Shown here: piece after piece, positions 1-64,000 of the stretch
Layout of the letters: each line of letters starts with the position of its first letter
How positions within the stretch are numbered: the first letter of the stretch is position 1
Source: Nemertoderma westbladi
Taxonomy: Eukaryota > Animalia > Xenacoelomorpha
Assembly: GCA_032718475.1 (NCBI GenBank)
Contig: JAUCBJ010003066.1
Coordinates: 1 to 64,000, forward strand
DNA length: 64,000 nt
Direction of reading: 5' to 3'
Program-made: the position numbers and the translations under genes
The notes under the pieces: generated by a model
Seen by the model: only the letters and a program-made list of their open reading frames with translations
Database searches by the model: none
Told to the model about the DNA's origin: nothing

Positions 1-364
1 TAGTACCAACAGAATCATCAGAAACCTGTCCATTCCGATGCAACACCTCCATTCCAATAGTGCTACCCTGGGAAAAAACACGTTTTGGCAACCGATCGGA
101 GACAGTAAAGAGTCTGGTCAACTCATACATACCAAACATAGACCTACCACATAGACCACATAAACCACAGATCACACTAAGCCACCACCCCTACTGTGTA
201 CAGGACTGGCATTACGGCAACAGGCCGACTAGACGGTACCACGGCACCATGTTGATTCATGGTTCGTAAGACACGAGGGCCTTCAGTAACTCCCTTGCAC
301 TATAAGGAGGATTTAACGTGCCCCCAGACCCTCACGAGTTCGCCGCCGCCTGTTAAAGGCACCC

Positions 365-3361
365 CTATAGAGACCTCACCTCCTTAGGCACCTTTCTCCT
401 AGAGACGGGTTTTTCACTTACCTTGTTTTCCGGTGTCTTCTCTTGGGACTGCTTGAGGAGTTGCAATTTCATTTCTCCATCCAAGAATGACATGAGATCA
501 GCCATGGTAGGGTCTCGTCGTTGTTGTTCCATCATATATAGTACTTTCTTATCCCAGCGTGTGCCTACCCCACCTTTCGGTAAAGTAGAAGCCACAGCTC
601 CAATGACCATAGAACTTTGGTATTCATGGGACTTACCTAACCAATCTAATTGTCTACAGATCTCTTGAATCTCATCGGAAAACTCTATTATCCCACTGCT
701 GATGAACTTTCTGGGCGCTACTAATTTTGCATATAAATACTTAGCGATATTATTCCTATTACCATACCTGATGTTTAGTGTGTCCCAAACTTGTCTTAAT
801 CCGTCTGGATGTCCAATAAACTTTAACGCCATTAACTTGGGAGATCCTTCCAAGCACTCGATGAGGTATCTAAGTTTTTCTCCATTAGATAGTACAGAGT
901 TCTGTATGTTATCTTTGTAATATTCATTAAAAGGTAACCATTTCATCTCATCTCCATTGAACTTGACGATCTCTCCCACCTTTACCGCTTGCTGGGCTTC
1001 GGTTCTAGCCATTTGACGCGTAAAACTTTCTTGGGCCATCGTGTTATTTAATATCGAATTATCGGTATATAAATTTCTCGGATTATGATCAGTTCTATAG
1101 GGAATATCATTATCAACAGGTCTATAATTACCCTTAATAGGGTTCACTATAGGAGTTTCTACTTCGCTAGCAGTATATATGCGTGTAGGCTCCACACCTT
1201 GCGCATGAGATACTTCAGACCTAACAGGTTGACACATTGTTACAGAGGGTGGCGGTATACCCTTTTGAGTATTTACTAATTTATCGCGTTCTAGCGCGAT
1301 ACTTTGCTGCACTTCTTGCAACTCTAGCCTACTTTCCCTTACTGTGCCCTTGAATTGCTGGACAGTCTCCTGCATCTGCCCGAGCAGGATATCCATCCCC
1401 CGCCGTCCTTCGTCCACCCATTCGACCGCCGAAGCGGGAGTCGCCAACGTTGTAGTGGGCGGACGATGGACAACGGGCGACAAATTATGAATATTTCGCT
1501 CGGGGTCCAGGACTTGAACTGTCTCTGGGGCAGTTTTACGGGGCACAGGTAGCTTAGTGCTATGCAGAGGGAATTTAGAGGTAACTTCAGGGAGTACAGG
1601 TGTGTCTATCACCGAAGGGGTGATTTCGAGAACAGGCCTAATTATTTCAGGCTCATCTACTATAGTAGGGAGACTTTCTATTTTAATTATTTGGTCTGTG
1701 GGTTCTGTACTACCTAAGTTGGTGTTATTTAGTTGCCTTCTAACAGCTGGAGGCAAATCAGGCAATTTCTGACGGTGGAATGTTCTTTTACGTCTGCTTA
1801 GACGAGATCTATTTCCTTTGCCTTCAGTATCGGTGGTATCACCTTCCTCAGATGATGTATATCCCTGTCGTTTGGGAGTAGATCGATTCATCATCTGCAT
1901 ATTACTAGCTGTTAACTGTTTACTGAAGTCGTCTTGCTTCTCTTGAAGATTTTCCAACTCCAGTTGGGCGATCTCTTCAGCCGCTCTCCGTTCTGCTTCC
2001 GCCACCGCTGCCGCTTTTGCCTCTGCCGCTGCCGCTTTTGCCTCTGCCGCTGCCGCTTTTGCCTTTGCCTCTGCTTCTGCTGCTGCCGCTTTTGCCTTTG
2101 CCTCTGCTTCTGCTGCTGCCGCTTTTGCCTCTGCCGCTGCTTCTGCCAAGGTCGCTTTTCTTTCTGCCTCTGCCACTGCTGCTATCTTTCTGTCTTCTAT
2201 ACGTTTTTTCCTTACTTGTTCTTCTTGGACTCGTGTGATGCGGAGTTGTTTATCGAATTTAGCCTGATTCGCAGCCCTCATTTCCACATCGATGGCATCC
2301 AACACAAGCTTGGTTCCTTCACTATTAGGGCTAAGTCCCTCTAACCTTCTCCTCAACTCGTCATCACCTAAAAAACGTTGATAGTCTGACAAATAGATAT
2401 CAATGGCAACCCTCTTATGCGGTTTCTCTGCCGTCGCTTCACTTTCCACTTGGGAATAAGTAGCGTCTGTTGATTCTCCATGGGTTGATCGCTCCTCCAG
2501 CTGAGCTTTCCACTGAGCTGTTCCTTGAACCTGGAGACTCACCCGTTGAAACCAAGTCTTTACGGCAACTTGCAACGACGTGTCTTGTCTTCGTTTAGAA
2601 GCCTCCTCAAAGGCTGATAAGATTAGCCTGATTCGTAGAATTCTTTCTCTAACTTGATAAAGCAGCAATCCCTGCTCTTGAGGTCCTTGAGGTTGTTGAA
2701 ACAGTTGTTCTTTTAATCGCTCTATAGAGCTGAAGAATCCCTGTGTGTATCCGGCTGCGGACCTCTTCCACACAGCTGGATCGATGGTTTCCTTGGCTAC
2801 TCCCATCCGGTGTATGTCTTCCCAGGCAGCTTCTGATAAATCAAACGGGAGTCCGGGTCCGGGGAAGTTCCATTGCGACTCGACCATGGACTTCAGTTCT
2901 TCCCTTGTGTATCCAGCATAACTATCTCTAGTTGAACGCTGGCTTCTCGCCCAATCGATCTGGTGTTATTCCACAGCGATCAATAACCTAGTGAGTACGG
3001 CTGCAGGAAGGATGAGAAGGGGATCCGAATAAACCACATCCGTCATCCTTGCTCCGCGCTCGGGTGTCAGCTCTACAGTATCCTCACTACTGGAGCTGTT
3101 GGGCCATTGAGAAGTAAGTTCTTGACTAGCGGGTTGTTGCTGTTCCGCTGCTTCTTGGTCCCGCTTGACCTGAGCTCGGGTGCCTATGATAGACCTACGA
3201 TGTTGGACTAGCCTAGGTTCTGTTATTACTACTGGAGGGATGACCTTCCTCACAGTGGGAGGTGAACTGAACTTACGACTAGAGGGTTCTACACCTCTAT
3301 CTGAGTCGCAGATAGTTACATCTAATAAACTGTCTGACAGGTTCTGCTTAGTATCAGACAT
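365..3361 (-). CDS. gag: BEL/Pao Gag-like protein (DUF1759 domain, Ala/Glu/Lys coiled-coil repeat), about 998 codons with one in-frame TAA at 2966-2968
   Basis: IVKFNGDEMKWLPFNEYY...LSNGEKLRYLIECLEG...VWDTLNIRYGN matches the BEL/Pao Gag pattern. ORFs 2966..3361 and 365..2887 are in the same frame, with an open linker between them (HQIDWARSQRSTRDSYAGYTREELKS). Confidence 0.8.
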
Positions 3362-4679
3362 GACTAAGTATACCGTTGAATGTCTACCGCTGTATTACAG
3401 TCTGAGCAAGTCTAGTAACTCAGTATTAACTGCTAGCCTAGTAATTAATTACCGGTACTGCTACTCAGTGTAGCGTGATATATAATATATTAGAATACCG
3501 GTATGCTTATAGTATATATAACTATTATTACAGACTAGGTTTATCACCGAATACCGGTATAATTTTAGCACAAATATATATAAATATATAATAGGCCTAT
3601 CGGGAATACCGGTACAGCTGACAGTTTGTAGTGTATATATAAGTATAGTTATTAACTGAATTAATTACAGAATACCGGTATGCTTTCAGCACAAATATAA
3701 ATATTATAATAGGCCTATCATAAATACCGGTATATCAATTATTTTAGAATAATTGAATTTCTGAACTTTAAGGGTTACTTGGTTACTTTAACTTACTTTA
3801 TTACCGTTATTTAAGCAGTAGTCCAACTGATATTGAGACCTAATTGTTATATGGTAGGCCTACTATTTATAAATCGTTAGATTTGATTTATAATATATAT
3901 ATACCCGTTTTAATGGGTTTAGTCAATGTTTGAAATAAATGTTTTTATTTCTGGGGAGTAATCACTACACAAAGCGGTGCGCTTTCAGTGAAGTGTTACT
4001 TATAGGACACTAAAACAAATAATTCTAATTTACCTAAGTTACTTAATACTACAAATTACGTACAATTCGGGTGAGATTACAATCTCTAAATAAACACAAA
4101 AGTTTACAAAAAACACAAATACGAATTTTTAGGGTAATTTTACAAGAAGTCTACAAACCAGCCTAACAAAGGGTTAGAATTCTGGTTATTACAACGGACA
4201 GGGTACTACGGTATTTGAAATAATAAGTAGTAGTAAATACACTGCGTTGTCCAGATAGAAAAATACCACCGCCTGACGACCTATAGCCGTATCGCTATAG
4301 GTTCTACGTTATGTATCACGGAGTGTTCCTACCTAGAAGTTAATAGAGCTAATCGAACGTGCCTATTAACCACTTTACAACACAAATATAATGCCTACAC
4401 TAATTACTTTGGAAAGTACTGTACACTAAACCCTAAATTAGGTACGAGTACTTGTACGACAGATAATCAGTAGTTAAATATACTTGAACAGCTAAAAGAA
4501 CCACGGCATCTGCTGGAGTGACCGATGCACAAAATCACCAGTCTTTACCTACGCCAAGCAGCCCGTGTAGTACCGGGGTTAATTTAACTATAGCGGTATG
4601 TATAACAAACACAATTACTGTAGGAACAAACTTGGGGAATGAATGTTGCGAATAATCGCATAAACTCTGAATAATAAAT

Positions 4680-5240
4680 ATTACGCTACGCGTACAAACT
4701 ACTCAAACGAAATGCAGACCGAACACTGACAGACTACTATCAAGCCTAAACAAACTACGGTATATGCAGACTCCGAAATAATTAGGTAGTATGCGTTCTA
4801 ACCCAGTAGTACGACTTATTCTTTAATTGGGGGTTTACCTTACAGCATTCGCTGCCCCTACTTCCTAACCGTTCTTTATCGGACAAGTGATCTACACACG
4901 CTGCAATCCGTTCAGACCTAATAACAGCCAGACAACTATCCAGCCTACAAATTATCTAAATAAAATTATACGCTACCCGTACAGACTTACACAAACAAAG
5001 TACAGACTAAACGATGGCGGACTACTCTCAAGCCTAAATAAACTGCAGGACATGCAGACTCCGAAATGATTAGGGAGTATGCGTTCTAACCCAGTAGTAC
5101 GACTTATTCTTTAATTGGGGGTTTACCTTACAGCATTCGCTGCCCCTACTTCCTAACCGTACTTAATCGGACAGGTGATCTACACACACTGCAATCCGTT
5201 CGGACCTAACAGCAATCAGACAACAGCTCAGCCTACAAAT
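4680..5240. repeat. Tandem duplication of about 288 bp in the retrotransposon leader
   Basis: 4741-4951 and 5029-5240 share long identical runs, e.g. gtatgcgttctaacccagtagtacgacttattctttaattgggggtttaccttacagcattcgctgcccctacttcctaaccgt. Confidence 0.85.
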
Positions 5241-5414
5241 CGTCTGTACAATCTGATCAGGTTTACACGCCTTCTGTTCAATACTGGCCTACAAATAAAT
5301 AAAACTTGACAGAAATAAGTAAACCATATAAAGGAATAAGGGGTGATCAATCCCTAATCCCTTAACAGCCTACCGGTATGCAACAATCAAATCGAATAAT
5401 ACTAGTGTACTTAT

Positions 5415-5560
5415 ACGGAAGTACCGGTTAGGACAGCTAGGCCTACGGACCTACAGAAGTACCGGTTCTGGCAGTTGGACCTACGGACCTACAGCAGTAC
5501 CGGTTCTGGCAGTTGGGCCTACTGACCTACAGATGTACCGGTTCAGGTTTACCGGTTGAC
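5415..5560. repeat. Short imperfect tandem repeat built on GTACCGGTT...CCTAC.GACCTACAG, about 4 copies
   Basis: Visible directly in the sequence. Confidence 0.7.
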
Positions 5561-8239
5561 CGGTACTTTCAACTTTATTGCTTACTGCAATAAAGAAGCA
5601 ATATCCTTTAATGTTCGCGCTTTTAGACCTTTGGCAGTTGAACCCGCCAAATTAAGATGTCTTCTAGATATTAAATCGCTTTTTAGTCAATGACAAGTAT
5701 TTGATTCACTACACTAGTCGAAACCAATCTGTGCGCGATCATTCACCCGCTGGATATTCCCGGGAGATTGGGTTCGACGGTTTAATTTTATTGCTATGTA
5801 AGCCTAATGTATTATTCGACTGACAGTATTATATAATCTCTGACAATATTATTCACCTTCGGGAATATTAACAGTTCCTTTAGGACGTGGCGCTTTATTT
5901 ATATAAACAGAGTTATGACTTAAACTACTCACAACGATATGGCTTAATTATAATTCACATATATGGCGCATTCTTTAGGAAATGCTTCTTTAACAGACTC
6001 ACTCGTACACAATGCTGCACAATACTGCACACTAATCTGCCAATCTTCACTGATTTTAGTCACATATAAAAGGAACACAGACTGACTCATATAGGGTCTA
6101 TCAAATAACATTAGATTCACTTCAAACCACTTTAACATAAGTCACAATCGTTATTGGTAACCTTTCTCTCTTACCTTCGGTATATCAAGAATATTGGGTG
6201 TCGGGGTTATTTCTCGTTATTCCAATATAATAATTCACCAACAAATATAATGAATAACCGACAACAAATAGCAGTATACAGTATTGATTGAGCAGGTAAA
6301 TTTTAGCAGCAGTTATTCAAGTGATTAAAAGCCAGTGATATTCACAGCCGCCAGTTAAAGGATATATGTCCTTATAATTAAACCTACTAGTGTTGAGCTA
6401 AAAAGCAGAAAGCACAAAACACTACAAAGCCATTCTTTCGTGGCTTTGAAAAACTCGTGACTACTACTCTATACGAGGATACCAACTACCCTTATTCCAC
6501 GAAGCTCCCGTTCAACACAGAGAAAGAGCAGTGAGATAGGAAAATTTCAGTTCAGTAGCTCTGTGATAGGTCAAAATCAAGGCTAACTCAAATTCTATTG
6601 GGAGATACAAAAACAAGGCTATGACGCAACCTTTCTAGGCTGGTTGGCCGATTAAACAGAGCCCAGATACCTGCGTACAGCAAATCAGCCAATAAGCTGG
6701 TAGCTTGCGCTATTCGAGTTATAGATCCCCTTTTAGAGTATTCAGCGACTGGGGGGGAACTGGTTAGCAAGGCAAACGAATCAGTTATCCCACAAAAGCT
6801 TTTACACCCCATAACACTTCAAATGGTTCTGTGTCACCGTAAATAGAATAAAATAACCTCGCGCCGGTGCAAAACCATGCAAAATTTGAACGCCCATATC
6901 TCCGCTATTTTTCAACGAAATTCAAATTGTCTTACATATTTCGAATCCTTGTACGGTCAGCTTTTTATCAGTACCAACAAATCACTATAAGGTTGAAGAA
7001 TAACTACGGTGTAACTGGTGTAATATTGCACATAATAACACTTTTTTTAAACGCATTTTTCTAAAGATTGAAAGCAAAAATAAAAATTCTGGCTCACCCA
7101 GTCAGTGGTGGGAGGTGAAACTATCTCTGTTTCAAATTTCATGCAATCTCATTAAGATTTGTAGAAAAATTAGGGGGGGGGGGGCGTGTCACTGAATTAC
7201 GACACTATATTCTGGGACATGGTGTATAAAACATCACATATCATTGTGTTAAAGTTTCAGAATAGTAGCTTTATAAATAAAACAAATAGATTTGGGGTGA
7301 TGGTCCAATTAATATATTAAAAATTAAAGCTTGAGAAATTCTACCAAAACCATTACACTTTTTATAGCAAAGGTTTTATAGTAGGTTTAGTAATGTTACA
7401 ATACTTGATGAAAACTATTTTTGCAAAGTACTTATTATTTATTGGCACGCAGTCATCCAACGAAAATACTTTATATTTCCTTCGCAACATTTTCACAATT
7501 TTATTGTTTATAGTTTTTATCAGCTTTTTCTTTTGAAAGGGTTTGCGGAAAAATATCAATTTTCGGGCCATTTTTGGAAATTACGAAAATGTGACTTAGT
7601 GCCACCACAGGCTTAATCCCGCACTGAGCTAGTTCCGTCAATAGAGATACGTATAATACTGTAAAGCAGCACCAAGCGGAGTGAAGCATTCATATAAATG
7701 AAAATAATACATTCTGGAATACGGTAATTGAAATTGTTTCCAGGTTAATGATTACTTTGCAGCGTTACGAGTAATTCACCAGAACGGTGTTATGTTGACA
7801 TAATGTAACAATAAGATATTCATTATCAACCTAATTAAACCATGACCCGTAATATAGTGTTATTTTCTGATGACAACTACTACTACGATCGGTGTGCTTC
7901 ATTGCAGCTGCATTATATATATTTATATACTAGTTGTGTTTCAAACTTTACGCAATATGATCAAGATTTTTAGAAACAATTTTTTTTTGGGGGGGGGGGG
8001 GTGGGGTGGGTCCGTGTCATCACAAATTTACACTATATAACGTGTCATGGTGAAATAGGGTTAAAAGTGACCAGCAATTAATTTGTAATAATTTATTTTA
8101 TTCGTTTCCTAGGATTTTATATTCTAGGTTCAGTATCTGATTTCCACGAAGTGCGCTATACGGTAATCTTTAATTTATCATTATAATAATAGCATTATCA
8201 CTGTTAGTGAGTTCCAACATGGCCTAGATACCAGTAACA

Positions 8240-8542
8240 ATGCCACTGAGCTCAAACGGCAGTGAAGAGGATGTATTTTACCAGCCCCACAAGTGTAACG
8301 TGAACGTGACATGCCCGCCAGAGGTTCCGAAACCGGGTTTCGAGCCTAAGATAAACCGATTTCGAGCTCTGGATATGTTGTGGAATCGTCCTCGTCAGTG
8401 GTCGAACAGTATGTACCGACGTTATTTTATGGAGAGTGAAGATGAGTCTGTGATTCAACTGGAGGAAGTTCCTCATTCTACTTCAAAGATAACAGCTAAT
8501 ATTGGTCGGTCTTGGTCCCAATACTTTTTTGCAAATATGTAA
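8240..8542 (+). CDS. Unassigned 100-aa ORF, possibly a coding exon (candidate first exon of the FReD gene)
   Basis: ATG-initiated, GC-richer island in AT-rich surroundings. No recognisable domain. Confidence 0.25.
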   Translation: MPLSSNGSEEDVFYQPHKCNVNVTCPPEVPKPGFEPKINRFRALDMLWNRPRQWSNSMYRRYFMESEDESVIQLEEVPHSTSKITANIGRSWSQYFFANM

Positions 8543-8837
8543 ATGTTTACTATGAATGTCTTTTTTTTACTAGCTACTATTTTTGCTAGCTACTCACATA
8601 ATGTGAAAACATGGAGTTGGAATTGGAATATTGATTGGCATTATATAATGTAGGTGGAGGTTTATTATACAGTATATTTCCATCTGTAGGCCTACCAGAT
8701 ATCATTTGTCTGTGAATCTAACTCACAGACATATTTATTAATTAATAATATATTTTTTTAATGTTTATTAGCGAAATTATTATTAATAAAATAGTATATT
8801 AAACAGAATTTACAAATAATCATTAGAATAAATTATC

Positions 8838-9449
8838 GGCTAGAGTTCCGTACGTCCCCCCATTTTTAAAATGACTTGAATTGCCCGTGTATTGTCGGTC
8901 ATTTAATGTTATGGAATAGATTTTTTATATTGTACTATTGCATTTGTTTATTACATACAAATAGTTGATTTTTTATAAAAATAACTTTATACGGTTCTCT
9001 GAATTTATATCTATTGCTTCACGGCGACAGTAGTCGTAAGATTCATTGACAGAGTATGAGTACAGTATATTATATTAAGTACTTTTTCAGGCGCCAGTTT
9101 CACTCCCTCAAACCATGTTCCCTTTGTTATTGAAATTTCGTTGTCTCTACATTCTCCTTTTCTGCATCTAAATCTTCCAATTCCCTTAGTTTTTTCATTA
9201 AAATGCATGTCAGTGTGATGCACAGTGCATATCTTTTTTTTGGAAGAAGATTAACTCCCTGTAACCAGTTAATTGTCGATGTCCTGCCCCTGCACACGCT
9301 GTACAAATGACGGCGATTGTTAATGGAACACATTTTCTCTGCTTTTTTTAGAATGTTCTAGAATATTTAATTAGCGACGCTCAGGAAACATGGTGTTATG
9401 GTATAGTAAAAAAATCTCGCAAAATGGGGGGACGTACGGAACTGTTCCC
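8838..9449 (-). mobile_element. Merlin (IS1016/ISXO2-like) DNA transposon, internally deleted and non-autonomous
   Basis: 29-bp TIRs GGCTAGAGTTCCGTACGTCCCCCCATTTT / GGGAACAGTTCCGTACGTCCCCCCATTTT (3 mismatches). 8-bp TSD aaattatc / agattatc. Contains a transposase N-terminal remnant. Confidence 0.85.
9011..9333 (-). pseudogene. Frameshifted N-terminal zinc-ribbon region of a Merlin/ISXO2 transposase
   Basis: INWLQGVNLLPKKR continues in a second frame as HHTDM...FRCRKGECRDNEISITKGTWFEGVKL, which is typical of Merlin transposase N-termini. The DDE domain is absent. Confidence 0.75.
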
Positions 9450-9669
9450 AGATTATCTAATAGAATATCTAATAGAATAGAATACAACTTCATTATAGTT
9501 ATTACTAATTGTTACTGCATTATACAGTAGTTATTACTAATTGTTAAGAAAAGTGGTGGCAGATAGTTAGTAAGTAGTATAGGCTTGGCCGGCCTTGCGA
9601 CAGTTAGACCCCACTCATGACTCATCGCTTAGGAATGTGACACCTAGGGTGTCATTGGCGCCAGACTGT

Positions 9670-9979
9670 CTGGGTGACACCTCCCAATTAGGCTAACTAG
9701 ATCATAATTGACGGGTGTCATCAATTAATTAGTACATTCAATCCCTAATAGGTGTCTTATGACTCCTAATTAGGGTTTAATTGATTATCCTAATTAATCA
9801 GACCAATTGAACCCTATTTAAATTTGACCAATTGAGCGCTAATTGGTCTGATTAATTAGGATAATCAATTAAACCCTAATTAGGAGTCGTAAGACATCTA
9901 TTAGGGATTAAATGTACTAATTAATTGATGACACCCGTCAATTGTGGTCTAATTAGCCTAATTGGCAGGTGTCACCCAG
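9670..9979. repeat. Long inverted repeat/hairpin with arms of about 139 bp and a 32-nt loop
   Basis: 9670-9808 is the reverse complement of 9841-9979, with about 7 substitutions, mostly transitions. Confidence 0.95.
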
Positions 9980-10668
9980 TAAGCAACCGAGGGTGGACTC
10001 TCTATAGCCGAGGGGCACTTGTATAATAACTAATAATCACGAACCCCGTCCTCTTGTAATATACACCTAACTCTGCAGTAGTCAGTAGTAGTAGTAATAG
10101 TAGTTAGTAGTGGTAGTAAGTAGAATAAGAGTGAGAAAGAGAGAGAGAAAGAGAGAGAGAGTGAGAAGAAGTAGAGTAGAATAAGATACGGATTCATAAT
10201 TATTTTATCAAACTCATGTACTACTTACTTCAATGTGCCAATTGTAATAATAATTAAACATATTATTCCGATTAATCTGCGTTTGGCCCTATAAGATATT
10301 ATACTGACGTATTTTATATTAATATATCCATGCGAGTAAACAAGAAGTGAAGTAAATGTTTATTATGATAGTTTTAAAAATAGATAATATCAACGGTCTA
10401 ATAATAGATAATATACCAGAAATTGCCATTTGATCAGATGTATCAAAGCGGCGTCTTTAGTATAATACAATTCACTCTGTTATATAATGTAAATATACTA
10501 AATCTATTTATAAATATATTATGAGCCCTACATTGTATATTTATCCTACAGGTAGACAATGTAGTATGTTAAAACTCGATATAATTTGGTATAATGTATA
10601 ACATATTACAAATAACACTGAGGCAGCTAAACTATATTGCAAAGAAATCAAATATCCTAAAGTAATAT

Positions 10669-12131
10669 ACTAGACCCTCCCTCCACCCTATAAATAGTGT
10701 TCACCACCTACCCCACCCACCGCCCTCATTACTTCATAATAATGAAAGATAGTACTGGCGCTCCGGTCACTCCGTTCCCTCCGCTGGGGGGGTTAAGTGG
10801 TAGGTTTTGACACTATGCAAAATCCGAGCACAGAGTTAGAAGCGCATTGGATAGGCGAACATTACTTGCAGTGAAAGTATTTCCATACCTATTATAGTTT
10901 TCGAGATAGTCAGACATGAGTAGCAAAAATTTGAATTTTTTTCGGTAAAGTCTGATTTCACCGGTACCTGTCATCCGAAATATGGATTGTGATATATGGT
11001 TGGATGCGGGTCCACTAACTGTACATTCACATATTTTCAAGGAAAAAATTCGATCAAGGGTTTTCGAAATATTTTCGAATTACCGGAAGCAGACTTTGGA
11101 CGACCATATCTCCGGTACCGGTAGGCCTATTGAGTCGAAATTTTTTTTAATCTACTTAGAACACTCCAGTGAATGTTTTTTAGTTTGAAAGTTTTGTCCC
11201 AAAATGCTCAGAAGTAATTTCGAAAAAACTGATCATTTCGCGATCATGATCTTTTGACCCCCTAGAATTGAACTTTTTTATGGTCAAATTTTGGCTACCC
11301 CCCCTAATTCGAGGGTGAGGAATCTTTTTGTAATGTTAAGTTTTTTCATACGGTGAACTCACAGGACTTGGTCTTCGAAATAAAACCGAAAACATGATCT
11401 TTCCTGATCATGGCCTGATCAAATCGCTTTTTGAAAATTTCGAAATGCTTAAAAGTTGCCCCTTCTTAATAGAAGCCGATTGGTAAAAAAAAAATCGCGG
11501 GTCTCAAACAAAGTTTTCGAGAAAATCGGGAAAAACCGAAAAACACGATCTTTTATGATCAGGAAGCTGATCTTGAGAACCGGTTGACCGATCGAGCCAA
11601 TTTTTCTTTTAATCAACTCAGAATAGACCATTGAACATTTCTTACAATGAATGTTTATTAGAAAAATGCTTAGATTCGATTTTAAATATACTGATCTTTT
11701 CGCGATCATGATCTTGAGTTTTGACCCACTAGACTTGAACTTTTTTATGCCCAAATTTTGGCTACCCCCCATAATTCGAGGGTGAGGAATCTTTTTGTGA
11801 TGTTAAGTTTTTCCATACGGTGAACTCCCAGGAAGGTAAACCCATATGCTGCCTATCGATTGGCGCTGGTCCCAAGTCCGTAGCATTAGCGGTTCTGGAC
11901 TTATCTCCATAGCAACGAGGTTGCTAGGGAGGCTAACTTTTTGACTCAAATTGGCCCTAGCCGGAGAACCGTAGACTTTTGAAACGTAATGTATATGGGA
12001 AAAAGTCTTCTAGATAAATTTTGGGGGGGGGGGGGGTCTAGGAACATCCTATTGTTGGTTTTCGCTTAGTTTCCGAGAAAACCTTCTCCCCCAAATTCCG
12101 CGGAATCTATAAAGGCCTGCGCAAGACTAGT
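10669..12131. mobile_element. Probable nested non-autonomous DNA element (unclassified) with ACTAG ends
   Basis: Composition shifts between ACTAG (10669) and ACTAGT (12126-12131). Internal direct repeat of about 140 bp at roughly 11229-11366 and 11691-11833. Family not determined. Confidence 0.4.
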
Positions 12132-13425
12132 ACCGTGGCCGAGCACGGATTCGGGTTCTCCGAACACGATAACCTGCGGTTGGGGCCCTTACATCCAGAC
12201 AGTCTGGCGCCAATGACACCCTAGGTGTCACATTCCTAAGCGATGAGTCATGAGTGGGGTCTAACTGTCGCAAAGCTGGCCAAGCCTATACTACTTTAGT
12301 AGCCCCTGGCAAGATTGAATCCTCTGAGTCCTGCGCCCTCACCAAACCGAAGCTACGCAAGGAGCGACGACCACCGCGCAGACAGAGGGAGTTGGAACGG
12401 AGGAGCGCAAACTGCAGTCTCCGCCGTATACCCCCCAACACGCAGCCAGGACCCCTCTCACGCAGCCGAGACCCCTCTCACGCATGCCGACCCGCCTCTC
12501 CACGAGTGACTCGGTGAGAGGACGAATGAGGATTTGTGTCTCGGTGCACGAGACACCGTCTGTATTGCCCACCAGGGAGGTAAATTCTATCCTCCACTCC
12601 TCGCAGACGGATCTGCAGTGGTTCTTCTTGAACCTGCAGCGGGCTTCAAGAAGTGACTCTGTCGAGCAGTTGGTCTGGGAATACGAAGTTGCATTCAATA
12701 ATTTTCGCATAATGAAGAAACAATATGTAGAGTTTTAAACGCTCAGCTAAATAATAATTAATATTCTAGGGCCCAACAAAACATCAGAATTATAGCGATT
12801 TACGTCTCTAAATTTACACATTAGTATTTTGATAATATCTTTGAGAATATCTTTGCCACTTTTGGGTTAAATTTAAACGGTTTTCAGATTCGGAATCTAC
12901 AGACGAAGGCGCTTCGAATGATATCTAGATTACATTTCAAAGACGAAAAATAAAGTCTACGGAGGTGGTTAAACATTGCTGAATAAACCTTTTTTAAGGG
13001 CTTGTTGTATGGAAATAACTGAGAAATTAAAAAATCCAGCCAGGCCACCAGTAAGAAAAGGTGTCGATCTATTATCATACCGAATTTCGTAGCTCGAATT
13101 TCGAATTTAAAAAACAATTAGGGGGGGGGGGGGGCTCCGACCCCCTAAAAATGGTTGTTGTATTAAGGGTTATGGTGCTATATTGAAAACATTATGAACA
13201 AAATCTAAAACTACACCAACTTCCAACAATCTAAAAAGTTAGTTAAAACAAAATAACTTAATGTGCAGGAAATTAATGATATTTTACAGTATATTGCTAC
13301 CTCTCAAATATTCCATTACATATAGTCCTATCTATTTACATGTCATATATTCACTTGTTTACATTGTATATTCCGTTGTGTTAGTTCGTCTCGTACCAAT
13401 CGTATGTACTCTGTACCATCTTTAG

Positions 13426-14493
13426 GGAAGTGTTGATGGTATCAATAATAATAATAATAATAAGAAAAAAATTATAAGAAAAATAAAAATTGGGCACCAA
13501 GTCCGACCAAAACTCCGGAATAAACGGCGTTTAATTATTGGACTTATTGCATTTGTGTTAGTGGCGACGGCAGCTGGTGTAATCGGTTGGTTTCTGGGAA
13601 ATCAAGACAATAAAAATAATTTAGGGGTACCAACATCCACAGCCCCAAATACTACCGGCAATGTTACTACTGGTTGGGCGAGCAACACTGTTAGAGTCGA
13701 TATGGACAATACGCTCACTCCCCCTCCCTTTACTTATCTTAATACTTTCCCTTCCACTACTCCCCTTCCCATTACTCCCGCCCCCACTACTCCCACTCCA
13801 ACTACTCCCCCTTCCAATCCCACAACCCCCCCTCCTACTACTCCCATTCCCACTGCTCCCACTCCCACTACTCCCCCTAGTACAACCACATTGTCCAATG
13901 ATGATATATTATATAGGAAGTTTATCAACTGCGATACAAGTGTGACAGAATGTCTACCATATGCTCATTCTGATACATGCGATAACCGAGCCGAGCAATA
14001 TACCACCAAAGCTAAAGTCAGTGGTCTACATAATCTAAATACTAAGGGCAAGAAACTGAGATGCGATGGAGGTTGGGTCCTATTTTATAGACGCATCGCC
14101 AACAGTAACAGCTACTTTTGGTATAAAAATAAAGATTTCGCAAATGGATTCGGAGATTCAGATAAATCTTACTTTCTCGGCGTGTATAGTATCTACGTGC
14201 TGACACGATATAAAAATTGTTTCTTAAAGATCAACTTTGACAAATCGTCGAGAATCTACAGCAACTTTACAGTGTCGGGGCCTCCGAGCTATTATCTAAT
14301 GATTACAAATTATACATATTCACATCCGACCGGTGTATTTGCTGATGGAACTTACGATCTCTCTGCCCTAAATAACTCTAAGTTTAGACAAAGAAACTAT
14401 GGATGGTGGACTGGGGGTGGAGGTACTCACCCAAATGAATGGAACCCTAAATCTCAAACATTAGAAATAAAACTGAAATGCTTGGTAACCTAA
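13426..14493 (+). CDS. Terminal exon of a type II membrane fibrinogen-related domain (FReD) protein: signal anchor, Pro/Thr mucin-like stalk, fibrinogen C domain
   Basis: The frame is open upstream of the listed GTG back to an acceptor-like ccatctttag| at 13425. RNKRR-LIIGLIAFVLVATAAGVIGWFLG is a signal anchor. CDGGWVLFYRR, FANGFG..YFLG, IYVLT, YSNFTV, GWW and TLEIKLK are fibrinogen C-domain motifs. There is no in-frame ATG before the TM segment, so an upstream exon is implied. Confidence 0.8.
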   Translation, partial: GSVDGINNNNNNKKKIIRKIKIGHQVRPKLRNKRRLIIGLIAFVLVATAAGVIGWFLGNQDNKNNLGVPTSTAPNTTGNVTTGWASNTVRVDMDNTLTPPPFTYLNTFPSTTPLPITPAPTTPTPTTPPSNPTTPPPTTPIPTAPTPTTPPSTTTLSNDDILYRKFINCDTSVTECLPYAHSDTCDNRAEQYTTKAKVSGLHNLNTKGKKLRCDGGWVLFYRRIANSNSYFWYKNKDFANGFGDSDKSYFLGVYSIYVLTRYKNCFLKINFDKSSRIYSNFTVSGPPSYYLMITNYTYSHPTGVFADGTYDLSALNNSKFRQRNYGWWTGGGGTHPNEWNPKSQTLEIKLKCLVT

Positions 14494-17400
14494 GTCTGAT
14501 AATACATTAGAGATGAAACTGAAATGCTTGGTAACCTAAGTCTGATGATACATTAGAGATGAAACTGAAATGCTTGGTAACCTAAGTCTGATGATACATT
14601 AGAGATGAAACTGAAATGCTTGGTAACCTAAGTCTGATGATACATTAGAGATGAAACTGAAATGCTTGGTAACCTAAGTCTGATGATACATTAGAGATGA
14701 AACTGAAATGCCTGGTAACCTAAGTCTGATGATACATTAGAGATGAAACTGAAATGCTTGGTAACCTATGTCTGATGATACATTAGAGATGAAACTGAAA
14801 TGCCTGGTAACCTAAGTCTGATGATACATTAGAGATGAAACTGAAATGCCTGGTAACCTAAGTCTGATGATACATTAGAGATGAAACTGAAATGCCTGGT
14901 AACCTAAGTCTGATGATACATTAGAGATGAAACTGAAATGCTTGGTAACCTATGTCTGATGATACATTAGAGATGAAACTGAAATGCTTGGTAACCTAAG
15001 TCTGATGATACATTAGAGATGAAACTGAAATGCTTGGTAACCTATGTCTGATGATACATTAGAGATGAAACTGAAATGCTTGGTAACCTATGTCTGATGA
15101 TACATTAGAGATGAAACTGAAATGCTTGGTAACCTATGTCTGATGATACATTAGAGATGAAACTGAAATGCCTGGTAACCTAAGTCTGATGATACATTAG
15201 AGATGAAACTGAAATGCTTGGTAACCTAAGTCTGATGATACATTATAGATGAAACTGAAATGCTTGGTAACCTAAATCTGATAATATATTAGAGATGAAA
15301 CTGAAATGCTTGGTAACCTAAGTCTGATGATACATTAGAGATGAAACTGAAATGCTTGGTAACCTAAGTCTGATGATACATTATAGATGAAACTGAAATG
15401 CTTGGTAACCTAAGTCTGATAATATATTAGAGATGAAACTGAAATGCTTGGTAACCTATGTCTGATGATACATTAGAGATGAAACTGAAATGCTTGGTAA
15501 CCTAAGTCTGATGATACATTAGAGATGAAACTGAAATGCTTGGTAACCTATGTCTGATGATACATTAGAGATGAAACTGAAATGCCTGGTAACCTAAGTC
15601 TGATGATACATTATAGATGAAACTGAAATGCTTGGTAACCTAAATCTGATAATATATTAGAGATGAAACTGAAATGCTTGGTAACCTAAGTCTGATGATA
15701 CATTATAGATGAAACTGAAATGCTTGGTAACCTAAGTCTGATAATATATTAGAGATGAAACTGAAATGCTTGGTAACCTATGTCTGATGATACATTAGAG
15801 ATGAAACTGAAATGCTTGGTAACCTAAGTCTGATGATACATTAGAGATGAAACTGAAATGCTTGGTAACCTAAGTCTGATGATACATTATAGATGAAACT
15901 GAAATGCTTGGTAACCTAAATCTGATAATATATTAGAGATGAAACTGAAATGCTTGGTAACCTAAGTCTGATGATACATTAGAGATGAAACTGAAATGCT
16001 TGGTAACCTAAGTCTGATGATACATTATAGATGAAACTGAAATGCTTGGTAACCTAAGTCTGATAATATATTAGAGATGAAACTGAAATGCTTGGTAACC
16101 TATGTCTGATGATACATTAGAGATGAAACTGAAATGCTTGGTAACCTAAGTCTGATGATACATTAGAGATGAAACTGAAATGCTTGGTAACCTAAGTCTG
16201 ATGATACATTAGAGATGAAACTGAAATGCTTGGTAACCTATGTCTGATGATACATTAGAGATGAAACTGAAATGCTTGGTAACCTAAGTCTGATGATACA
16301 TTAGAGATGAAACTGAAATGCTTGGTAACCTAAGTCTGATAATACATTAGAGATGAAACTGAAATGCTTGGTAACCTAAGTCTGATGATACATTAGAGAT
16401 GAAACTGAAATGCTTGGTAACCTATGTCTGATGATACATTAGAGATGAAACTGAAATGCTTGGTAACCTAAGTCTGATGATACATTAGAGATGAAACTGA
16501 AATGCTTGGTAACCTAAGTCTGATGATACATTAGAGATGAAACTGAAATGCTTGGTAACCTAAGTCTGATGATACATTAGAGATGAAACTGAAATGCTTG
16601 GTAACCTAAGTCTGATGATACATTAGAGATGAAACTGAAATGCTTGGTAACCTAAGTCTGATGATACATTAGAGATGAAACTGAAATGCTTGGTAACCTA
16701 TGTCTGATGATACATTAGAGATGAAACTGAAATGCCTGGTAACCTAAGTCTGATGATACATTATAGATGAAACTGAAATGCTTGGTAACCTAAGTCTGAT
16801 AATATATTAGAGATGAAACTGAAATGCTTGGTAACCTATGTCTGATGATACATTAGAGATGAAACTGAAATGCTTGGTAACCTAAGTCTGATGATACATT
16901 AGAGATGAAACTGAAATGCTTGGTAACCTAAGTCTGATGATACATTATAGATGAAACTGAAATGCTTGGTAACCTAAATCTGATAATATATTAGAGATGA
17001 AACTGAAATGCTTGGTAACCTAAGTCTGATGATACATTAGAGATGAAACTGAAATGCTTGGTAACCTAAGTCTGATGATACATTATAGATGAAACTGAAA
17101 TGCTTGGTAACCTAAGTCTGATAATATATTAGAGATGAAACTGAAATGCTTGGTAACCTAAGTCTGATGATACATTATAGATGAAACTGAAATGCTTGGT
17201 AACCTAAATCTGATAATATATTAGAGATGAAACTGAAATGCTTGGTAACCTAAGTCTGATGATACATTAGAGATGAAACTGAAATGCTTGGTAACCTAAG
17301 TCTGATGATACATTATAGATGAAACTGAAATGCTTGGTAACCTAAATCTGATAATATATTAGAGATGAAACTGAAATGCTTGGTAACCTAAGTCTGATGA

Positions 17401-18666
17401 TACATTATAGATGAAACTGAAATGCTTGGTAACCTAAGTCTGATAATATATTAGAGATGAAACTGAAATGCTTGGTAACCTATGTCTGATGATACATTAG
17501 AGATGAAACTGAAATGCTTGGTAACCTAAGTCTGATGATACATTAGAGATGAAACTGAAATGCTTGGTAACCTATGTCTGATGATACATTAGAGATGAAA
17601 CTGAAATGCTTGGTAACCTAAGTCTGATGATACATTAGAGATGAAACTGAAATGCTTGGTAACCTATGTCTGATGATACATTAGAGATGAAACTGAAATG
17701 CTTGGTAACCTAAGTCTGATGATACATTAGAGATGAAACTGAAATGCTTGGTAACCTAAGTCTGATGATACATTATAGATGAAACTGAAATGCTTGGTAA
17801 CCTAAGTCTGATAATATATTAGAGATGAAACTGAAATGCTTGGTAACCTAAGTCTGATGATACATTAGAGATGAAACTGAAATGCTTGGTAACCTAAGTC
17901 TGATGATACATTATAGATGAAACTGAAATGCTTGGTAACCTAAGTCTGATGATACATTAGAGATGAAACTGAAATGCTTGGTAACCTATGTCTGATGATA
18001 CATTAGAGATGAAACTGAAATGCTTGGTAACCTAAGTCTGATGATACATTAGAGATGAAACTGAAATGCTTGGTAACCTAAGTCTGATGATACATTATAG
18101 ATGAAACTGAAATGCTTGGTAACCTAAGTCTGATAATACATTAGAGATGAAACTGAAATACTTTGTAACCTAAGTCTGATGATACATTAGAGATGAAACT
18201 GAAATGCTTAGTAACCTATGTCTGATGATACATTAGAGATGAAACTGAAATGCTTGGTAACCTAAGTCTGATGATACATTAGAGATGAAACTGAAATGCT
18301 TGGTAACCTAAGTCTGATGATACATTATAGATGAAACTGAAATGCTTGGTAACCTAAGTCTGATAATACATTAGAGATGAAACTGAAATACTTTGTAACC
18401 TAAGTCTGATGATACATTAGAGATGAAACTGAAATGCTTAGTAACCTATGTCTGATGATACATTAGAGATGAAACTGAAATGCTTGGTAACCTAAGTCTG
18501 ATGATACATTATAGATGAAACTGAAATGCTTGGTAACCTAAGTCTGATGATACATTAGAGATGAAACTGAAATGCTTGGTAACCTAAGTCTGATGATACA
18601 TTAGAGATGAAACTGAAATGCTTGGTAACCTAAGTCTGATGATACATTAGAGATGAAACTGAAATG
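14461..18666 (+). repeat. 46-bp satellite, about 91 copies, derived from the last codons and stop of the FReD gene
   Basis: Unit TTAGAGATGAAACTGAAATGCTTGGTAACCTAAGTCTGATGATACA. The first copy overlaps the CDS end. Confidence 0.95.
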
Positions 18667-18914
18667 TCTAAAGTAACAAATATAAAGAAACAAAGTAGAA
18701 GTACAGTAGGTTACTTATTGTTTTTGTGTAACAAAAAAAACACTTAAAATATCAACAAATAATATTCCAATAATAGAAAGAAATAGTTCGAACAACATGT
18801 TTTAATAATATCCTCTGAGTTACAATAAATATAAGAACGGCACTGCCGTAGGTCGTGAGGCCTCCGTTGGGAACGTCGGTTCCAGGAACCGCGGTAGGAA
18901 TCCCATAAAGGATA

Positions 18915-20105
18915 GATGGAACCCGTAGTCCCAAAGGTTACCCCGCGGGTTCCATCCAACCCGTAGACCCAACGGGTAACCCATGGGCTACATACAACCC
19001 GTAGACCCAACGGGTAACCCATAGGTTACATACAACCCGTAGACCCAACAGGTAACCCACGGGTTACATCCAACCCGTAGACCCAACGTGTAACCCTTGG
19101 GTTACTACTACCCGTAGACCCAACAGGTAACCCATGGGTTAAAACCAACCCGTAGACCCAACGGGTAACCCTTGGGTTACTACTACCCGTAGACCCAACA
19201 GGTAACCCATGGGTTACATCCAACCCGTAGACCCAACGGGTAACCCTTGTGTTACTACTACCCGTAGACCCAACAGGTAACCCATGGGTTAAATCCAACC
19301 CGTAGACCCAACGGGTAACCCCTGGGTTACTACAACCCGTAGACCCAACAGGTAACCCATGGGTTAAATCCAACCCGTAGACCCAACGGGTAACCCATGT
19401 GTTCCATCCAACCCGTAGACCCAACGGGTAACCCATGGGTTCCATCCAACACGTAGACCCAACGGGATACCCATGGGTTCAATCCAACCCGTAGGCCCAA
19501 CGGGAAAGGCATGGGTTATATCCAACCCGTAGACCCAACGGGTAACCCTTGGGTTACTACAACCCGTAGACCCAACAGGTAACCCATGGGTTAAATCCAA
19601 CCCGTAGACCCAACGGGTAACCCATGTGTTCCATCCAACACGTAGACCCAACGGGATACCCATGGGTTCAATCCAACCCGTAGGCCCAACGGGAAAGGCA
19701 TGGGTTACATCCTACCCGTAGACCCAACGAGTAACCCATGGGTTACATCCAACCCGTAGACCCAACGGTAAACCCATGGGTTAAATGCAACCCATGCAAC
19801 CCAACGGGTAACCTATGGGTTACATCCGTCAACACAGCGGGTAACATGGGTTACATCCAACCCGTCAATTCAAAAGGTCACCAATGGGTGTCATCCAACA
19901 CGTCAACCCAGCGGGTAACCCATGGGTTCCATACTATCCGTAGACCCAATGGGTTACATCCAATCTGTAGACCTAGCGGGTAACCCATAGGTTACATCCA
20001 GCCCGTAAACCCAGCGGGTAACCCATGGGTTCCATCCAACCCATTTACCCAACATATAACCCATGGGTTAGATCCAACCCGTAGACCCAACAGGTTACCC
20101 ATGTG
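18915..20105. repeat. 38-bp palindromic minisatellite, about 31 diverged copies
   Basis: Unit CAACCCGTAGACCCAACGGGTAACCCATGGGTTACATC, containing the palindrome GTAACCCATGGGTTAC and the stem ACCCGT...ACGGGT. Confidence 0.9.
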
Positions 20106-20110
20106 TTTCT

Positions 20111-20256
20111 CACAGATACACTTCGCTGAGACTTCGCTGAGATGAGTTCGTATACATGCTGGGCAATTACAGATGGATACAACGCTGTGAGAATGCGGCG
20201 GCATCGCTGTTAAACTGCGTCCAAATGCGACTCATCACCACCAATGTGTATCTGTG
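20111..20256. mobile_element. Small MITE-like inverted-repeat element
   Basis: CACAGATACA ... TGTATCTGTG termini with further internal complementarity. No clear TSD. Confidence 0.4.
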
Positions 20257-20471
20257 AATTGGTACACTTATTATATTTTTCTTTACCCTACTCTTATTAT
20301 ATTTAGTATTTACAACCAAATTAAATATGTGGATGGTTAATTTATTAATCTCTACAATCGGATAGAAAGCTCTATATAATTATTATTAACGACAACATTG
20401 AGTTCTGCTTCACAATATTAAAATTAAAAGTAGCATTTTATGAACAAATGTAATCAACCAATTACAATCCC

Positions 20472-20784
20472 TCAAGAACTCCCATGTATAGGTAGGTACT
20501 CCAAGTACAAAGACAATATAAATACGGTCTCGTCCACCTCTACTTCAGCCTTCTGTATCGCATTCAACCTTTTCTTCAGTAACTCCAACTGAACCTTCTC
20601 GGCGGGCGTCAGATAGTTCCTAACCTCCTGTATTTGTTCAGGGTCTGCATTGTCCTGGGTCAACTGTTCTACTATAGAATCAACCTTGGTTCCCTGATCC
20701 AACAACCTTCTATTGTCCGAAGCCTCTTTCTCGCGCCGTAACATTAGATTCAACAAGGTCTTGTAACAATGTCCGAGAGCCACT
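20472..20784 (-). CDS. POLR3C: POLR3C exon 5 (terminal)
   Basis: Acceptor tttcctacag|A GTG GCT CTC GGA CAT TGT TAC AAG. Reads (R)VALGHCYKTLLNLMLRREKE...VDETVFILSLYLEYLPIHGSS*. Confidence 0.92.
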
Positions 20785-23700
20785 CTGTAGGAAACAATAT
20801 AAAACAATGTCTGTGAGCCGCGCCACTCTATAGGAAACAATATAAAACAATGTCTGTGAGCCACTCTATAGGAAACAATATAAAACAATGTCTGTGAGCC
20901 ACTCTATAGGAAACAATATAAAACAATGTCTGTGAGCCGCGCCACTCTATAGGAAACAATATAAAACAATGTCTGTGAGCCGCGCCACTCTATAGGAAAC
21001 AATATAAAACAATGTCTGTGAGCCGCGCCACTCTATAGGAAACAATATAAAACAATGTCTGTGAGCCACTCTGTAGGAAACAATATAAAACAATGTCCGA
21101 GTGCCACTCTATAGGAAACAATATAAAACAATGTCTGTGAGCCACTCTATAGGAAACAATATAAAACAATGTCTGTGAGCCACTCTATAGGAAACAATAT
21201 AAAACAATGTCTGTGAGCCACTCTATAGGAAACAATATAAAACAATGTCTGTGAGCCGCGCCACTCTATAGGAAACAATATAAAACAATGTCTGTGAGCC
21301 ACTCTGTAGGAAACAATATAAAACAATGTCCGAGTGCCACTCTATAGGAAACAATATAAAACAATGTCTGTGAGCCACTCTATAGGAAACAATATAAAAC
21401 AATGTCTGTGAGCCACTCTATAGGAAACAATATAAAACAATGTCTGTGAGCCACTCTATAGGAAACAATATAAAACAATGTCTGTGAGCCACTCTATAGG
21501 AAACAATATAAAACAATGTCTGTGAGCCACTCTATAGGAAACAATATAAAACAATGTCCGAGAGCCACTCTGTAGGAAACAATATAAAACAATGTCCGAG
21601 TGCCACTCTATAGGAAACAATATAAAACAATGTCTGTGAGCCACTCTATAGGAAACAATATAAAACAATGTCTGTGAGCCACTCTATAGGAAACAATATA
21701 AAACAATGTCTGTGAGCCGCGCCACTCTATAGGAAACAATATAAAACAATGTCTGTGAGCCGCGCCACTCTATAGGAAACAATATAAAACAATGTCTGTG
21801 AGCCGCGCCACTCTATAGGAAACAATATAAAACAATGTCTGTGAGCCGCGCCACTCTATAGGAAACAATATAAAACAATGTCTGTGAGCCGCGCCACTCT
21901 ATAGGAAACAATATTAAACAGTGTCTGTGAGCCGCGCCACTCTATAGGAAACAATATAAAACAATGTCTGTGAGCCACTCTATAGGAAACAATATAAAAC
22001 AATGTCTGTGAGCCGCGCCACTCTATAGGAAACAATATAAAACAATGTCTGTGAGCCACTCTATAGGAAACAATATAAAACAATGTCTGTGAGCCGCGCC
22101 ACTCTATAGGAAACAATATAAAACAATGTCTGTGAGCCGCGCCACTCTATAGGAAACAATATAAAACAATGTCTGTGAGCCACTCTATAGGAAACAATAC
22201 AAAACAATGTCTGTGAGCAGCGCCACTCTATAGGAAACAATATAAAACAATGTCTATGAGCCGCGCCACTCTATAGGAAACAATATAAAACAATGTCTGT
22301 GAGCCACTCTATAGGAAACAATATAAAACAACGTCTGTGAGCCGCGCCACTCTATAGGAAACAATATAAAACAATGTCTGTGAGCCGCGCCACTCTATAG
22401 GAAACAATATAAAACAATGTCTGTGAGCCGCGCCACTCTATAGGAAACAATATAAAACAATGTCTGTGAGCCGCGCCACTCTATAGGAAACAATATAAAA
22501 CAATGTCTGTGAGCCACTCTATAGGAAACAATATAAAACAATGTCTGTGAGCCGCGCCACTCTATAGGAAACAATATAAAACAATGTCTGTGAGCCACTC
22601 TATAGGAAACAATATAAAACAATGTCTGTGAACCACTCTATAGGAAACAATATAAAACAATGTCTGTGAGCCGCGCCACTCTATAGGAAACAATATAAAA
22701 CAATGACTGTGAGCCACTCTATATGAAACAATATAAAACAATGACTGTGAGCCACTCTATAGGAAACAATATAAAACAATGTCTGTGAGCCGCGCCACTC
22801 TATATGAAACAATATAAAACAATGACTGTGAGCCACTCTATAGGAAACAATACAAAACAATGTCTGTGAGCCATTCTATAGGAAACAATATAAAACAATG
22901 TCTGTGAACCACTCTATAGGAAACAATATAAAACAATGTCTGTGAGCCACTCTATAGGAAACAATATAAAACAATGTCTGTGAGCCGCGCCACTCTATAG
23001 GAAACAATATAAAACAATGTCTGTGAGCCACTCTATAGGAAACAATATAAAACAATGTCTGTGAGTCGCGCCACTGTATAGGAAACAATATAAAACAATG
23101 TCTGTGAGTCGCGCCACTGTATAGGAAACAATATAAAACAATGTCTGTGAGCCACTCTATAGGAAACAATATAAAACAATGTCTGTGAGTCGCGCCACTG
23201 TATAGGAAACAATATAAAACAATGTCTGTGAGTCGCGCCACTGTATAGGAAACAATATAAAACAATGTATGTGAGCCGCGCCACTCTATAGGAAACAATA
23301 TAAAACAATGTCTGTGAGCCGCGCCACTGTATAGGAAACAATATAAAACAATGTCTGTGAGTCGCGCCACTGTATAGGAAACAATATAAAACAATGTCTG
23401 TGAGCCGCGCCACTCTATAGGAAACAATATAAAACAATGACTGTGAGCCACTCTATAGGAAACAATATAAAACAATGTCTGTGAGTCGCGCCACTGTATA
23501 GGAAACAATATAAAACAATGTCTGTGAGTCGCGCCACTGTATAGGAAACAATATAAAACAATGTATGTGAGCCGCGCCACTCTATAGGAAACAATATAAA
23601 ACAATGTCTGTGAGCCGCGCCACTGTATAGGAAACAATATAAAACAATGTCTGTGAGTCGCGCCACTGTATAGGAAACAATATAAAACAATGTCTGTGAG

Positions 23701-26700
23701 TCGCGCCACTGTATAGGAAACAATATAAAACAATGTATGTGAGCCGCGCCACTCTATAGCAAACAATATAAAACAATGTCTGTGAGCCGCGCCACTCTAT
23801 AGGAAACAATATAAAACAATGTCCGAGTGCCACTCTATAAGAAACAATATAAAACAGTGTCTGTGAGTCGCGCCACTGTATAGGAAACAATATAAAACAA
23901 TGTCTGTGAGCCGCGCCACTGTATAGGAAACAATATAAAACAATGTCTGTGAGCCACTCTATAGGAAACAATATAAAACAATGTCTGTGAGTCGCGCCAC
24001 TGTATAGGAAACAATATAAAACAATGTCTGTGAGTCGCGCCACTGTATAGGAAACAATATAAAACAATGTCTGTGAGCCACTCTATAGGAAACAATATAA
24101 AACAATGTCTGTGAGTCGCGCCACTGTATAGGAAACAATATAAAACAATGTCTGTGAGTCGCGCCACTGTATAGGAAACAATATAAAACAATGTATGTGA
24201 GCCGCGCCACTCTATAGGAAACAATATAAAACAATGTCTGTGAGCCGCGCCACTGTATAGGAAACAATATAAAACAATGTCTGTGAGTCGCGCCACTGTA
24301 TAGGAAACAATATAAAACAATGTCTGTGAGTCGCGCCACTGTATAGGAAACAATATAAAACAATGTCTGTGAGCCACTCTATAGGAAACAATATAAAACA
24401 ATGTCTGTGAGCCGCGCCACTGTATAGGAAACAATATAAAACAATGTCTGTGAGTCGCGCCACTGTATAGGAAACAATATAAAACAATATCTGTGAGCCG
24501 CGCCACTCTATAGGAAACAATATAAAACAATGTCTGTGAGCCACTCTATAGGAAACAATATAAAACAATGTCCGAGGGCCACTCTATAGGAAACAATATA
24601 AAACAATGTCTGTGAGCCGCGCCACTCTATAGGAAACAATATAAAACAATGTCTGTGAGCCGCGCCACTCTATAGGAAACAATATAAAACAATGTCTGTG
24701 AGCCGCGCCACTCTATAGGAAACAATATAAAACAATGTTTGTGAGCCGCGCCACTGTATAGGAAACAATATAAAACAATGTCTGTGAGCCGCGCCACTGT
24801 ATAGGAAACAATATAAAACAATGTCTGTGAGCCACTCTATAGGAAACAATATAAAACAATGTCTGTGAGCCGAGCCACTCTATAGGAAACAATATAAAAC
24901 AATGTCAGTGAGCCGCGCCACTCTATAGGAAACAATATAAAACAATGTCCGAGTGCCACTCTATAGGAAACAATATAAAACAATGTCTGTGAGCCGAGCC
25001 ACTCTATAGGAAACAATATAAAACAATGTCAGTGAGCCGCGCCACTCTATAGGAAACAATATAAAACAATGTCCGAGTGCCACTCTATAGGAAACAATAT
25101 AAAACAATGTCTGTGAGCCGCGCCACTCTATAGGAAACAATATAAAACAATGTCTGTGAGCCGCGCCACTCTATAGGAAACAATATAAAACAATGACTGT
25201 GAGCCACTCTATAGGAAACAATATAAAACAATGTCTGTGAGCCGAGCCACTCTATAGGAAACAATATAAAACAATGTCTGTGAGCCGCGCCACTCTATAG
25301 GAAACAATATAAAACAATGTCTGTGAGCCACTCTATAGGAAACAATATAAAACAATGTCTGTGAGCCGCGCCACTCTATAGGAAACAATATAAAACAATG
25401 TCTGTGAGCCGCTCTATAGGAAACAATATAAAACAATGTCTGTGAGCCACTCTATAGGAAACAATATAAAACAATGACTGTGAGCCACTCTATAGGAAAC
25501 AATATAAAACAATGTCTGTGAGTTGCGCCACTGTATAGGAAACAATATAAAACAATGTCTGTGAGCCGCGCCACTCTATAGGAAACAATATAAAACAATG
25601 TCTGTGAGTCGCGCCACTCTATAGGAAACAATATAAAACAATGTCTGTGAGTCGCGCCACTGTATAGGAAACAATATAAAACAATGTCTGTGAGCCGCGC
25701 CACTGTATAGGAAACAATATAAAACAATGTCTGTGAGCCGCGCCACTGTATAGGAAACAATATAAAACAATGTCTGTGAGCCACTCTATAGGAAACAATA
25801 TAAAACAATGTCTGTGAGCCGCGCCACTCTATAGGAAACAATATAAAACAATGTCCGAGGGCCACTCTATAGGAAACAATATAAAACAATGTCTGTGAGC
25901 CACTCTATAGGAAACAATATAAAACAATGTCTGTGAGCCACTCTATAGGAAACAATATAAAACAATGTCTGTGAGTCGCGCCACTGTATAGGAAACAATA
26001 TAAAACAATGTCTGTGAGCCGCGCCACTCTATAGGAAACAATATAAAACAATGTCTGTGAGCCGCGCCACTCTATAGGAAACAATATAAAACAATGACTG
26101 TGAGCCACTCTATAGGAAACAATATAAAACAATGTCTGTGAGTTGCGCCACTGTATAGGAAACAATATAAAACAATGTCTGTGAGCCGCGCCACTCTATA
26201 GGAAACAATATAAAACAATGTCTGTGAGTCGCGCCACTCTATAGGAAACAATATAAAACAATGTCTGTGAGTCGCGCCACTGTATAGGAAACAATATAAA
26301 ACAATGTCTGTGAGCCGCGCCACTGTATAGGAAACAATATAAAACAATGTCTGTGAGCCACTCTATAGGAAACAATATAAAACAATGTCTGTGAGCCGAG
26401 CCACTCTATAGGAAACAATATAAAACAATGTCTGTGAGCCACTCTATAGGAAACAATATAAAACAATGTCTGTGAGTCGCGCCACTGTATAGGAAACAAT
26501 ATAAAACAATGTCTGTGAGCCGCGCCACTGTATAGGAAACAATATAAAACAATGTCTGTGAGTCGCGCCACTGTATAGGAAACAATATAAAACAATGTCT
26601 GTGAGCCGCGCCACTCTATAGGAAACAATATAAAACAATGTCTGTGAGCCGCGCCACTCTATAGGAAACAATATAAAACAATGTCTGTGAGCCGCGCCAC

Positions 26701-29700
26701 TCTATAGGAAACAATATAAAACAATGTCTGTGAGCCGCGCCACTCTATAGGAAACAATATAAAACAATGTCTGTGAGCCACTCTATAGGAAACAATATAA
26801 AACAATGTCAGTGAGCCATTCTATAGGAAACAATATAAAACAATGTATGTGAGCCACTCTATAGGAAACAATATAAAACAATGTCTGTGAGCCGCGCCAC
26901 TGTATAGGAAACAATATAAAACAATGTCTGTGAGCCACTCTATAGGAAACAATATAAAACAATGTCTGTGAGCCACTCTATAGGAAACAATATAAAACAA
27001 TGTCAGTGAGCCATTCTATAGGAAACAATATAAAACAATGTATGTGAGCCACTCTATAGGAAACAATATAAAACAATGTCTGTGAGCCGCGCCACTGTAT
27101 AGGAAACAATATAAAACAATGTCTGTGAGTCACTCTATAGGAAACAATATAAAACAATGACTGTGAGCCACTCTATAGGAAACAATATAAAACAATGTCT
27201 GTGAGCCACTCTATAGGAAACAATATAAAACAATGTCTGTGAACCGCGCCACTCTATAGGAAACAATATAAAACAATGTCTGTGAACCGCGCCACTCTAT
27301 AGGAAACAATATAAAACAATGTCTGTGAGCCACTCTATAGGAAACAATATAAAACAATGTCTGTGAGCCACTCTATAAGAAACAATATAAAACAATGTCT
27401 GTGAGCCGCGCCACTCTATAGGAAACAATATAAAACAATGTCTGTGAGCCACTCTATAGGAAACAATATAAAACAATGTCTGTGAGTCACTCTATAGGAA
27501 ACAATATAAAACAATGTCTGTGAATCACTCTATAGGAAACAATATAAAACAATGACTGTGAGCCACTCTATAGGAAACAATATAAAACAATGTCTGTGAG
27601 CCACTCTATAGGAAACAATATAAAACAATGTCTGTGAACCACTCTATAGGAAACAATATAAAACAATGTCTGTGAGCCACTCTATAGGAAACAATATAAA
27701 ACAATGTCTGTGAGCCGCGCCACTCTATAGGAAACAATATAAAACAATGTCTGTGAGCCACTCTATAGGAAACAATATAAAACAATGTCCGAGTGCCACT
27801 CTATAGGAAACAATATAAAACAATGTCTGTGAGCCACTCTATAGGAAACAATATAAAACAATGTCTGTGAGCCGCGCCACTCTATAGGAAACAATATAAA
27901 ACAATGTCTGTGAGCCACTCTATAGGAAACAATATAAAACAATGTCTGTGAGCCGCGCCACTCTATAGGAAACAATATAAAACAATGTCTGTGAGCCACT
28001 CTATAGGAAACAATATAAAACAATGTCTGTGAGCCGCGCCACTCTATAGGAAACAATATAAAACAATGTCTGTGAGCCACTCTATAGGAAACAATATAAA
28101 ACAATGTCTGTGAGCCGCGCCACTCTATAGGAAACAATATAAAACAATGTCTGTGAGCCGCGCCACTCTATAGGAAACAATATAAAACAATGTCTGTGAG
28201 CCACTCTATAGGAAACAATACAAAACAATGTCTGTGAGCAGCGCCACTCTATAGGAAACAATATAAAACAATGTCTATGAGCCGCGCCACTCTATAGGAA
28301 ACAATATAAAACAATGTCTGTGAGCCACTCTATAGGAAACAATATAAAACAACGTCTGTGAGCCGCGCCACTCTATAGGAAACAATATAAAACAATGTCT
28401 GTGAGCCGCGCCACTCTATAGGAAACAATATAAAACAATGTCTGTGAGCCGCGCCACTCTATAGGAAACAATATAAAACAATGTCTGTGAGCCGCGCCAC
28501 TCTATAGGAAACAATATAAAACAATGTCTGTGAGCCACTCTATAGGAAACAATATAAAACAATGTCTGTGAGCCGCGCCACTCTATAGGAAACAATATAA
28601 AACAATGTCTGCGAGCCACTCTATAGGAAACAACATAAAACAATGTCTGTGAACCACTCTATAGGAAACAATATAAAACAATGTCTGTGAGCCGCGCCAC
28701 TCTATAGGAAACAATATAAAACAATGACTGTGAGCCACTCTATATGAAACAATATAAAACAATGACTGTGAGCCACTCTATAGGAAACAATATAAAACAA
28801 TGTCTGTGAGCCGCGCCACTCTATATGAAACAATATAAAACAATGACTGTGAGCCACTCTATAGGAAACAATACAAAACAATGTCTGTGAGCCATTCTAT
28901 AGGAAACAATATAAAACAATGTCTGTGAACCACTCTATAGGAAACAATATAAAACAATGTCTGTGAGCCACTCTATAGGAAACAATATAAAACAATGTCT
29001 GTGAGCCGCGCCACTCTATAGGAAACAATATAAAACAATGTCTGTGAGCCACTCTATAGGAAACAATATAAAACAATGTCTGTGAGTCGCGCCACTGTAT
29101 AGGAAACAATATAAAACAATGTCTGTGAGTCGCGCCACTGTATAGGAAACAATATAAAACAATGTCTGTGAGCCACTCTATAGGAAACAATATAAAACAA
29201 TGTCTGTGAGTCGCGCCACTGTATAGGAAACAATATAAAACAATGTCTGTGAGTCGCGCCACTGTATAGGAAACAATATAAAACAATGTATGTGAGCCGC
29301 GCCACTCTATAGGAAACAATATAAAACAATGTCTGTGAGCCGCGCCACTGTATAGGAAACAATATAAAACAATGTCTGTGAGTCGCGCCACTGTATAGGA
29401 AACAATATAAAACAATGTCTGTGAGCCGCGCCACTCTATAGGAAACAATATAAAACAATGACTGTGAGCCACTCTATAGGAAACAATATAAAACAATGTC
29501 TGTGAGTCGAGCCACTGTATAGGAAACAATATAAAACAATGTCTGTGAGTCGCGCCACTGTATAGGAAACAATATAAAACAATGTATGTGAGCCGCGCCA
29601 CTCTATAGGAAACAATATAAAACAATGTCTGTGAGCCGCGCCACTGTATAGGAAACAATATAAAACAATGTCTGTGAGTCGCGCCACTGTATAGGAAACA

Positions 29701-32700
29701 ATATAAAACAATGTCTGTGAGTCGCGCCACTGTATAGGAAACAATATAAAACAATGTATGTGAGCCGCGCCACTCTATAGCAAACAATATAAAACAATGT
29801 CTGTGAGCCGCGCCACTCTATAGGAAACAATATAAAACAATGTCCGAGTGCCACTCTATAAGAAACAATATAAAACAGTGTCTGTGAGTCGCGCCACTGT
29901 ATAGGAAACAATATAAAACAATGTCTGTGAGCCGCGCCACTGTATAGGAAACAATATAAAACAATGTCTGTGAGCCACTCTATAGGAAACAATATAAAAC
30001 AATGTCTGTGAGTCGCGCCACTGTATAGGAAACAATATAAAACAATGTCTGTGAGTCGCGCCACTGTATAGGAAACAATATAAAACAATGTCTGTGAGCC
30101 ACTCTATAGGAAACAATATAAAACAATGTCTGTGAGTCGCGCCACTGTATAGGAAACAATATAAAACAATGTCTGTGAGTCGCGCCACTGTATAGGAAAC
30201 AATATAAAACAATGTATGTGAGCCGCGCCACTCTATAGGAAACAATATAAAACAATGTCTGTGAGCCGCGCCACTGTATAGGAAACAATATAAAACAATG
30301 TCTGTGAGTCGCGCCACTGTATAGGAAACAATATAAAACAATGTCTGTGAGTCGCGCCACTGTATAGGAAACAATATAAAACAATGTCTGTGAGCCACTC
30401 TATAGGAAACAATATAAAACAATGTCTGTGAGCCGCGCCACTGTATAGGAAACAATATAAAACAATGTCTGTGAGTCGCGCCACTGTATAGGAAACAATA
30501 TAAAACAATATCTGTGAGCCGCGCCACTCTATAGGAAACAATATAAAACAATGTCTGTGAGCCACTCTATAGGAAACAATATAAAACAATGTCTGTGAGC
30601 CACTCTATAGGAAACAATATAAAACAATGTCCGAGGGCCACTCTATAGGAAACAATATAAAACAATGTCTGTGAGCCGCGCCACTCTATAGGAAACAATA
30701 TAAAACAATGTCTGTGAGCCGCGCCACTCTATAGGAAACAATATAAAACAATGTCTGTGAGCCGCGCCACTCTATAGGAAACAATATAAAACAATGTTTG
30801 TGAGCCGCGCCACTGTATAGGAAACAATATAAAACAATGTCTGTGAGCCGCGCCACTGTATAGGAAACAATATAAAACAATGTCTGTGAGCCACTCTATA
30901 GGAAACAATATAAAACAATGTCTGTGAGCCGAGCCACTCTATAGGAAACAATATAAAACAATGTCAGTGAGCCGCGCCACTCTATAGGAAACAATATAAA
31001 ACAATGTCCGAGTGCCACTCTATAGGAAACAATATAAAACAATGTCTGTGAGCCGAGCCACTCTATAGGAAACAATATAAAACAATGTCAGTGAGCCGCG
31101 CCACTCTATAGGAAACAATATAAAACAATGTCCGAGTGCCACTCTATAGGAAACAATATAAAACAATGTCTGTGAGCCGCGCCACTCTATAGGAAACAAT
31201 ATAAAACAATGTCTGTGAGCCGCGCCACTCTATAGGAAACAATATAAAACAATGACTGTGAGCCACTCTATAGGAAACAATATAAAACAATGTCTGTGAG
31301 CCGAGCCACTCTATAGGAAACAATATAAAACAATGTCTGTGAGCCGCGCCACTCTATAGGAAACAATATAAAACAATGTCTGTGAGCCACTCTATAGGAA
31401 ACAATATAAAACAATGTCTGTGAGCCGCGCCACTCTATAGGAAACAATATAAAACAATGTCTGTGAGCCGCTCTATAGGAAACAATATAAAACAATGTCT
31501 GTGAGCCACTCTATAGGAAACAATATAAAACAATGACTGTGAGCCACTCTATAGGAAACAATATAAAACAATGTCTGTGAGTTGCGCCACTGTATAGGAA
31601 ACAATATAAAACAATGTCTGTGAGCCGCGCCACTCTATAGGAAACAATATAAAACAATGTCTGTGAGTCGCGCCACTCTATAGGAAACAATATAAAACAA
31701 TGTCTGTGAGTCGCGCCACTGTATAGGAAACAATATAAAACAATGTCTGTGAGCCGCGCCACTGTATAGGAAACAATATAAAACAATGTCTGTGAGCCGC
31801 GCCACTGTATAGGAAACAATATAAAACAATGTCTGTGAGCCACTCTATAGGAAACAATATAAAACAATGTCTGTGAGCCGCGCCACTCTATAGGAAACAA
31901 TATAAAACAATGTCCGAGGGCCACTCTATAGGAAACAATATAAAACAATGTCTGTGAGCCACTCTATAGGAAACAATATAAAACAATGTCTGTGAGCCAC
32001 TCTATAGGAAACAATATAAAACAATGTCTGTGAGTCGCGCCACTGTATAGGAAACAATATAAAACAATGTCTGTGAGCCGCGCCACTCTATAGGAAACAA
32101 TATAAAACAATGTCTGTGAGCCGCGCCACTCTATAGGAAACAATATAAAACAATGACTGTGAGCCACTCTATAGGAAACAATATAAAACAATGTCTGTGA
32201 GTTGCGCCACTGTATAGGAAACAATATAAAACAATGTCTGTGAGCCGCGCCACTCTATAGGAAACAATATAAAACAATGTCTGTGAGTCGCGCCACTCTA
32301 TAGGAAACAATATAAAACAATGTCTGTGAGTCGCGCCACTGTATAGGAAACAATATAAAACAATGTCTGTGAGCCGCGCCACTGTATAGGAAACAATATA
32401 AAACAATGTCTGTGAGCCGCGCCACTGTATAGGAAACAATATAAAACAATGTCTGTGAGCCACTCTATAGGAAACAATATAAAACAATGTCTGTGAGCCG
32501 CGCCACTCTATAGGAAACAATATAAAACAATGTCCGAGGGCCACTCTATAGGAAACAATATAAAACAATGTCTGTGAGCCACTCTATAGGAAACAATATA
32601 AAACAATGTCTGTGAGCCACTCTATAGGAAACAATATAAAACAATGTCTGTGAGTCGCGCCACTGCATAGGAAACAATATAAAACAATGTCTGTGAGCCG

Positions 32701-35700
32701 CGCCACTCTATAGGAAACAATATAAAACAATGTCTGTGAGCCGCGCCACTCTATAGGAAACAATATAAAACAATGACTGTGAGCCACTCTATAGGAAACA
32801 ATATAAAACAATGTCTGTGAGTTGCGCCACTGTATAGGAAACAATATAAAACAATGTCTGTGAGCCGCGCCACTCTATAGGAAACAATATAAAACAATGT
32901 CTGTGAGTCGCGCCACTCTATAGGAAACAATATAAAACAATGTCTGTGAGTCGCGCCACTGTATAGGAAACAATATAAAACAATGTCTGTGAGCCGCGCC
33001 ACTGTATAGGAAACAATATAAAACAATGTCTGTGAGCCGCGCCACTGTATAGGAAACAATATAAAACAATGTCTGTGAGCCACTCTATAGGAAACAATAT
33101 AAAACAATGTCTGTGAGCCGAGCCACTCTATAGGAAACAATATAAAACAATGTCTGTGAGCCACTCTATAGGAAACAATATAAAACAATGTCTGTGAGTC
33201 GCGCCACTGTATAGGAAACAATATAAAACAATGTCTGTGAGCCGCGCCACTGTATAGGAAACAATATAAAACAATGTCTGTGAGCCACTCTATAGGAAAC
33301 AATATAAAACAATGTCTGTGAGCCGCGCCACTCTATAGGAAACAATATAAAACAATGTCTGTGAGCCGCGCCACTCTATAGGAAACAATATAAAACAATG
33401 TCTGTGAGCCGCGCCACTCTATAGGAAACAATATAAAACAATGTCTGTGAGCCGCGCCACTCTATAGGAAACAATATAAAACAATGTCTGTGAGCCACTC
33501 TATAGGAAACAATATAAAACAATGTCAGTGAGCCATTCTATAGGAAACAATATAAAACAATGTATGTGAGCCACTCTATAGGAAACAATATAAAACAATG
33601 TCTGTGAGCCGCGCCACTGTATAGGAAACAATATAAAACAATGTCTGTGAGCCACTCTATAGAAAACAATATAAAACAATGTCTGTGAGCCACTCTATAG
33701 GAAACAATATAAAACAATGTCAGTGAGCCATTCTATAGGAAACAATATAAAACAATGTATGTGAGCCACTCTATAGGAAACAATATAAAACAATGTCTGT
33801 GAGCCGCGCCACTGTATAGGAAACAATATAAAACAATGTCTGTGAGTCACTCTATAGGAAACAATATAAAACAATGACTGTGAGCCACTCTATAGGAAAC
33901 AATATAAAACAATGTCTGTGAGCCACTCTATAGGAAACAATATAAAACAATGTCTGTGAACCGCGCCACTCTATAGGAAACAATATAAAACAATGTCTGT
34001 GCACCGCGCCACTCTATAGGAAACAATATAAAACAATGTCTGTGAGCCACTCTATAGGAAACAATATAAAACAATGTCTGTGAGCCACTCTATAAGAAAC
34101 AATATAAAACAATGTCTGTGAGCCGCGCCACTCTATAGGAAACAATATAAAACAATGTCTGTGAGCCACTCTATAGGAAACAATATAAAACAATGTCTGT
34201 GAGTCACTCTATAGGAAACAATATAAAACAATGTCTGTGAATCACTCTATAGGAAACAATATAAAACAATGACTGTGAGCCACTCTATAGGAAACAATAT
34301 AAAACAATGTCTGTGAGCCACTCTATAGGAAACAATATAAAACAATGTCTGTGAACCACTCTATAGGAAACAATATAAAACAATGTCTGTGAGCCACTCT
34401 ATAGGAAACAATATAAAACAATGTCTGTGAGCCGCGCCACTCTATAGGAAACAATATAAAACAATGTCTGTGAGCCACTCTATAGGAAACAATATAAAAC
34501 AATGTCCGAGTGCCACTCTATAGGAAACAATATAAAACAATGTCTGTGAGCCACTCTATAGGAAACAATATAAAACAATGTCTGTGAGCCACTCTATAGG
34601 AAACAATATAAAACAATGTCTGTGAGCCACTCTATAGGAAACAATATAAAACAATGTCTGTGAGCCACTCTATAGGAAACAATATAAAACAATGTCTGTG
34701 AGCCGCGCCACTCTATAGGAAACAATATAAAACAATGTCTGTGAGCCACTCTATAGGAAACAATATAAAACAATGACTGTGAGCCGCGCCATTCTATAGG
34801 AAACAATATAAAACAATGTCTGTGAGCCACTCTATAGGAAACAATATAAAACAATGTCTGTGAGCCACTCTATAGGAAACAATATAAAACAATGACTGTG
34901 AGCCACTCTATAGGAAACAATATAAAACAATGTCTGTGGGCCACTCTATAGGAAACAATAGAAAACAATGTCTGTGAGCCACTCTATAGGAAACAATATA
35001 AAACAATGTCTGTGAGCCACTCTATAGGAAACAATATAAAACAATGTCTGTGGGCCACTCTATAGGAAACAATATAAAACAATGTCTGTGAGCCACTCTA
35101 TAGGAAACAATATAAAACAATGTCCGAGTGCCACTCTATAGGAAACAATATAAAACAATGTCTGTGAGCCACTCTATAGGAAACAATATAAAACAATGTC
35201 TGTGAGCCACTCTATAGGAAACAATATAAAACAATGTCCGAGTGCCACTCTATAGGAAACAATATAAAACAATGTCTGTGAGCCACTCTATAGGAAACAA
35301 TATAAAACAATGTCTGTGAGCCACTCTATAGGAAACAATATAAAACAATGACTGTGAGCCACTCTATAGGAAACAATATAAAACAATGTCTGTGAGCCAC
35401 TCTATAGGAAACAATATAAAACAATGTCTGTGAGCCGCGCCACTCTATAGGAAACAATATAAAACAATGTCTGTGAGCCACTCTATAGGAAGCAATATAA
35501 AACAATGTCTGTGAGCCACTCTATAGGAAACAATATAAAACAATGACTGTGAGCCATTCTATAGGAAACAATATAAAACAATGTCTGTGAGCCGCTCTAT
35601 AGGAAACAATATAAAACAATGTATGTCTGTGAGCCGCGCCACTCTATAGGAAACAATATAAAACAATGTCCGAGTGCCACTCTATAGGAAACAATATAAA

Positions 35701-38700
35701 ACAATGACAGTGAGCCGCGCCACTCTATAGGAAACAATATAAAACAATGTATGTGAGCCACTCTATAGGAAACAATATAAAACAATGTCTGTGAGCCGCG
35801 CCACTCTATAGGAAACAATATAAAACAATGACTGTGAGCCACTCTATAGGAAACAATATAAAACAATGACTGTGAGCCGCGCCACTCTATAGGAAACAAT
35901 ATAAAACAATGTCTGTGAGCCACTCTATAGGAAACAATATAAAACAATGACTGTGAGCCGCGCCACTCTATAGGAAACAATATAAAACAATGTATGTGAG
36001 CCACTCTATAGGAAACAATATAAAACAATGTCTGTGAGCCGCGCCACTCTATAGGAAACAATATAAAACAATGTCTGTGAGCCGCGCCACTCTATAGGAA
36101 ACAATATAAAACAATGTCTGTGAGCCGCTCTATAGGAAACAATATAAAACAATGTCTGTGAGCCACTCTATAGGAAACAATATAAAACAATGTATGTGAG
36201 CCACTCTATAGGAAACAATATAAAACAATGTCTGTGAGCCGCGCCACTCTATAGGAAACAATATAAAACAATGACTGTGAGCCACTCTATAGGAAACAAT
36301 ATAAAACAATGACTGTGAGCCGCGCCACTCTATAGGAAACAATATAAAACAATGTATGTGAGCCACTCTATAGGAAACAATATAAAACAATGACTGTGAG
36401 CCGAGCCACTGTATAGGAAACAATATAAAACAATGTCTGTGAGCCACTCTATAGGAAACAATATAAAACAATGACTGTGAGCCGCGCCACTCTATAGGAA
36501 ACAATATAAAACAATGTATGTGAGCCACTCTATAGGAAACAATATAAAACAATGTCTGTGAGCCGCGCCACTGTATAGGAAACAATATAAAACAATGACT
36601 GTGAGCCGCGCCACTCTATAGGAAACAATATAAAACAATGTATGTGAGCCACTCTATAGGAAACAATATAAAACAATGTCTGTGAGCCGCGCCACTGTAT
36701 AGGAAACAATATAAAACAATGTCTGTGAGCCGCTCTATAGGAAACAATATAAAACAATGTCTGTGAGCCACTCTATAGGAAACAATATAAAACAATGTCT
36801 GTGAGCCGCGCCACTCTATAGGAAACAATATAAAACAATGTCTGTGAGCCACTCTATAGGAAACAATATAAAACAATGTCTGTGAGCCACTCTATAGGAA
36901 ACAATATAAAACAATGTCTGTGAGCCACTCTATAGGAAACAATATAAAACAATGTCTGTGAGCCGCTCTATACGAAACAATATAAAACAATGTCTGTGAG
37001 CCACTCTATAGGAAACAATATAAAACAACGTCTGTGAGTCGCGCCACTGTATAGGAAACAATATAAAACAATGTCTGTGAGCCGCGCCACTCTATAGGAA
37101 ACAATATAAAACAATGTCTGTGAGCCGCGCCACTCTATAGGAAACAATATAAAACAATGTCTGTGAGCCACTCTATAGGAAACAATATAAAACAATGTCT
37201 GTGAGCCGCTCTATAGGAAACAATATAAAACAATGTCCGAGTGCCACTCTATAGGAAACAATATAAAACAATGTCTGTGAGCCACTCTATAGGAAACAAT
37301 ATAAAACAATGTCTGTGAGCCGAGCCACTCTATAGGAAACAATATAAAACAATGTCTGTGAGCCACTCTATAGGAAACAATATAAAACAATGTCTGTGAG
37401 CCACTCTATAGGAAACAATATAAAACAATGTCTGTGAGCCGCGCCACTCTATAGGAAACAATATAAAACAATGTCTGTGAGCCATTCTATAGGAAACAAT
37501 ATAAAACAATGTCTGTGAGCCGCGCCACTCTATAGGAAACAATATAAAACAATGTCTGTGAGCCACTCTATAGGAAACAATATAAAACAATGTCTGTGAG
37601 CCACTCTATAGGAAACAATATAAAACAATGTCTGTGAGCCACTCTATAGGAAACAATATAAAACAATGACTGTGAGCCGCGCCATTCTATAGGAAACAAT
37701 ATAAAACAATGTCTGTGAGCCACTCTATAGGAAACAATATAAAACAATGTCTGTGAGCCGCGCCACTCTATAGGAAACAATATAAAACAATGTCTGTGAG
37801 CCACTCTATAGAAAACAATATAAAACAATGTCTGTGAGCCGCGCCACTCTATAGGAAACAATATAAAACAATGTCTGTGAGCCGCGCCACTCTATAGGAA
37901 ACAATATAAAACAATGTCTGTGAGCCACTCTATAGGAAACAATATAAAACAATGTCTGTGAGCCGCGCCACTCTATAGGAAACAATATAAAACAATGTCT
38001 GTGAGCCGCTCTATAGGAAACAATATAAAACAATGTCTGTGAGCCGCGCCACTCTATAGGAAACAATATAAAACAATGTCTGTGAGCCGCTCTATAGGAA
38101 ACAATATAAAACAATGTCTGTGAGCCGCGCCACTCTATAGGAAACAATATAAAACAATGTCTGTGAGCCACTCTATAGGAAACAATATAAAACAATGTCT
38201 GTGAGCCGCGCCACTCTATAGGAAACAATATAAAACAATGTATGTGAGCCACTCCATAGGAAACAATATAAAACAATGTCTGTGAGCCGCGCCACTCTAT
38301 AGGAAACAATATAAAACAATGTCTGTGAGCCGCGCCACTCTATAGGAAACAATATAAAACAATGTCTGTGAGCCGCGCCACTCTATAGGAAACAATACAA
38401 AACAATGTCTGTGAGCCGCTCTATAGGAAACAATACAAAACAATGTCTGTGAGCCGCGCCACTCTATAGGAAACAATATAAAACAATGTCTGTGAGCCAC
38501 TCTATAGGAAACAATATAAAACAATGTCTGTGAGCCGCGCCACTCTATAGGAAACAATATAAAACAATGTCTGTGAGCCACTCTATAGGAAACAATATAA
38601 AACAATGTCTGTGAGCCACTCTATAGGAAACAATATAAAACAATGTCTGTGAGCCGTGCCACTCTATAGGAAACAATATAAAACAATGTCTGTGAGCCAC

Positions 38701-41700
38701 TCTATAGGAAACAATATAAAACAATGTCTGTGAGCCACTCTATAGGAAACAATATAAAACAATGTCTGTGAGTCGCTCTATAGGAAACAATATAAAACAA
38801 TGACTGTGAGCCGCGCCACTCTATAGGAAACAATATAAAACAATGACTGTGAGCCGCGCCACTGTATAGGAAACAATATAAAACAATGACTGTGAGCCAC
38901 TCTATAGGAAACAATATAAAACAATGTCTGTGAGCCGAGCCACTCTATAGGAAACAATATAAAACAATGTCTGTGAGCCACTCTATGGGAAACAATATAA
39001 AACAATGTCTGTGAGCCGCGCCACTCTATAGGAAACAATATAAAACAATGTCTGTGAGCCGCGCCACTCTATAGGAAACAATATAAAACAATGTCTGTGA
39101 GCCGCGCCACTCTATAGGAAACAATATAAAACAATGACTGTGAGCCACTCTATAGGAAACAATATAAAACAATGTCTGTGAGCCGAGCCACTCTATAGGA
39201 AACAATATAAAACAATAAATGTGAGCCACTCTATAGGAAACAATATAAAACAATGTCTGTGAGCCGCGCCACTCTATAGGAAACAATATAAAACAATGTC
39301 TGTGAGCCACTCTATGGGAAACAATATAAAACAATGTCTGTGAGCCGCGCCACTCTATAGGAAACAATATAAAACAATGTCTGTGAGCCACTCTATAGGA
39401 AACAATATAAAACAATGTCTGTGAGCCACTCTATAGGAAACAATATAAAACAATGTCTGTGAGCCACTCTATAGGAAACAATATAAAACAATGTCCGAGT
39501 GCCACTCTATAGGAAACAATATAAAACAATGTCTGTGAGCCGCGCCACTCTATAGGAAACAATATAAAACAATGACTGTGAGCCGCGCCACTCTATAGGA
39601 AACAATATAAAACAATGTCTGTGAGCCACTCTATAGGAAACAATATAAAACAATGTCTGTGAGCCACTCTATGGGAAACAATATAAAACAATGTCTGTGA
39701 GCCGCGCCACTCTATAGGAAACAATATAAAACAATGTCTGTGAGCCACTCTATAGGAAACAATATAAAACAATGTCTGTGAGCCACTCTATAGGAAACAA
39801 TATAAAACAATGTCTGTGAGCCACTCTATAGGAAACAATATAAAACAATGTCTGTGAGCCGTGCCACTCTATAGGAAACAATATAAAACAATGTCTGTGA
39901 GCCACTCTATAGGAAACAATATAAAACAATGTCTGTGAGCCACTCTATAGGAAACAATATAAAACAATGTCTGTGAGTCGCTCTATAGGAAACAATATAA
40001 AACAATGACTGTGAGCCGCGCCACTCTATAGGAAACAATATAAAACAATGACTGTGAGCCGCGCCACTGTATAGGAAACAATATAAAACAATGACTGTGA
40101 GCCACTCTATAGGAAACAATATAAAACAATGTCTGTGAGCCGAGCCACTCTATAGGAAACAATATAAAACAATGTCTGTGAGCCACTCTATGGGAAACAA
40201 TATAAAACAATGTCTGTGAGCCGCGCCACTCTATAGGAAACAATATAAAACAATGTCTGTGAGCCGCTCTATAGGAAACAATATAAAACAATGTCTGTGA
40301 GCCGCGCCACTCTATAGGAAACAATATAAAACAATGACTGTGAGCCACTCTATAGGAAACAATATAAAACAATGTCTGTGAGCCGAGCCACTCTATAGGA
40401 AACAATATAAAACAATAAATGTGAGCCACTCTATAGGAAACAATATAAAACAATGTCTGTGAGCCGCGCCACTCTATAGGAAACAATATAAAACAATGTC
40501 TGTGAGCCACTCTATGGGAAACAATATAAAACAATGTCTGTGAGCCGCGCCACTCTATAGGAAACAATATAAAACAATGTCTGTGAGCCACTCTATAGGA
40601 AACAATATAAAACAATGTCTGTGAGCCACTCTATAGGAAACAATATAAAACAATGTCTGTGAGCCACTCTATAGGAAACAATATAAAACAATGTCCGAGT
40701 GCCACTCTATAGGAAACAATATAAAACAATGTCTGTGAGCCGCGCCACTCTATAGGAAACAATATAAAACAATGACTGTGAGCCGCGCCACTCTATAGGA
40801 AACAATATAAAACAATGTCTGTGAGCCACTCTATAGGAAACAATATAAAACAATGTCTGTGAGCCACTCTATGGGAAACAATATAAAACAATGTCTGTGA
40901 GCCGCGCCACTCTATAGGAAACAATATAAAACAATGTCTGTGAGCCACTCTATAGGAAACAATATAAAACAATGTCTGTGAGCCGCTCTATAGGAAACAA
41001 TATAAAACAATGTATGTCTATGAGCCACTCTATAGGAAACAATATAAAACAATGTCTGTGAGCCGCGCCACTCTATAGGAAACAATATAAAACAATGTCT
41101 GTGAGCCACTCTATAGGAAACAATATAAAACAATGTCTGTGAGCCACTCTATAGGAAACAATATAAAACAATGTCTGTGAGCCGCGCCACTCTATAGGAA
41201 ACAATATAAAACAATGTCTGTGAGCCACTCTATAGGAAACAATATAAAACAATGTCTGTGAGCCACTCTATAGGAAACAATATAAAACAATGTCTGTGAG
41301 CCACTCTATAGGAAACAATATAAAACAATGTCTGTGAGCCACTCTATAGAAAACAATATAAAACAATGACTGTGAGCCACTCTATAGGAAACAATATAAA
41401 ACAATGACTATACTTTTTTCCCTAGACGTCACCCACCCACCTGACTACTTTCTGGATATCGACCGAGAAGTAATATAGAGTCCGACTTGGCGACCGATCG
41501 GATGAGCGAGGAATCTCCCGCAAGTAAACGTAAGATTCCAGGAACATCTGGTACAATAACTGTTTGGTTTCCTTCGGCGGCAATAAAGCTATCGATTCTA
41601 TCTGCAATAAATATATTACAGTCAAAGAGCTTCTAACCAAAACACTAAACTAATTCTCATTTTATTTGTGCCCCCCCCCCCTGATCCCTTCTCACCTGTT

Positions 41701-43097
41701 TCTGATCCAGGGCTCCCTTCTCTAGTATCAACCGAAACAGTCGGGCTGACTTCGACCCGAATCTCTCCATCACTATGGTAACCAGAGTCTCCCGTACCAG
41801 CAGTTGTACCCCGGACTTTATATTAACGGAGAACATCCCACCCCCGTCGTCCCCCGCCCGGGACACAAACGAGTTCGGGTCCTCAGCCATCATGTTGAGA
41901 TAGGTGGTAACCATGGTTACGGAAGACTTAGTGTTGCCGGGGAGACCAGCGTGGACGCGGTGTGTGCTTATCGGTTCGGTGGAGGCGGCCCGGTAGACCG
42001 TGGTAACGCTGAGTCGCAGCACCGTCTGCACGATCTCGCCCGCTATTGGTCCGTAAGCGTTGGTTGTCACGGTAACTAGGAGTTGGTCCCTCAGTGATTG
42101 GTGGAAACGGTCCGGGTTGATGTACCAACAGGAGGGGTCTGTCGGGAATTAATAATCAGTAATAAATTAATATGATTGATTATGGTGGACACAAAACATA
42201 ATGTACCTTTAAATAATAATAATTTTAAAAGAAAATTAGCGGAAATTATTAGATTATAACTCCGATATATTATCCAACTCTCATTCTACTAGGAATTCAA
42301 TACTCGAGTCTGTGGTTAATAAATATTCGTTCACCTTCCGGGCTTTTAGTTTCCGGAGTTCCGGAGAACTTCCGTTTCACTCCGCGGTCATTCAACTCGG
42401 TGAAATCGCTGTCCCGGACAAGGAAACCCGAGTCGGTATCCTGTTGCAGCAGAACGGGGGCCGTCGGAGTGGTTTGGGAGACCGCCGGACACCGACGTAG
42501 GAAGTGGGTGTGTACGAGATCGACGAAGGTCTCTCGGATGGAGTCCAGATCGCCGCTGTTCCCCTCCGCGATCAACCGATCGCGCACGCGACTGATCAGC
42601 TCACCCCCCGTTAGTTCCCCCTTCATAAGCAATTCCTCGATAATGAGTTCACCGGTGTCCTGATAGAGGCGTTGTATTACCATGGCATAACGAGGGAATC
42701 TACAAACACAATACAAAAGGCTATATAGTTATCAGTTATCAAAATTCCCGAAAGAGTCCTTACTTTCAGAGGCTTCACAAATTTGAAAAATCCAATCACT
42801 GCTTTGCTGTACTTGCAGACATTGAGATCTAACTAACCTTGGCCGCAGTAATATAGAAGACGGATTCACCGTATAATAGACCAGACCATCCCCGCCTATC
42901 TTGAACCCAGCTATGTGTTGGTGTATAAGAACGCAGAGCGAGTTTTTTACTTGACTCGGTTTCATATTTAGCCGACGGCACGAATCCCGAAGAGTGAGTG
43001 ATCCTTTAGCCAACATTCCCGCCACAACCTCGCCGATCGTACTCCCGTATAACTCGCTACAAACAACTTTGCATAAACTGATCTCACGTTGCGCCAT
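20472..43097 (-). CDS. POLR3C: DNA-directed RNA polymerase III subunit RPC3, complete gene. Exons 43097-42838, 42699-42335, 42138-41696, 41601-41441, 20784-20472; about 513 aa
   Basis: All introns are GT-AG with matching phases (1542 nt CDS). Motifs LCVLIHQHI, TGELIIEELL, WYINPDRFHQSLRDQ, GDDGGGMFSVN, ERFGSKSARLFRL, LREIPRSSDRSPSRTLY and EVEVDETVFIL match RPC3/RPC62. Confidence 0.95.
20766..41408 (-). repeat. 38/43-bp satellite, about 500 copies, filling POLR3C intron 4; unit is the 3' splice site plus the start of exon 5
   Basis: Minus-strand unit CATTGTTTTATATTGTTTCCTATAG|AGTGGC(GCGGC)TCACAGA, compared with the true junction CATTGTTTTATATTGTTTCCTACAG|AGTGGCTCTCGGACATTGTT. Confidence 0.97.
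41441..41601 (-). CDS. POLR3C: POLR3C exon 4
   Basis: ttattgcag|IESIALLPPKETKQLLYQMFLESYVYLREIPRSSDRSPSRTLYYFSVDIQKVV(R)|gtgggt. Confidence 0.93.
41696..42138 (-). CDS. POLR3C: POLR3C exon 3
   Basis: cccgacag|(D)PSCWYINPDRFHQSLRDQ...LEKGALDQKQ|gtgaga. Confidence 0.93.
42335..42699 (-). CDS. POLR3C: POLR3C exon 2
   Basis: tttgtag|(R)FPRYAMVIQRLYQDTGELIIEELL...KSPE|gtgaac. Confidence 0.92.
42838..43097 (-). CDS. POLR3C: POLR3C exon 1
   Basis: MAQREISLCKVVCSELYG...SILLRP(R)|gttagt. Confidence 0.92.
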
Positions 43098-43866
43098 GGT
43101 ACGGCCTCGGCCTATATAATCGTGGTACCCAACTGCCCAAACCATACGGGACAGCACGACACCGTATCGTATCCAACAGGATATGCCAACTCAGCTCACT
43201 GCACTACACTACGGTAGCTCGATTAGCACTAAGATACTAAACGAATAGGCCTACCGGGAACGCAAGGCGCCAGGCCAGCAACACTCTTGGATAAATATAA
43301 AATTAAGTCCCAGCAACTTACTTTGATCTGAAGAATTTGAATTTCCCTCCTTTATTTCTTTGCATATCTAATCAATAACAGTAGACTGAAGAGGGATATT
43401 TAAATTATTGTACGTTCTCAGATCATGCTGTCATGCAGATTACCGGTACAACATACCACAGTACGAGTACAACTCCTCTAGTACCAGTATTGTCACTGAC
43501 ACAGCAAACTACAATTCATATAGCTTTCAAGTGTCGAGGCAGGTGACGGCGTTGGCCTTGGTAGAGCGCGGGTTGGCGTCTAGGCGTTGGCGTTGGTAGA
43601 GCGCGGGTTGGCGTCTAGGCGTTGGCGTTGGTAGAGCGCAGTTGTAATCTCAGAAGATTCCGGTATCATATACTAATAGAGTGATATAGTCCAGTAGTCT
43701 GGTAGTCGTAGTAGGCCTATTATAACAATAGGAGGCCTCCCCGACTGCCCGAGGGGAGGCACTCCACTTGCAGACTTGGTTCTGTCCTTAAACTATTACT
43801 GCATTACAATACTGCAATACAATTAGCGTTACCAGTCAGTAACCGTCGTCCCACGAGACGGGACCC
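43098..43866. promoter_or_regulatory. Putative bidirectional promoter and 5' UTRs between POLR3C and XPA
   Basis: Divergent start codons about 770 bp apart. Contains a 35-bp unit in 2.5 copies (43551-43640) and a GC hairpin (43735-43760). Confidence 0.65.
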
Positions 43867-44084
43867 ATGCACAAAATGTCGCGCCAAGAACAAAATACCC
43901 AGATCGAAATTTCTGTTAAACAACAGAAGAGAATCGATGATAATAAAACGGCAGCGCTTAAACGCCGCGATGCGCGTCTGAAACGCCGAGCCAATACATC
44001 GGACGTCGCAGAAGCAACGTCGAAAATAGGGCGAAATGAAGATGGTACCGGTAGTGATATGACGTCACTCGCTGCAAACGTGAG
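43867..44084 (+). CDS. XPA: XPA exon 1
   Basis: [20 protein letters not shown] resembles the XPA N-terminal helix. The phase-2 donor AG|gttagt matches the phase of exon 2. Confidence 0.85.
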
Positions 44085-47000
44085 GTTAGTTGTTTACTTG
44101 TTTAGAGTTTACTCAAAAGTCACACAGATCCATGCAGGCGATTGCGATAGGCCATCTAATATCTGCATATCAGCTACCGCAGTAGTGTCAATGATGTCAG
44201 AAATATATGATGAAAGTTGAAAGTTTGTAAGAGCCTGTCTGGCTGGTCAAAGCTAAAACTGAGATTTATACATTCCGAATCCATTTCTTGTTTGAGGTTT
44301 GATTAACATTGGCGATTGCAGTAAGTTTTACTTTTGTTGACTAGCTAGGCCCTACACAACACATATATCCATTAGTAAAAATCATATTATAAACTTCACT
44401 TTATTTTTACTTTCATTTTCTGAAAGATTTTGTTTATTTCGGTTTATTTTTAGCGGGAATGTTTCGAGTATCTCCAAACAGATCCCAATCCCCAGACCTG
44501 TCGTTGACACAAACGCCGGATTCTTTCTAGAAGACGAACAACCCGTAGCTCATACGTCCTCCTCTGGTTCCCATAGTAACCGGAACTACCCGAAAGAGGA
44601 CAAACCCAATCCGTTGACTTCCGAAAGATTCCAATGTTTGGAATGCCAAGAGAGATTCTTGTATTCTTTCTTGAGTCGGAACTTTGGGTTCAACGTATGC
44701 GATGGTTGCAGGTAATATTTAATATTATATGTAGAGCGACGTTATGGACGTTATATGCCGTTATTTAGGTTAGGGACGTTATGGCCGTTATTTACTGACG
44801 TTACTACCGTTATTTAGGGACGTTATAACCGTTATTTAGGGACGTTATAACCGTTATTTAGGGACGTTATGACCGTTATTTAGGGACGTTATAACCGTTA
44901 TTTAGGGACGTTATGACCGTTATTTAGGGACGTTAAACCGTTATTTAGGGACGTTATAACCGTTATTTAGGGACGTTATGACCGTTATTTAGGGACGTTA
45001 TAACCGTTATTTAGGGACGTTATGGCCTTTATTTAAGGACGTTATAACCGTTATTTAGGGACGTTATATGACAGTTATTTAGGGACGTTATGGCCGTTAT
45101 TTAGGGACGTTATAACCGTTATTTAGGGACGTTATGACCGTTATTTAGGGACGTTATGACCGTTATTTAGGGACGTTACAACCGTTATTTAATGACGTTA
45201 TAACCGTTATTTAGGGACGTTATATGACCGTTATTTAGGGCGGACGTTATGGCCTTTTCTTCGGGACGTTATGTCCGTTATTTAGGGACGTTATAACCGT
45301 TATTTAATGACGTTATAACCGTTATTTAGGGACGTTATATGACCGTTATTTAGGGACGTTATGGCCGTTATTTAGGGACGTTATAACCGTTATTTACTGA
45401 CGTTATAACCGTTATTTACTGACGTTATAACCGTTATTTAGGGACGTTATGACCGTTATTTAGGGACGTTATAACCGTTATTTAATGACGTTATAACCGT
45501 TATTTAAGGACGTTATGGCCTTTATTTAGGGACGTTATATGACCGTTATTTAGGGACGTTATGACCGTTATTTAGGGACGTTATATGACCGTTATTTAGG
45601 GACGTTATACGACCGTTATTTAGGGACGTTATGACCGTTATTTAGGGACGTTATATGACCGTTATTTAGGGACGTTATAACCGTTATTTAATTGCGTTAT
45701 AACCGTTATTTAAGGACGTTATGGCCTTTATTTAGGGACGTTATATGGCCGTTATTTAGGGACGTTATAACCGTTATTTAATGACGTTATAACCGTTATT
45801 TAAGGACGTTATGGCCTTTATTTAGGGACGTTATATGACCGTTATTTAGGGACGTTATGACCGTTATTTAGGGACGTTATATGACCGTTGTTTAGGGACG
45901 TTATATGACCGTTATTTAGGTTAGGGACGTTATGACCGTTATTTAGGGACGTTATATGACCGTTATTTAGGGACGTTATATGACCGTTATTTAGGGACGT
46001 TCTAACCGTTATTTAGGGAAGTTATAACCGTTATTTATGGATGTTATGACCGTTATTTAGGGATGTTATGACCGTTATTTGGGGACGTTATGACCGTTAT
46101 TTAGGGACGTTATATGACAGTTATTTAGGGATGTTATGGCCGTTATTTAGGGATGTTATGGCCGTTATTTAGGGATGTTATGACCGTTATTTGGCCGTTA
46201 TTTAGGGATGTTATGGCCGTTATTTAGGGATGTTATAGCCGTTATTTAGGGAAGTTATGGCCGTTATTTAGGGATGTTGTGGCCGTTATTTAGGGAAGTT
46301 ATGGCCTTTATTTATAAGGTTAGGTTTAGATTAATAATTAACCAATCAGGTTGTTTAATCCACTTCTAGAGACGACAGACACAAACTTATCACTAAAACC
46401 AACGCTAAACAGACTTACCTTATTAAAGATGCCGACCTCGATAGACGGGAGCCGAGGTTGAGTTTCATTTCCCGTAAGAATCCCCATAACGATACTTGGG
46501 GGGAGATGAGGTTGTACTTGGAATCCCAGGTATTTAATTTATATTTTTTATTCCCATACTTATTCTGTTTACAACTGCCCCCTGGAATTAAAATAAGGTC
46601 GGCGTTACGGCCCCCAATGTGAGCGGATTCAATTCCGCCTCACTATCCCCATAAAGTTGGGAAGTGGCGCTTTTTCAGCAATATTGGGGATACGAGATTA
46701 ATCACAACTAATCTCGTATCGCACCCAATAACGGGGACAACACACAGCCCCGAAGGCCACACAAAGGGAGGTTAGAGGTCAAACCACCTCGAGAGGGAAA
46801 GTAACAGCAGCGGGGGTGGAAGCACTCCAACAGAGGTGGGAGCCGAGAATTAGATTATTAGCCAATAGGGGCGAGGAAAGCATCCGCTAGATAGAGAGGC
46901 CAAAGTAGTGTAGGGATGACAATCATATATTATATTGCATACCACTACCGGTCAATTCAGTTTACTCAGTCATCTAGCGCAGATCGGTGACATTTCGTAC

Positions 47001-50000
47001 CGTCACCGTCACTACCGGTACAACATCTTATATTATATTTGCATACACTCTGACAACTGTGCTATTATATTCTATATCAGTATCTGCATTAAGCTATAAC
47101 AATATTAGAACGATAACAACAAACTATCTTTTTCCCAATTACACGGTGACGCGTAACGTAATAATCCGTTCGGGATCCCCTGATCCCGTCACACCCAAAC
47201 CGGGGGGGTTCATCTTTATAACCATAGCAGAACATCAGCCCTGTACATCAATTAATAATGCGAACTGTATGTAGCTAATAATGCGTACTGTATGCAGCTA
47301 ATAATGCGTACTGTGTGTAACTAATAATGCGAACTGTATGTAACTAATAATGCGTACTGTATGTAGCTAATAATGCGTACTGTATGTAGCTAATAATGCG
47401 TACTGTATGTAGCTAATAATGCGAACTGTATGTAGCTAATAATGCGTACTGTATGTAGCTAATAATGCGTACTGTATGTAGCTAATAATGCGAACTGTAT
47501 GTAGCTAATAATGCGTACTGTATGCAGCTAATAATGCGTACTGTGTGTAACTAATAATGCGAACTGTATGTACTAATAATGCGTACTGTATGTAGCTAAT
47601 AATGCGTACTGTATGTAGCTAATAATGCGTACTGTATGTAGCTAATAATGCGTACTGTATGTAGCTAATAATGCGTACTGTATGTAGCTAATAATGCGTA
47701 CTGTATGCAGCTAATAATGCGTACTGTGTGTAACTAATAATGCGAACTGTATGTAACTAATAATGCGTACTGTATGTAGCTAATAATGCGTACTGTATGT
47801 AGCTAATAATGTGTACTGTATGCAGCTAATAATGCGTACTGTATGTATCTAATAATGCGTACTGTGTGTAACTAATAATGCGAACTGTATGTAACTAATA
47901 ATGCGTACTGTATGTAACTAATAATGCGTACTGTATGCAGCTAATAATGCGTACTGTATGTAACTAATAATGCGTACTGTATGTAGCTAATAATGCGTAC
48001 TGTATGTAGCTAATAATGCGTACTGTATGTAGCTAATAATGCGTACTGTATGTAGCTAATAATGCGTACTGTATGTAGCTAATAATGCGTACTGTATGTA
48101 GCTAATAATGCGAACTGTATGTAGCTAATAATGCGTACTGTATGTAGCTAATAATGCGTACTGTATGTAGCTAATAATGCGTACTGTATGTAGCTAATAA
48201 TGCATACTGTATGTAGCTAATAATGCGTACTGTATGTAGCTAATAATGCGTACTGTATGTAGCTAATAATGCGTACTGTATGTAGCTAATAATGCGTACT
48301 GTATGTAGCTAATAATGCATACTGTATGTAGCTAATAATGCGTACTGTATGTAGCTAATAATGCGTACTGTATGTAGCTAATAATGCGTACTGTATGTAG
48401 CTAATAATGCGTACTGTATGTAGCTAATAATGCGTACTGTATGTAGCTAATAATGCGTACTGTATGTAGCTAATAATGCGTACTGTATGTAGCTAATAAT
48501 GCGTACTGTATGTAGCTAATAATGCGTACTGTATGTAGCTAATAATGCGTACTGTATGTAGCTAATAATGCGTACTGTATGTAGCTAATAATGCGTACTG
48601 TATGTAGCTAATAATGTGTACTGTATGCAGCTAATAATGCGTACTGTATGTAGCTAATAATGCGTACTGTATGTAGCTAATAATGCGTACTGTATGTAGC
48701 TAATAATGCGAACTGTATGTAGCTAATAATGCGTACTGTATGTAGCTAATAATGCGTACTGTATGTAGCTAATAATGCGTACTGTATGTAGCTAATAATG
48801 CGTACTGTATGTAGCTAATAATGTGTACTGTATGCAGCTAATAATGCGTACTGTATGTAGCTAATAATGCGTACTGTATGTAGCTAATAATGCGTACTGT
48901 ATGTAGCTAATAATGCGAACTGTATGTAGCTAATAATGCGTACTGTATGTAGCTAATAATGCGTACTGTATGTAGCTAATAATGCGTACTGTATGTAGCT
49001 AATAATGCGTACTGTATGTAACTAATAATGCGAACTGTATGTAACTAATAATGCGTACTGTATGTAGCTAATAATGCGTACTGTATGTAGCTAATAATGC
49101 GTTCTGCTGTTATAATTCACTTTGCAGTTTACCCCCATGGGAAGAATACCAGGTTTTCACTCAGAACAGAAGGGCTGAATCAAACCAAAACAATAAACAA
49201 ATTTGTATCTGTACAGATAGAAGAAATAAGCTATAATTATAATGCACTTGATGAGAAATTTAAAAAATATAAATTCGTCATGTATGAAATGACAATAAAA
49301 TTTCAACCGAGAAGTGAAAACCTGGTATTCTTAACATTGGCGAATTTTTAGGAATAGAGATTTTATTTTATTTCTTCAAATACCTAGATGGAAGGGAAGA
49401 AAGGCAAATTATTTTCCTAACAATGGCGGACTATTTTCTACCTAATGACCCCTGAATGAGTAATTAAAGGCCATGATACACCACAGGAGCGGCGAGCGGC
49501 AGCGGCCGCGGCAAGCGGCCACTTTTTAAAAATAGAACACATTATTTTCTATGGGTGATGATACACCACAAATGGCTGCTGGCGCTCGCGGCTCCTATCG
49601 TGTATCATACTAAAAGTCGCCGCTCACATCGGCCGCTCGTCGCGGCCGCCCGCCGCTGCCGCTCGCCGCTCCTATAGTGTATCATACTAAAAGTCGCCGC
49701 TCACATCGGCCGCTCGCCGCGGCCGCCCGCCGCTGCCGCTCGCCGCTCCTGTGGTGTATCATGGCCTTAACCTTCCTCGTTGAACTGGATATTAATAACT
49801 GGTAAAACAGGTTTACAATATTTTTATTACTGATTTCTGTTTTTAACAATTTAACCATTTTTCTGACGTTTTACTTTCTGACGGTTTTCATTATCATTTT
49901 TCTGTTCTGGTTCTATCGGCAACCGGCCGGTACTAATTTCCTGTTTGACAATCGAGCGAGGTTAAGTATATGGGTCATTGGGAAAGAAGTTGTTTGTTTT

Positions 50001-53000
50001 CCATGTAATAAGTTAAAATTAAAATTTCCGTTAAAATTTGTGTGAAGTAAATTTTTAAATTGTGGAATTTTAATAAGGTTTAGTAACTAGATTGTCCCTA
50101 TTATGTTCAGGAACTATTGTTCTAAAGTTTCGCTGACTATTTTGTTCTTACTAAATAAATAAATTTGAGTTGGGCTGTTCTTACTAAGTTGACAACCATT
50201 TTTGTTCTCATTAGGTTGGAAACTATTGTCTGTTCTCACTAGTTTCGGGAACTATTTTGTTCTCACTAGTTTCGGGAACTATTTTGTTCTCAATAGGTTC
50301 GGGAACTAATTTGTTCTCACTGGGTTGGAATCTATTTTTGTTCGCACTAGTTTCGGGAACTATTTTGTTCGCACTAGGTTCGGGAACTATTTTGTTCTCA
50401 CGAGGTTGGAATCTATTTTTGTTCGCACTAGTTTCGGAAACTATTTTTTTCGCACTAGGTTCGGGAACTATTTTGTTCTCACGAGGTTGGAATCTATTTT
50501 TGTTCGCACTAGTTTCGGGAACTATTTTGTTCGCACTAGGTTCGGGAACTATTTTGTTCTCACGAGGTTGGAATCTATTTTTGTTCGCACTAGTTTCGGG
50601 AACTATTTTGTTCTCACTAGGTTCGGGAACTATTTTGTGCTCAATAGGTTCGGGAACTATTTTGTTCTCAATAGGTTCGGGAACTATTTTGTTCTCACGA
50701 GGTTGGAATCTATTTTTGTTCGCACTAGTTTCGGGAACTATTTTGTTCGCACTAGGTTCGGGAACTATTTTGTTCTCACTGGGTTGGAATCTATTTTTGT
50801 TCGCACTAGTTTCGGGAACTATTTTGTTCGCACTAGGTTCGGGAACTATTTTGTTCTCACGAGGTTGGAATCTATTTTTGTTCGCACTAGTTTCGGGAAC
50901 TATTTTGTTCTCACTAGGTTCGGGAACTATTTTGTGCTCAATAGGTTCGGGAACTATTTTGTTCTCAATAGGTTCGGGAACTATTTTGTTCTCACTAGGT
51001 TCGGGAACTATTTTGCTCTCAATAGGTTCGGGAACTATTTTGCACTCACAAGGTTCGGGAACTATTTTGTTCGCACTAGGTTCGGGAACTATTTTGTTCT
51101 CACTAGGTTCGGGAACTATTTTGTTCTCACTGGGTTGGAAACTATTGTTTGTTCTCACTAGTTTCGAGAACTATTTTGTTCTCAATAGGTTCGGGAACTA
51201 TTTCAGCTCACATGTTGACAACAATTTTTGTTCTCAATAGGTTGGAAACTATTGTTTGTTCGCTCTAGTTTCGGGAACTGTTTTGTTCTCACTAGGTTCG
51301 GGAACTATTTTGTGCTCAATAGGTTCGGGAACTATTTTGTTCTCAATAGGTTCGGGAACTATTTTGTTCTCACTAGGTTCGGGAACTATTTTGCTCTCAA
51401 TAGGTTCGGGAACTATTTTGCACTCACTAGGTTCGGGAACTATTTTGTTCGCACTAGGTTCGGGAACTATTTTGTTCTCACTAGGTTCGGGAACTATTTT
51501 GTTCTCACTGGGTTGGAAACTATTGTTTGTTCTCACTAGTTTCGAGAACTATTTTGTTCTCAATAGGTTCGGGAACTATTTCAGCTCACATGTTGACAAC
51601 AATTTTTGTTCTCAATAGGTTGGAAACTATTGTTTGTTCGCTCTAGTTTCGGGAACTGTTTTGTTCTCACTAGGTTCGGGAAAAATTTTGTTCTCACGAG
51701 GTTGGAATCTATTTTTGTTCGCACTAGTTTCGGGAACTATTTTGTTCTCACTGGGTTGGAAACTATTGTTTGTTCTCACTAGTTTCGAGAACTATTTTGT
51801 TCTCAATAGGTTCGGGAACTATTTCAGCTCACATGTTGACAACAATTTTTGTTCTCAATAGGTTGGAAACTATTGTTTGTTCGCTCTAGTTTCGGGAACT
51901 GTTTTGTTCTCACTAGGTTCGGGAAAAATTTTGTTCTCACGAGGTTGGAATCTATTTTTGTTCGCACTAGTTTCGGGAACTATTTTGTTCGCACTAGGTT
52001 CGGGAACTATTTTGTTCTCACGAGGTTGGAAACTATTTTTGTTCTCACTAGTTTCGAGAACTATTTTGTTCTCAATAGGTTCGGGAACTATTTCAGCTCA
52101 CATGTTGACAACAATTTTTGTTCTCGATAGGTTGGAAACTATTGTTTGTTCGCTCTAGTTTCGGGAACTGTTTTGTTCTCACTAGGTTCGGGAACTATTT
52201 TGTTCTTAATAGGTTCGGGAACTATTTTGTTCTCACTAGGTTCGGGAACTTTTTTGTTCGCACTAGGTTCGGGAACTATTTTGTTCTCACTAGGTTCGGG
52301 AACTATTTTGTTCTCACGAGGTTGGAAACTATTTTTGTTCTCACTAGTTTCGGAAACTATTTTGTTCTCAATAGGTTCGGGAACTATTTCAGCTCACATG
52401 TTGACAACAATTTTTGTTCTCAATAGGTTGGAAACTATTGTTTGTTCGCTCTAGTTTCGGGAACTGTTTTGTTCTCACTAGGTTCGGGAAAAATTTTGTT
52501 CTCACGAGGTTGGAATCTATTTTTGTTCGCACTAGTTTTGGGAACTATTTTGTTCGCACTAGGTTCGGGAACTATTTTATTCTCACTATGTTCGGGAACT
52601 ATTTTGTTCTCACGAGGTTGGAAACTATTTTTGTTCTCACTAGTTTCGGAAACTATTTTGTTCTCAATAGGTTCGGGAACTATTTCAGCTCACATGTTGA
52701 CAACAATTTTTGTTCTCAATAGGTTGGAAACTATTGTTTATTCGTTCTAGTTTCGGGAACTGTTTTGTTCTCACTAGGTTCGGGAACTATTTTGTTCTCA
52801 ATAGGTTCGGGAACTATTTTGGCTCACTATGTTGACAACAAATTTTTGTTCTCAATAGGTTGGAAACTATTGTTTGTTCGCTCTAGTTTCGGGAACTATT
52901 TTGTTCTCACTAGGTTCGGGAACTATTTTGTGCTCAATAGGTTCGGGAACTATTTTGTTCTCAATAGGTTCGGGAACTATTTTGTTCTCAATAGGTTCGG

Positions 53001-55834
53001 GAACTAATTTGTTCTCACTGGGTTGGAATCTATTTTTGTTCGCACTAGTTTCGGGAACTATTTTGTTCGCACTAGGTTCGGGAACTATTTTGTTCTCACG
53101 AGGTTGGAAACTATTTTTGTTCTCACTAGTTTCGGAAACTATTTTGTTCTCAATAGGTTCGGGAACTATTTCAGCTCACATGTTGACAACAATTTTTGTT
53201 CTCAATAGGTTGGAAACTATTGTTTGTTCGCTCTAGTTTCGGGAACTGATTTGTTCTCACTAGGTTCGGGAAAAATTTTGTTCTCACGAGGTTGGAATCT
53301 ATTTTTGTTCGCACTAGTTTCGAGAACTATTTTGTTCGCACTAGGTTCGGGAACTATTTTGTTCTCACGAGGTTGGAAACTATTTTTGTTCTCACTAGTT
53401 TCGAGAACTATTTTGTTCTTACTAGGTTCGGGAATAATTTTGTTCTCACGAGGTTGGAATCTATTTTTGTTCGCACTAGTTTGGGAACTATTTTGTTCGC
53501 ACTAGGTTCGGGAACTATTTTGTTCGCACTATGTTCGGGAACTATTTTGTTCTCACGAGGTTGGAAACTATTTTTGTTCTCACTAGTTTCGGAAACTATT
53601 TTGTTCTCACTAGGTTTGGGGACTATTTTGTTCTCACTAGGTTCGGGAACTATTTTGTTCTCATTAGGTTCGGGAACTATTTTGTTCTCAATAGGTTCGT
53701 GAACTATTTTGTTCTCAATAGGTTCGGGAACTATTTTGTTCTCACTAGGTTCGGGAACTGTATTGTTCTCACTAGATTCGGGAACTATTTCAGCTCACAT
53801 GTTGACAACAATTTTTGTTCTCAATAGGTTGGAAACTATTGTTTATTCGTTCTAGTTTCGGGAACTGTTTTGTTCTCACTAGGTTCGGGAACTATTTTGT
53901 TTTCAATAGGTTCGGGAACTATTTTGTTCTCACTAGGTTCGGGAACTATTTTGTTCTCAATAGGTTCGTGAACTATTTTGTTCTCAATAGGTTCGGGAAC
54001 TATTTTGTTCTCAATAGGTTCGTGAACTATTTTGTTCTCACTAGGTTCGGGAACTATTTTGTTCTCGCTAGGTTTGGGGACTATTTTGTTCTCACTAGGT
54101 TCGGGAACTATTTTGTTCTCATTAGGTTCGGGAACTATTTTGTTCTCTCTAGGTTTGGGAACTATGTTGTTCTCACTATGTTCGGGAACTATTTTGTTCT
54201 CAATAGGTTCGGGAACTATTTTGTTCTCACTAGGTTCTGGAACTATTTTGTTCTCACTAGGTTCGGGAACTATTTTTGTTCTCACTAGTTTCGGAAACTA
54301 TTTTGTTCTCAATAGATTCGGGAACTATTTCAGCTCACATGTTGACAACAATTTTTGTTCTCAATAGGTTGGAATCTATTTTTGTTCGCACTAGTTTCGG
54401 GAACTATTTTGTTCGCACTATGTTCGGGAACTATTTTGTTCTCACGAGGTTGGAAACTATTTTTGTTCTCACTAGTTTCGGAAACTATTTTGTTCTCAAT
54501 AGATTCGGGAACTATTTCAGCTCACATGTTGACAACAATTTTTGTTCTCAATAGGTTGGAAACTATTGTTTATTCGTTCTAGTTTCGGGAACTGTTTTGT
54601 TCTCACTAGGTTCGGGAACTATTTTGTTTTCAATAGGTTCGGGAACTATTTTGTTCTCACTAGGTTCGGGAACTATTTTGTTCTCAATAGGTTCGTGAAC
54701 TATTTTGTTCTCAATAGGTTCGGGAACTATTTTGTTCTCAATAGGTTCGTGAACTATTTTGTTCTCACTAGGTTCGGGAACTATTTTGTTCTCACTAGGT
54801 TTGGGGACTATTTTGTTCTCACTAGGTTCGGGAACTATTTTGTTCTCATTAGGTTCGGGAACTATTTTGTTCTCTCTAGGTTTGGGAACTATGTTGTTCT
54901 CACTATGTTCGGGAACTATTTTGTTCTCACTAGGTTCTGGAACTATTTTGTTCTCACTAGGTTCGGGAACTATTTTTGTTCTCACTAGTTTCGGAAACTA
55001 TTTTGTTCTCAATAGATTCGGGAACTATTTCAGCTCACATGTTGACAACAATTTTTGTTCTCAATAGGTTGGAAACTATTGTTTATTCGTTCTAGTTTCG
55101 GGAACTGTTTTGTTCTCACTAGGTTCGGGAACTATTTTGTTTTCAATAGGTTCGGGAACTATTTTGTTCTCACTAGGTTCGGGAACTATTTTGTTCTCAA
55201 TAGGTTCGTGAACTATTTTGTTCTCAATAGGTTCGGGAACTATTTTGTTCTTAATAGGTTCGTGAACTATTTTGTTCTCACTAGGTTCGGGAACTATTTT
55301 GTTCTCACTAGGTTTGGGGACTATTTTGTTCTCACTAGGTTCGGGAACTATTTTGTTCTCATTAGGTTCGGGAACTATTTTGTTCTCTCTAGGTTTGGGA
55401 ACTATGTTGTTCTCACTATGTTCGGGAACTATTTTGTTCTCACTAGGTTCTGGAACTATTTTGTTCTCACTAGGTTTGGGATCTATTTTGTTCTCACTAG
55501 GTTCGGGAACTATTTTGTTCTCACTAGGTTTGGGAACTATTTTGTTCTCACTAGGTTCGGGAACTATTTTCATCTCAATAGGTTCGGGAACTATTTTGTT
55601 CTCACTAGGTTGGGGAACTATTTTGTTCCCTATAGGTACGGGATCTATTTTGTTCTCACTAGGTTCGAGAACTATTTTGTTCTCACTACGTTCGGGAACT
55701 ATTTTATTCTCAATAGGTTCGGGAACGAGCGCTTATTGTGTGGGAAAGTTGGGAGGCATTAGAGGAGGCCAAGGAAAAACAAACAGAAAATCGACAGGAA
55801 TTGAAACAGAAAAAATTTGACAAAAAATTAAAAG
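43867..55834 (+). CDS. XPA: DNA repair protein XPA, 3'-incomplete. Exons 43867-44084, 44454-44711, 46370-46529, 55717-55834
   Basis: [12 protein letters not shown]4 zinc finger [85 protein letters not shown]...[10 protein letters not shown]. Intron phases are consistent. The start could be the ATG at 43867 or at 43876. Confidence 0.95.
44454..44711 (+). CDS. XPA: XPA exon 2 (ERCC1-binding-like motif and zinc finger)
   Basis: tttttag|...[12 protein letters not shown]...CLEC...CDGC(R)|gtaata. Confidence 0.93.
44740..46312. repeat. 22-bp satellite, about 70 diverged copies, in XPA intron 2
   Basis: Unit GGGACGTTATGACCGTTATTTA, with 24-bp variants. Confidence 0.92.
46370..46529 (+). CDS. XPA: XPA exon 3
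   Basis: cttctag|(R)[53 protein letters not shown]|gtattt. Confidence 0.95.
47252..49102. repeat. 23-bp satellite, about 80 copies, in XPA intron 3
   Basis: Unit CTAATAATGCGTACTGTATGTAG. Confidence 0.95.
49468..49767. mobile_element. PIF/Harbinger-type MITE (300 bp)
   Basis: TIR AGGCCATGATACACCACAGGAGCGGCGAGCGGC, TAA target duplication on both sides, short internal tandem duplication. Confidence 0.8.
50195..55726 (+). repeat. 27-bp satellite, about 200 copies, ending in XPA exon 4; unit is the 3' splice site plus the first 10 nt of exon 4
   Basis: Unit TATTTTGTTCTCACTAG|GTTCGGGAAC, compared with the true junction TATTTTATTCTCAATAG|GTTCGGGAACGAGCG. Degenerate copies extend to about 50100. 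Confidence 0.96.
55717..55834 (+). CDS. XPA: XPA exon 4
   Basis: [39 protein letters not shown]|gttaga. Not in the ORF track in this frame. Confidence 0.93.
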
Positions 55835-56102
55835 GTTAGAGTTGAATAATTACTGACTATTAACAGGTATAGGTAGGTATAGTACTACTTCATCAGTATT
55901 ATTTGTTAATGTTGTTACTTTTTTTTGTCTTATCCTATTGTTTACGCTGCTCATAAAAAGTTTAGTGTTTCCGATTCCGATAGCTATACTTTGTTGTTCC
56001 GGCCACGGTTAGGTTATTATGTCCTGCTGGTCCAGGATATGTTGACATCTACTGAACCAATAGTGAATATAATAAGTGGTAATAGTAGCAAATAATTAAT
56101 TG

Positions 56103-56900
56103 TACTACTACTACTGGGTCGAGAGAGCTCGGACAGCGGAAATGAGATCCTTCCAGGCTTCCCGATTCTCCATAGTTGTCGCAATTTCGTTTCTCCCAAG
56201 TTCAGTATCCCTTTCAAGTTGATCTATATATGTTATGGCCGGTCGTCCACGACTACGCTTTCCATGAGTTGGTTGCCAGAAAAGTAGATCTGGTATGACC
56301 TCGTCTTTACTTCGCCAGCAGTGCCCACTGAATCTTAATCTGCGTTCACGGAGGGTGGTTGATACAGGTGGTATTGTACCATAAAGCTCGGCGTTTGTCA
56401 TGTGTTGTCTCCAGCTGATGTTTAGGGCTGCCTTTAGTAGTCTTGTGTAGCAACCATCAATTCGTTGTTCAAGTGATTTAGTCAGTGTCCAGGTCTCACC
56501 CCCATATAAAAATACACTTTCCACTGTGGCTCGAAAGAACTTAGTCTCCAGGTGCCTGGAGAGATCTGATTTCCAGATGGTATCCATTTTTGATAGAGCT
56601 TGTTGTTTGTTGATTAATATCAATGGTTGTCAAGTTTCCATCAACATTAAAGGTCATGAATTCGGTCTTGGTAGCATTTATATGCAATCCAACCTCCTTA
56701 GCAGCCCTCTCCACTTTATTTAGTAGAAGCTGTGCATCTGCTAGCGTATTAGAGAGCAGGGCGATGTCATCCGCAAAGTCGGTGTCTGTGACTGTAGTTG
56801 CCGGATATCTACTACTTCTGCGTTCTTTTAGTGTGAATCCCAGGTCTTCACCCATTGTGGCCGTCCTCATTGCGTAATCCACCAGAACAATTACAAATAG
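56103..56900 (-). mobile_element. 5'-truncated RTE-like non-LTR retrotransposon (LINE) fragment, antisense within XPA intron 4
   Basis: RT motif DTDFADDIALL, KEVGLHINATKTEFM, ATVESVFLYGGETWTLT, RERRLRFSGHCWR, RGRP. Frameshift/deletion near 56600-56620. (AGT)n tail right after the stop. Confidence 0.88.
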
Positions 56901-57139
56901 TAATGTTGATAATGTGTCACATATCAGTGCCCATGATTAGATTGGGAAGGTTCTTTGACTTAATTCCTTCATAATTTGATACAGAATAGAACAAATAGTG
57001 CAATTTGAAAAAAAACGCAATTGTTTAAATCCGGAGCGTTTCGTATAATCATATAAATCTTCAGCGAAATAGACGACAAGGTAGACCTAGTCGTTTGGGA
57101 GGGAACAAAGAGCCATACAAGGCCACAACTACAACCAAG

Positions 57140-60100
57140 ACAAACTGAATCCACTTCTATAGGTTCAGTTACACCAAACTGAATCCACTTCTATAGGTTC
57201 AGTTACACCAAACTGAATCCACTACTATAGGTTCAGTTACACCAAACTGAATCCACTACTATAGGTTCAGTTACACCAAACTGAATCCACTTCTATAGGT
57301 TCAGTTACACCAAACTGAATCCACTACTATAGGTTCAGTTACACCAAACTGAATCCACTTCTATAGGTTCAGTTACACCAAACTGAATCCACTACTATAG
57401 GTTCAGTTACACCAAACTGAATCCACTACTATAGGTTCAGTTACACCAAACTGAATCCACTTCTATAGGTTCAGTTACACCAAACTGAATCCACTACTAT
57501 AGGTTCAGTTACACCAAACTGAATCCACTACTATAGGTTCAGTTACACCAAACTGAATCCACTTCTATAGGTTCAGTTACACCAAACTGAATCCACTACT
57601 ATAGGTTCAGTTACACCAAACTGAATCCACTACTATAGGTTCAGTTACACCAAACTGAATCCACTACTATAGGTTCAGTTACACCAAACTGAATCCACTT
57701 CTATAGGTTCAGTTACACCAAACTGAATCCACTACTATAGGTTCAGTTACACCAAACTGAATCCACTACTATAGGTTCAGTTACACCAAACTGAATCCAC
57801 TTCTATAGGTTCAGTTACACCAAACTGAATCCACTACTATAGGTTCAGTTACACCAAACTGAATCCACTACTATAGGTTCAGTTACACCAAACTGAATCC
57901 ACTACTATAGGTTCAGTTACACCAAACTCAATCCACTACTATAGGTTCAGTTACACCAAACTGAATCCACTACTATAGGTTCAGTTACACCAAACTCAAT
58001 CCACTACTATAGGTTCAGTTACACCAAACTGAATCCACTACTATAGGTTCAGTTACACCAAACTCAATCCACTACTATAGGTTCAGTTACACCAAACTGA
58101 ATCCACTACTATAGGTTCAGTTACACCAAACTGAATCCACTACTATAGGTTCAGTTACACCAAACTCAATCCACTACTATAGGTTCAGTTACACCAAACT
58201 CAATCCACTACTATAGGTTCAGTTACACCAAACTGAATCCACTACTATAGGTTCAGTTACACCAAACTGAATCCACTACTATAGGTTCAGTTACACCAAA
58301 CTCAATCCACTACTATAGGTTCAGTTACACCAAACTCAATCCACTACTATAGGTTCAGTTACACCAAACTGAATCCACTACTATAGGTTCAGTTACACCA
58401 AACTCAATCCACTACTATAGGTTCAGTTACACCAAACTGAATCCACTACTATAGGTTCAGTTACACCAAACTCAATCCACTACTATAGGTTCAGTTACAC
58501 CAAACTGAATCCACTTCTATAGGTTCAGTTACACCAAACTGAATCCACTACTATAGGTTCAGTTACACCAAACTCAATCCACTACTATAGGTTCAGTTAC
58601 ACCAAACTGAATCCACTACTATAGGTTCAGTTACACCAAACTGAATCCACTACTATAGGTTCAGTTACACCAAACTAAATCCACTACTATAGGTTCAGTT
58701 ACACCAAACTGAATCCACTACTATAGGTTCAGTTACACCAAACTGAATCCACTACTATAGGTTCAGTTACACCAAACTCAATCCACTACTATAGGTTCAG
58801 TTACACCAAACTGAATCCACTACTATAGGTTCAGTTACACCAAACTGAATCCACTACTATAGGTTCAGTTACACCAAACTGAATCCACTACTATAGGTTC
58901 AGTTACACCAAACTCAATCCACTACTATAGGTTCAGTTACACCAAACTGAATCCACTACTATAGGTTCAGTTACACCAAACTGAATCCACTACTATAGGT
59001 TCAGTTACACCAAACTGAATCCACTACTATAGGTTCAGTTACACCAAACTCAATCCACTACTATAGGTTCAGTTACACCAAACTGAATCCACTACTATAG
59101 GTTCAGTTACACCAAACTGAATCCACTACTATAGGTTCAGTTACACCAAACTCAATCCACTACTATAGGTTCAGTTACACCAAACTCAATCCACTACTAT
59201 AGGTTCAGTTACACCAAACTCAATCCACTACTATAGGTTCAGTTACACCAAACTAAATCCACTACTATAGGTTCAGTTACACCAAACTGAATCCACTACT
59301 ATAGGTTCAGTTACACCAAACTGAATCCACTACTATAGGTTCAGTTACACCAAACTGAATCCACTACTATAGGTTCAGTTACACCAAACTCAATCCACTA
59401 CTATAGGTTCAGTTACACCAAACTGAATCCACTACTATAGGTTCAGTTACACCAAACTGAATCCACTACTATAGGTTCAGTTACACCAAACTGAATCCAC
59501 TACTATAGGTTCAGTTACACCAAACTGAATCCACTACTATAGGTTCAGTTACACCAAACTGAATCCACTACTATAGGTTCAGTTACACCAAACTCAATCC
59601 ACTACTATAGGTTCAGTTACACCAAACTGAATCCACTACTATAGGTTCAGTTACACCAAACTGAATCCACTACTATAGGTTCAGTTACACCAAACTGAAT
59701 CCACTACTATAGGTTCAGTTACACCAAACTCAATCCACTACTATAGGTTCAGTTACACCAAACTGAATCCACTACTATAGGTTCAGTTACACCAAACTGA
59801 ATCCACTACTATAGGTTCAGTTACACCAAACTCAATCCACTACTATAGGTTCAGTTACACCAAACTGAATCCACTACTATAGGTTCAGTTACACCAAACT
59901 GAATCCACTACTATAGGTTCAGTTACACCAAACTCAATCCACTACTATAGGTTCAGTTACACCAAACTGAATCCACTACTATAGGTTCAGTTACACCAAA
60001 CTCAATCCACTACTATAGGTTCAGTTACACCAAACTGAATCCACTACTATAGGTTCAGTTACACCAAACTGAATCCACTACTATAGGTTCAGTTACACCA

Positions 60101-62751
60101 AACTCAATCCACTACTATAGGTTCAGTTACACCAAACTCAATCCACTACTATAGGTTCAGTTACACCAAACTGAATCCACTACTATAGGTTCAGTTACAC
60201 CAAACTGAATCCACTACTATAGGTTCAGTTACACCAAACTCAATCCACTACTATAGGTTCAGTTACACCAAACTCAATCCACTACTATAGGTTCAGTTAC
60301 ACCAAACTGAATCCACTACTATAGGTTCAGTTACACCAAACTGAATCCACTACTATAGGTTCAGTTACACCAAACTGAATCCACTACTATAGGTTCAGTT
60401 ACACCAAACTCAATCCACTACTATAGGTTCAGTTACACCAAACTGAATCCACTACTATAGGTTCAGTTACACCAAACTGAATCCACTACTATAGGTTCAG
60501 TTACACCAAACTCAATCCACTACTATAGGTTCAGTTACACCAAACTGAATCCACTACTATAGGTTCAGTTACACCAAACTGAATCCACTACTATAGGTTC
60601 AGTTACACCAAACTGAATCCACTACTATAGGTTCAGTTACACCAAACTGAATCCACTACTATAGGTTCAGTTACACCAAACTGAATCCACTACTATAGGT
60701 TCAGTTACACCAAACTCAATCCACTACTATAGGTTCAGTTACACCAAACTGAATCCACTACTATAGGTTCAGTTACACCAAACTGAATCCACTACTATAG
60801 GTTCAGTTACACCAAACTGAATCCACTACTATAGGTTCAGTTACACCAAACTCAATCCACTACTATAGGTTCAGTTACACCAAACTGAATCCACTACTAT
60901 AGGTTCAGTTACACCAAACTGAATCCACTACTATAGGTTCAGTTACACCAAACTGAATCCACTACTATAGGTTCAGTTACACCAAACTCAATCCACTACT
61001 ATAGGTTCAGTTACACCAAACTGAATCCACTACTATAGGTTCAGTTACACCAAACTGAATCCACTACTATAGGTTCAGTTACACCAAACTGAATCCACTA
61101 CTATAGGTTCAGTTACACCAAACTCAATCCACTACTATAGGTTCAGTTACACCAAACTCAATCCACTACTATAGGTTCAGTTACACCAAACTGAATCCAC
61201 TACTATAGGTTCAGTTACACCAAACTGAATCCACTACTATAGGTTCAGTTACACCAAACTGAATCCACTACTATAGGTTCAGTTACACCAAACTGAATCC
61301 ACTACTATAGGTTCAGTTACACCAAACTGAATCCACTACTATAGGTTCAGTTACACCAAACTGAATCCACTACTATAGGTTCAGTTACACCAAACTCAAT
61401 CCACTACTATAGGTTCAGTTACACCAAACTCAATCCACTACTATAGGTTCAGTTACACCAAACTGAATCCACTACTATAGGTTCAGTTACACCAAACTGA
61501 ATCCACTACTATAGGTTCAGTTACACCAAACTGAATCCACTACTATAGGTTCAGTTACACCAAACTCAATCCACTACTATAGGTTCAGTTACACCAAACT
61601 CAATCCACTACTATAGGTTCAGTTACACCAAACTGAATCCACTACTATAGGTTCAGTTACACCAAACTGAATCCACTACTATAGGTTCAGTTACACCAAA
61701 CTGAATCCACTACTATAGGTTCAGTTACACCAAACTCAATCCACTACTATAGGTTCAGTTACACCAAACTGAATCCACTACTATAGGTTCAGTTACACCA
61801 AACTGAATCCACTACTATAGGTTCAGTTACACCAAACTCAATCCACTACTATAGGTTCAGTTACACCAAACTGAATCCACTACTATAGGTTCAGTTACAC
61901 CAAACTGAATCCACTACTATAGGTTCAGTTACACCAAACTGAATCCACTACTATAGGTTCAGTTACACCAAACTGAATCCACTACTATAGGTTCAGTTAC
62001 ACCAAACTCAATCCACTACTATAGGTTCAGTTACACCAAACTAAATCCACTACTATAGGTTCAGTTACACCAAACTGAATCCACTACTATAGGTTCAGTT
62101 ACACCAAACTGAATCCACTACTATAGGTTCAGTTACACCAAACTCAATCCACTACTATAGGTTCAGTTACACCAAACTGAATCCACTACTATAGGTTCAG
62201 TTACACCAAACTGAATCCACTACTATAGGTTCAGTTACACCAAACTGAATCCACTACTATAGGTTCAGTTACACCAAACTCAATCCACTACTATAGGTTC
62301 AGTTACACCAAACTCAATCCACTACTATAGGTTCAGTTACACCAAACTCAATCCACTACTATAGGTTCAGTTACACCAAACTGAATCCACTACTATAGGT
62401 TCAGTTACACCAAACTGAATCCACTACTATAGGTTCAGTTACACCAAACTGAATCCACTACTATAGGTTCAGTTACACCAAACTCAATCCACTACTATAG
62501 GTTCAGTTACACCAAACTGAATCCACTACTATAGGTTCAGTTACACCAAACTGAATCCACTACTATAGGTTCAGTTACACCAAACTGAATCCACTACTAT
62601 AGGTTCAGTTACACCAAACTGAATCCACTACTATAGGTTCAGTTACACCAAACTGAATCCACTACTATAGGTTCAGTTACACCAAACTGAATCCACTACT
62701 ATAGGTTCAGTTACACCAAACTGAATCCACTACCATAGGTTCAGTTACACC
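57140..62751. repeat. 34-bp satellite, about 165 highly homogeneous copies, in XPA intron 4
   Basis: Unit CCAAACTGAATCCACTACTATAGGTTCAGTTACA, with internal stem AACTGAA...TTCAGTT. Confidence 0.97.
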
Positions 62752-62975
62752 AGAGCCCGAGTTAGTACATTAATTTATTATGAGGTAACGAATTAGGGTT
62801 TTTCTGGTCTGGTACATTTAGACAGTAAAAGCATTAACCTATATTGTGCATATTATTACTATACCCAACTACAACTCTAAGAATATCTAAGAATCGTAGC
62901 GGTGGAGGTTCAAATCCCAGTAACAGCTATTGAGATTTCGGACGATCTTACAAAGTCTTCGATAGTTATGAAATC

Positions 62976-64000
62976 ATCATCCTTGGGAGTTAGTGCGGTA
63001 CTCTCCATCATCCGTGGGAGTTAGTGCGGTACTCTCCTTCACCCTTGGGAGTTAGTGCGGTACTCTCCTTTACCCTTGGGAGTTAGTGCGGTACTCTCCT
63101 TTACCCTTGGGAGTTAGTGCGGTACTCTCCATCACCCTTGGGAGTTAGTGCGGTACTCTCCTTTACCCTTGGGAGTTAGTGCGGTACTCTCCTTCACTCT
63201 TGGGAGTTAGTGCGGTACTCTCCTTCACCCTTGGGAGTTAGTGCGGTACTCTCCTTCACCCTTGGGAGTTAGTGCGGTACTCTCCTTCACCCTTGGGAGT
63301 TAGTGCGGTACTCTCCTTCACTCTTGGGAGTTAGTGCGGTACTCTCCTTTACCCTTGGGAGTTAGTGCGGTACTCTCCTTCACCCTTGGGAGTTAGTGCG
63401 GTACTCACCTTCACCCTTGGGAGTTAGTGCGGTACTCTCCTTTACCCTTGGGAGTTAGTGCGGTACTCTCCATCACCCTTGGGAGTTAGTGCGGTACTCT
63501 CCTTTACCCTTGGGAGTTAGTGCGGTACTCTCCTTTACCCTTGGGAGTTAGTGCGGTACTCTCCATCACCCTTGGGAGTTAGTGCGGTACTCTCCTTTAC
63601 CCTTGGGAGTTAGTGCGGTACTCTCCTTTACCCTTGGGAGTTAGTGCGGTACTCTCCATCACCCTTGGGAGTTAGTGCGGTACTCTCCTTTACCCTTGGG
63701 AGTTAGTGCGGTACTCTCCTTCACTCATGGGAGTTAGTGCGGTACTCTCCTTCACCCTTGGGAGTTAGTGCGGTACTCTCCTTCACCCTTGGGAGTTAGT
63801 GTGGTACTCTCCTTCACCCTTGGGAGTTAGTGCGGTACTCTCCTTTACCCTTGGGAGTTAGTGCGGTACTCTCCATCACCCTTGGGAGTTAGTGCGGTAC
63901 TCTCCTTCACCCTTGGGAGTTAGTGCGGTACTCTCCTTTACCCTTGGGAGTTAGTGCGGTACTCTCCATCACCCTTGGGAGTTAGTGCGGTACTCTCCAT
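62976..64000. repeat. 31-bp satellite, at least 33 copies, running off the right edge
   Basis: Unit CCCTTGGGAGTTAGTGCGGTACTCTCCTTCA. It is preceded by a B-box-like GGTTCAAATCCC at about 62907, a possible SINE remnant. Confidence 0.93.

Follow-up and report, generated by a model that had tools for sequence, protein, structure and literature searches.

A 509-copy mirage minisatellite in intron 4 of Nemertoderma westbladi POLR3C, with the last acceptor copy used in a spliced contig

Tandem minisatellites composed of an intron 3′ end and the start of the following exon, termed 'mirages', are known from amphioxus, where splicing was reported to be undisturbed; the globin gene BflGb6 is one case, and BflGb9, Adh3, troponin C and PGBD5 are others (PMC3087553, PMC3902484). 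Reported mirage unit lengths range from 10 to 160 bp (PMC3087553). Arrays of splice sites are also found in human genes. Intron 18 of ABCA7 contains a VNTR with a 25-bp donor-bearing unit and up to ~427 units, or 10.7 kb (PMC5954066), and F7 IVS7 contains a 37-bp VNTR with 5′ pseudo-sites that are described as functional yet silent (PMC1557585). An acceptor-bearing array of hundreds of copies was not found in the literature, as judged from titles and abstract openings. We analysed such an array in POLR3C of N. westbladi, in a window of 64,000 nucleotides (contig JAUCBJ010003066.1). The first-pass annotation of this DNA implied too much novelty, because the mirage class has already been described; it is the size that sets the POLR3C case apart, as the largest acceptor-type mirage among those compared.

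POLR3C is encoded on the minus strand. The coding part of exon 1 begins with the ATG (42838..43097; Pfam HTH_9, E 3e-11) and is joined to exon 2 (42335..42699; open frame) at 42699/42838 in a contig of run X4, the joints of which also support exon 2 and exon 3 (41696..42138; Pfam RNA_pol_Rpc82 and POLR3C_WHD). Exon 4 (41441..41601; Pfam POLR3C_WHD) and the coding part of exon 5 up to the stop (20472..20784; Pfam RPC3_helical) are joined in the same contig; residues 1-50 of exon 4 correspond to human RPC3 380-429 and residues 1-95 of exon 5, in colinear order, to 434-528. Altogether, Pfam matches were obtained in four of five exons, and the Rpc82 HTH, core, C-terminal winged-helix and helical-hairpin domains follow each other in the order of POLR3C/RPC3. 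The 3′ UTR probably extends to about 20307, with an AATAAA at 20346 (minus strand). Introns 1-3 measure 138, 196 and 94 nt, intron 4 20,656 nt. A protein search with exon 3 gave no match among 519 candidates. Exon 5 matched 108 representatives; five of the ten that were looked up had organism names, all of them animals, at 39-43%, and exon 3 of the neighbouring XPA gene gave 11 matches at 58-70%. None of these searches with POLR3C exons 3 and 5 and XPA exon 3 found a close relative, and none of 307 pattern matches was confirmed when metagenome contigs were scanned for related loci.

Intron 4 starts with 34 unique nt (41407..41440, minus strand) containing the donor, AG/gtgggt at 41441/41440, and continues with 509 tandem units of 38 or 43 nt (20765..41406, minus strand; TRF score 29730), which make up 99.8% of its 20.7 kb. 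The donor position and the estimate of about 500 copies in the first-pass annotation were thereby borne out; the array onset, given there as ~32 nt past the donor, is similarly close but was measured at 34 nt (41406). As in mirages, the unit spans the host exon-intron boundary, with 25 nt of the intron 3′ end and 13 nt of the exon-5 start, and both unit sizes lie within the mirage length range. The 38-nt class has 250 members and the 43-nt class 256, with three units of other sizes; 61 unit variants occur, with ~98% identity to the class consensus. No further copies of this array were found elsewhere in the window, 65% of which is occupied by eight tandem arrays, some of them wholly intronic or intergenic.

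Most units, though not every one, have retained the splice signal: an in-register YAG is present in 423 of 509 units, in 84 the acceptor is shifted (TACAG/TG), and two have no acceptor AG. A yUnAy motif lies at -30 in 393 of the 423. The unit had been annotated as containing TAG, which applies to 419 of 422 in-register decoys; it does not apply to the shifted units, to the two lacking an AG or to the used acceptor itself, which is CAG (ctacag/AGTGGC, AG at 20785..20786, minus strand) and lies in the last unit. The first decoy AG (41382..41383, minus strand; exon-like start at 41381) would, as had been calculated before, give an intron of 59 nt, comparable to introns 1-3, and lacks a yUnAy motif in the interval 18-40 nt before it. 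A comparison of the major unit with the true junction shows 3 differences in 38 sites, and one of the 250 38-nt units matches the terminal unit exactly; this perfect copy (21557..21594, minus strand; CAG, exon-like start 21569) was unused in the X4 contig.

The junction predicted by the first-pass annotation, 41441 to 20784, which it had named as its test, was present in a spliced contig. The contig (1447 nt, depth 1003) precisely skips introns 1-3, passes from exon 4 at 41441 to 20784 and runs unbroken through this junction; the 30 letters after 41441 start at 20784 and continue through CATTGTTACAAG (window 20784-20755), and 478 letters of the contig lie beyond the exon 4/5 junction. The 20 nt after exon 4 tell the possible junctions apart (TCGGACATTGTTAC versus CACAGACATTGTTTT). 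No letters differ between transcript and locus. The joining gives an open frame of 513 aa, colinear with human RPC3, in accordance with the earlier claim that the last copy alone leads into the RPC3 C-terminus, and splicing in this contig uses the genuine copy adjoining the exon, as the main mRNA does in mirages. Of eight runs listed, none is registered as RNA, which was not taken as evidence; X4 and X5 carried the label 'DNA?' and turned out to be spliced upon alignment to the window; the word share of X4 was 0.69, against 0.68 expected for exons only. The array bin 41333-41396 had no cover in X4 contigs, and this absence was not treated as evidence. Contigs lose rare variants, so the X4 contig reports the main junction and would not show rare decoy use. 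The suggestion that the cell bypasses hundreds of acceptors is supported by a contig that joins the last copy, at the level of one run and one sample (S3).

XPA, the head-to-head neighbour of POLR3C on the plus strand, shares the array design. Its exon 3 (46370..46529, plus strand; Pfam XPA_C; human XPA 133-184) is spliced in X4 and X5, and a 27-nt array of ~205 copies (50200..55726, plus strand) repeats the intron-3 acceptor together with the initial 10 nt of exon 4, which itself starts in the last copy (55717..55834, plus strand; human XPA 188-224; X5). The loose end of the X5 contig past exon 3 corresponds to window 55719-55748, and the last array copy alone was seen in RNA, in this run. 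No X8 contig aligned to XPA exon 3. A simple scan of the window outside the 34-bp array detected no XPA exon 5.

The observed anatomy of the array, the observed exon 4/5 junction and the same design in XPA are probably best understood as a mirage minisatellite of likely neutral debris, which is likely tolerated because acceptor choice is set by the downstream exon. The sequence of the site does not mark the used acceptor, since the identical copy at 21569 and two further CAG copies were bypassed. Decoys have a pyrimidine-rich tract, a YAG and usually a branch-like CTCAC, and behind them lies just more U-rich repeat with neither a strong donor nor a poly(A) signal; GTRAG, AATAAA and ATTAAA were all absent when intron 4 was searched. 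The last copy is the only one to border on exon 5, with its high purine content and its 3′ end, and exon-bound factors and 3′-end processing would therefore bring U2AF and U2 to this copy. We infer exon definition in intron 4, and the composition of the sequence suggests a putative enhancer and coupling to 3′-end formation. Over the 100 nt that follow the acceptor, purines make up 59% in exon 5, with 6 GAR, against 42-44% and 2 GAR behind decoys (n = 2); as a counter-argument, exon 3, at 46% and 1 GAR, is no richer in purine than these decoys. Intron definition at an intron size of 94-196 nt would favour the 59-nt first copy, which counts against an exon-directed choice. RNA folding as the chooser was rejected: the predicted mean unpaired fraction of the tract was 0.49 for decoys (60 sampled of 416) and likewise 0.49 for the true site. 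The first decoy was more paired (0.30 unpaired), and the working acceptor of exon 4 had a value of 0.34. The premise that the spliceosome uses the first AG after a branch point concerns which AG is taken downstream of a branch point already selected (PMC10946897), so the rule is not broken in intron 4.

According to a different reading, decoys are substantially used and the products, with early stops and up to 20 kb of repeat in the last exon, are degraded or remain nuclear, so that the correct mRNA alone accumulates. Most decoys do bear a branch-like motif, a tract and a YAG, and use of 421 of the 422 would lead to an early stop (median 25 codons), in line with the truncations foreseen by the first-pass annotation; the exception, at 20865 (AG 20866..20867, minus strand), is in frame with exon 5, would add 27 aa and would evade stop-codon surveillance, yet is not the one taken in the X4 contig. 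The ABCA7 donor VNTR is reported to give a frameshifted isoform with one unit retained (PMC5954066), and the X4 contig on XPA ends 4 letters beyond the XPA junction, a break that could reflect branching, for example into a second acceptor. The POLR3C contig, however, is continuous over its junction at high depth, and heavy splicing loss in an essential gene would presumably have worked against an expansion to 509 copies; this explanation is unlikely.

We consider it quite unlikely that the array is polymorphic and that the RNA donors carried few or no extra copies, in which case a bypass of hundreds would not be demonstrated. The X4 contig comes from S3 and the evidence for the array from the DNA of other samples (S1 and S2), mirages are reported to be length-unstable (PMC3087553), and the repeat depth in run X2 (sample S2) was 0.18-0.24 of that expected, implying ~93-124 units. 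On the other hand, X3, likewise from S2, gives a summed repeat depth of ~1000-fold, and in each of the two samples that yielded unspliced (genomic) contigs, S1 and S2, the repeat reaches tens to hundreds of times the unique depth. A second, independent sample thus has the array repeat at high depth, which supports the presence of the repeat, not its 509-unit length. In run X1, four repeat pieces were found at 0.93-1.19 of the assembled counts, which fits 509 units without halving, although contig depth is rough and gives no strict copy number, and X1 may be the source run of the assembly. Finally, an animal with a long allele still needs RPC3.

It is very improbable that the used site wins by its local sequence, CAG over TAG at -3 together with two exon bases. 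The prevalence of TAG among the decoys fits this proposal, but all three CAG decoys were bypassed, POLR3C intron 1 uses TAG, and the true XPA site is TAG with 29 decoys identical from -7 to +10, of which the X5 contig takes none, using the last copy; CAG versus TAG as the sole cause was therefore rejected. Stepwise removal by recursive splicing, with the copies as stepping stones, has a still remoter prospect. A long intron with regular acceptors would suit it, and the AG/GT of XPA units makes stepwise removal possible in XPA, but POLR3C intron 4 contains no AGGT, by which recursive (zero-length exon) sites were rejected there, and re-splicing of POLR3C units (AG/AGT) would cause a one-base frameshift. 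That the array owes its length to misassembly, put forward earlier as a possible refutation, is hardly credible: a near-duplicate block lies within the array (two ~6-kb blocks of 163 and 149 units, 140 matching; 21794..34580, minus strand) and length rests on contigs, not long reads, but the unit variants form ordered patterns, the blocks differ by one 16-unit indel and eight smaller changes, and the X1 depths, rough as they are, agree with the assembled counts.

As for the origin of the array, misalignment at the 7-bp microhomology CATTGTT would have produced a 38-nt duplication spanning the junction. The motif was found, as annotated before, once on the intron side at the start of the first unit (41400..41406, minus strand) and once on the exon side at the array end inside exon 5 (20765..20771, minus strand). 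The 5 nt before CATTGTT are commonly ACAGA (405 of 508 units) or ACAGT (43), which differ from exonic TCGGA by letters present in the intron flank ATAGT. Unequal exchange may then have enlarged and homogenised the tract, with a 5-nt insertion class and the 6-kb block duplication, and coding constraint would have held the last copy unchanged. High consensus identity with the boundary copy excluded corresponds to the concerted evolution of mirages; the first unit is 1 base off consensus, so exclusion from homogenisation holds at the 3′ end only. Intron gain by tandem duplication according to the Rogers model, in which donor and acceptor both derive from a duplicated AG/GT segment (PMC3087553), was rejected, as the donor sits in the 34 unique nt that precede the array and AGGT is absent from the unit.

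The branch-like CTCAC at -30 of the used acceptor falls within a portion of the preceding repeat that derives from the exon and has mutated; the exon itself has CTCTC at the equivalent position, and the motif is missing from the first copy. Repeat debris may thus supply the branch point. It is conceivable, as a speculative extension, that an animal with very short introns disregards a 59-nt intron, another 421 acceptors and ~150 in XPA, and that the array has possibly become indispensable through the CTCAC branch. If true, a ratchet would hold mirages in place and allow them to expand, across the whole genome in the lineage.

POLR3C intron 4 offers a natural competition test, with near-identical acceptors, one of them identical over 38 nt, upstream of the used site, in an essential gene of a short-intron organism and with a replicate in adjacent XPA. 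The two arrays could be used to gauge exon context against site sequence or transcription order in 3′ splice-site choice. Annotators and assemblers should be cautious, because short-read assemblies collapse such introns.

As far as the cited accounts go, F7 IVS7 and the POLR3C array have in common a unit spanning an exon-intron boundary, but the silence of the F7 pseudo-sites was explained by 5′-to-3′ scanning to the first donor, which fails for the last of 423 acceptors. ABCA7 and POLR3C both have hundreds of splice-site-bearing units, and in both the canonical copy is the one that adjoins the real exon. The ABCA7 VNTR is on the donor side, and its used copy is therefore the first transcribed, whereas on the acceptor side in POLR3C it is the last; measurable aberrant isoforms are reported for ABCA7, and for POLR3C there is a single contig spliced at the last copy. 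The amphioxus mirages, as described, are closest, since there, too, the splice signal is retained in many copies but lost from others, and the boundary copy escapes homogenisation. Unlike in BflGb6, the other introns of the host gene are shorter than 200 nt and the acceptor belongs to what appears to be the last exon, and 509 units of 38 or 43 nt stand against the 3-6 units of 150-160 bp of the lancelet globin mirage.

POLR3C, the gene for the Pol III subunit RPC3, lies on the minus strand as five exons (exon 1, 43097-42838; exon 2, 42699-42335; exon 3, 42138-41696; exon 4, 41601-41441; exon 5, 20784-20472), separated by GT-AG introns of 138, 196, 94 and 20,656 nt. The joined exons give a single open frame of 513 aa, and four of the five match Pfam models of RPC3. 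The exon 4/exon 5 junction is colinear with human RPC3, since residues 1-50 of exon 4 align to positions 380-429 and residues 1-95 of exon 5 to 434-528. A short contig present in three public runs (X1, X2 and X3) resembles part of intron 2 (42229-42261; 3 mismatches in X1 and X2), runs on into a TTAGGG-type repeat and probably represents another locus.

Intron 4 opens with 34 unique bases, after which comes an array of 509 units in 61 variants. Of these units, 250 measure 38 nt, 256 measure 43 nt and three differ in length, and each combines 25 nt from the intron's 3' end with the start of exon 5. CATTGTT stands on both sides of the array, in line with the bracketing described in the first-pass annotation. 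The in-register acceptor is TAG in 419 units and CAG in 4; 84 units have a shifted CAG, 2 have neither, and the terminal unit carries CAG. A duplication of ~6 kb lies inside the array; its two blocks have 140 units in common and are set apart by a 16-unit indel and by 8 smaller changes, a pattern that unequal exchange would produce.

The array described earlier is real. In X1, a possible source run of the assembly, where contig depth served as a rough guide to copy number, four repeat pieces had depths of 294, 42, 37 and 40 relative to unique sequence, close to the 316, 37, 31 and 34.5 copies of their words in the assembly. In run X2, from the independent sample S2, the repeat stood at 61-81 times unique depth (~93-124 units if scaled), whereas the summed repeat depth in X3 from the same sample was ~1000 times; one X3 contig passes from an array unit into exon 5. 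The repeat is thus multi-copy in both genomic samples, and contig depths do not fix allele length.

Run X4 (sample S3) is not on record as RNA and was shown to be spliced by aligning its contigs to the window: they omit POLR3C introns 1-3 exactly. One contig (1447 nt, depth 1003) runs past the end of exon 4 at 41441, and its loose end of 30 letters equals 20784-20755. As this end holds bases unique to exon 5, the junction lies at the last copy rather than at a decoy (a non-terminal acceptor copy), as had been predicted; the basis is one run, one sample and contigs, which hide rare junctions. A 47-nt X4 contig (depth 35 versus 510) joins an upstream minus-strand donor, AAA/gtaagt at 43322, to exon 2 (43322-43338 to 42699), omitting the ATG-bearing part of exon 1.

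The first-pass annotation had assumed that the first AG after a branch point is normally used. Such a rule exists, and it is not violated here, because it governs the choice of AG downstream of an already chosen branch point (PMC10946897). Local sequence does not appear to single out the used acceptor, since the X4 junction bypasses three other CAG copies, one of them (21569) identical over 38 nt, a yUnAy motif lies at -30 in 393 of 423 acceptors, and folding predictions give the same pairing value, 0.49, for 60 sampled decoys and for the true site. The difference would then lie downstream: the intron contains no GTRAG, AGGT, AATAAA or ATTAAA, and only the last copy adjoins exon 5 and an AATAAA at 20346. 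Over the first 100 nt after the acceptor, exon 5 has 59% purine and 6 GAR, against 42-44% and 2 GAR in two decoys examined, although exon 3 (46% purine, 1 GAR) weighs against reliance on composition. Choice directed by the exon behind the acceptor is the best account, and we consider it fairly probable. Decoy products might be made and then decay; 421 of the 422 in-register decoys give an early stop, and the remaining one (20865) is in frame and adds 27 residues, but we regard this account as unlikely. That the X4 RNA came from an individual with a short array is more doubtful still. Recursive splicing is very unlikely in POLR3C, whose copies lack AG/GT.

Misalignment at CATTGTT probably duplicated the original intron/exon junction. 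The bases preceding this motif are ACAGA in 405 of 508 units and ACAGT in 43, TCGGA in the exon and ATAGT at the intron flank; the common unit endings depart from TCGGA by letters found in ATAGT, as would be the case in a mosaic of exon and intron flank. CTCAC at -30 of the used acceptor stems from an altered exon-derived part of the preceding unit and is missing from the first copy. We consider it improbable that the branch point has come to be supplied by the repeat itself; if it has, the array would be indispensable.

XPA (43876-55834, plus), head-to-head with POLR3C, replicates this design in the adjacent gene. Pfam XPA_N and XPA_C were matched, and exons align to human XPA 133-184 and 188-224; exon 5 was not found in a simple scan of the window outside the 34-bp array. 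Intron 3 (46530-55716, plus; 9187 nt) ends in ~205 assembled copies of a 27-nt unit that combines the acceptor with the opening 10 nt of exon 4. A near match to the exon start comes after 149 AGs here; among the decoys, 79 match that start 10/10 and 29 are identical to the true site over -7 to +10. None of the array's decoys is in frame through exon 4. A spliced contig of run X5 passes from exon 3 directly into the last copy and on into exon 4, whereas the X4 contig (depth 1238) ends 4 letters past exon 3 (46529-46533, plus); another acceptor such as one of the 165 YAG/GTTCA sites of the 34-bp array, a variant or an assembly break might each account for this end.

Between 14458 and 63998, eight tandem arrays built of 22-46-bp units occupy 41.6 kb (65% of the window), several of them in XPA introns without touching exons. 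A gene read in a single frame (13426-18666, plus; 355 aa) encodes a hydrophobic stretch and a fibrinogen C domain and ends in a 46-bp array (~91 copies) repeating its last codons and stop codon. Given this array and the extent of the eight, local amplification in tandem is widespread in this region and is not confined to splice sites. At 62977-64000 (plus), a 31-bp array, in which AG dinucleotides come after a pyrimidine-rich stretch, runs past the window end; our guess is a third boundary repeat. An 866-aa open frame with DUF1759 (365-2965, minus) is gag-like, presumably as in BEL/Pao retrotransposons, and decayed coding-like sequence beside the 34-bp array (56000-57140, minus) resembles a non-LTR retroelement by eye.

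The literature searched, which omits most subscription papers, yielded no acceptor-side array that reaches hundreds of copies. Repeats at or near exon borders are treated in general terms in PMC2812944 and PMC10078293. Amphioxus BflGb6 is reported to carry 3-6 copies of intron 3' end plus exon start, and such 'mirages' to have units of 10-160 bp across loci, leave splicing undisturbed, be unstable in length and have their boundary copies excluded (PMC3087553); the same account is given for Adh, troponin C and PGBD5 (PMC3902484). Five of seven listed mirage features are found in the POLR3C array; the other two bear on aberrant transcripts, which contigs hide when rare, and on length variation, for which the depths in X1, X2 and X3 diverge. 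The human ABCA7 VNTR (up to ~427 units) and the F7 repeat are donor-side parallels, whereas the POLR3C array is acceptor-side; it belongs to the known mirage class and is extreme in size.

What the first reader, a model, noticed from the sequence alone, without database searches (positions are those of the whole stretch)
50195..55730. XPA intron 3 ends in about 200 copies of its own AG|GT acceptor junction (ratchet-like decoys with a built-in stop)
Seen: the 27-bp unit TATTTTGTTCTCACTAG|GTTCGGGAAC is the acceptor plus the first 10 nt of XPA exon 4, and only the final copy runs on into [11 protein letters not shown]. Splicing exon 3 to a consensus decoy reads VRELFCSH* because the next unit's TAG is in frame, which creates a premature stop. 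Each intact decoy is pyrimidine tract-AG|GT, so joining exon 3 (CCCAG) regenerates CAG|GTTCGG. Established: this is the layout of recursive splice sites. Donors in this window are degenerate (GTTAGT, GTAATA, GTATTT, GTTAGA, GTGGGT, GTGAAC). Inference: mis-splicing to a decoy might be rescued by re-splicing, or the array could act as an NMD-linked rheostat. This is the same phenomenon as in POLR3C but with an unrelated sequence.
Basis: partly seen in the sequence, partly recalled or inferred. Interest (0 to 1): 0.85.

Follow-up and report, generated by a model that had tools for sequence, protein, structure and literature searches.

The report
Giant "mirage" splice-acceptor repeat in XPA
An intron of the DNA-repair gene XPA in an animal ends in about 200 spare tandem copies of its own intron-exon border, yet the main assembled transcript likely joins straight to the last, true copy, so this is a very large and likely harmless example of a repeat type already known from lancelets rather than a stepwise splicing ladder.

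Summary
The array is real: 204 in-register copies of the XPA intron 3/exon 4 border, 203 of them decoys; 118 of 203 keep YAG|GT and the copy next to the true site has lost its AG. One run that behaves as spliced RNA (X4, one study, contigs only) most likely joins exon 3 directly to the last copy. It meets the definition of the lancelet "mirage" minisatellite, but with about 200 copies against 2-9 in the cases I read. The recursive-splicing reading is not supported: AG|GT is no more conserved than the rest of the unit, GT comes from a conserved valine codon, no good donor lies inside the array, and the twin array in POLR3C is AG|AG. The stop is automatic. Best mechanism (inferred): cross-exon definition picks the acceptor nearest exon 4's donor. 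Contigs cannot exclude short-lived intermediates, and an unexplained branch lies at exon-4 base +5. The scan has already noted the same kind of array in at least ten other genes of this genome (unreviewed notes).

The parts
43876..44084 (+). XPA coding exon 1 (from the ATG)
   Evidence: open frame, weak tblastn match
44454..44711 (+). XPA exon 2 (zinc finger)
   Evidence: Pfam XPA_N; its end is the loose end joined to exon 3 in X4
46370..46529 (+). XPA exon 3, donor GTATTT, phase 0
   Evidence: Pfam XPA_C; X4 contig covers exactly this exon
46530..55716 (+). XPA intron 3, 9187 nt
47253..49106 (+). unrelated 23-bp minisatellite in the same intron, not at an exon border
50094..50194 (+). about four degenerate copies at the left edge of the array
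50195..55726 (+). 27-bp array of the acceptor plus first 10 nt of exon 4; 203 decoys and the true copy; 61 unit variants in nested higher-order blocks
55687..55689 (+). penultimate copy with AG lost (TAC); nearest intact decoy starts at 55663
   Evidence: same letters in X1, X2, X3 contigs
55717..55834 (+). XPA exon 4 (118 nt), donor GTTAGA
   Evidence: tblastn; one X4 contig covers 55715-55834
20765..41406 (-). twin array in POLR3C intron 4 (20,656 nt): about 490-510 copies of its acceptor and exon start, AG|AG
20472..20784 (-). POLR3C last coding exon, entered from the last copy of its array
   Evidence: Pfam RPC3_helical; open-frame model

Best explanation
The array is a giant 'mirage' minisatellite, likely born by tandem duplication of the 27 bases spanning the XPA intron 3/exon 4 border and likely tolerated because the spliceosome defines exon 4 across the exon and so would use only the last acceptor. 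Shown: the unit is the border; the copies have diverged in nested blocks; every decoy would give a stop. Inferred from contig geometry: the main transcript joins exon 3 to the last copy. Inferred from established splicing rules: only the last copy is followed by the full exon and lies closest to the exon 4 donor (118 nt), while decoys carry 10 nt of exon and have no good donor of their own; loss of the penultimate AG may help. Growth is inferred to be by slippage or unequal crossing-over, always on the intron side because that leaves the coding exon intact. Rare slips onto a decoy would give premature stops and would likely be cleared by NMD, as a by-product rather than as regulation.
For: X4 record 17 covers 46368-46531 and carries the end of exon 2 as its loose end, so the run is spliced. 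X4 record 25 covers 55715-55834 and begins with 24 letters that do not lie on the array. The two records overlap by exactly 30 letters if they flank one exon 3/exon 4 junction, and they run unbroken through exon-4 bases +1 to +4 and +6 onward, where 194 of the 197 array AGs would branch. No excess conservation of AG|GT. 65% of the window lies in eight long arrays with unrelated units, of which two sit on verified exon borders. POLR3C tolerates 404 YAG decoys with no GT, one of them identical to the true site over 40 nt. Lancelet mirages contain AG/GT signals and do not disturb splicing (PMC3087553, PMC3902484 passages). With long flanking introns, sites closest across the exon are favoured (PMC9225289 abstract, section 9).
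Against: RNA support is one run from one study, not on record as RNA, held as contigs that drop rare forms; the junction letters were never printed. The two contigs are broken at the junction, which implies a branch at exon-4 base +5 (or exon-3 base -27) that I could not see; 3 array decoys and 165 sites in the next array would branch there. The nearest intact decoys would make exons of 172-307 nt, a normal size, so size alone does not exclude them. For 3' sites PMC9225289 reports an overall upstream preference that is only reduced in the long/long class. The conservation test has low power. Two of eight arrays on exon borders is more than random placement gives (P=0.012; two of six in the gene span, P=0.04; window chosen for this feature), so origin or survival may be tied to borders.
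Confidence: 0.75

Rival explanations
1. Leaky decoys with NMD: exon 3 is joined to decoys or to another downstream acceptor at a measurable rate, the products carry stops and are degraded, and copy number or unit variants therefore tune XPA output between alleles.
For: 178 of 178 AG decoys give a stop. The X4 contigs break at the exon 3/4 junction, as a second joined form would cause. An unreviewed note reports splicing from a variant copy inside a donor array of this genome (e1-10614089; not checked).
Against: The break is at +5, not at +11 (79 sites) or +4 (40 sites) where the common decoys would branch. A stop follows from any shifted acceptor here: 0 of 404 POLR3C decoys stay open either, and with a 27-nt unit in a phase-0 intron the acceptor's own TAG is in frame by geometry.
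Confidence: 0.13
2. Recursive ladder: exon 3 is spliced to a decoy, the junction regenerates a donor, and re-splicing reaches the true acceptor.
For: 118 of 203 decoys are YAG|GT. The regenerated donor matches U1 at 6 of 9, as does the real exon 4 donor; other XPA donors score 7. The core changed slightly less often than average (7 against 11.3 events, not significant). Intermediates would be invisible in mRNA contigs (PMC8605326 passages).
Against: Known ratchet points have ultraconserved motifs and need a cryptic exon with its own downstream donor; here the motif is not conserved above background and the best GT inside the array scores 6 of 9, in 8 places. The same donor is regenerated at the true junction, where its use would delete exon 4. 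GT is explained by a Val codon. POLR3C has the layout without GT.
Confidence: 0.07
3. The border is duplicated, but the assembly has inflated the copy number well beyond the true one.
For: No read set spanning the array was examined; the contigs seen confirm only its right end.
Against: 61 unit variants in nested blocks that themselves carry differences look like real turnover. Summed contig depth on the last units is about 50-99 times that of the adjacent unique exon in X1, X2 and X3, which the tool says is no copy number but fits many copies.
Confidence: 0.05

Closest known systems
Amphioxus 'mirage' minisatellites (globins BflGb6 and BflGb9, Adh3, troponin C, PGBD5); PMC3087553 and PMC3902484, passages read; the original Adh3 paper not seen; supplements not opened
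   Same: Tandem copies of an intron-exon border; BflGb6 repeats the intron 3' end plus exon start, as here; many but not all copies keep AG/GT; splicing reported as normal; edge copies escape homogenisation.
   Different: 203 spare copies over 5.5 kb (about 500 over 20.6 kb in POLR3C) against 3-6 for BflGb6 and 2-7 for PGBD5; Adh3 copy numbers not seen. Length polymorphism not tested here. The animal was not identified.
Human F7 intron 7 37-bp VNTR; PMC1557585, abstract and Discussion read
   Same: Identical splice sites in a minisatellite; only the copy touching the exon is used although the others are functional.
   Different: Donor side, 5-9 copies. Here the decoys are acceptors that are transcribed before the true site, so the earliest available site must be passed over.
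Recursive splice sites (Drosophila ratchet points, RS-exons); PMC8605326, passages read
   Same: Juxtaposed acceptor and GT in a long intron.
   Different: Ratchet points are single, conserved, with a cryptic exon and its own donor; here they are copies of a coding border, unconserved, without a donor of their own.
Intron gain by tandem duplication of an AG/GT proto-splice site (Rogers model, as cited in PMC3087553)
   Same: A duplicated segment holding AG|GT.
   Different: Here the duplicated site is an existing acceptor and no new intron is evident.

Membership tests
mirage minisatellite | Tandem repeat whose unit spans an exon-intron border | tested here: met
mirage minisatellite | The authentic border is the terminal copy next to the exon | tested here: met
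   only 55717 gives the open XPA frame
mirage minisatellite | Many but not all copies keep splice signals | tested here: met
   118 of 203 YAG|GT, 25 of 203 without AG
mirage minisatellite | Regular splicing is not disturbed | tested here: inconclusive
   main X4 contigs fit a direct exon 3/exon 4 join, with an unexplained branch; one run, contigs only
mirage minisatellite | Length instability between alleles or cells | not testable with these tools
   no spanning reads; nested blocks show past turnover
recursive splice site | Acceptor directly followed by GT | tested here: met
   118 of 203 decoys
recursive splice site | Regenerated donor strong enough to be used | tested here: inconclusive
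   6 of 9 U1 matches against 6-7 for real XPA donors; crude score, consensus recalled
recursive splice site | Motif conserved above its surroundings | tested here: not met
   8.3% against 9.1% of copies changed; 7 of 76 events, P=0.20; within-array test only, no close relative found
recursive splice site | Cryptic exon with its own downstream donor | tested here: not met
   no GT at 7 of 9 or better in the array; 8 sites at 6 of 9; the last few decoys could borrow the exon 4 donor
recursive splice site | Intermediates, saw-tooth coverage or lariats in nascent RNA | not testable with these tools
   only assembled contigs were offered

The most novel reading that the evidence does not exclude
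In this animal, arrays of hundreds of live acceptors are used at a measurable rate: exon 3 is first joined to a decoy (or to the AG|GT array in the next intron) and is then either re-spliced from the regenerated donor or destroyed by NMD, so that repeat number acts as a heritable dial on a DNA-repair gene, and on many other genes of the genome.
Probability: 0.1. Interest if true: 0.85.

Novelty: new member of a known kind. Interest (0 to 1): 0.33.

Why it matters
As an element it is a known kind. Its value is as a natural experiment: 118 intact acceptors are transcribed before the true one and appear to be passed over, which first-AG scanning and intron-centric proximity do not predict and cross-exon definition does. 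Raw nascent RNA from this animal would test that at many loci at once. Such arrays also break assemblies and gene models, and supply raw material for intron gain.

Tried and rejected
No whole genome is held, so no genome-wide donor model or count. No RNA holder listed; X4 is treated as RNA only from its behaviour. X4 has no cover on 55664-55712 or in the unique part of intron 3 next to exon 3: not used as evidence, since contigs drop rare forms and a variant decoy could fall under the 90% cut. X8 laid nothing. RNA structure as the selector: rejected; the pyrimidine tract of the true site is unpaired 0.42 against 0.40 for decoys, 38 of 118 decoys being more open, and the true YAG is predicted less open; POLR3C gave no difference either (57 of 405 sites sampled). 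A designed stop: rejected as geometry. Selected loss of the penultimate AG: cannot be claimed, as 25 of 203 copies lack AG and the POLR3C penultimate copy keeps it. Placing the organism: POLR3C and fibrinogen-domain searches found nothing; XPA exon 3 gave 11 relatives at 58-70%, named ones being echinoderms and a snail, which shows an animal but not which. Metagenome scan gave 4 distant loci (46-73%); only L004 was checked for repeats and had no comparable array. Pfam found nothing significant in 13 short frames near the other arrays. Literature: searches returned nothing, 39 one unrelated paper, 16 the F7 paper, 28 and 52 the same two mirage papers; none of these showed arrays of this size, but the library lacks most subscription papers.

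Full report
Observation. The window holds eight long tandem arrays with unrelated units, 41,638 of 64,000 bases. The one in question runs from about 50195 to 55726 with a 27-bp period. In register it has 204 junction positions; the last, 55717, is the start of XPA exon 4. Four exons give one open frame, intron 3 (9187 nt) being in phase 0; exons 2 and 3 hit Pfam XPA_N and XPA_C and exon 4 aligns to homologues. The last XPA exon was not found in the window. Of 203 decoys, 118 are YAG|GT, 178 keep an AG and 25 have lost it, including the copy next to the true site. All 178 AG decoys meet a stop before exon 4 ends. The copies fall into 61 variants arranged in nested blocks, as expected of real turnover. 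Contigs from three DNA runs of two studies match the last two units and exon 4 without a difference; either study may be the source of the assembly, and the full length was not checked.

What the RNA shows. No holder is on record as RNA, but run X4 behaves as spliced RNA: one contig covers exactly exon 3 and carries the end of exon 2 as its loose end, another covers exactly exon 4 and starts with 24 letters that do not lie on the array. If both flank one exon 3/exon 4 junction they overlap by exactly 30 letters, the overlap of neighbouring contigs in a 31-mer graph (word length taken from the tool text; graph behaviour is my knowledge). I therefore infer that the main transcript uses the last acceptor; the junction letters were not printed. 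The contigs are unbroken at the positions where 194 of 197 array AGs would branch. They are, however, broken between exon-4 bases +4 and +5. Three variant decoys (54234, 54934, 55447), 165 sites in the 34-bp array of the next intron and two single sites would branch there; so would a left-over error path or a join at exon-3 base -27. I could not see the other branch. Contigs cannot show short-lived or degraded forms, so this neither proves nor refutes recursion.

The recursive reading. For it: the layout, and a regenerated donor that matches the U1 consensus (recalled) at 6 of 9, equal to the real exon 4 donor. Against it: the four letters AG|GT change in 8.3% of copies against 9.1% elsewhere in the unit, and take 7 of 76 inferred events against 11.3 expected (P=0.20, low power). 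GT is the start of a Val codon, Val being present in 6 of the 7 homologues printed. Known ratchet points are ultraconserved and need a cryptic exon with its own donor (PMC8605326 passages); no GT in the array reaches 7 of 9. The true junction regenerates the same donor for its first 10 nt, so re-splicing would also delete exon 4 (logic from the sequence; the exon junction complex is reported to repress this). POLR3C, on the other strand, has the same layout over 20.6 kb with AG|AG: 491 junctions counted, 405 with YAG, one inner copy identical to the true site over 40 nt. The layout is thus tolerated without any ratchet. The in-frame stop needs no design: a 27-nt unit in a phase-0 intron puts the acceptor's own TAG in frame, and 0 of 404 POLR3C decoys stay open either.

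How it most likely works. Tandem duplication of the border, expansion on the intron side, and choice of the last acceptor by cross-exon definition: only it is followed by the full exon and lies 118 nt from the exon 4 donor. In human data, sites closest across the exon are favoured when flanking introns are long, while the classical result for short introns favours the upstream acceptor (PMC9225289 abstract, section 9 and passages); for 3' sites that paper reports a reduced upstream preference rather than a full reversal in the long/long class. The nearest intact decoys would give exons of 172-307 nt, so competition and exon content, not size alone, must decide; this step is inferred. Predicted RNA structure does not single out the true site, though three near-modal units fold better than shuffles (z -3.5), which might favour slippage.

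What is known. Earlier notes of this scan pointed me to the lancelet 'mirages', and I checked the papers: tandem duplications of exon-intron borders in globin, Adh3, troponin C and PGBD5 genes, many with AG/GT signals, reported not to disturb splicing (PMC3087553 and PMC3902484 passages; supplements not opened, original Adh3 paper not seen). The human F7 minisatellite is the donor-side mirror image (PMC1557585 abstract and Discussion). This array meets the structural definition. It differs in scale: about 200 and 500 copies against 2-9 in the cases I read. My searches showed no report of arrays this large, in a library that lacks most subscription papers. The scan's unreviewed notes list ten other such loci in this genome; I did not check them. 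Within the window, two of eight arrays sit on verified borders, more than random placement gives (P=0.012, or 0.04 for two of six in the gene span), but the window was chosen for the feature.

Verdict. Real, striking in size, a new member of a known kind, most likely without a regulatory role (0.75). The recursive ladder is unlikely (0.07) but untested at the RNA level, and the branch at +5 is the lead worth following. Interest 0.33.

Noticed in passing
window 57141-62752: 34-bp array, 165 copies, each with AG|GTTCA on the + strand. Short open frames at both ends (57057-57179, 62705-62770) share the unit's peptide, as if an exon-internal AG|GT had been duplicated (Rogers-type intron gain). No Pfam hit. 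These sites would explain the X4 branch at exon-4 base +5.
   Followed up: partly
window 62977-64000: 31-bp array running off the window: donor-like GTTAGT on the + strand, branch-like motif followed by AG on the - strand. No gene assigned.
   Followed up: partly
window 14458-18666: 46-bp array, 91 copies, repeating the last codons and stop of a fibrinogen-domain frame (13426-14490): a border repeat at a stop codon rather than a splice site.
   Followed up: partly
window 43097 (-) and 43876 (+): POLR3C and XPA lie head to head with start codons 779 bases apart, suggesting a shared promoter.
   Followed up: no
window 56100-56940: Broken LINE-like reverse transcriptase fragment (Pfam RVT_1) on the - strand in XPA intron 4, with very high summed contig depth in all four runs laid.
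   Followed up: no
window 368-2965: 866-aa frame on the - strand with DUF1759, likely the gag region of an LTR retrotransposon (family assignment recalled).
   Followed up: no
window 44738-46314 and 47253-49106: Two further intronic minisatellites in XPA (22 and 23 bp) that do not overlap exon borders.
   Followed up: partly
window 46604-47220: Dispersed repeat in XPA intron 3: many divergent contigs lie on it in DNA runs X1 and X3.
   Followed up: no
window 20765-41406: In the POLR3C array 84 of 491 junctions have lost the AG (TAC), and only 4 of 491, the true site among them, are CAG; all four lie within 800 bases of the exon.
   Followed up: partly
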